Assembly: GCA_049999805.1 (NCBI GenBank)
Contig: JBNGIO010006235.1
Coordinates: 86,430-123,102 of the forward strand
DNA from: Folioceros fuciformis
Lineage: Eukaryota
Reading direction: 5' to 3'
Length of the DNA: 36,673 nucleotides
The notes below the pieces were generated by a model. It had not been told where the DNA came from. It did not search any database and was given only the letters and a program-made list of their open reading frames with translations. Made by a program: the position numbers and the translations under genes. This document shows, piece by piece, positions 1-36,673 of the stretch. Positions within the stretch are counted from its first letter, which is position 1. Each line of letters opens with the position of its first letter.

Positions 1-56
1 ATATAATATAACCCTAATCTCATTATGCCAACATCAATACTCCTTCAAGCTCAAGG

Positions 57-1318
57 CCAAAACGCCAAGAGCCTACTCCTTTACTTGAATAAGAGTGAAT
101 ACGAGCCTTTTATGGCACAAGAGATAATAGTGTGTTGAGGTGGAGTGATAAACACTCATCATCTACATGGGACGATGAAGTGAGAGCAATAAATACCGGC
201 TGGGGAGCACCGTATTAAACGAACCGCCAGGTAAGTAGATTTGTGGAATTTTGGTGGGTGGAGTTTATAACCAAATGACACTTAATAGATCAAAAGGGAA
301 GATGATGAAGGTCAGAACAAATTTTGCTAGATGTGCAACAAGCTTTGTGAGTCAAGCTTTACACCCTTTCCTTCTTTGCAAGCCTGCATTAGGTTCTTAC
401 AGCATTGGACTTCTGTCTGACCACTTCCCTCAGTGAACATCGAGCAAAATCCATCCCGACCTCCATCATCCTCCCTTTTGATCCAGTAGGCACCATTTTT
501 TCATTAACTCCGCTCACCAAAATCCCTTTTTGCTTAAGCTCTGGATGCGCTTTCGTTCATCCAACTGGATCTCAATACCACCATTCCATCACTCTTTGTT
601 TCTACAAGACATGAAGTATGGCTTGTTTTTGAAGTCTACATTAGTGCCACTATACGTCTAGTCAGCCAACCACATTAGCAAGTCCATAGCTACAATAATG
701 TTGCGAGTACATGGAGGCACATAGCACATAGACCATGGTCATTGGCGTTTTACTGAAAGTGGACCAATTGGAGGAGCCAGGGCGGGAGTCACTTGTTGAA
801 GGCAATCCCGAATATTGGTAGGACTTGCAATCCTAAGATGACGAAAGTGATGCCTATGGACATTGAGTGCATTCAAAGCACAAGTCAATGCTGAATAGTT
901 TTTATAGGCAGTGGTTGAGTAGATGGTAGGCATAGGTTCTAGTGATGGTTAAGACGTGCCCATAGTGGGGCCTTAGAATAATTACGGGCTCAACTGTGGG
1001 CAAGGGGGTCATAAGATAAATAGATGTATGTGTTGTGGTAAGTCTTTAGTAGTTATATTGGACTGGTTGGCATCCTCAACAAAGGGGCAGCCATAACACC
1101 TATGCAGCTAGATAATGCGAGAAGCCCAAGAAGACCTGAGGATGAATGAGTCCCAAAGAAGAACTCTTAGTACTCAGCCATAATGCTTTTATAAGAGGAG
1201 GCATGAGGACCCCTCAACCCTTCTCTACATAAGAAGATGAAAAGAGGTAGGTTCTCACAAGACTCCAACGTAAAGAGTCCCTCGCTTGCCTACGAGATAC
1301 CTGCAAAGGGAAAACGCC
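57..1318. repeat. Copy A of a dispersed, probably transposon-derived repeat (homologous blocks 57-107 and about 1127-1318, separated by about 1 kb absent from copy B)
   Basis: ccaaaacgccaagagcctactcctttacttgaataagagtgaatacgagc and gacccctcaacccttctcta...cttgcctacgagatacctgcaaagggaaaacgcc align by eye, in the same orientation, with 34996-35240. No recognisable transposase or RT motif. Confidence 0.7.
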
Positions 1319-1390
1319 ATAAACCTAGGCTTTCTAAGTGACATTAAAAACCTTCATAATAGTAAAAAAAGCCCATCCCCAAAAACTAGA

Positions 1391-1500
1391 GAAAAGAGCT
1401 TTCTAAGATGCATTAAAAAAGTTCACAACCTAAAGAAAAGAGCTTTCTAAGCAATATTAAAGCTTCACAGACGAAAGAAAAGAGCTTTCTAAGCGACATA
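1391..1500. repeat. Degenerate 42-44 bp tandem repeat (core gaaaagagctttctaag, 3 copies)
   Basis: The core recurs at about 1391, 1435 and 1477, with a partial copy near 1329. Confidence 0.8.
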
Positions 1501-1648
1501 CTATCATAAGCTCCCAAACCACTAAACCTTGTAGAGGATGGGTTTTCACGAAACGTACATAAGCACACAAATTTGCATAAATCCCCCAAACGAACCCTAC
1601 ATGGATATGGATGCCCAATCCTCCAAAACGATCAAAGTTTCCATGATG

Positions 1649-1818
1649 CCCCACAATCTTCACATTACGAACCAAGAACCAAATCTTGCAACGGCAGAGG
1701 TCCCTACAAACAAGTGCCAAGCTGCGGTAAGACCCCACAATCTTCACATCACGAACCGAGAACCAAATCTTGCAATGGCAGAGGTCCCTACAAACAAGTG
1801 CCAAGCTGCGGCAAGACC
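1649..1818. repeat. 84-bp tandem duplication (2 copies)
   Basis: ccccacaatcttcacat...gtccctacaaacaagtgccaagctgcgg starts at 1649 and at 1733, with few mismatches. Confidence 0.95.
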
Positions 1819-2350
1819 ATCAGGGGATTAATAGTAGCAACCAGTGAGCACTAGTAGAAGGAAAAAATAAATGTCCTAAGAGCAGATATGTATGTGTCCT
1901 CTTCACATAGCAAGCTTCGATATCTAGTAGCCATGGCAATAAGGATGGGCACCAAAGCCTTCTTTTCCAATAGCATCCTCATAGATGACTAGCATCATGT
2001 AGTCACCTACCAAATGAGCAGGGAGACAAGAGGGTGCATAAGGCCACAATCTTTGCAAGGGCATCAGTGGTTCATCTCTTCTCTTCAATCTTCATAACTT
2101 CTTCTCATCCCAATTTAATTTCCACAACTCCTCTTTGAAGAAAGTAGAACAAGTTTTTATACTCCATAAAGCAACAATGTGTTTCCAGCTCCTTTTAAAT
2201 CCTTCATGGACGAAAGACCAAAACTTCTGTCTTCTTGACAATCTTATGTTTAGCCATCAATTGCTTAATGAAACTTTTCTTATCTCCTACTACATGGTGA
2301 TTAGACTATAATTGGTATTACACCATAATAAATTTAGAAGCAATTGTAGA

Positions 2351-2351
<1 letters not shown>

Positions 2352-2385
<34 letters not shown>

Positions 2386-2388
2386 TAA
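2352..2388. repeat. (AAT)n microsatellite
   Basis: Run of aat units, read directly. Confidence 0.95.
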
Positions 2389-3137
2389 CCATAAATATTA
2401 ACATCATCATTTATCATTATGATCATCTTTTTCTTGCTTGTGAAAACAAAAACATGCATTGAATTGGAGAAGTTTGGGTTGAAGAAGTTTAGTTGAAGAA
2501 AAGATAGGAAATGAGAACAACATAGTCTAAGGGTGAACTAGCTACTTTGTAAAGTCTACCTATTCGTTTTTTAATATGCTTCATAATACTAGTTTTTAGA
2601 TTAGGATCTAAGTGTCTGAGTTTAAATCCGTCCCATGACCCTAGGTGAACTTACAAAAAAATCTTACTCTATTAAAACTTAGAAGATATTTTCCTTCTCT
2701 CTGTGTTAAAGAAACTCTAGTAGACAATATGTACTTAGTTAGTCTTGTAAACGTTCTCTAAAAATTTCGGTATGTGCCCAATGGATGGGGATTGTCCCAC
2801 TAGTGTCACGAGGCAGATGTTGGGGGGTTTGCCCACAAGCCAGAGCTAGGCAGGATTGCCAGTGGTGGGTAATCCTCCCTCCTGCTGTGTAAAGATATTG
2901 TGACCTAACGCGTAACAGCGAGGGACGAAGCGAAAGGGACGGACATTTTGTACAAGAAATCGTGCAAGGACCGTGACGAATGGAAAATCGCGCGGGAGAT
3001 GGAGCAGATGTGGGGGAATTAGACTAGTCGAAGACATGAATGCTTGACGCGGCTGGCCAGGGAGCCCTGCACTTCGCGTGGAGAACAATACGCCAGATCG
3101 GGGCTGATGAATGCTGCAGCTGTAGGGATTTGATAGC

Positions 3138-6100
3138 ATGACCATGGATCCCTCGGCGGCAGCTGTGGAGGAGCCTGGCGCGCCTGCACAGTCCGAGGCC
3201 ACCGAGCCCGTGCCGATTGACGACCACGCCGAAGGGATCGGGGAGAAGGCAGAGGAGGTCGTGCAGGAGAAGGAGCTGACGCCGGAGGAGCTGGCTGAAG
3301 CTGCATTGGAACGCCTTTTTGCGTCTCCGTTTTTCGCTTCCACTGTGAGCCTTGGAGTAGTGACGCGTTGTGGATCTGAGGGGAGGTTGGAAATTTGTTG
3401 AATTTGTGGTGTTGCATGCAGAACGAGAAAGCAGCGGTTGAAGGTGACGAGGATCAGCAGGCCGATCTTAGAGTTACTGGAGGCGATCTCACTTTTGGTG
3501 AAGATATCGGCAGGTTCGGGTGCAAGCCACTCTCTTAAGTCCGTTTGTGATGAGTGAGGAAGGAATCTGATGAGTGCATTGTTGGTTGCAGTGAGGAGGT
3601 CTCGTTGGAAGGGCTGCAAGAAGAACTAGAGCACTACAAGGGTCAGGAGGTTGGTCTCTGTCCCCTGGTGTGGTATGATTGTGTCACCTCGACCTGTTCG
3701 TCTGCTGATAACTCTGTCGTTGTTAGATTGTAGCAAAGATTCTCGGACAGGGAAGTGGATTGGTAGAGTATGCCAGAGACGTGGAGGAGAAGTTGCGGGT
3801 TGTGGAGCTTGAGTCCATTCAGGTGCATTTCTGGCAGCTGTTGTGTTGAGGTTTGTGGGAGGCGTAGTGGGATTTCTTGATCTTTGACTGCTGCTGCACA
3901 CACAGGACTACATAAGTGAAAGCGACAACTTGGTATCTCTCCATACTCAGATAAAGGATTGTGACACTATTCTCACACACATGGAAGCTTTGCTTGGGGG
4001 ATTCCAGGTATCTGTTGGCTAAATCAGGGGCAATTGGTGCGAATTTGGACTGTGTTCTTATGTTCTGTTGTTTTGTGTCTCTGAAGGCTGAGCTTGGTTC
4101 CATTAGCTCAGAGATAAGGAGCCTGCAAGAGCAGTCGATGAGCATGGGTGTGAAGCTTCGGAATCGCAAGGTTTGAACTCCTCGTGGCCAATGACTGTAT
4201 TTATGGGCTCGTCAAAGTCAGTCTTGATCCATGTAATTGCCTCTGTAGGCAGCAGAGACAAAATTGGCGAGATTCATCGAAGAAATTGTTGTGCCCCCTT
4301 CCATGATTGATGTCATCCTGGATGGAGAGGTAATGTTGTCGCTGGCAGGTTGTGAATCTAAGGAGCTTACTGTTCTCAATCTGGCATGGATTAAAGTCTT
4401 CATTTTGAAACTGCAGATCACGGAAGAGTATATGAAGAATCTTCAGCTGCTCAGTCAGAAACTGAAATTCATTGCGGATGATGCTACAGTAAAGGATTCT
4501 GCAGCCTACCGGGATATTGAACCTGAATTTGAGAAATTGAGGGTTAAAGGTGTCTCAAAGGTTTGTAGACATCCTCCTGCAGTTTCATAGTTTCTTGACA
4601 GTGTGACAAAGGTTATAGTTGTTGAGGTTATCTCCGCTCTGTTCAGGCCAGGGAGTTCATCATGCAGAAGCTGGTGGCGCTGAGGAAGCCAAAGACGAAC
4701 ATTCAGATATTGCAGCAGAATGTTTTACTCAAATACAAGTTTGTAACTTCTGACCAAGCATTTGGGAGTCTGGCCATTGTTGACAAGGATGCGGCTGTCA
4801 ATTTACTTGAGTTTCTGTTGGCAGGTACGTGATCACATTTTTACGTGACCATGGCAAGGAAGTCTATCCAGAAGTCCGTGCCGCCTACTTAGACACAATG
4901 AACAAGGTATGTGCCGTTCCCGCTGCTGCAGCATAGCTCCCTTAATTCACATTGCATGTGCGTGTACTATTGATATGTCCCATGTTTCCATGATCTTGAA
5001 ATGATCATTGTATCAGGTACTGAGTGCACATTTCCGAAGCTACATTCAAGCCTTGGAAAGGCTCCAACTTGACATTGTGACTAGAAATGATCTGATTGGT
5101 GTGGAGGATAATCGGAATGTTGGGATATTTTCTCGAGTACGGGAGGGTTTGAAGAATAAATCAGCTGTCTTTTCTCTTGGAACTCGAGCCCAGATCCTCA
5201 AAGTAAGTGCTGTTGGATCGAATTGAGTGGAACTCGTAGAGTCCGTAGTATGCAACAGTGGGTCTGACGAAGTTCTGTTGGTGTGCATCCCCCAGGATGT
5301 GGACCAGCCCGCAATTATTCCTCATATAGCAGAAGCTAATGCAACAAAGTTTCCATATGAGGTTCTCTTTCGCAGCTTGCACAAGTTGCTGATGGACACC
5401 GCCACCTCTGAGTACTTCATTCTTGGCACTCGCTCTATAAGAGTTCCTGCCTCACTTCCTGACCGTAGACGGAATTTGCTCTGGGTGATTTGGCATATCC
5501 TGCCATGAAATGAATGCATGTTTCACAAGGCTTGACATTTATTGAATTGAAGTGTCCAGTGAGACTGCCTTTGTGTAGCTGTTCCTACTAGTCATTTTGA
5601 GCTGGGTTTCCTCCCGAACCTGAGTCTGGTGCTGTTTGACTGCAGGTATCTCTTCTGTCTCGGTTTTTTTGGAGAGGATGCCATATTCAATGAAATATTT
5701 GCAGGTGCTATTGTTAAACTTGACACAACTCTAATGCTAGGGAGCGGCAAGGATGCATCTTGAAGTTAAGAGTGTTGTCCTGAAGGGGCTGATATCACTC
5801 CCCTTGCCTGAGATGTGGAAACAAGCTCTGTCGAACGATTTGATTCTGTTGAATATCACATTGGTCTCTACATTTTTTTGATTCAGGTCCTTTCGCTGTC
5901 ATTGATGATCACGTAAACACGGTTTTGACAAATTGTTTCGATGCTGTGGGGCTCATGCTCATGATTCGGTTGACATACCAGCATCAGGTATTTCTTGACC
6001 ATCAACGGATAATGCTTGGCTTTAAAAGATCAGGAAATCATGTTACTAGGGAGGTTGTCTGTGTCTTTTAACGAGTCTCTCGTATTTGTGAAAAGTAGCT

Positions 6101-7307
6101 CATTATGTCAAGGCGGCGAGTTCCTTGTCTTGACTCCTATTTTGATAAGGTATGTTTTGTGGTTTTGCGACTGCAGCAATCAAGTGTTTGCATTTACGCT
6201 TACTTGGAGCAATTGGTTGTGTCACTCAGGCAAATCTTCTTCTGTGGCCACGGTTTAAGGTTGTGTTTGATATGCACCTAAACAGTTTACGAACTGCAAC
6301 TCCCCGCACTCTGTGGGAAGATGATGTGCATCCGCACTACGTGTTCCGGCGATATGCAGAATTTGCTGCATCTCTGCTGCAGCTCAACATCGACTATGGT
6401 GATGGTCAGGTGCGTTTGCGCACACACGGGATGGCTGTTGTTACATGTAACTGTCGTCTGATCTTGATTCACCTACAGCTAGAGTTAAATTTGGAGCGCC
6501 TCCGGGTGGCTGTGGATGACTTGTTGGTGAAGCTCGCCCGCATATTTCCAAAGCAAAAGCAACAGAGTGTCTTCCTCATCAACAACTATGACATGGTGCT
6601 GACAGTCTTGAAGGTAGTGACGTAACAGTGAGACTGTGTGGACAGTGTTAATGGAGTTCGAGGTGCTAACATCCGGTCTCATGCCGCAGGAAGCTGGCGT
6701 TGAAGGGGGAAAGACACAGCAGCAGTTTGAAGAGTTATTGAAGAGCAGCACCACGGTTTTTGTGGTAGGACGAGATTAATACGCTTTTCTTAGTCGCGTG
6801 TTTTGGAGCAGTTAGAAACGTTGGTAAGACAGGTGTATGTGGCTCTTCCGCAGGAGGAAGAACTGAAGGAGCACTTCCAGAAGATGATACAGTTCGTGAA
6901 AACGAGAGCTGGTAAGTGCACGCAGTGATGCGACCTGCGAGATATGCAATGCGTTTATTGTGTTTGACCTCTTGCTGGCTTTCCGAACAGGTGACAGCTC
7001 TAGCGCAACGTCCAGTGCGGCTGGCTCACAGCCTATCACTCTACAGGATGTGGAGCCGTTGGTGAAAGATTTTGCCAAGAGATGGAAGGGTGCCATCGAG
7101 CTGATGCACAAGGATGTGATAACGTCATTCAGCAACTTTTTGTGTGGCATGGAGATATTGCGAGCGGCGCTAACTCAGCTGCTTCTCTACTACACTCGCC
7201 TTTCCGATTGTTTGAAGCAAGTTGGTGGAGGAGAGGCACTGGGCAAGGACGTTGTTTCCATAGCCTCCATCATGTACGAAATCAAGAAATATTCGCGAAC
7301 ATTCTAG
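3138..7307 (+). CDS. VPS52: Vacuolar protein sorting 52, GARP complex subunit (about 20 coding exons; gene span given)
   Basis: Spliced exons (e.g. 3138-3344, 3422-3513, 3592-3649, 3727-3822 ... 6991-7307) give SLEGLQEEL, LRKPKTNIQILQQ, PYEVLFRSLHKLLMDTATSEY, LWPRFKVVFDMHL, LWEDDVHPHYV and C-terminal SIMYEIKKYSRTF*, matching plant VPS52/POK as I recall it. Canonical GT-AG introns. Confidence 0.95.
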
Positions 7308-7982
7308 AGCCGGCCTGTGTTTCCTCACTCGTAAGTTTCCTCTTCCGGTGGCCGCGTGCTGCTGTCTACCTAGTGGTCTCGGAACAATTCAAGATACGCG
7401 GCGAGAAAGATGAGCAGATCGGGAACGTCGCGAGCGGACCGCTGGGCGGCGCCTTATCTTTCAGAACTTGAGCAATGCATCTTCGAGGGCCTCGCTACCA
7501 GACTACACAGAGGTCACTTTGCCATACTGGTCTTGAGCCAGGGTGTCCAGAAGGTTATGAAGCCTCACTCCTGACTGCCTAATGGTCTCAAGTTTATGGA
7601 AGATGATTTTTTTCCTTTCATCGCGTTCTCGTGTGTGAAGTCTCCAATTACAGCGACATTCATGTTGCTCAAGCATCAGGCATAACAGCGTGTAACGGAG
7701 AGGTTAAGCTCGTGTGTTAACTGGGTCACCGGGCAAGGTCGATTTGTCCTCCGTAGTCCGTGAAGCCCTGTGCATGCACCAGACGTACAGGCTTGCAGGG
7801 TCCTGACGGCCAGTCTCCAACTATGGATTGGGGCTTGTTAAGGAGAGTGTCCGAATGTTGACCCGCCCGTGATCTGATCCAGTACCAAACTACCATGACA
7901 CGAAACCAGCTTGGTCGTCTCTTCAACCAATGCGTACCATTGCAATACCATTACTGGGTTGTAGTGTGCTCTTCCCTTCTTC

Positions 7983-10900
7983 TCACGGTCGACCCTTGCA
8001 ACTGCAAGAACCAGCTGCGAATCGATGCACACGGTATCCATCTCTCACAACTATGTCCCTCTGTTCAAGCCTTGACATGATCTCAGTGGAACTATGGCAG
8101 TCACTGCACATGCGTAGGTTCTTCGTCACCACCAGGGGTGTCCCACTCGGAGTGTTCAACAGGCCAAACGCAAGAGCTAGTTTCTCAGCATGCCCACACA
8201 GCGCATCTTCCTTTTCCTGCTCAGACAACGGCTTCAACACCAACTTGGTGTGAGGTAAGTGGCCTCCTTCCTGCTTCACACGTGCGTTCGTGCTCTCCAG
8301 CTTGAGAGCGATATCCTCCCTCTTTTCCCCCACCAGAAATCGATGTACCTGCCTGTTCACCTCAATGGTGGTAACTGCGGGTTTCTTGTTCGCTCCTGAA
8401 ACCTTTCTCTGTGTTTCGATCCTGTCTACATCCATCCACCTGCCTGCGTCTGCGTAGGCATTGGCCATGAGCACATGCGCAGACGCATTCTGAGGGTCCA
8501 CCTTCACGATGCGTTCGAAACAACATATCGCCCTCTCTATGTCCCCGTAGCTTTTGGAGGCACTCAACAGAGTCGTCAAGCCCACAATGTTACAGTCACT
8601 TTCAATGGCCTCACATGATGATAGCATCCTCTCGGCCTCACCTAGACGGCCTGCACGCCCAAGAAGATCAACCATGCAGTTGTAATGCTCAGGAGTGGGC
8701 TTGATGCCGTGCTGGTCAGCCATGGAATCAAAGAGACTGCGACCCTCGTCGACCAGTCCCTCGTGACTGCATGCTGCTAGAAGGGAAGTGAAAGTAGCAC
8801 CGTCAGGCTGAATACCAGCAACTAGCATCTCCTCAAAACAAGCTAGTGCCTTGTGACCTTCATCACAAGAGCCGTACCCAGATATCAGGGCGGTCCATGT
8901 CACCACATCCTTTCTGTCCATGCAGTCAAAAACCTGACGTGCATCTTCCAGTTCTCCATATTTCGCATACATGTCCACCAGGCAGGTGCCCAACACTGCG
9001 TTTTTCAGCAGACCTTTCTTGACGATCAGCGAGTGCAGTTGCCTGCCCTTCTGCAGCGCACCACTGCTTGCACAGGCTTTCAGAAGGCAAGCAAAAGTAA
9101 CCCCGTCCGCAAGAATGCCCTCCTGCTCCATTCGTCCGTACAGGGCGAGTGCCTCATGTCCGAGCCCTTGCTGGGTATACCCAGCTATTAGGACATTCCA
9201 TGTCACCACATCCTTTGTGTTCACGCTGTCAAAAACCTGGCGTGCTTCCTCCAGTTCACCACACCTTGCATACATGTCCACCAGGCAGGTGCCTAACACT
9301 ACGTTATCCAGCAGCCCTCTTTTGACGATCTGTGAGTGCAGCTGCCTGCCCTCCCGCAAGGCACCAGTGCTTGCACAGGCCTTCAGAAGGCAACCATAAG
9401 TAACATGGTTAGCCAGAATCAGGCCCTCCTGCTCCATTCGTCCATACAGAAGAAGCACCTCTTGGCCAAGCCCTTGCTCGGCATAGCCTGCTATTAGAGT
9501 TGTCCATGTCACCACATCCTTCGTGCTCATGCCGTCAAAAACCTGGCGTGCGTCTTCCAGTTCACCGCATTTTGAATACATGTCCAACAGGCAGTTGACC
9601 ACCTGTACGTTCTCCATCAGTCCTCTTTCAATAATCTGTGAGTGAAGCTGCCTGCCCTTCTGTAAGGCACCGCTGCTTGCACAGGCATTCAGAAGGCAAG
9701 CAAAAGTGACATGGTTAGCCAAAGTCAGCCCCTCCTGCTCCATTTGTCCGTACACAGCTATTGCCTCGTGTCCCAGACCTTGCTGGGAATACCCAGTTAT
9801 CAACACCGTCCATGTCACCACATCCTTCGAGGCCATGCTGTCAAAAACATGGCGTGCATCTTTCAGTTCACCACATTTTGCATACATGTCCACCAGGCAG
9901 TTGCCAACAAACAAGTTAGTAGACATGGCACTCTGCACCACATCGCAGTGCAATTTCCTGCCCGATTCCAAGTCGGCGGCTAATGCGCAAGCTTGAAGGG
10001 CAGCTACGAAGACGTGGGCATCCGCCTTCACTCCTGACCTGCGCATCTCGTGGTACAGTTGTATGGCCTCATCAGGTTTCCCATGCTTAGCGTACGCGGA
10101 GATCATCGAAGTCCACATGAAGACATCCGGTTTGGGCACCCTGGTGAACGCATCCATCGCCTCCTGCAGCATACCTCCAGATGCATACATGCGCAAGATA
10201 TGGTTCCCCAAGTATGCCTTCAAATTGTACCCAAGTTTAACAGTGAGTTTGTGAACTCGTCGGCCCACAACCATATCCTTCTGCTCTCTACACAGTTTCA
10301 GCACACTGTAAAACAGAGACGGAGAAATGGCAGAGTCTGTCTCCACCAGAGATTCCAGGGCTACAAGAGCCTCACAAAGCTTCCCCTGCTGACATAGCAT
10401 GCTCACGGTTCCAGCCGTTACGACGCCCATTTCCGATCCTTCCCGCCTGCTAAGTTGGGGCTTACACCGAGAGCGCGACTTGGATGGAGAGCCACCATGA
10501 CCCATCTTCACATTCAAGGAAACGAGCTTCTCATCAACCCAAGCAGGCTTGAACGTGTTGTTTAACCACAGGACCTCGCCGGACCCCTTTCGCCGGAAGT
10601 CAGGCGAACCTGAGCTCTTCTTATCTCGTCTGTTGTCCCACCACATAGTGGGTTCCATAAAAAGATGTTGCCACAAGTGCTCGTGTTCCTCCCGGAGATC
10701 ATCGTTGGAAAACCTAGCCGTACCCACACTTTTGATCGGAAGTGGCAGTGCTGGGCTTGTTACACTGCTGCACCTGGCGCCCATCCCCGATCTATCATGC
10801 CTGCCAGATTCAGGCTTACCCGGCGAGCTGCACTCGGAAAGAGCGACACCTTGACCCATCTGCATATCCAAGGAGAGGAGCTGCTCATCAACCCAAGCTG

Positions 10901-11264
10901 GCTTAGACACATTGTCCAACCATAGCACCTCGCCAGACCCCTTACGTCGGAAGTCAGGCGAACAGGAGCTCTTCTTATCTCGTCTGTTGTCCCACCACAT
11001 GGTCGGGTCCAGAAAAAAATGTTCCCACAAGCGCTCCTGCTCCCTCTCCTGCTCCTGGCAGCCACCATCGCTTGAAAGCCCGTTCCCACCCACCCCTATC
11101 CGGTGAACTGGAAGTGCTGGGCTCCTTAAGCTGCTGCACCTGGGGGCTTTGCTAGCCACGAGTAGAGTCCCTACAGGAAGGTGACCGGGAGCGTCTGGTA
11201 GAATCCGTGTACACACCCGAATATGTTGGGTCCACAACGATTCCGGTTGCCACACTGCGGCCAT
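7983..11264 (-). CDS. PLS-class PPR protein, 1093 aa, intronless: 2 PDF-like motifs, about 17 PLS motifs, E1-E2, DYW:KP (GRP-ending) domain; candidate U-to-C RNA-editing factor
   Basis: Repeating P/L/S motifs (DVVTW..LI.GY, VTF.CLL.ACA, LVDMYAKCGELEDAR.VFD), then KKPAVTTIEV, CGHAEKLALAFG, KNLRMCSDCH and terminal CSCKGRP*. N-terminal WWDNRRDKKS..SPDFRRKGSGEVLWL occurs twice. Confidence 0.95.
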   Translation of the reverse strand: MAAVWQPESLWTQHIRVCTRILPDAPGHLPVGTLLVASKAPRCSSLRSPALPVHRIGVGGNGLSSDGGCQEQEREQERLWEHFFLDPTMWWDNRRDKKSSCSPDFRRKGSGEVLWLDNVSKPAWVDEQLLSLDMQMGQGVALSECSSPGKPESGRHDRSGMGARCSSVTSPALPLPIKSVGTARFSNDDLREEHEHLWQHLFMEPTMWWDNRRDKKSSGSPDFRRKGSGEVLWLNNTFKPAWVDEKLVSLNVKMGHGGSPSKSRSRCKPQLSRREGSEMGVVTAGTVSMLCQQGKLCEALVALESLVETDSAISPSLFYSVLKLCREQKDMVVGRRVHKLTVKLGYNLKAYLGNHILRMYASGGMLQEAMDAFTRVPKPDVFMWTSMISAYAKHGKPDEAIQLYHEMRRSGVKADAHVFVAALQACALAADLESGRKLHCDVVQSAMSTNLFVGNCLVDMYAKCGELKDARHVFDSMASKDVVTWTVLITGYSQQGLGHEAIAVYGQMEQEGLTLANHVTFACLLNACASSGALQKGRQLHSQIIERGLMENVQVVNCLLDMYSKCGELEDARQVFDGMSTKDVVTWTTLIAGYAEQGLGQEVLLLYGRMEQEGLILANHVTYGCLLKACASTGALREGRQLHSQIVKRGLLDNVVLGTCLVDMYARCGELEEARQVFDSVNTKDVVTWNVLIAGYTQQGLGHEALALYGRMEQEGILADGVTFACLLKACASSGALQKGRQLHSLIVKKGLLKNAVLGTCLVDMYAKYGELEDARQVFDCMDRKDVVTWTALISGYGSCDEGHKALACFEEMLVAGIQPDGATFTSLLAACSHEGLVDEGRSLFDSMADQHGIKPTPEHYNCMVDLLGRAGRLGEAERMLSSCEAIESDCNIVGLTTLLSASKSYGDIERAICCFERIVKVDPQNASAHVLMANAYADAGRWMDVDRIETQRKVSGANKKPAVTTIEVNRQVHRFLVGEKREDIALKLESTNARVKQEGGHLPHTKLVLKPLSEQEKEDALCGHAEKLALAFGLLNTPSGTPLVVTKNLRMCSDCHSSTEIMSRLEQRDIVVRDGYRVHRFAAGSCSCKGRP

Positions 11265-12393
11265 AGCTCAGGAAACCTGTCCAAAGATGAGAGCCAAACA
11301 ACCTACTACTGCAGGATGCCCTGGGTACTACCACGCCGTACGGGCTCACAAGGATGAGCCCGAACCCGGAACCGAAGGGCCTGCACGAAACGTCTACCAT
11401 GGATGTGAACGCCTATGCAACTTTTTGCCTCCTTTCCCACTCCGTTTGGACACAGAAGCAAAGGAGCTCTCATCCAACTTCCACTGTGAGACAGGACAAC
11501 CTAACGAATCGGTGGGTAAAGCGTTTCCACAGGGACCTCCGTTTCCGGCTAGGTTCCCTCTAGGATCTTTCCCTGGCCAATAAAGTGTCCATAACACAAT
11601 GTCGTGAGGGGCAAGGTAGTAGCGGGGCCACAATCATCCAAATCCACCAACTCCGTGGAATGTGCCACCCATTCATGAGGAGCAGGAGGAAGTCACAAGA
11701 ACATTGATTCATGCTGAAGAGGATACCAATTCATGGGGCATTTGTGAAATATGGCATGCAAGAGCAGGCACTGATCATCTCCCTCATTGCTTAGGGAGGG
11801 GAGACAGGAGGATTAGGAAGTTTCAAGAGCAGGCATTGATCCTTGAATCCTTGAGTGAGTAAGTAGATATGCTTTTGTCTTGTATCAACTTGTCCCTGGG
11901 AACTACTTGCATACCTATTCGTTATATAAATATAAATATAAACTATGAAATTTATTTTAAGGAATGCTTCTTTCACTTCGTCTTCTGCCATTCTTGGCTT
12001 TTCCCTATTGCGTGTTGTTCTCCTTGTCACGAGGTAGATGGATGGAACTTCCATCTCTTTTTTTTCTATTAAGTCTTTAGATTCCACCTTCGTCTTCTGT
12101 GAATATGGTTAAGCACAGAATTCATTGCAGTGAAAGGCGCTAAACTTTGAGGTAAGGACGTTTCTCTAACATGCACTACCCGTGTGTTTTGAATGTGAGT
12201 GGGTGTGCAGCTGATTACAAAAATCATCCCAATGGCATAAAACGCGGTTTCTGAAAACCGTTGAATGGGAGTGAGGTGAGGACAGCCTGCATTCCTGTGT
12301 GGAACGTCCAGTCCTCGTTTACACCAAGTGTCGCTGCATTGTTCCTCATGGTGACTTCCCGAGTTCCTGCCGGTGTGATTTCCCGAGGAGGAG

Positions 12394-14338
12394 ATGACGA
12401 CTTTCTCGGACGATGAGGATTGGGACGATCCATCGTTTCTGTCGCAGCTGGAGGCTGCGGAAGCTGAAGGAGTGAGGCGGCTGTCGCAGCAGGGGGATGG
12501 AGACCGTTCTTCCTACAGCAAGAGGAAGCGGCAGAACACGCCGGGGGCCGCTGAATTCTCCCCGCAGGAAGATTATGGAAGGGAGCGCAGTGAGGACAAG
12601 GCCTCAACGACTCTGATAGCTGAGGAGGAAGGGGACTACACGACTGCGCTCAAGGGGAGCAAGAGTGCCAAATGGGAGTCCAAGGTGTCTGCTCCTCGTG
12701 GCACTGCCTACGAGGGGGGCTCTAATCGGGCAGCAGAGAGCTATGGAGGTTCCGGATCGCGTCAGCAATCCGGGGTGGTGCCGGAGAGGCCGTGTCCTTG
12801 CGGGGCCGGCTTGTGTAATGTGCTCACGGCGCGGACTGAGAGGAACATGGGAAGGAGGTTTTATACGTGTCCGAAAGGCAAGGTGAGGAGGTTTTTGTGA
12901 AATTTTGGTGTTTTGTTGTTGAATGATCTGTACGTCGTGCTGCAAAGCTTACGGAGTTTGTGGCGGTGTTCTGGAGGAGTAGGATGAAGGCTGTGGTTTC
13001 TTTGAATGGTGTGAAATTGGAGGAGGCCAAGGGCATTCCAAAGATCTCCAGACTCAGAGTGCGGGTACAGGAGACTCCGGCTGGTCTGCAGATCGGATTT
13101 CACAACCTCAGATGGATTGCCCTTGTGGCGCAGGCGCCTGCTTAGTGTTTACGGCCAAAACCGAGAAGAACTGTGGACGGATGTTCTACCGTTGCCCTAA
13201 CTCGAAGGAGGTTGGTTGGTGTAGATGATTTTTCGCTTGCCCTCTCTTGTTGAGTCAGTTTGCTTCCTTGCCATGATTTTCATGAAGCTAGAGGAGTCAC
13301 CTCATGCATGAAGCTAAAGGAGTGAATGAGGCTAGAAGCGTGCATGAAGCTNNNNNNNNNNGCATGAAGCTAAAGGAGTGAATGAGGCTAGAAGCGTGCA
13401 TGAAGCTACAGGATTGACCTCCTGGGTTTTCTTTTTTTCTGGATTTGCAGAAGTCTTGTAATTTCTTCAAGTGGTGCGATGAAGAATCCTCTACAGCCAG
13501 TCGAGGATCTTCTGGTGGAGAGTTCAGTGGTAGGCAGGGTGTAGCGCACCAGAGTCCAATGACAGCTGGTTACCTAGGCTTTGGTGGTTCCGGTGGCTAC
13601 CATGGTGCAGGTGCAGACCATAAGAGTTTTCCGGCAGGTCATGCAGGATTCAGTAGTCCAGGCGGCGGAGGTGCGACCACGGGGAATTGCTTCACTTGTG
13701 GACAGAGCGGACACTGGTCAAAAGACTGTCCGCAGCAAAGATCCACGAGCACGTCTGGAAGGCAAGGTGGTGATGAGAGTGCAGGTGCAGCTGGTCATGC
13801 AGGCTTTGATGGGGGAGGTGGACACAGCGGGAACTGCTTCAACTGTGGACAGACCGGACATTGGTCGAAAGACTGTTCACGACAAAGGAACACGAGCACC
13901 TCTGCCGTGCAAGACGGTGGGCCAAGGTTTGGAACCCAGGAAGACAATTCAGGAAAGACCAGCGGTGCCTGTTACGCTTGTGGTCAACCAGGTCACTGGG
14001 CTCCCAATTGCCCTCTTCGGATATCTCCTAGTAAGCCACGGACTAGCCCTAGTTCTAGATCCCTTCCTAGTTCTAGAAGCGCAGGCGCACAGAACACTGG
14101 GAGCATGCCATCTTCGGGAGGACGAGGCGGTTCTTGCTATAAGTGTGGGCAACCAGGGCACTGGGCTCCAGACTGTGGCAATCCTTCTCCAGCTAAGAGT
14201 CAAAAGGCTAGTCGTAGCCCTAATGCCAAAAACACGTGCTATAAGTGTGGGAAACAGGGTCACTGGGCTCCAAACTGCCCGTCGAGGGGCTCCCCGTCGA
14301 AGAAGAGTTCAGGCTACGGAAGGGGACGCAACAGTTGA
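12394..14338 (+). CDS. GRF zinc finger (x2) / CCHC zinc knuckle (x5) nucleic-acid-binding protein; exons 12394-12882, 12983-13210, 13451-14338
   Basis: CPCGAGLC...NMGRRFYTCP..GCGFFEWC and CPCGAGAC...NCGRMFYRCP..SCNFFKWCD are joined in frame by phase-0 GT-AG introns. Five CX2CX4HX4C knuckles follow (CFTCGQSGHWSKDC etc.). Confidence 0.9.
13306..13408. repeat. 36-bp intronic repeat flanking a 10-N assembly gap (13352-13361)
   Basis: gcatgaagctaaaggagtgaatgaggctagaagcgt occurs on both sides of the gap. Confidence 0.8.
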
Positions 14339-14389
14339 TCTGGGCCCCACTGATAGTTCTTCGCCAACTGCAAGGCAAGCCAACAGCAA

Positions 14390-16590
14390 TCATGGCAGCG
14401 GAAGAGGAAATGTCCAATCCCTCATGGGTCGTAGCTGCCGATCTACAACGGATCCATTGTGTAGCCAGAATGTCTCAGCAGACTGCTGAAACTTTCTCAC
14501 TTTTTGCTCAAGTTCCCAGAGAATACCAGTCATGGCTGTGCATGGTTCGGAATCTGGGCCATACACCCACAGGCAGCGCACTTGTCGTCCGTTGCGAAGC
14601 ATCCTCTCAATTTCGCTATCTGAAATGAGAAATGAATGGGTGAGCTGTGCACTTATCGAATTAGATTTCTAGCGAAGACTTATTTGAGGGTCATACCTGG
14701 TATCGACGCTAGATACTGAAGCAAGCTCTCGTCAATTTTTGTAGCAGGCCACTTGATCGAAAATGATGTGTAGTCGAGGATGCTCTGAAATGGCAGCTCG
14801 ATTTGATCTGAAAGAATAACTGGTACGCATTCCTGTAAGATGCAGACATTTAAGTTTCAGTGGCCAAGACTGCCTCAGCATGTAAACCCAGCGAAGGTGA
14901 GAGTTACCACAAAGAAAGACTCGTAGAAGCGGAGAGTCCAAGACGATTCCCCTCTGGGCGACAGGCAGAATTTCGCGTCTCTCAATCTCTCCAGGTAAGC
15001 CCTTTGCCCAAGCTTCATGGGTCCTGTGAGCTGCAAAATTGGAGCATCCAACTGCGAAAAAACAGATTGCACATCACAGGTAAAGCCATCGCCCGTATAT
15101 CTTTAGCCTTAGACTTACCTTCCCCCACTACAGTAACATTTCAGGATAGTGCACCTGGTCAGGAAAATGTTTCCCGAGTTCAATTATCTTGAGCCGTCCA
15201 GCCTTTCCCTGGGCACGCCCAAGAAAATTCACAAGATACTTGCGTTTTGCAAGAGCCACTGGCTTGAGTCCCTTTTGTACCGAGGAATTTTGCAGGGATA
15301 TCCCATTATCCACAGCTCCTGGGATGATGATATCCTTCCAAGTATTGAAAGCACTGCTGCCCCGCTTGTCCGTTCTATCACCCTGCATGCAGACCAGGAA
15401 CAGGATCTCATTCAGAGAGCCTACCACATGGACTAACTTCGAGAAGATGTACAAGCACGTGACAGAAACATGTTCCAAGCTTACCTCCGGCGTCAGGAAG
15501 ATTGAGCGATTGAGAAAGACAGCCCAGTCTTTGAACAGGTGCGCACCAGCTCCACTGCATGTCCCCACCGGCACAACACATTGTGTCCAAGCTGAGCTAC
15601 GCACTTTGCTTGACATGACCAGCAAAGGTAGCGGATGAAAGATTGTTTAAACCATATTCTGTTGAGACAATGTCAGCAGCTTGAGAAGTGCAGCAAAAGT
15701 GCAGAAGCCCTGGCGTCCACAGCGAAACCATGTACCTTGGGAACACAAAAACATGGTCCCTCCCACCAGACCGTCTAAAGTAAGGCATTTGCTGCAGCAC
15801 CTGGAAGGAACGGCAAGCACGCATGAGAGAGCATGAGATAGCTGCAGCTACGTCTGGTTGGCTCCCAACGTTCTGAATAGGTGACAACCTCCCACCTCCA
15901 CAAAGGTGCTGTTGATTTCCTTATCAGACAGACCACCTGCCATGCGCACGCACTTGATGTAGGCAGGAACAAAGAAGAGGTGAGCCTTGTCCTTGTCTCT
16001 AGTCCGCACCTCCGAGGTGAGAAGAAACCTGTGAATTTTCACCTGCACATAATTCCCTGTCAATACCCTGTACCCAACATTGCCCACGGCACACAAGGCA
16101 AGCACAAGAACGAGCTCAGGACCTGCGTCCCCCACTGCCCAGCCTCACACCGTCTCTCATCTATGTTGTGGTCACGCCCGGCCACCAGTTTCTTCAACCC
16201 TTCCACCTCCTCCTCCCCATACACATACACTCTGAGGGACAAGGTCGTCCCAACCCGTCGAGCCTGCTCCCCCAACGCATCCTCCAGGCTAGTACCAAAG
16301 TTCTTGTCTCCGGAGTGCAACACCGAATTGGGTCTCCCTTTCCCGGCCCCTCCTCCTCCCTCCCACGCGCGATCCAACCAGCGCGTGCCTGCACACTTTC
16401 ACGAACTCTCAGTCAACGGCTCATGCATCCCCCATTGTCTCACACTCTCTCACCCACAACACAGCCAACAGCAGCATTGTCACTCACAGATGAAGGTCAT
16501 CACAACCAGCACAATGCCTTGCAGCCAGGAAGACGGGATGCAAGAAGCTGAGTGTCCCTTCCGCAGCAGAGGACGGTGCCTCCCTTCCAT
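14390..16590 (-). CDS. Exostosin-family (GT47) Golgi glycosyltransferase, about 9 exons, At1g21480-like
   Basis: N-terminal TM anchor (WLQGIVLVVMTFI), then VYVY, GQWGTQVKIH, LFFVPAYIKCVRM, MPYFRRSGGRDHVFVFPSGAGAHLF, KFCLSPRGESSWTLRFYESFFVECVPVILSD and C-terminal ETFWLHNGSVVDR...FPLPLP*. Confidence 0.92.
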
Positions 16591-17221
16591 GGTCTGGAAA
16601 GGAGAAAAGAAGCAGACTACGAGTGCTTTGCAGCCTAACTGTGCCTGGGACCACTGCTTTCATTCTCCGTTTCTTGTCTGAACACATTAGACAGCCGACG
16701 TACATACATGTCACTCACCACGTACTTACATGTCACTCACCACGTACTGTAGTTTGAACCTGGAAGGACGGTGAAGTCGATGAACTGAACTCTCATTTTC
16801 TACCATGACTGGCACATGATATTTGTCCTCTGCACGTGCCTCTGCCCTTCATACCATGACACGTCATGGATGATGTCAAGCCACCCTCGCCTTGTTAATA
16901 CAGTACTGCATTGTTAATTTGTGATCTCCACTAATTAATTTCATTTTCCTCTCTCATTCAGACAGTTCCACGTGGGGACGCCCTCTTCGCCATTGAATTC
17001 CGCAACAAACGTGTATCCGACTAGGCGGACGGCGACGGGCAAACCGGCGTAGGCGGTGCGAATGACCGGGAGGTGTGTGGTGAGACAGGTGGCGTGGGCG
17101 GAATGAGCCGGTGGCAGGGGCGACACGAATTTGTGGAGCCCGACGCCCGACGGCCTAGCCTTGTACAATTTAAAGAGAAGAGGCGAGACGACGACTTGAA
17201 CGCTTGAGCGAGTGGACGGCG

Positions 17222-19618
17222 ATGGCGGCTGTCTCGACCGGACGCACTGTGGTGGTGGGTTGCAATGCCAGCCGCGGCCTGCAGCAGGGGCATCCCCAGT
17301 TTGTGCCTTTGGGGCTGGGAGTGGGAGTGGGCTCAGCGGGAGGAGCTCGACGATGGCGGCGGCAGCAGAAGCAGCAGAAGCAAAAGCAGCAGCTGCAGCA
17401 GCTGCAGCAGCAACAGCAACATCAGCAACAGCGGATGCAGGTTCGCGCAGTGCTGGACAAGCCGAGTCTGCCTCCGGCAGAAAGCGGGCAGGGGGATCCG
17501 GTGCGGGAGGCCCTGGAGCGCCTGTTCCAGCGGCGCCCTGCAGCCGGGGAATCTGAGAGCCGGGCCCTAGAGGTTGCAGTGAACGCCCTTGAGGTGGATC
17601 TGAACGAAGCCCTGGTGGCGTTGCGGAGCAAGGAGGAGGAGCTCCGGGCGGCCGAGAAGGCGCTCAAGGCGGACCAGTGGGAGGTGCAGATGTCCCGCGC
17701 CGAGCTGCACAAATGGGAGCAGGAGCTTATGGCTGTACGCTCTACCTACGACGACAAGAAGACGGAAGTGAATCGGTCCCAGAAGCGGCTGGCTGCGCAG
17801 GCTGGGGAGCTGCAGAAGGCCAAGCGGATGCTGCAGGAGCGGGAGTCTGAGATAGGGGTGGCGCAGGCCGCCCTCGGGGTGAAGGAGAAGGAGCTGAAAA
17901 GGCTCCAAGGCGTGGTCAAGGAGAAGGATGTGGAGCTGGCGATGGTCGCCGAGGCGCTGAAGACGAAGGATGTGGAGTTGCGGGGAAGCATCAAGACCGT
18001 GAAGGAGCAGTCGACGGGGATGGAGAGAATGCGAGCTGTGATGCAGGAGCAGGAGCAGACTGTGCTGTCGCTGGAGCGGGAGCTGAAGGAGAAGGAGGTG
18101 GTGTTGGATAAGACGGCGAGGGAGTTGGAGGGGAAGGTTGTGGCCTGGCTCCAGGCTGGGGAGGAGATCAAGCGGCTGGAGGCGGAGGTGCGGGGCCAGC
18201 GGGAAGGCGGGGAGGAGGCGAGGCGGGAGGTGGCTATGGCGAAGGCTGTGTTGAAGGAGGTGGAGGGAGAGCTGCGGGAGAGCCAGAGGTCTGTGGCCAC
18301 GTTCAAGAACGTGGTTGAGGAGCAGCGGGGGAAGCTCGGGCGGCAGGGAGAACTGTTGCGGGAGCAAAAGAAGACTATCAAAGCTCAGGCGGAGCAGCTG
18401 GAGGCTAGCGTGAAGCGGCTGGCGGAGGCCAGGGAGGAGGTGCAGTCATGGCAAAGCGCGTACAAGGCCCTGGAGCTGAGGCTGGAGGAGGAGAAGAAGG
18501 GGGCCGGGGTTGTGAAGATGGAGCTGGTCCGGGAGCGAGAGGCTCTGGCGATGGCTGTGAAGGAAGTGAAGGAGTTGAAGGCGGAGCTAGGGTTGCGGGA
18601 GAGGGAATTGGTGAAGGTGAATGCCGCTTTGCAGGCGAAGGAAGTGGAGTTGGAGGCGAGCAAGACGGAGATTGAGGAGTTGAAGTTGGAGTTCGCGGAT
18701 GTGAGGCGCGCAGTGGAGGATAAAAGCCAGGAGCTGGCTGTGGCGGAGAGGCGGATTAAGGGGTTGGAGATGGAGGTGGCGGAGGTGCGGGCAGTCCTCA
18801 AGAGCAAGGAGCATCAGCTTGCGGGGACAATGCTTGCTTTGCAGGAGAAGGACGACCAGATGGTGCTTATGCAGGGAGATTTGCAGGAGAGCCAGATGCG
18901 GCTGGCGGAGGCTACCTCCGTGGTGGAGCAGATCAGCTCCTTGTCCAGGCTGCTGGTGGAGTCGTCTTCTTCCATGGGGCTTTCCCCAGCGAGGTCGGAT
19001 GAAGGCTCGCTGCTCATCCAGGCCAACTGTGACGTGTTCGCTGCGAACCGCGCACTGCTGGAGACGGAGCTGCAGCTGCAGCGGCTGTACGAGCAGTCCG
19101 TGGGGAATGAGCTGCGGATGAAGGAGGTGGAAGCTGAGCTGGAGGCCGTGAAGGAGTGTTTGAAGGAGAAGAACGAGGAGCTGCTGAACGCGCAGCGAGC
19201 TTTGGTGATGAAGGAGCAGGAAGTGAGACCCTCCGTTGTGGCCGCGTTGCAGCTGACTCGGCTGGAGGATTCGGGGATGCAGGCGGAGCCGGCGACAACG
19301 GAGGTGGAGAAGCTGGAGCTGGAGCTGGCCAAGCTCGAGGCCGAGACGGCCATGTCTGCCTTGCACAGACTAGCTGAATTGAGCCAAGAGCTGGTGGCCT
19401 CGGCAAGCACGGGCGAGCCCGCCATGGTTGCCGCGCGGTCCAGCGTTGTCGAGACGGGGCCTAACCTCTCCAGGCTGCTGAGCCACGTGACTGGCATCCA
19501 CAACGGGGACGCTGCCCTGGAGATCATGGGGGGCGCCATGGCCGGCCTCGCCAACCTCGCACGACAGCTGGTGCTGGATGCAGGGATCGATCTCTCCTCC
19601 GAGCCTGTGCCGGCGTAG
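17222..19618 (+). CDS. PII1: Plastid coiled-coil protein, Protein Involved in starch Initiation 1 / MRC homologue (intronless; ATG at 17222)
   Basis: Transit-peptide-like N-terminus ending VRAVLD, then ALERLF, LEVDLNEALVALRSKEEEL, WLQAGEEIKRL, EKLELELAKLEAETAMSALHRLAELSQEL and LVLDAGI, colinear with Arabidopsis PII1/MRC as I recall it. Long heptad coiled coil. Confidence 0.8.
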   Translation: MAAVSTGRTVVVGCNASRGLQQGHPQFVPLGLGVGVGSAGGARRWRRQQKQQKQKQQLQQLQQQQQHQQQRMQVRAVLDKPSLPPAESGQGDPVREALERLFQRRPAAGESESRALEVAVNALEVDLNEALVALRSKEEELRAAEKALKADQWEVQMSRAELHKWEQELMAVRSTYDDKKTEVNRSQKRLAAQAGELQKAKRMLQERESEIGVAQAALGVKEKELKRLQGVVKEKDVELAMVAEALKTKDVELRGSIKTVKEQSTGMERMRAVMQEQEQTVLSLERELKEKEVVLDKTARELEGKVVAWLQAGEEIKRLEAEVRGQREGGEEARREVAMAKAVLKEVEGELRESQRSVATFKNVVEEQRGKLGRQGELLREQKKTIKAQAEQLEASVKRLAEAREEVQSWQSAYKALELRLEEEKKGAGVVKMELVREREALAMAVKEVKELKAELGLRERELVKVNAALQAKEVELEASKTEIEELKLEFADVRRAVEDKSQELAVAERRIKGLEMEVAEVRAVLKSKEHQLAGTMLALQEKDDQMVLMQGDLQESQMRLAEATSVVEQISSLSRLLVESSSSMGLSPARSDEGSLLIQANCDVFAANRALLETELQLQRLYEQSVGNELRMKEVEAELEAVKECLKEKNEELLNAQRALVMKEQEVRPSVVAALQLTRLEDSGMQAEPATTEVEKLELELAKLEAETAMSALHRLAELSQELVASASTGEPAMVAARSSVVETGPNLSRLLSHVTGIHNGDAALEIMGGAMAGLANLARQLVLDAGIDLSSEPVPA

Positions 19619-19781
19619 TACGCATGTTTGTCTTTCTGTACTATAATGTCGGAGCGCGGCTGTGTAAATTGTTTGATTTTGGCTGCAGTCTGGAGGGTTG
19701 TTTATTTACTTGTAATAGTATTTATCTAGAATCAGTTATACGCTAGGTATAACCATATGTACTTAAATGTACGTTTTCTTG

Positions 19782-20272
19782 TCAAGCTTCTCTGAATTGC
19801 CTCTCTGCTGGTGGTAGGCTGGAGAAAAGGGCTGGAGATACGCAGGTACTTCTGTATGTCGTGGCTTCAGTGAAGCTAAATATGCGGTGTGTTTTAAAGT
19901 GCGCTAAGGTAGGATAGTGCCTGAGGGACCGTATCTTGGCCTCCTTGCGTTGTGGAACACGCACTTACGAGAAATGCATGATTTCACTTGTTCAGTCCAC
20001 GGAATGGCCTGATCCACATCTCTAGACAACGACGGACAAGTCTTCTCCGGCAGTAAGGGGTCTTGCGAGGAAGACGTAACTTTCAAGCTACATGCCCCAT
20101 TCTGCATCTGAAGGTGGATATATCACTGGTCGAAGGATTCTAGAAGAGAATGTGAACAACAAGATCTGACTGGCGATGGTCCGCTCTTCCGAAACTTGAA
20201 GCCTCTTACATACTTGCTACCTGTCAGGATATCTGGTGTATCCATAAACCTTGCATCTCGAATCAGATCCAT
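19782..20272 (-). CDS. Possible small 4-exon hypothetical protein (about 90 aa)
   Basis: Exons 20272-20214, 20139-20092, 20021-19969 and 19903-19782 join in frame through GT-AG introns of 74, 70 and 65 bp. No family recognised; the last acceptor is ambiguous. Confidence 0.4.
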
Positions 20273-20802
20273 CTTTCAATGCAAAGGACGCTGAAGCACG
20301 AAACGGGGGTGGGGACACCCACACGCCATTTTTGCTGCCCTTCCCTGTGTGATTCAAAACAGTTTCTGACAGTCGGCGGTGTTCGGCACAGGGTGACGGG
20401 AAGATTTCAAAGACACATAACTTCGAAGTCGAGTCCGTGCCGGTTGTTTGCGCGGTTTCCGAAGAATTCGAGGTATCTACTGGTATATTCTAATAGTAGA
20501 GCATCCTAGCACGGTCGAGGCGGAAACAACCGACTCTTCATCGAAAAAACAGGTCAACAAGCACAAGCAGCATTCAAGTAAAACTCCGTTCTACCAATTG
20601 GTAGGCAGGAACCAACTTGCCAGTGCTTTCGCACGGGACTGCGCATTCACAGCCTCTAGGACTCGAAACAAAATTGTAGAAGCTTACCAGGGACTCACAC
20701 GTCGGCTGATAAATTAGAGAAACCACATACCTAACTAACTTATCTGTCTTCCCGGCAAGATGAGCAAAACAAACTACAACTCGGGTGTGTGTCAAACTGC
20801 AC

Positions 20803-22241
<1,439 letters not shown>

Positions 22242-22512
22242 GTTGCCGACCGCTGAGGGAGCCTGAGCTGGGGCGCTGTGAAAAGAGAGAATCTATCGGT
22301 GTGATAAATTAAATAGGTACACGCCGATGACTTGCTAGGGCAAACGCTCGTAGGTTGCACTTCTTATGTATAAAGACAGACCTACGTGGGTAGGGCTCTA
22401 GGGAGAAATCGATATGTGTGTCCATTTCATCCCTGTTCACACTCTTTGAAGAAATTCTTAATTTACAGTCTACATCTCGCGAGGCTAAGGAAACCTGACG
22501 CAAGAGGAAGAC
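22242..22512. promoter_or_regulatory. Very short divergent intergenic region / putative bidirectional promoter of RPSA and RPT4
   Basis: Only 271 bp lie between the two start codons. The interval also contains a probable RPSA 5'UTR intron (minus-strand gtctgt...ttttcacag, about 22381-22276). Confidence 0.6.
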
Positions 22513-24619
<2,107 letters not shown>

Positions 24620-26300
24620 AACTGTCGACGGCACAAAGTGATTGTTGCCGTGCTTACGTGCTTCCTGGCAGTCCTCCAGGGGTACAATTTCATACGATAT
24701 CTGGTATAAAGGACTCATCCGCAGATGTTGGCGGGTAGAAAGTCTCTGGAACGAAGTTCAGAAAGAACGCTCATGCGTACCAATCCTCGGAGGCCATGAT
24801 TACTGATACAAGTTCGCCCCGGCGGGAAGGACAGCCTCGTTACCGTCCGATGGAAGCTGGCATTTGCAGACACATTACCCCTAAGGTCGTCGCTCCCGTC
24901 TTGTAACTAGCACCCAATGGAGAAAAATCCTTATAGCATAAATCTGACAACTATCGATACCCGGGAAATGAAAATCAATTATGTCACCTTCACAAACCAA
25001 ATATTATCTGAATTTATTAATATTTAAATAATATATCATTCACTACAAAGGAAAGCTAAACCTTGGACTGATTTTTGGCTCTTGATAATATGTGCATTTT
25101 AATACAGAATACGATACGAACACCACAGTATATTATACAGACCCATTTTTTTAAGCTAATTGACCTGGCTGTTTGGGGGCGTCTCGATTCAGCCATCCCG
25201 ATCCGGCCATCGCCCATTGACAAGATTTTTTTCGATATCCTTTAAGGGTTTCAAGGTTCCATGGCATCACACTGAAGGGAGCATGCTCTGCGTCTTCCTC
25301 TTGAGGGAAGGCTCATCCCTCAAGAGGAAGGCTCATCACTAGCTATGTTGTTCTCCCTCCACACAACGCAACAATCACGATGCAACACCCTATCTAAGGG
25401 ACAATGAACCATATAGTAGGGGGAATGGGTTTAGACAATCTTTATTCCAAGCCTTTGAGGGGTACATGTCCCAACATTTGAACACCGGCAAAAGAAAGAC
25501 TCCATGGGCCTCCATACAAAGACCCTACACTACTACAAAGACCAGAGAAGGTAAATGCCGCTCCACGCCCATAGAGTGGCCTCCTCTTCTATCCATGGCT
25601 GCAGGTACACGTCCAATGGCTCCATCCTGCTCCCTTTGCATATGCATACCCAGGCAACCTATAAGGCCAGCACAAAACACACAACGTTGTGGAAGGCTTA
25701 GGTTTGCTACTACAATACGTACATGCAACCCGCAAGGCTTGTAAGTTACAATGGCATTAGACAAACAACTCAGTGCAAGCTACGACTCACACTACACGTG
25801 CCATTTGCAATGACATCTATAATTACAGTCACCGCCTGGACATTACTCTTCCAACCCCTTACGATAATTCAAGCCCCACGGCACTCTACATGTGCCATCT
25901 GCAACGTAGTGTGCCACCCACTTTGCAGCGACAATTCCCATGGTCACCGCAATCCAGGGACAATTTGCAATGACAATTCCCATGGTCACCACAATTCACC
26001 ACATTTTGTAACGTCAACTCCCCCTACTAGACCATTTTGCAACTACTAGACCATTTTGCAAATGCGACACAGTTTACAAGGTCTATGTACAAGAGCATTA
26101 CATCTTGCCACTGCCATCTACAAGTTCCGCTCTACCTGCAAGGGTCTAGGGTGCCTTCAACCTCGAATGCTACTACCTCACCATCCTCAAATACCCCCTC
26201 ACCTCTTGACTTCATGTTTAACCAGCAACACTCGCTGCCATGCAATCTCGTTCTCCTTCCTCCACTACTGAGCAAGTGCAGGCCAAAACTCGTACACACC

Positions 26301-26409
26301 CACTGAGGTGTAGAGTGAAGTGCGAAAGAATGTCAGTGCATGTAGAACGCCCACAAAACGCTCACTGAGGTGTAGAGTGAAGTGCAAAAGAATGGCAGTG
26401 CATGCAGAA
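26301..26409. repeat. Direct repeat, 62-bp period (2 copies)
   Basis: cactgaggtgtagagtgaagtgc.aaagaatg.cagtgcatg at 26301 and 26363. Confidence 0.85.
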
Positions 26410-26700
26410 ACATTGTGGATGGTGAAGAAACAAAGTAGAAACCAAAAAAAATTTCTTTTAGTTTCTTCATGAGTCCATTGAAGTAACAATGATCGAGGAG
26501 AAAAAAACTTTGTACTCTATGGCAGCTCGTGATGTGATGTGGAGCCCAAAAATCTAGATGGAAGATTCCATAGAATATTCGCGTAAATATATTATTGAAA
26601 AAAATTTAATAAGGGTCGCATGTCCGTATTCGTATTTAATATTTAAAAGCTCTTAATAGATGAAACATTGCCTGCTAAGCAATCAAGGTTTGAATGTGCG

Positions 26701-29700
26701 ATGTGTGTGCGAAGCTACGCACAGATGGTGAATGGAGTTGAAACGATTGCCTGCGTTTTGAGTCGTGAAAAACTGACTTGCATGAAAACCACGGACGGAG
26801 GCTGGAGACTGCACCAAGCCTGGGTGGAGGCACTGAGTCAGGATATGCAAATTGGTTGTCCATCTCTCGGGACGGAGGATGGTGTTCATGGGATGTCTGA
26901 AGGAAACAAATGCAGCGTCACGCCTGAAACCGTGAACGAGCTATGTAGTGGGAGCCAGCTGGCTGAGGCTGTTGAGGCTCTGGGAGTTCTGGTGCAGACT
27001 GATTGCTGTGATCTGAGGACGGGATTTTACACTGTCTTGAAGGAATGCGCAGGCCAGAAGGATCTGGTTCTGGGCCGCCGCGTCCATGCTTTCGCGGAGA
27101 GACGGGGCTATCAGTCGGATACGTTCCTGGGCAACCATATCCTGCGGATGTATGCTTCTCATGGCAAGTTGCAAGAAGCGATGGACGTGTTTGCGGTGGT
27201 GGTGGAACCTGATGCATTCACGTGGTCTGCCATCATTTCTGCCCATGTTAAACATGGGCATGACAGGGAGGCCATCGAGCTTTACCGTCGGATGCGTAGG
27301 TCGAGTGTGAAGCCAGATGGCCGGGTGTTTGTGGCAGCTCTGCAGGCGTGTGCAAGGGAATCGGACTTGGAAACTGGGCAGCAGGTGCATACCCACATCT
27401 TGGCGAGTGGGGTTGAGCCTGTTCTTTTTGTGTGGAATAGCTTGGTGAACATGTACTCGAAGTGTGGGAGCTTGGGAGAAGCGAGGAGAGTGTTCGACGG
27501 ACTTGGGGTGAAGGATGTGGTGACTTGGACTGCCATGATAGCAGGATATGCCCAGCAGGGCATGGGGCAGGAAGCCCTTCGTCTGTACAGTCGGATGCAG
27601 GGAGGGGGCATGACCGCTCCCAATTCCGTGACGTTTGTGTGCCTCCTGCAGGCTTGTGCGAGTGTGGGTGCCCCCGCTTTGGAGGAGGGGAGGCAGCTTC
27701 ATGAGCAGATCAGGAGACTGGGACATGAGGAAGATGCTTTTGTGGGCAACAGTTTGGTTAACATGTATGCCAAGTGTGGGAGCTTGGAGGATGCTCATAG
27801 AGTGTTCGATGGCCTTGGGAGAAAGGATGTGGTGACGTGGAACGTCATGATCGCAGGGCACTCCCAGCAGGGTATGGGGGAGGCAGCCCTTCGTCTCTAT
27901 ACGGCTATGCAGGAACGAGGTACAACTGTACCTGATTCTGTGACATTCTTGTCGCTCCTGCAGGCGTGTGCAAGTGTGGGTCCCCCAGCTTTGGAGATAG
28001 GGAAGCAGCTCCATACACAAATTAAGGTGCAAGGACGTCAAGCGGATAGGTTTGTAGCCAACAGCTTGGTGAACATGTACGCAAAGTGTGGCAGCTTGGA
28101 GGATGCGAAAAGGGTCTTCCAAGGACTTGGTCAAAGGGATGTGGTGACATGGAATGCCATGATAGCAGGGTTATCTCAGCAGGGGATGGCCCAGGAAGCT
28201 CTTCGCCTTTATGATGATATGCAAGACGAAGGCATCTCCGTTCCTAGTTCCGTGACGTTTGTGTGCCTCCTGCAGGCATGTGCAGCCGTGGGCACCCCTG
28301 CGTTGGAGACGGGAAAGCAGCTCCATGCGCAGATTAAGGAACAAGGACATGAAGCTGACGTTTTTGTTGCCAACAGTTTGGTAAACATGTACGCAAAGTG
28401 CGGCAGTGTGAGAGATGCTCAGAGACTGTTTGACGGAATCGCTTGTAAAGATGTGGTGATGTGGAATGCCCTGATAGCAGGATATTCCCAGCAGGGCATG
28501 GGGCAGGAAGCCCTTTGTATGTTTAGTGCTATGCAAGAAGAAGGCATGGCTCTACCTGATGCTGTGACATTCGTTTGTCTCCTGCAGGCATGTGCAAGTG
28601 TGGGCACCATGGCGTTGGAGAAGGGGAGGCACATCCATACGCAGATAAGAGAACGTGGATTTCAAGCTGATGTATTTGTAGCCAGCAGTTTGGTAAACAT
28701 GTATGCCAAGTGTGGCAGTCTCGAAGATGCTCAGAGAGCGTTCGATGGACTTGGTCAGAAAGACGCGGTGACATGGACTGCCATGATAGCCGGGTATTCC
28801 CAGCAGAACATGGGCCAGGAAGCCCTGCGTCTTTACAGCGCGATGCAGGAAGAAGGCATTGCCGTTCCTGATGCTGTGACATTTGTGTGCCTTCTCCAGG
28901 CCTGTGCAGATGTGGCAGCTTTGCATGTGGGAAGGCAGCTACATGTGCAGATTGGGCAACAAGGGCTCCAAGCTGATTCTTTCGTAGGCGGCAGTCTAAT
29001 AAACATGTATGGAAAGTGTGGGAGTATGGTTGATGCGCACCAGGTTTTTGATGCGCTGCCCGAGAGAGACGTCGTTGCCTGGAGTGCGCTTATTGCTGGC
29101 TACACCTGTCAAGGTGACTGTAATGTCGTCTTTGACTTGTTCCAGAAGATGGGGGAGGATGGTATTCTGCCAGTTGGCATCACATTCCTTAGCGTGCTCA
29201 CGGCATGCAGCCATGCAGGTCTAGTGAACAAGGGAAGAGAGTACTTTGAGGCCATGAGCGGGCAGTATGGCATCAGTCCCACGGTGGAGCACTATATATG
29301 CATGGTGGATCTCCTGGGCCGTGCAGGTCAACTGGATGAGGCCCTAGCTCTGATAAGGACAATGCCTTTCCTGCCCAATGCTCCAGTGTGGCATACTCTG
29401 ATGAGTGCTTGTCGAAAGTGGAGCAACACGGAGGTGGGAAAATACGCTTTCGACCAAGCAGTGAAGGTAGACAGCAAAGATGATGCAGCATACATGATGA
29501 TGTCAAACATGTATACCTGTGTACAGATGTCTGAGGAGGCACAGAAGCTGCAGGAGAGGAGGACGAGGATCAGTGCAGGGAAGCAACCAGGTCAGAGCTG
29601 GTGGACAGACACAAACGGAGTGGTGCATAGTTTTTTGGTCGGGGATGAGAAGCATATCAAGAGTCAAACAAGGCTGAACGATGTGTACTCCCAAGTAAAT

Positions 29701-29910
29701 GAGGAATATGTGTCATTTCCGGACTCGTCAATGGCAGACATATTTGATAGTATGAATGACCGATCATGTGAGAAGCTGGGGACTACCAAAAGCATCACCA
29801 GATTTGCTGCTGGTAGGGCTTGGTTATCAAACTACCACCAAAAACCTCTTGGCAGTAACGCAGTGAACTATCTGCTGGGTTTCAAGTTGGTTACATGTAT
29901 ACAAGGGTGA
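26701..29910 (+). CDS. PLS-class PPR protein, intronless, about 23 motifs, E1-E2 and an eroded WW-type DYW tail (first in-frame ATG 26701; true start uncertain)
   Basis: Regular P-L-S triplets; L2 ITFLSVLTACSHAGLV; S2 EHYICMVDLLGRAG; KQPGQSWWTD..VVHSFLVGD. HxE and CxxC zinc ligands are missing. Confidence 0.92.
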   Translation: MCVRSYAQMVNGVETIACVLSREKLTCMKTTDGGWRLHQAWVEALSQDMQIGCPSLGTEDGVHGMSEGNKCSVTPETVNELCSGSQLAEAVEALGVLVQTDCCDLRTGFYTVLKECAGQKDLVLGRRVHAFAERRGYQSDTFLGNHILRMYASHGKLQEAMDVFAVVVEPDAFTWSAIISAHVKHGHDREAIELYRRMRRSSVKPDGRVFVAALQACARESDLETGQQVHTHILASGVEPVLFVWNSLVNMYSKCGSLGEARRVFDGLGVKDVVTWTAMIAGYAQQGMGQEALRLYSRMQGGGMTAPNSVTFVCLLQACASVGAPALEEGRQLHEQIRRLGHEEDAFVGNSLVNMYAKCGSLEDAHRVFDGLGRKDVVTWNVMIAGHSQQGMGEAALRLYTAMQERGTTVPDSVTFLSLLQACASVGPPALEIGKQLHTQIKVQGRQADRFVANSLVNMYAKCGSLEDAKRVFQGLGQRDVVTWNAMIAGLSQQGMAQEALRLYDDMQDEGISVPSSVTFVCLLQACAAVGTPALETGKQLHAQIKEQGHEADVFVANSLVNMYAKCGSVRDAQRLFDGIACKDVVMWNALIAGYSQQGMGQEALCMFSAMQEEGMALPDAVTFVCLLQACASVGTMALEKGRHIHTQIRERGFQADVFVASSLVNMYAKCGSLEDAQRAFDGLGQKDAVTWTAMIAGYSQQNMGQEALRLYSAMQEEGIAVPDAVTFVCLLQACADVAALHVGRQLHVQIGQQGLQADSFVGGSLINMYGKCGSMVDAHQVFDALPERDVVAWSALIAGYTCQGDCNVVFDLFQKMGEDGILPVGITFLSVLTACSHAGLVNKGREYFEAMSGQYGISPTVEHYICMVDLLGRAGQLDEALALIRTMPFLPNAPVWHTLMSACRKWSNTEVGKYAFDQAVKVDSKDDAAYMMMSNMYTCVQMSEEAQKLQERRTRISAGKQPGQSWWTDTNGVVHSFLVGDEKHIKSQTRLNDVYSQVNEEYVSFPDSSMADIFDSMNDRSCEKLGTTKSITRFAAGRAWLSNYHQKPLGSNAVNYLLGFKLVTCIQG

Positions 29911-29929
29911 CATTGTTACAGCCGTGGGT

Positions 29930-31390
29930 GGCTGCGGCCCTCGACAAGAAAGCAGTATGCTTCTTGCTCACGTTGAATCTAGCTCCGCCCAGTCTCGTTC
30001 CAAGCGTAGTTCCTGTTTCTCAGCGTCCCCCTCCATCTTTGCTCTGCCCAGATGGCCAGCATCTGCACTGGGATTTTACATCAATACACATGCAGCGGGA
30101 TGCTTTGGTTGCAGGTGTGCTGCACCATCGATGGCCTGGTGTCCGAGCAGTTGGTCTCCATGCTTCCCAGAAGACCCAGCGCATTTATCCACGTTGCCAG
30201 ATCAGGTTCTATTGGCATTCCTGTACAGAAGGAAGCGTCCTGCATGACAAGGGAGGTCCAACTTGTTGACTAGATTGTCCAAAATCTGGAGTCATTCTAC
30301 GGACATTGTGGTCATATAAAAAAATTTCAAGACCCTTGCCTACGTGGCTTGCAGGACGGCATGTGCAAATGGGGGATGAGAAAATGACTCCTTTGTTCTC
30401 CTAGGACTCCAGGACCTTCTGTGTGAGCCTATGCTTATCATTTCCTGACAGCATTGCCTTCCCTGTCAAGAAATCTTTCGTTGCAAGATTGTGGAAGGGC
30501 TGTTGGACTTCGTTTATGCTCTCACATTTGGCGCACGTGTGCGCTAAGCATCTAGTGAGTACCATGTGGATGAACCTGGGTATGAAATTGTATCCACTCA
30601 CGCAGTACTGGAAGCTGGCACTGGATTCCAGCAAGCACACAAACTGAGCATGATCTCCAGCCCTGAAACGTTTATGTGCCAATCGATCTGTAGACTGATA
30701 TAGCAAGCACTCCATTTTCCCATGTCTTTTGTGACCAAGTTGTCAAACACCTTGCAGGCATATTCTTAGCCCGTGGTTCGCCTACGCTCGTCATACAGTG
30801 GACAGCTTGCAACAGCAGTTGGGATTCTAGACCACTACCCTGAACTCGATCGGGTAACTGTCTTCCTTATTTAATGGTCCGATGTAGTTCTCTTTCGCAA
30901 GAACCAAGCTGATGCAGTATCCGCTAAAGTCATGTCCTCATGCCTTCGTCCTCGCACGAAATGCTAGGGCTCTTGACCAAGGTTGCGATGAGTACATCCA
31001 GCCAGCATGGCACATCTGTGCAACGACCCGGCGGCCCGCCGGTCATCGTCTAAGCAGTCACATTTACCCTGCCCACCAGGCAGTTGCTACAGACCAAGTC
31101 AGATTGCAGTCCCATGTCTGACACCTAAAGAGGAATCCGCTTCCCCTCCTGCATTGGTCCACAAGGGACCCAGCTCATGCTAGGCATGTTCACCGAGCGT
31201 CAGGACGTTTCAATTGTGAAGCACCCTGGGGAGGCTGTCTAACCCCTTAATTTTGGAAACATGGGCACTAGGCAGCTGCCAACAACATGAGTTTGGATTC
31301 CTTGTTCTCAAATCTGGAAATGAAATCGCTTCCGTTGATCCAATGCACCGATGGTCGTACAAGCCCTGAGTAGCCACACAGACGTAAGAT
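29930..31390 (-). pseudogene. Degenerate PLS-E PPR pseudogene with multiple stops and frameshifts
   Basis: Minus-strand remnants in correct order: WLLRACTTIGALDQRKRFH, VVGSCLVPMF, GLQSDLVCSNCLV, KVFDNLVTKD..KWSA, FVCLLESSAS, AKCESINEVQQPFHNLATKD, GMPIEPDLATW, PKHPAACVLM*N, AWNETGRS*IQ...CFLVEG. Confidence 0.85.
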
Positions 31391-31551
31391 GGTGAGTTGA
31401 CTAGCTTCTAGCTGATGTCCGACAGCCAGCGCATGACCAATTAGGAATCACCACAGTTCCTGAGTCTGGACCATCGTACAAATGCATTACGAGTATCAGG
31501 TTTTCGGGTTGTGGCTTGACTCATCAGTCTGCGTGCTGGCTGGTGTGAGTC

Positions 31552-34029
31552 ATGGACCTGTTGCTGGGGAAGTGTCTTGACATCCGACAAACTGGTGGCT
31601 TTGCTCACCAAGTTCACCTGAGACCCACGACGAGGGATTTCCTGCTTGGGGAGAAGATCGTGGAGAATGAGCTTTGGTGGGATCACCGACAACAAAAGAA
31701 GAATGCCCGTTGGCCTGACTTCCAAGAGGTCCTCCGGGTAAACAATTGGCACAAACCAGTAGCTGTCGGCATGCGAATGGGTCGTGGTATTTGTACGGGT
31801 CATGATTCTTCCAGGCCTGCAGGTGGAGTAACATCTGAGACAGTAAGCAGATTATGTGAGCAGGGACATCTAAGGGAGGCCGTCGAGGCTCTGGGAGTTC
31901 TGGTACAGACAGGTAGTCTGATTGCAGCGTCTCTGCTTTATGCTGTCCTTCAGAAATGTGTGGGTAAGAAGGACCTGGTTCTGGGTCGGCGCGTTCATTG
32001 TCTGAGCGTGAGAAGTGGGTATGAGTCGGACACGTTCTTGTGCAACCATATTCTTCGAATGTATTCTTCTCATGTCAGATTGCAGGAAGCGATGGACGTG
32101 TTCACCGTGGTTGCCACACCAGATGCCTTCACATGGTCTGCCATAATTTCTGCGCATGTCGCACACGGACACGACAAGCAGGCCATACAGCTGTATCAGC
32201 GCATGCGCAGGTCGAGTGTGAGGGCAGATGGGCACGTATTTGTGGCAGCCCTTCAGGCTTGCGCAAGAGGAGCAGACTTGAAATCTGGGCAGCAAGTGCA
32301 TGCGGATGTGCTGGCCAGTGGAGTTGAGCCTCATTTGTTTGTTTGGAATGGCTTGGTAGACATGTATGCAAAGTGTGGCTGTTTGGAAGAAGCTCAAAGA
32401 GTGTTTGACAAACTCGTTGAGAAAGATGTGGTGACTTGGAATGCCATAATTTCCGGATATTCCCAGCAGGGCATGGGCGAGGAGGCCTTTTGTCTGTACA
32501 GGGTTATGCAAGAAGGCAGCATGGCTGTACCCAATTCTGTGACATTTGTGTCCCTACTGCAGGCATGTGCAAGTGTGGGTGCCCTGGCTTTGGAGAAGGG
32601 GAAGCAGCTACATGCACAGATTCGGGACAGAGGCCTTCAAGCTGATGTGTTTGTAGGGAGCAGTTTGGTCACCATGTATGCAAAGTGTGGTTGCCTGGAC
32701 GATGCTCGGAACGTGTTTGACTGTCTTCAAGAAAAAAATGTGGTGACTTGGAGTGCCATGATAACAGGCTACTCCCAGCACGGCATGGGGCAGGAAGCCC
32801 TTCAAGTTTACAACGAAATGCAGGAAGAGGGCATTGTTGTACCGAATGCTGTCACATTTATGTGTCTTCTTCAGGCATGTGGAATCGTTGGGCCACCGGC
32901 TCTAGAGAAGGGGAAGCAACTTCATGCACAAATTAGAGAGCGAGGACTTCAAGGGGACATGTCCGTATCCAACAGTTTGGTAACCATGTATGCAAGGTGC
33001 GGTAGCCTAGAGGATGCCCGGGGTCTCTTCCATGGACTCGTCGAGAAAGATGTGGTAACGTGGAATGCCATGATAGCAGGATACTCCCAGAACGGCTTGG
33101 GGCTGGAAGCCCTTGATCTCTACAGGGCTATGCAAGAGGGAAGCACGGCTGTACCAGATTCTGTGACATTCGTTTGCCTCCTGCAGGCTTGTGCAGATGT
33201 GGCAGCTTTGCATATTGGAAGGCAGCTTCATGCGCAAATCAAAGAACGCGGGCTCCAAGCTCATGTGTTTGTAGCCAGCAGTTTGATAGACATGTATGCA
33301 AAGTGTGGGAGCATGGTTGACGCACAGCAGGTATTTGACGCTTTACCCGAAAAGGACGACATCACCTGGAATGCACTGATTGCTGGGTACACTTGTCAGG
33401 GACACAGTGACGAGGTATTTGACTTGGTTCACAGAATGAGAGGCGAGGGCATACAACCTGTTGGGATCACATTTGTGTGTGTACTGACAGTATGCAGTCA
33501 TGTTGGTCTAGTGAAGAAGGGGCGAGAGTACTTTGAGGCTATGAGCAGACAGTATGGCATCAGTCCCACAGTGGAGCACTACACATGTATGGTGGATATC
33601 CTGGGTCGCGCAGGCCATGTCGATGACGCAATAGCTTTGGTTAGGGCAATGCCTGTGCAGCCTGATGCTGCAATGTGGAGCACTGTACTGAGTGCCTGTC
33701 GGAAGTGGAGCAATCTGGATGTGGCACGTCATGCTTTTGAGGAAGCAGTGAAGCTGGACAAGCAAGATGCCGGATCATACGTGTTGATGTCGACGATATA
33801 TTCAGGTGCCGAGATGTGGGAGAAGGCTCAGGAGACGCAGGATAGGAGACTAGGAAGTGGGGCATGGAAACAGCCAGGGCAAAGCTGGTGGACTGACCTG
33901 GACGGGTTAGTGCATGGTTTTAGGGTTGGGGCTAAGATGCATACCGGAGTGGAAGCGAGGCTGAGACCTGAGTGTCTGTTGAGGGATCAGTTTACGGGGA
34001 GTAAGGCCAGGCTGAACCAGGCTTCATAA
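31552..34029 (+). CDS. PLS-class PPR protein, 825 aa, intronless, about 17 motifs, E1-E2, truncated shortly after the WW-type box; degenerate PDF motif at the N-terminus
   Basis: Close paralogue of 26701-29910. KQPGQSWWTDLDGLVHGFRVG is followed by a stop about 33 aa later. N-terminal LWWDHRQQKKNARWPDF. Confidence 0.92.
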   Translation: MDLLLGKCLDIRQTGGFAHQVHLRPTTRDFLLGEKIVENELWWDHRQQKKNARWPDFQEVLRVNNWHKPVAVGMRMGRGICTGHDSSRPAGGVTSETVSRLCEQGHLREAVEALGVLVQTGSLIAASLLYAVLQKCVGKKDLVLGRRVHCLSVRSGYESDTFLCNHILRMYSSHVRLQEAMDVFTVVATPDAFTWSAIISAHVAHGHDKQAIQLYQRMRRSSVRADGHVFVAALQACARGADLKSGQQVHADVLASGVEPHLFVWNGLVDMYAKCGCLEEAQRVFDKLVEKDVVTWNAIISGYSQQGMGEEAFCLYRVMQEGSMAVPNSVTFVSLLQACASVGALALEKGKQLHAQIRDRGLQADVFVGSSLVTMYAKCGCLDDARNVFDCLQEKNVVTWSAMITGYSQHGMGQEALQVYNEMQEEGIVVPNAVTFMCLLQACGIVGPPALEKGKQLHAQIRERGLQGDMSVSNSLVTMYARCGSLEDARGLFHGLVEKDVVTWNAMIAGYSQNGLGLEALDLYRAMQEGSTAVPDSVTFVCLLQACADVAALHIGRQLHAQIKERGLQAHVFVASSLIDMYAKCGSMVDAQQVFDALPEKDDITWNALIAGYTCQGHSDEVFDLVHRMRGEGIQPVGITFVCVLTVCSHVGLVKKGREYFEAMSRQYGISPTVEHYTCMVDILGRAGHVDDAIALVRAMPVQPDAAMWSTVLSACRKWSNLDVARHAFEEAVKLDKQDAGSYVLMSTIYSGAEMWEKAQETQDRRLGSGAWKQPGQSWWTDLDGLVHGFRVGAKMHTGVEARLRPECLLRDQFTGSKARLNQAS

Positions 34030-34203
34030 ATATGAAGCCTCAAACAGGAAGAAGTTCTACGTAATCCACTTGTAAAAAAAATGTATGGTATTTTATTATT
34101 ATTAAAAAAGAAAGTTCCAAAGCCAAAAGGGTATTAGTTCTTTAATATCATTTTTAAATGCGGTGCCCCAATGGAACAACGTGTCAAATAAGACAATGGC
34201 AAC

Positions 34204-34754
34204 TATTAATGGCATTAACCCAACATGGGTTATTTAATCAAGCCACGGGTTAGTTATAGACCTTTAAAAATACTAACTTTATAACTTTATCTGCAACTGT
34301 ATGCCTCACAACTCCAAATGGTCCGCTCCATCTCACTCGCAAACCCTGGAGAGCTTGAGCATGGCGTGCCAGTAGATCTGTAAGAGCGGGCGGTGACGGA
34401 GCTGCAGGTGGATGCGTGTTGGGCGCCTCGTCTCCAGAAATCCCTTGGCGCAGGGCTCCATGGCTTCCCGCTCTTGGTGGCATTGCGCTGTGCCAGTGCA
34501 CTGCCTACATGCGATTCTGGTTGAAGCCCTACGATTTCCTGTCCCTTATGCTGTCTCTGCACGTGCTGGTGTAATGAGGGAGTGTGTATGCAGGAACCCG
34601 TTTCCGTACTTATTCGAAGTTTGTTCGGGTCTACGTCCCCATGCATGTTGGCTTAAGTGGGGGTATTAATGGGATTAACCCAATATGGGTTATTTAACCA
34701 AGACACGGGTTAGTTAACCAGGGTTAGTCATAGACCTTAAAAAATACTAACTTT
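34204..34754. repeat. About 380-bp GC-richer core flanked by 77-91 bp AT-rich direct repeats
   Basis: tattaatgg.attaacccaa.atgggttatttaa.caag.cacgggttagtta...tagacctt.aaaaatactaacttt at 34204-34280 and 34664-34754. Confidence 0.8.
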
Positions 34755-34803
34755 GTAATATTTTAATAATTATTCTATTTTAGTTTTTGTGCTTCCGCAA
34801 CTT

Positions 34804-34931
34804 TGACAGCAACCTCGTAACTGCATATAAAGAGAGAAAAAGCCAAGGGGTGGGCCAAACGTAAGCATGACAGCAACCTCGTAATTGCATGTAGAGAGAG
34901 AGAAAGCCAAGGTGTAGGCCAAACGTAAGCA
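34804..34931. repeat. 64-bp tandem duplication
   Basis: tgacagcaacctcgtaa...gccaaacgtaagca at 34804 and 34868. Confidence 0.9.
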
Positions 34932-34995
34932 GAATCAAGTGCGATAGTGCGAAAAGTTGATAGTGCGATTCAAAACACTTGGATGCAAAGTCGAG

Positions 34996-35240
34996 CCAAA
35001 AGCCAAGAGGCCACTCCTTTACTTGAACAAGATAGAATACGAGCTTGAGAAGACCTAGGGACAGATGAGTCTAAAAGAAGAGCTTTTAGTGCTTGGTCAC
35101 ACTGTTTTTCTAGGAGGAAGGCTTGGAGACCCCTCAACCCTTCTCTAGAAAAGGAGGTGAAAAGAAATAAAGCCTCATGAACCTTTAAAGGTAGAGAATC
35201 CCTCCCTTGCCTAAGTGATACCTATAAAGGGAAAATGCCC
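34996..35240. repeat. Copy B of the dispersed repeat also found at 57-107 and 1127-1318
   Basis: Colinear similarity to both blocks of copy A, contiguous here. Confidence 0.7.
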
Positions 35241-35354
35241 TCTTCAACGCATGAGATAAAACCTTCAAGAAGACAAGAATCTTGTAGCAATAAACGAGAG
35301 GCCAAAATTGGAGCTAAGAAGGCCCAGCGAATAAAAAAGGCAGCTCGCTCAGAT

Positions 35355-35500
35355 ACCTCTATACCCAAAAGACCAACTCCGCCAAAGGCGACCTCTATAC
35401 CCAAAAGACCAACTCCTCCAAAGGCGACCTCCATACCCAAAAGNNNNNNNNNNCCAAAGGCGACCTCCATACCCAAAAGACCAACTCCTCCAAAGGCGAC
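35355..35500. repeat. 36-bp minisatellite spanning a 10-N gap (35444-35453)
   Basis: acctc(t/c)atacccaaaagaccaactcc(g/t)ccaaaggcg repeated. Confidence 0.9.
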
Positions 35501-35539
35501 TGGCAGACTCCACGGTACTAGGACATTTCCAAAAACCTG

Positions 35540-35626
35540 CTAGGACCTATGATGTTTCCAAGAGCCTACTAGGACCTATGATGTTTCCAAGAGCCTACTA
35601 GGACTTATGATGTTTCCAAGAGCATG
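35540..35626. repeat. 29-bp tandem repeat (3 copies)
   Basis: ctaggacctatgatgtttccaagagccta at 35540, 35569 and 35598. Confidence 0.9.
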
Positions 35627-36393
35627 CTAAGGACCTACCTAACTTATTGTAAGAAGGCCCTATTTTTCAACACAGTAAAATATTGAGAGTACCGACACTA
35701 GGGACGGCTGACATAAAACAACATAACAGAGTATATAAATGATTTACTTTGTGACCTCGTGTTATGTATCCGACATCAGCATGGATTGTCGTTTTCGTGG
35801 AATATTGCATCAAAACGACTTTAGCCTTTAGACATTAGTCTTGGGAGATACGTCTCAAGGACCTTCGCTTAAATTAAAGGCGACAAGCTGATGTGTCGGC
35901 CATAGACGATGGCGACACGATCGTGTTGTAGTACAACGTCAAAGCCGCCACGTATTGCGGAAGACTTTCAATCCAGTCCAACTCCTGCTCTCGCCACGCT
36001 TATTCGCCACCACAAGCAAATGACTGAGATATGCAGAGTTGTGCCTGTCCAGTACGTCTGTCGCTGGTGCAAATTGGCTCACAGCACAGCAAGCACCTGA
36101 CAAGCTCGGAAAGCGCGTGTGCCAATTTGAATATGAATTGGCCCTCCACCCTACTCCTTGACCACGACCAAGTCTGAAACTCCAAGCTGCAGGGCGGAAG
36201 CTTCATATCACTCTGCAAGTCCTGTCACGAACAAAGCAAACCCTGCGAATGCAGGTTGTGTCGTGTTTGAGGATCAGATGATGGTTCCTGCTGCCATCAA
36301 GCTCACCCCAAAGAAGCTCCCAGTAGGCAGCGCCCAACGAAAGGCCTTGTTCACTCCTCCATAGCTGTGGACGGTGCAGTAGCAGCAGGCAGC

Positions 36394-36673
36394 ATGGCAG
36401 GTGTGCGAGGAAATGCGGCAGGAATCGTGTGGATGATGCTCCTCCTCCTTTGCAGTCCTCAGCTCGGACTGAACGTGGTGGCCCAGACCTGCAGTGCAAC
36501 CTCGCTGTGTGCCGACAACCTTTGCTGCAGTCAATACAACTACTGCGGTAGCACATCTGACTACTGCGGCGACGGCTGCCTGAGCGGGCCCTGCACGGGA
36601 TCGGGATCCACGCCCGCGCCGCCGGTGGCCCAGACCTGCAGTGCAACCTCGCTGTGTGCCGACAACTTGTGCT
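36394..36673 (+). CDS. Secreted hevein-type (CBM18) chitin-binding protein or chitinase, 5' partial, at least 2 tandem hevein domains
   Basis: MAGVRGNAAGIVWMMLLLLCSPQLGLNVVA (signal peptide), QTCSATSLCADNLCCSQYNYCGSTSDYCGDGCLSGPC (8 Cys), G/S/P linker, second QTCSATSLCADNLC. Absent from the ORF track because it runs off the window. Confidence 0.9.
   Translation, partial: MAGVRGNAAGIVWMMLLLLCSPQLGLNVVAQTCSATSLCADNLCCSQYNYCGSTSDYCGDGCLSGPCTGSGSTPAPPVAQTCSATSLCADNLC

Follow-up and report, generated by a model that had tools for sequence, protein, structure and literature searches.

The window, by which we mean the whole stretch of 36,673 nucleotides that was analysed, carries on its reverse strand a gene for the protein P0001, in which a presequence-like stretch, two PDF motifs, a PLS-class PPR array, an E motif and a DYW:KP domain of the GRP subtype follow one another from N- to C-terminus (Table 1). 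The ORF has no internal stops and an in-frame stop lies two codons 5' of its first ATG; the motifs thus share a single reading frame with the PPR-E-DYW:KP part, as a first-pass annotation of this DNA had held. In the usual view a PLS-PPR editing factor consists of a targeting peptide, the PPR array and E/DYW domains. The first 66 residues of P0001 (5 R, 1 K, 7 S, 8 L and 3 acidic residues) form a putative targeting peptide for an organelle, and it is between this stretch and the array that the PDF motifs are found.

Table 1. Features placed in the window and the basis of each assignment
Feature	Position	Strand	Basis
Complete intronless CDS, 1093 aa plus stop codon (P0001)	7983..11264	-	ORF call and Pfam
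Presequence-like N-terminus, residues 1-66; putative organelle-targeting peptide	11067..11264	-	composition
DNA direct-repeat span, two copies	10424..11043	.	10424-10689 and 10778-11043
PDF motif copy 1, residues 77-133	10866..11036	-	OSB-only HMM i-E 1.7e-16, HMM positions 3-58 of 59
Inter-motif linker, predicted disordered	10689..10865	-	AF2 pLDDT; sequence differs between copies
PDF motif copy 2, residues 193-248	10521..10688	-	OSB-only HMM i-E 1.2e-15, HMM positions 1-55 of 59
PLS-class PPR array, about residues 294-905	8550..10385	-	Pfam PPR, PPR_1, PPR_2, PPR_3; 12 stretches
E motif region, residues 906-960	8385..8549	-	Pfam E_motif 906-968, E 9.3e-17
DYW:KP domain, 133 aa, residues 961-1093	7986..8384	-	Pfam DYW_deaminase and counted positions
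Third PLS-PPR ORF	26668..29910	+	ORF call, Pfam
Decayed PDF motif at N-terminus of second PLS-PPR ORF (31552..34029)	31657..31767	+	tblastn, OSB HMM

The identity of the editing portion, which the first-pass annotation had described as a PPR-DYW:KP protein downstream of the motifs, was borne out by Pfam (PPR, E_motif and DYW_deaminase) together with the KP and GRP marks. The array, of roughly 17 PLS repeats, is highly significant (PPR E 4.7e-92 over 12 stretches; PPR_2 E 1.1e-87) and is followed by an E motif, the arrangement that characterizes PLS-class editing factors. DYW_deaminase was matched at residues 1001-1091 (E 2.4e-32, model positions 1-91 of 93), with the HxE...CxxCH zinc/catalytic signature present as HAE and CSDCH. 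DYW:KP domains are distinguished by an initial KP that replaces the PG box, a length of 132-133 residues, Lys88 and Met92 (PMC9478123, PMC11845758), and those of hornworts fall into GRP and DRH subgroups (PMC9478123). The last 133 residues of P0001 begin with KPA, carry both Lys88 and Met92, and end in GRP rather than DYW, which is the mark of the GRP subtype. Membership in this class makes P0001 a candidate U-to-C editor; according to the available text of PMC9478123, the designer GRP proteins KP2 and KP3 achieved U-to-C editing in E. coli of 26% and 22%.

No Pfam family matched the first 295 residues, even at E<=1. The first-pass annotation had recognized in this region the PDF motif of OSB proteins, and had suggested an HMM of OSB motifs as a check. 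Such an HMM, for which 4 named OSB proteins (two from Populus, one each from Euphorbia and Ananas) supplied 7 motif instances, matched both copies significantly (Z=30000), near 1e-16 and over almost the full length of the model, and in a six-frame scan of the window it placed them at 10866-11036 and 10521-10688, within the 10524-11040 of the first-pass annotation. A phmmer search with residues 70-250 against 1.84 billion representatives went far past what chance would give: 573 matches passed E<=1e-3, and 134 passed E<=1e-10. The matches include proteins named by their source as OSB1 (Populus, Ananas) and OSB3 (Euphorbia), and a Pfam SSB/OB fold was present in 43 of the 141 that were scanned. 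The PDF motif has been defined as about 50 residues with a conserved Pro-Asp-Phe signature (PMC6963530), and both copies have P-D-F at the conserved position in a motif of 52-57 residues. Across the 134-sequence alignment R and D are invariant while W, P, W, D, K, P, F, L, W, P and W are conserved in at least 90%, and all 13 of these residues can be read off the sequence of both copies.

At 42-50% identity, and with full-length HMM matches, the P0001 motifs are as near to OSB motifs as those are among themselves. The homologous motif of OSB proteins has about 55 residues (roughly 55-65) with conserved W, WWDNR, K, PDF, LW and P.W; like that of P0001 it can be repeated, one to several copies occurring with variable linkers in between. 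In OSB proteins, however, a domain with an OB-like (SSB) fold, N-terminal or central, comes first and the PDF motif or motifs lie at the C-terminus; P0001 is not an OSB, because Pfam finds no OB/SSB fold in it and its motifs precede a PPR array. Judged by its domain content, the gene is an intact PLS-class PPR-E-DYW:KP (GRP-subtype) organellar RNA-editing factor with two bona fide PDF motifs.

At the DNA level the region has one family of direct repeats, with two copies of 266 nt each that are 80% identical and spaced 354 nt from start to start, exactly the period given in the first-pass annotation, and the amino acid pattern quoted there recurs at residues 78-129 and 196-247 with 42 of 52 positions identical. 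In a tree of 314 distinct motif instances (61 columns, FastTree; 24 of 311 branches starred) the two copies are sisters with a support of 96, and the second motif, to judge from these features, arose by a 354-nt intragenic duplication. The dN/dS ratio between them is 0.17 in the motif core (12 synonymous and 11 non-synonymous differences, over 31 and 125 sites) and about 1.4 in the linker downstream of the motif; on this measure both copies have been under purifying selection since the duplication. In the colinear relative P0003, which has a single motif, identity to P0001 is 60% in the motif (with copy 2), 20% in the linker and 58% in the PPR array.

These features also bear on whether the motifs reach the mature protein at all. 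That they do not, either because translation begins at a downstream Met or because they are removed along with the targeting peptide, so that the editor would be an ordinary PPR-DYW:KP factor, is in our judgment the least probable of the readings considered here, and highly improbable. In-frame Met codons do occur downstream, for example at residues 254 and 281, and transcript support is fragmentary. Contigs of run X1, a run not recorded as RNA but whose contigs lack the GT..AG introns of neighbouring genes, align with no differences at 11109-11440, which takes in the start codon and 176 nt upstream, and at 10188-10576, where they run from the last part of motif 2 to the lead-in of the PPR array; among the longest contigs listed, none spans 10576-11109. 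Yet the first ATG, with its upstream in-frame stop, has a purine at -3 and G at +4, and is covered exactly, together with its 5' flank, by the former of these contigs. Coding-level constraint on both motifs would be unexpected in untranslated sequence, as would an N-terminal position held in common with relatives of several lineages, and a cleaved presequence of about 250 residues containing two folded modules would be unusual.

Structural modelling points to a distinct module. The AF2 model of a single motif has a pLDDT of 93 and describes a small helix-strand-helix module; values exceed 90 over PDF copy 1, and in the 181-residue model of both motifs they fall below 50 at model residues 71-78, 83-85 and 91-113, in the linker. 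The PDF motif is accordingly predicted to be a compact, independently folding module on flexible linkers. Foldseek searches of the PDB with the two-motif and single-motif models gave no matches at E<=1e-3 in either case, and the 5 and 4 matches, respectively, at E<=10 were all to unrelated folds. A PDB sequence search with residues 70-250 yielded chance-level chlorophyll a/b-binding proteins only (E 0.036 or worse), and the ESM Atlas gave no usable match for residues 60-260. The order of elements in the motif, a strand flanked by helices, suggested a dsRBD, an idea that was dropped, since neither Foldseek search returned one.

The occurrence of PDF motifs in PPR proteins is not confined to this gene. 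Ten of the 150 best representatives listed are PPR proteins with an N-terminal PDF motif, and those among them that bear names come from ferns and lycophytes only: three from Adiantum (among them KAI5076972.1 and KAI5061374.1 of A. capillus-veneris) and others from Ceratopteris richardii (KAH7429238.1), Pteridium aquilinum (EP00250_P017103), Selaginella moellendorffii (XP_024517303.1) and Diphasiastrum complanatum (KAJ7570437.1). In these PDF-PLS-PPR proteins, labelled "hypothetical protein" or "PPR-containing protein", one or two motifs 40-57% identical to those of P0001 lie near the N-terminus and are followed, as in P0001, by a PLS-type array; unlike P0001, however, their gene models stop after the E region and lack a DYW:KP domain. 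The median relative start of the motif was 0.10 in PPR proteins versus 0.60 in other motif proteins among the best representatives listed. The fusion of PDF motif and editor proposed in the first-pass annotation thus stands as an architecture, but not as one unique to DYW:KP proteins, since fern and lycophyte PLS-PPR models without DYW also have the motif. Its union with DYW:KP, evident in P0001, does not generalize to KP-type relatives, only 3 of 21 of which match the PDF HMM, the other 18 being without a match.

Loss of the motif can be followed within the window itself. The copy in the second PLS-PPR ORF shows two deletions and no longer has several of the conserved residues; it is recognized by tblastn (E 9e-10 to P0001 residues 202-300) and by the OSB HMM only at i-E 0.06. 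The N-terminus of the third ORF retains a short stretch that resembles, by eye only, the C-terminal end of a PDF motif; the ORF also encodes a PG box and, after it, a degenerate DYW region. P0185 and P0181, likewise judged by eye, have PDF fragments only.

Separately, runs X1, X2, X4 and X9 each contain many contigs of at least 85% likeness over the PDF-coding region, with 7-14 contigs per run differing at place 10911, although these contigs are short and may overlap; they hint at several PDF-bearing paralogues per organism. PPR-linked motifs group together in the motif tree: their labels change 9 times, where shuffling gave 16.7 changes on average and in none of 500 shuffles so few. They were not recovered there as one supported clade, however, and the tree therefore speaks neither for nor against a single origin of the fusion.

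We found no description of a PDF motif on a PPR protein in the literature searched, although an earlier mention in key papers or their supplements is possible. Accessory domains are familiar from other PPR proteins, such as PPR-SMR and the PRORP proteins with their NYN domain, and, as in P0001, their principle is that the PPR part reads RNA while another module related to nucleic acids is attached to it. Fusions of PPR with RRM and with MORF have also been catalogued (PMC13386178), in an account whose available text does not contain the term "single-stranded". The papers found to name both "PDF motif" and "PPR" proved irrelevant to the fusion; in PMC6963530, PPR is mentioned in connection with RNA polymerases. 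Proteins were retained in a recent OSB census only if they had the OB-like domain as well as the PDF motif (PMC13393729), and PDF-PPR fusions would therefore go unreported by its stated procedure. P0001 has the whole complement of a GRP-subtype PPR-DYW:KP factor (PLS array, E motif, and a 133-residue DYW:KP domain with KPA start, HxE, CxxCH, Lys88, Met92 and GRP), but differs from other such factors in some 250 additional N-terminal residues with two PDF motifs. Most KP-type relatives among our matches are without an intact motif, and in designer GRP proteins, as their design is given in the available text of PMC9478123, the PLS array directly follows the tag, with no N-terminal module.

The reading that we tentatively favour, though at somewhat less than even confidence, is that the PDF module gives auxiliary binding of single-stranded nucleic acid on the 5' side of the PPR footprint. 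PPR arrays lie parallel to their RNA: the N-terminal repeats sit on the 5' nucleotides, and the DYW domain is placed at the edited base. Modules N-terminal to the array, as the PDF motifs are, would therefore touch the single strand on the 5' side of the footprint. Each motif would act as an independent helix-strand-helix module on a flexible tether, as modelled, and would bind single-stranded nucleic acid without sequence specificity. Such contact could raise affinity or dwell time and, for the U-to-C reaction, keep the target unfolded. The PDF-PPR fusion probably belongs to an older PDF-PLS-PPR lineage that includes the relatives of this hornwort-like gene, lycophytes and ferns, the motif having been kept in some paralogues and allowed to decay in others. 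Two observations weigh against auxiliary binding. The motif is dispensable in many relatives, as the few matches among KP-type relatives and the two decayed paralogues in the window indicate; and, so far as the models can tell, no solved structure related to the fold would support a nucleic-acid-binding mode.

The main rival, somewhat unlikely in our estimation, holds that the motif keeps its OSB role and binds organellar ssDNA, for instance where transcription bubbles expose the non-template strand, in R-loops or in replication intermediates, so that the editor would be held at nucleoids and editing would be co-transcriptional. The first-pass annotation had offered nucleoid tethering, as well as RNA unfolding and action on ssDNA or R-loops, as possibilities. 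The only reported ligand of the PDF motif is single-stranded DNA, in AtOSB1 and other OSBs (PMC6963530 and PMC6451138, both citing Zaegel 2006), the closeness of the P0001 motif to OSB motifs is in keeping with a retained role, and the long tethers predicted to be disordered would suit a reach from DNA to nascent RNA. However, the motif is gone from most related editors, which must work without a tether, and in OSBs, according to the available text of PMC6963530, it acts within a tetramer/OB-fold context that is absent from P0001. An extended version, which we regard as improbable, would make PDF-PPR proteins an old, unrecognised class of organellar editors in which an OSB-type ssDNA module couples the editor to the nucleoid, allowing editing of nascent RNA at transcription bubbles or R-loops, or even access of DYW:KP to a displaced DNA strand; named PDF-PPR sequences among the best 150 representatives are from only those lineages that also have U-to-C editing (hornwort-like, lycophytes and ferns).

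Two further alternatives dispense with nucleic-acid binding in P0001 or give the motif another partner. The motifs could be relics of an old OSB-PPR fusion, now being lost and of little or no function in P0001, for which one may cite the graded decay among paralogues, from the two deletions in the 31552 ORF to the fragments seen by eye in the 26668 ORF, P0185 and P0181, and the 18 KP-type relatives lacking an HMM match. Such a fate is equally improbable, however, for a motif that has been duplicated in P0001 with its near-invariant residues all kept in both copies, that shows the low dN/dS noted above against that of its linker, that is as conserved between P0001 and P0003 as the PPR array, and that persists in lycophyte and fern PPR proteins. 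It is more improbable still that the motif recruits, instead of nucleic acid, a protein partner, be it another editing factor, a protein of the OSB or Whirly type, or itself. The small compact fold predicted on flexible linkers is suited to such a role, and the editors of early-diverging plants are without MORF partners, which could leave room for some other accessory interaction; the available text of PMC13386178 describes MORF classes only for angiosperms and gymnosperms. Yet the literature searched reports no protein interaction of a PDF motif, and its conserved residues (W, W, D, R, K, P-D-F, W), being aromatic and basic, are more typical of nucleic-acid contact.

A conserved, putative nucleic-acid-binding module ahead of the PPR array would add a new accessory element to the editing machinery, in lineages that are without MORF-type helpers, and would offer a way to ask whether editing in organelles is physically linked to the nucleoid and to transcription. 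The fusion also takes the PDF motif beyond the OSB family, in architectures without an OB fold that the latest OSB census left out by design. Designer GRP editors, built without an N-terminal module according to the available description, reach only about 22-26% U-to-C conversion in E. coli, and PDF motifs are a possible addition to them. Finally, the stepwise decay of the motif from one paralogue to another amounts to a natural comparison of editors with and without it.

P0001 is a predicted 1093-residue protein in which two PDF motifs, the ssDNA-binding module of the plant proteins termed OSB (for organellar single-stranded DNA-binding), precede a PLS-PPR array, an E motif and a DYW:KP domain. 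An in-frame stop lies two codons 5' of its first ATG, which has G at both -3 and +4, and the uninterrupted frame places the motifs in the same ORF as the PPR-DYW:KP portion, as the first-pass annotation had proposed. Pfam recognizes 12 PPR stretches (E 4.7e-92), the E motif (residues 906-968, E 9.3e-17) and DYW_deaminase (residues 1001-1091, E 2.4e-32), and finds no match in residues 1-295 even at E<=1. Within this leader, the two pattern copies first noticed ahead of the array at a 354-bp period were recovered at residues 78-129 and 196-247, with 42 of 52 residues identical; in the DNA they correspond to a single direct-repeat family (80% identity, 354-nt spacing).

Features of the window discussed in the text
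Feature	Position	Strand	Content
P0001 ORF, 1093 residues	7983..11264	minus	single, without internal interruption
Direct repeat, two 266-nt copies	10424-10689; 10778-11043		
Second PLS-PPR ORF, 825 aa	31552..34029	plus	PPR and E motif by Pfam
Third PLS-PPR ORF, 1080 aa from TTG start	26668..29910	plus	
Spliced gene	12394-14338	plus	GRF zinc finger exon (Pfam E 3.2e-08); later exon with five CCHC zinc knuckles (E 1.7e-36)
Spliced gene	6500-8006	plus	three GT..AG introns: 6611-6688, 6763-6853, 6910-6990

A phmmer search of 1.84 billion cluster representatives with P0001 residues 70-250 returned 573 matches at E<=1e-3, of which 134 reached E<=1e-10 and 16 reached E<=1e-30; the top 150 were examined further. 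Names given by the sources include 'protein OSB1, mitochondrial-like' (Populus, Ananas) and, in Euphorbia peplus, 'organellar single-stranded DNA binding protein 3'; of 141 matches scanned, 43 contain Pfam SSB (PF00436), which represents the OB fold in OSB proteins. The profile check suggested with the OSB-type assignment upholds it: an HMM built solely from seven motif instances in four proteins named OSB (search-space size 30,000) matches copy 1 at residues 77-133 (i-E 1.7e-16, HMM positions 3-58 of 59) and copy 2 at residues 193-248 (i-E 1.2e-15, positions 1-55 of 59). Both copies keep the invariant R and D of a 134-sequence alignment as well as all of its residues conserved at >=90% (W, P, W, D, K, P, F, L, W, P and W). 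Judged by sequence, the assignment as a PDF motif is sound. In its predicted domain order, P0001 is not itself an OSB protein, because it is without an OB fold and carries its motifs ahead of its other domains, whereas OSB proteins have an OB fold and carry them behind. Other contexts of the motif are seen in the phmmer matches P0051, P0057, P0004, P0013 and P0005; it occurs in a kinesin model from Coptis chinensis (1526 aa) and in a model from Striga hermonthica named 'Interactor of constitutive active ROPs 2' (1063 aa), and 9-13 PDF stretches with no credible Pfam domain are present in a Kingdonia uniflora protein (1160 aa) and two unnamed proteins. Some of these non-PPR contexts may be fused gene models.

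Three regions are described as setting DYW:KP apart from DYW:PG, Met92 is mentioned for KP domains, and the hornwort subgroups GRP and DRH are named after the last three residues (PMC9478123); the KP domain is given as 132-133 residues long, with a conserved Lys88 essential for U-to-C activity (PMC11845758). The last 133 residues of P0001 agree with these published marks, starting with KPA, having K at position 88 and M at position 92, and ending in GRP, with HAE and CSDCH also present. Together with the Pfam assignments, they bear out the PPR-DYW:KP architecture. P0001 is accordingly classed, from its residues, as a GRP-type DYW:KP protein and putative editor, and its type suggests a hornwort-like origin.

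Ten PPR proteins were identified by Pfam among the best 150 of the 573 matches (four of eight long matches scanned, five of 141 scanned as a set, and P0002 from a precomputed Pfam list); P0137, an eleventh candidate, is a short fragment whose PPR part matched weakly. The median relative motif start is 0.10 in PDF-PPR proteins, near the N-terminus, versus 0.60 in other proteins (339 instances in 166 of 178 proteins, isoforms from cluster look-ups included). Among those best 150, named PDF-PPR proteins come only from ferns (Adiantum capillus-veneris, with two genes, A. nelumboides, Ceratopteris richardii, Pteridium aquilinum) or lycophytes (Selaginella moellendorffii, Diphasiastrum complanatum), and the motif is annotated in none of them. 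Their gene models stop past the E region and lack a DYW domain, whereas P0001 has DYW:KP with a GRP end, so the fusion is not confined to DYW:KP. A DYW:KP domain search gave 62 proteins, 21 KP-type and 41 with a DYW:PG-type ending; the PDF HMM scores in three of the 21 (two GRP endings, one DRH), a lower bound since several models begin within the PPR array, and in 0 of the 41. Two more proteins from this search contain PDF-motif fragments, judged by eye. In a motif tree, PPR-linked motifs cluster, with 9 label changes versus 16.7 expected and none of 500 shuffles reaching so low a value, and are not resolved as one clade. The RefSeq model of P0134 / P0178 (S. moellendorffii) begins six residues before the PDF motif, too few to accommodate a targeting peptide; either the N-terminus of the model is incomplete or this is a PDF-PPR protein with unusual import.

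P0003 (950 aa, GRP end) is the nearest relative recovered. It aligns colinearly with P0001 from motif 2 through to the C-terminus (906 residues at 58% identity, 2% gaps); segment identities are 60% for the motif, 20% for the linker, 58% for the PPR array, 56% for the E region and 73% for DYW:KP. P0003 has one PDF motif and the two P0001 copies are sisters in the motif tree (support 96), so the duplication postdates the split of these proteins.

AlphaFold2, with the 134-sequence alignment as input, models both motifs at pLDDT >90 and the linker that separates them as disordered; a single motif reaches a mean pLDDT of 93.1 and pTM 0.79. In the models a long helix comes first, then short strands around the WWDNR and PDF segments, then a C-terminal helix. 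A Foldseek search of the PDB gave no match at E<=1e-3 for either model, and the predicted fold is in that comparison without a solved structural relative; a dsRBD-like reading found no support there.

Aromatic and basic residues make up the conserved positions of the PDF motif, which fits contacts with a single strand. The binding of RNA by PPR arrays is parallel and puts the DYW domain at the footprint's 3' end, so that tethered N-terminal PDF modules would reach the strand 5' of the footprint. On flexible tethers they would contact single strand there, as a sequence-independent auxiliary grip on RNA that would raise affinity and hold the editing site unfolded. We favour this prediction tentatively, giving it somewhat less than an even chance. 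Its main rival, a nucleoid or ssDNA tether as originally suggested, appears rather unlikely; it accords with accounts of the PDF motif of OSB proteins as responsible and sufficient for ssDNA binding, with no contribution from the OB-like fold of OSB1 (PMC6963530, PMC6451138, both citing Zaegel 2006).

Less likely are readings of the motifs as a protein-partner module or as a relic domain. Between the P0001 copies, the motif cores are separated by 12 synonymous and 11 non-synonymous substitutions (31 and 125 sites, dN/dS 0.17), and the 29 codons behind the motif have a dN/dS of about 1.4. It is also less likely that the motifs are absent from the mature protein. X1 is a sequencing run that is not recorded as RNA. 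Its contigs are free of the GT..AG introns present in neighbouring genes and therefore behave like spliced RNA; they match without a single difference over 11109-11440 (start codon and 176 nt upstream), 10188-10576 (motif 2 end into the PPR lead-in) and 8151-8476, as separate segments, none of the pieces listed bridging 10576-11109.

Two more PLS-PPR ORFs bring the PPR genes to three inside 26 kb of the window. The second has an N-terminal decayed PDF motif with two deletions (tblastn E 9e-10, OSB HMM i-E 0.06) and stops soon after the PG box, with most of the DYW domain missing; this may be a paralogue that is truncated or degenerating. The third begins with just a short stretch like the C-terminal end of a PDF motif, and after its PG box the sequence lacks HxE and CxxC and has no DYW_deaminase match in Pfam. 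The zinc-finger gene is represented by separate contig pieces from all four runs. An exact X1 contig of the other spliced gene ends at 8006, and this convergent gene overlaps the last 24 nt of the opposite-strand PPR CDS. G+C is 0.585-0.591 at 16001-20000 versus about 0.50 nearby, with a GC skew of +0.33 at 18001-20000.

The first-pass annotation knew of no description of this architecture, and the full-text literature searched likewise yielded no paper linking the PDF motif to a PPR protein, though an earlier mention elsewhere is possible. A 2026 OSB census kept solely proteins with both OB-like and PDF domains (PMC13393729), and 'single-stranded' has 0 occurrences in the accessible text of PMC13386178, a catalogue of RRM-PPR and MORF-PPR fusions. 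PDF-PPR proteins are already in public databases with the motif unannotated. They join known domains in an apparently undescribed combination that recurs in three plant lineages, and together look like an old PDF-PLS-PPR lineage, the motif being retained in some members and eroding in others.

Follow-up and report, generated by a model that had tools for sequence, protein, structure and literature searches.

Does the gene on the minus strand at positions 7983–11264 of the window (the whole stretch of DNA that was analyzed, 36,673 nucleotides in length) encode a native enzyme of U-to-C RNA editing, and does that enzyme differ from those already described? The original prediction was that a DYW:KP domain ending in GRP makes the encoded protein a natural candidate for this reverse form of editing. 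Its general premises agree with the literature: KP forms occur only in hornworts, lycophytes, and ferns, the GRP subgroup (and the DRH subgroup) has been described from hornworts, and designer KP proteins catalyze U-to-C editing (PMC9478123, PMC11845758, PMC13386178). The GRP subgroup is named in PMC9478123, which cites Gerke et al. 2020. The further premise of a largely unresolved chemistry is now partly outdated, as a model with a Schiff-base crosslink at Lys88 has been published (PMC11845758, PMC11332814). From the sequence, we consider it probable that the gene is nuclear and intronless and that its product, a DYW:KP protein of the GRP subgroup (hereafter P0001), is a native factor that edits U to C in organellar RNA. 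P0001 is a typical further member of this subgroup and not an enzyme of a new type. There are many genes of this sort, so that "candidate" is the right word but marks nothing special.

Class, tree position, and fold of the domain

The open reading frame comprises 1093 codons and a TGA stop, without introns, and encodes a PLS-class PPR-E1-E2-DYW:KP protein whose last 134 residues, with the TGA, occupy 7983–8387. Its architecture, read directly from the translation, is intact: there is no internal stop or frameshift, and the stop-to-stop frame exceeds the ATG-initiated frame by one codon only. Pfam places the DYW_deaminase family at residues 1001–1091 (E = 2.4e-32; 111 bits against a cutoff of 24), preceded by the E motif and PPR families with E values from 9e-17 to 5e-92; by profile score, the match to DYW and PPR families is beyond chance. 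According to tblastn, this is the sole full DYW domain in the window. Two neighboring PPR genes have a DYW domain reduced to its first 20–45 residues, and a search with tblastn for a second DYW domain downstream of them found none.

What assigns the domain (residues 960–1093; 7986–8387, minus strand) to the KP class? Pfam, alignment, tree, and predicted structure were all brought to bear, and at the level of residues the translation bears out each feature that the original prediction had singled out. The domain starts with KKPAVTTIEV where the PG box is expected, and HAEKLA stands in for HSEKLA, its HAE (H1025, A1026, and E1027; 8184–8192, minus strand) placing the KP-type Ala between a zinc-ligand His and the catalytic Glu. 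Zinc ligands are likewise kept in CSDCH (C1053, C1056, and H1057; 8094–8108, minus strand), which lies within KNLRMCSDCH and is immediately preceded by M1052 (Met92), and in the CSC (7998–8006) that provides the second-zinc ligands in the terminal CSCKGRP (7986–8006, minus strand). The protein ends in GRP (7986–7994) where DYW would be expected. K1048 (8121–8123, minus strand) is the residue numbered Lys88 in DYW:KP domains, which has been proposed to act as the nucleophile and to donate the nitrogen.

We compared these residues across a DYW alignment of 200 rows that included 5 GRP, 13 DRH-like, 24 other-HAE, and 113 PG sequences. The KP box of P0001 is KKPAVTT; all 5 GRP rows have P at KP2, and at KP3 all 5 have A vs. 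G in 113/113 PG rows. HAE is found in every GRP, DRH-like, and other-HAE row (5/5, 13/13, and 24/24), HSE in 112 of the 113 PG rows. The Met92 column holds M in 5/5 GRP and 13/13 DRH-like rows and V in 65/113 PG rows. At KP101, where Lys is conserved (13/13 DRH-like, 23/24 other-HAE, and 104/113 PG rows), P0001 carries Glu, as do 3 of the 5 GRP rows, and the D of DYW is replaced by G in all 5. Glu in place of this Lys (PG K103), which bonds the D of DYW, has been described as a GRP trait (PMC9478123). The domain is also short—133/134 residues (133 from K961) vs. 136/137 in most PG rows—and lacks the xHP stretch, a gap standing opposite SHPQ of 9kfx. As a point against the assignment, P0001 departs from the GRP and DRH consensus (A, H, and G) at three otherwise well-conserved positions: KP116 is G (A in 4/5 GRP and 12/13 DRH-like rows), KP117 is Y where H is usual, and KP130 is K (G in 4/5 GRP rows). 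A116 is among the changes that boost the U-to-C activity of the designer KP6 (PMC11845758).

Phylogeny agrees with the residues. An IQ-TREE quick search on 200 rows and 129 columns—from which the box, the middle residue of HxE, and the last three positions had been dropped—placed P0001 in a GRP clade of five with an SH-aLRT of 94, slightly below the star threshold, and a single change to the GRP ending suffices for all five rows. This clade is nested in a starred 19-row set (12 DRH-like, 5 GRP, and 2 other HAE), which lies in a starred 31-row all-HAE set and in turn in a starred 61-row set (support 98); nearly all rows of the three sets are HAE or HCE, and they stand apart from DYW:PG. The comparison with DYW:PG, suggested as a check of the original prediction, therefore puts P0001 among the GRP enders within the HAE/KP set and not with PG. 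The DYW:KP/GRP assignment on which the U-to-C candidacy had been founded holds, with all diagnostic residues present and the tree position in accord. The tree, together with about 10 class-specific columns, rules out the idea that this is a PG domain whose tail has mutated.

Relative to known systems, P0001 is closest to the GRP subgroup and the designers KP2 and KP3 derived from it. By published description rather than by sequence in the case of KP2/KP3, it shares with them the KP box, HAE, Lys88, Met92, a 133-residue domain without xHP, the GRP end, Glu at the Lys position, and P2-L2-S2-E1-E2 upstream; its E2 and DYW regions are 65–71% identical to those of other GRP proteins. The DRH subgroup (the basis of KP1), which supplies the nearest tree neighbors outside GRP, has the KP or KPA box, HAE, Lys88, and Met92 in common with P0001 but ends in DRH or similar and keeps Lys at KP101, in contrast to the Glu and GRP of P0001. 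Fern and lycophyte DYW:KP proteins (the basis of KP4–KP6) resemble it in HAE or HCE, KP-like boxes, and non-DYW ends; however, they end in D-x-x and fall outside its 19-row set, and fern proteins from Ceratopteris and Adiantum, the nearest among named sequences, match it at 46–51% identity.

AlphaFold2, given a 60-row alignment, returned a model with a pLDDT of 95.1 and a pTM of 0.86, and in this model the domain has the DYW deaminase fold. The top Foldseek match was a synthetic PPR-DYW-RNA complex, 9kfx_A, at E = 1.9e-18 and TMq 0.87 (rmsd 1.9 over 166 columns); the DYW domains of OTP86 and DYW1 came next, and the probability was 1.00 for all three. The DYW:PG structures 9kfx, OTP86 (7o4e and 7o4f), and DYW1 (7w86) share with P0001 the fold, HxE...CxxCH, CxC, and the active-site Lys at 37–46% identity, but they differ in their PG box, HSE, mostly Val before CxxC, xHP insert, DYW end, and C-to-U activity. 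A sequence search of the PDB gave three matches, all PG type, and no DYW:KP chain; a search of the ESM Atlas with E2 and DYW gave generic Streptophyta DYW clusters only.

The PPR array, its predicted target, and transcription

Where would P0001 act, and on which RNA? Residues 1–60 (11085–11264, minus strand), with 2 acidic and 6 basic residues and abundant P, L, A, V, and S, likely form an organelle-targeting presequence by composition, and we infer that it would direct P0001 into plastids or mitochondria. The PLS array (residues 280–892; 8589–10427, minus strand) consists of 18 PPR motifs—(P)LS, four PLS triplets, and P2-L2-S2—and is followed by E1 (residues 893–926; 8487–8588, minus strand) and E2 (residues 927–959; 8388–8486, minus strand), both delimited by Pfam and segmentation. 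Segmentation recovers a regular P-L-S register, with motifs of 35/36, 35, and 31 residues, across residues 280–959, closing with P2-L2-S2-E1-E2. In the PPR code, one motif reads one base of single-stranded RNA, and on this basis the P and S codes predict the target 5'-nnUGnUAnUAnGUnGGnY(A)nn-U, with the final U edited. The 18 motifs with E1 and E2 would bind single-stranded RNA directly 5' of the target, with S2 opposite −4.

Is this predicted specificity conserved among relatives? The closest, P0002, is 58% identical and collinear across 906 residues, yet its P/S motif codes agree with those of P0001 at only 5 of 12 positions; the other four GRP proteins have 0–5 of the 12 codes in common with it. 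None of the relatives compared is an orthologue that keeps the predicted target, and there is thus no sign of selection on specificity.

We looked for transcription in run X1, which was taken as RNA by its behavior only, as no run is recorded as RNA and DNA carry-over is possible. Its contigs connect far-apart pieces of both neighboring genes and skip the genome between them, splicing that was deduced from contig coordinates rather than from listed joints. Furthermore, X1 depth is nil at 11680–12113, where the DNA runs X2 and X3 reach ∼9–10. Error-free X1 pieces of the P0001 gene cover 8151–8476, 8447–8677, 10188–10576, and 11109–11440, and these exact-match contigs are a hint that the gene is transcribed. 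Its transcript would overlap that of the convergent Vps52 gene by 24 nt at the 3' end. DNA runs gave short pieces only over the gene body, a pattern that we attribute to the way in which repeated PPR words assemble. Run X4 (organism B) contributed pieces of ∼60 nt with 2–3 mismatches and very high summed depth; they were rejected as the P0001 gene and are read as conserved PPR words from relatives.

Could P0001 instead be a recently duplicated, redundant, or decaying paralogue, its frame still open but needed for no editing site? Such redundancy would fit the huge hornwort PPR family (1,583–2,308 genes per genome; PMC13386178), the loss of most of the DYW domain from the two neighboring PPR genes, and the absence of any relative with an equal PPR code among those found, together with the few altered consensus positions. 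Recent internal duplications are also evident, as the DNA of the central triplets is a tandem array with a 306-nt unit (8893–9909; 3.3 copies, 81% matches) and a 266-nt repeat (80% identity) lies toward the N terminus. However, the whole frame is intact, all invariant catalytic and zinc residues are kept, the structure model is confident, and exact-match contigs occur in the RNA-like run X1. On balance, we regard a redundant or decaying copy as unlikely and favor a functional editing factor.

Direction of the reaction

In which direction would this editing factor work? Across the 60-row alignment, P0001 included, no row deviates at H, E, K, C, C, H, or the last C. C-to-U DYW:PG domains likewise keep Lys88 and the zinc ligands, so the direction of editing cannot be read from these residues, which both classes share. 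Among the designers, the GRP-based KP2 and KP3 reach U-to-C editing levels of ∼26% and 22% in Escherichia coli, with no C-to-U editing there or in HEK293T cells, and HAA and AxxA mutants of the designers are dead; GRP-based designers are the weaker editors (PMC9478123). Lys88 is essential to U-to-C editing in KP2, KP3, and KP6 (PMC11845758). By homology to these three, we infer that the DYW:KP domain of P0001—with H1025, C1053, and C1056 as putative zinc ligands, E1027 as catalytic Glu, and K1048 in the position of Lys88—would turn the target uridine into cytidine and may carry the reaction to completion.

That P0001 is an editing factor of the C-to-U or bidirectional kind, with DYW:PG-like behavior, appears improbable to us. 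Such an activity would be in keeping with what P0001 shares with C-to-U DYW:PG domains (the fold, the zinc ligands, the catalytic Glu, and Lys88), KP6 works in both directions in human cells (PMC9478123), and substitutions at Lys88 turn KP proteins into C-to-U editors (PMC11845758). KP6 is, however, fern based, whereas the GRP-based KP2 and KP3 are those without C-to-U activity, and P0001 retains Lys88, HAE, and Met92 and falls in the GRP clade. A protein that merely binds RNA, possibly covalently through Lys88, and affects its stability or translation without turnover editing would accord with the two extra N-terminal modules of P0001 and with the persistent crosslinking of KP2, KP3, and KP6 to RNA in bacteria, for which a suicide enzyme has been mooted, but is highly improbable given its fully conserved catalytic residues and the U-to-C edited RNAs of Ceratopteris richardii, which are not crosslinked in planta (PMC11332814).

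The N-terminal modules and the use of a native protein

What sets the putative U-to-C factor apart from its relatives? Besides the three substitutions in the catalytic domain, P0001 has a natural 18-motif array, as opposed to the consensus C terminus on a designer 9-motif array of KP2/KP3, and carries two N-terminal WWDNR...PDF modules. Copy 1 spans residues 78–135 (10860–11033, minus strand) and copy 2 residues 196–253 (10506–10679, minus strand); they are 76% identical as protein and lie in the 266-nt direct DNA repeat (10424–10689 and 10778–11043), whose copies are 354 nt apart. The module is ∼58 residues long, with WWD.R and PDF invariant across 8 aligned copies, and occurs on 6 of 222 fetched proteins as well as on an E+-like gene at 31549–34029 of the window. 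Its bearers are PPR proteins ending in GRP, DYW, or DYL, plus P0222, whose listed Pfam domains include no DYW family. Predicted in isolation, the module folds as a helix, a small sheet, and a helix, with a pLDDT of 84.

Searches for relatives of the module returned little: no Pfam family at E values up to 10, no usable match in the ESM Atlas, no homologue of a single copy at E ≤ 0.01, no Foldseek match in the PDB at E ≤ 0.001, and, from VIA-align wide, no Z above the noise (4.6 at best). A four-copy profile, a weak probe in an index that relies on shared words, retrieved two PPR proteins only and no OSB protein. The module may resemble the PDF motif of OSB proteins. According to a review, that motif comprises ∼50 residues with a conserved Pro-Asp-Phe signature and binds single-stranded DNA. 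A full-text literature search found no paper connecting the PDF motif with PPR proteins. The pairing of a GRP-type U-to-C domain with two such modules, perhaps an accessory domain that has gone unrecognized in hornwort-type PLS PPR proteins, is a tentative and rather doubtful proposal. If the module is kin to the OSB PDF motif, it could add a grip on single-stranded nucleic acid or a partner site; a feature of this kind in native factors, missing from the designers, could then bear on the stall of KP proteins as crosslinks. The N-terminal module may be more novel than the catalytic domain.

The host is presumably a plant of a lineage with U-to-C editing, and the GRP subgroup points to a hornwort. 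P0001 is one of many such genes in such genomes, and its catalytic domain holds nothing unexpected. U-to-C editing is, however, the sole pyrimidine transition whose tested enzymes are all consensus designs, and these stall in bacteria as RNA-protein crosslinks (PMC11332814). Judging from literature listings and selected passages, we found no paper in which a native DYW:KP protein was tested for activity; P0001 is intact and its PPR code is readable, and it is therefore usable as a test object. With it, one could learn if native sequence takes the reaction to its end, and it may be of help in matching an editing factor to its site.

Architecture, class and fold of the GRP protein

Is the DYW:KP domain encoded at 7983-8387 intact, and does it belong to a complete protein? 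Read on the reverse strand, this segment encodes the C-terminal 134 residues of a 1093-codon ORF (7983-11264; product hereafter the GRP protein) together with its TGA stop. The ORF begins with ATG and is just one codon shorter than the stop-to-stop frame. The translation contains every element of the original prediction: KKPAVTTIEV at the domain start, HAEKLA, CSDCH (as KNLRMCSDCH), CSC and, as the last three residues, GRP. Pfam assigns residues 1001-1091 to DYW_deaminase (E 2.4e-32; score 111 bits, cut-off 24) and 906-968 to an E motif (E 9.3e-17); N-terminal of the latter, PPR families match with E down to 4.7e-92. The DYW:KP domain is confirmed and chance is ruled out; a tblastn search with the protein's E2 and DYW regions detected no other complete DYW domain within the window.

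Cutting the protein backwards from the DYW start in standard motif lengths gives a clean register. Residues 280-892 comprise 18 PPR motifs: the first, a P, is degenerate and is followed by L-S, four P-L-S triplets and P2-L2-S2. E1 comes next at 893-926, E2 at 927-959 and DYW at 960-1093. At DNA level the central triplets make up a tandem array of 306-nt units at 8893-9909 (3.3 copies, 81% matches) in which one unit equals one P-L-S triplet; recent duplication of triplets within the gene has therefore extended the RNA-binding array. Of residues 1-60, 2 are acidic and 6 basic, and P, L, A, V and S are abundant, a composition compatible with a predicted organelle presequence.

How does the domain relate to known DYW classes? 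Hornwort DYW:KP proteins are divided into DRH and GRP subgroups (PMC9478123, citing Gerke et al. 2020), and the same paper gives G for the D of DYW and Glu for the D-bonding Lys as GRP-specific marks. We pooled proteins from a word-indexed search with residues 900-1093 (76 matches) and a full HMMER scan that used just the domain (best 150 of 2481 at E <=0.001). In the 221 pooled proteins phmmer detected 224 DYW stretches, of which the 200 spanning query positions 8 to 128 were aligned and 24 partial ones left out. Labeled by their own residues, the rows comprise 113 PG with HSE, 34 other HSE, 24 other HAE, 13 DRH-like, 11 HCE and 5 GRP. Column counts show that the GRP protein carries every class mark: its box is KP-A, Lys88 (K1048) and Met92 are both kept, and the domain is three residues shorter than the PG form. 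It has HAE, as do all 42 rows labeled GRP, DRH-like or other HAE; 112/113 PG rows have HSE instead. G replaces the D of DYW in all five GRP rows, this protein included; Glu replaces the D-bonding Lys here and in three of the five GRP rows overall, a lysine kept in 13/13 DRH-like, 23/24 other-HAE and 104/113 PG rows.

An IQ-TREE quick search (LG+C20+F+G4) used 129 columns, few for 200 rows; to avoid circularity, the alignment had been stripped of the box, the central HxE position and the three C-terminal columns. All five GRP rows group together (SH-aLRT 94, slightly under the star threshold) within a starred 19-row set (12 DRH-like, 5 GRP and 2 other HAE). That set is nested in a starred set of 31 exclusively HAE rows, itself nested in a starred 61-row set (support 98) that includes every HAE and HCE row and 8 HSE rows. 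Clustering with canonical PG domains—the outcome named beforehand as refuting this reading—did not occur in this quick tree.

The E2 and DYW regions were modeled with AlphaFold2 from a 60-row alignment at mean pLDDT 95.1 and pTM 0.86. In Foldseek comparison with the PDB, the top match is 9kfx_A, from a synthetic PPR-DYW-RNA complex (E 1.9e-18, TMq 0.87, rmsd 1.9 over 166 columns), followed by the DYW domain of OTP86 (7o4f, 7o4e) and DYW1 (7w86); other cytidine deaminase folds rank far lower. A PDB sequence search with the domain returned only the PG-type entries 9kfx, OTP86 and DYW1, so no DYW:KP chain was found among the solved structures there. Across the 60 rows, no variation occurs at the His and Glu of HxE, at Lys88, at the two Cys and the His of CxxCH, at another, more C-terminal His or at the last Cys. 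The GRP protein is an intact, native and probably expressed DYW:KP PPR protein of the GRP subgroup.

A repeated N-terminal module

Between presequence and PPR array lie two copies of a ~58-aa module, 76% identical, at residues 78-135 and 196-253 (10860-11033 and 10506-10679, minus strand). A 266-nt direct DNA repeat (80% identity, 354-nt spacing) underlies both. In the consensus of the module, WWD.R, K, PDF and a P further on are invariant. Another copy lies at 31639-31812 (plus strand) in the neighboring PPR gene 31549-34029. Among proteins from the homologue searches, P0002 has one copy and P0222, a 1371-aa PPR protein, two; P0114, P0138 and P0179, which end in DYW or DYL, carry the module as well. 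It matches no Pfam family. Its confidently predicted fold (pLDDT 84) consists of a helix, a small sheet and a second helix, and solved structures offer no clear counterpart. The module may be kin to the PDF motif of plant OSB ssDNA-binding proteins, described in reviews as an ssDNA-binding unit of 50 aa marked by Pro-Asp-Phe. Full-text searches found no literature joining the PDF motif with PPR proteins.

Neighboring genes and possible transcription of the locus

Two more long PLS-class PPR ORFs occupy the plus strand at 26647-29910 and 31549-34029 (1087 and 826 aa stop to stop). In each, an E motif is accompanied by a PG-type box (QPGQSWW) and Pfam detects no DYW match; because they retain only the first 20-45 DYW residues, they are E+-like. 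The 31549-34029 product is 48% identical to the GRP protein and collinear with it over 787 residues; thus, KP-type and truncated PG-type ends occur on related backbones within 25 kb. An 814-aa open frame at 17174-19618 (plus strand), rich in E, K, L, A and Q and coiled-coil-like, has a glutamine run close to its start and matches no Pfam family at E 0.001 or better.

Is the locus transcribed? Three sequencing runs from one organism contain at least half of the window's sampled words; none is recorded as RNA, and X1 was taken as RNA by guess. We compared run contigs with positions 3000-16000. A 3278-nt X1 contig aligns to 3000-3344 and to 6990-8006; since only 1792 of its letters separate the two blocks, it leaves out 1.8 kb of genome or more. 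It belongs to a multi-exon Vps52-like gene at about 3000-8006 (plus strand; Pfam Vps52_CC 4303-4587, Vps52_C 6149-6622) and stops 24 nt into the 3' end of the convergent PPR ORF; the two transcripts may therefore overlap tail to tail. Another X1 contig, of 2152 nt, aligns to 12265-12880 and to 13449-14619, the blocks lying 229 letters apart. It leaves out 340 nt of genome or more and joins the two parts of a plus-strand gene (12265-14619), one with a GRF zinc finger (12379-12897), the other with five CCHC zinc knuckles (13418-14335). At 11680-12113, X1 depth is nil and the DNA runs stand at about 9-10. Run X1 behaves like RNA. Its error-free pieces of the PPR gene (8151-8476, within the DYW domain; 8447-8677; 10188-10576; 11109-11440) give a weak hint of transcription and may stem from DNA carry-over; the contigs give no expression levels. 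In run X4, from a second organism, thousands of ~60-nt contig pieces with 2-3 mismatches each pile up at 7980-11010, on the PPR gene alone, where their summed depth becomes very high. Rather than a copy of this gene, they seem to be conserved PPR words from the large gene family of a related organism.

Predicted target and editing direction

What might the protein edit? Its P and S motif codes (positions 5 and last) are ND, TD, ND, TN, ND, TN, TD, ND, TD, TD and N(N/D). In the PPR code, TD specifies G, TN A, ND U and NN a pyrimidine; with S2 opposite -4, the predicted target would read 5'-nnUGnUAnUAnGUnGGnY(A)nn, then the edited base. P0002, the nearest relative among the matches listed, also ends in GRP and is collinear (58% identity over 906 residues), sharing 5/12 P/S codes; the other three GRP-ending proteins share 0-4 of 12. 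No orthologue with a conserved predicted target was found among these four, which counts against a U-to-C role. Hornwort genomes hold hundreds of DYW:KP genes. A redundant or decaying paralogue is an unlikely alternative to that role, set against the intact reading frame and the retained catalytic and zinc-binding residues.

The designer proteins KP2 and KP3 were built from GRP sequences and, as PMC9478123 reports, edit U to C in E. coli (about 26% and about 22%) and HEK293T cells (11% and 22%) with no C-to-U activity, HAA and AxxA mutants being dead. According to PMC11845758, U-to-C editing by KP2, KP3 and KP6 needs Lys88, replacement of which switches all three to C-to-U, and A116 is among the changes favoring U-to-C in KP6. 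The GRP protein has G116, Y117 and K130 where its class has A, H and G, which also weakens the U-to-C reading. Because the zinc site and Lys88 are found in C-to-U enzymes too, the predicted editing direction derives from class membership only; a C-to-U or dual enzyme is improbable. PMC11332814 proposes that the lysine attacks uridine C4 to form a Schiff-base conjugate, hydrolyzed to cytidine; it describes designer proteins that remain crosslinked in bacteria and fern RNAs edited in planta without a crosslink. That the GRP protein binds or crosslinks RNA without turnover is highly unlikely. On class membership, we regard it as probably an organellar U-to-C editing factor.

Among 364 genomes, DYW:KP is confined to hornworts, lycophytes and ferns; four hornwort genomes have 1,583-2,308 PPR genes, and E+ proteins are enriched in hornworts (PMC13386178). 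Class, subgroup and working chemistry model are thus already published, and as a member of a described class the GRP protein will not surprise a specialist. It is useful as a natural test protein with a readable PPR code.
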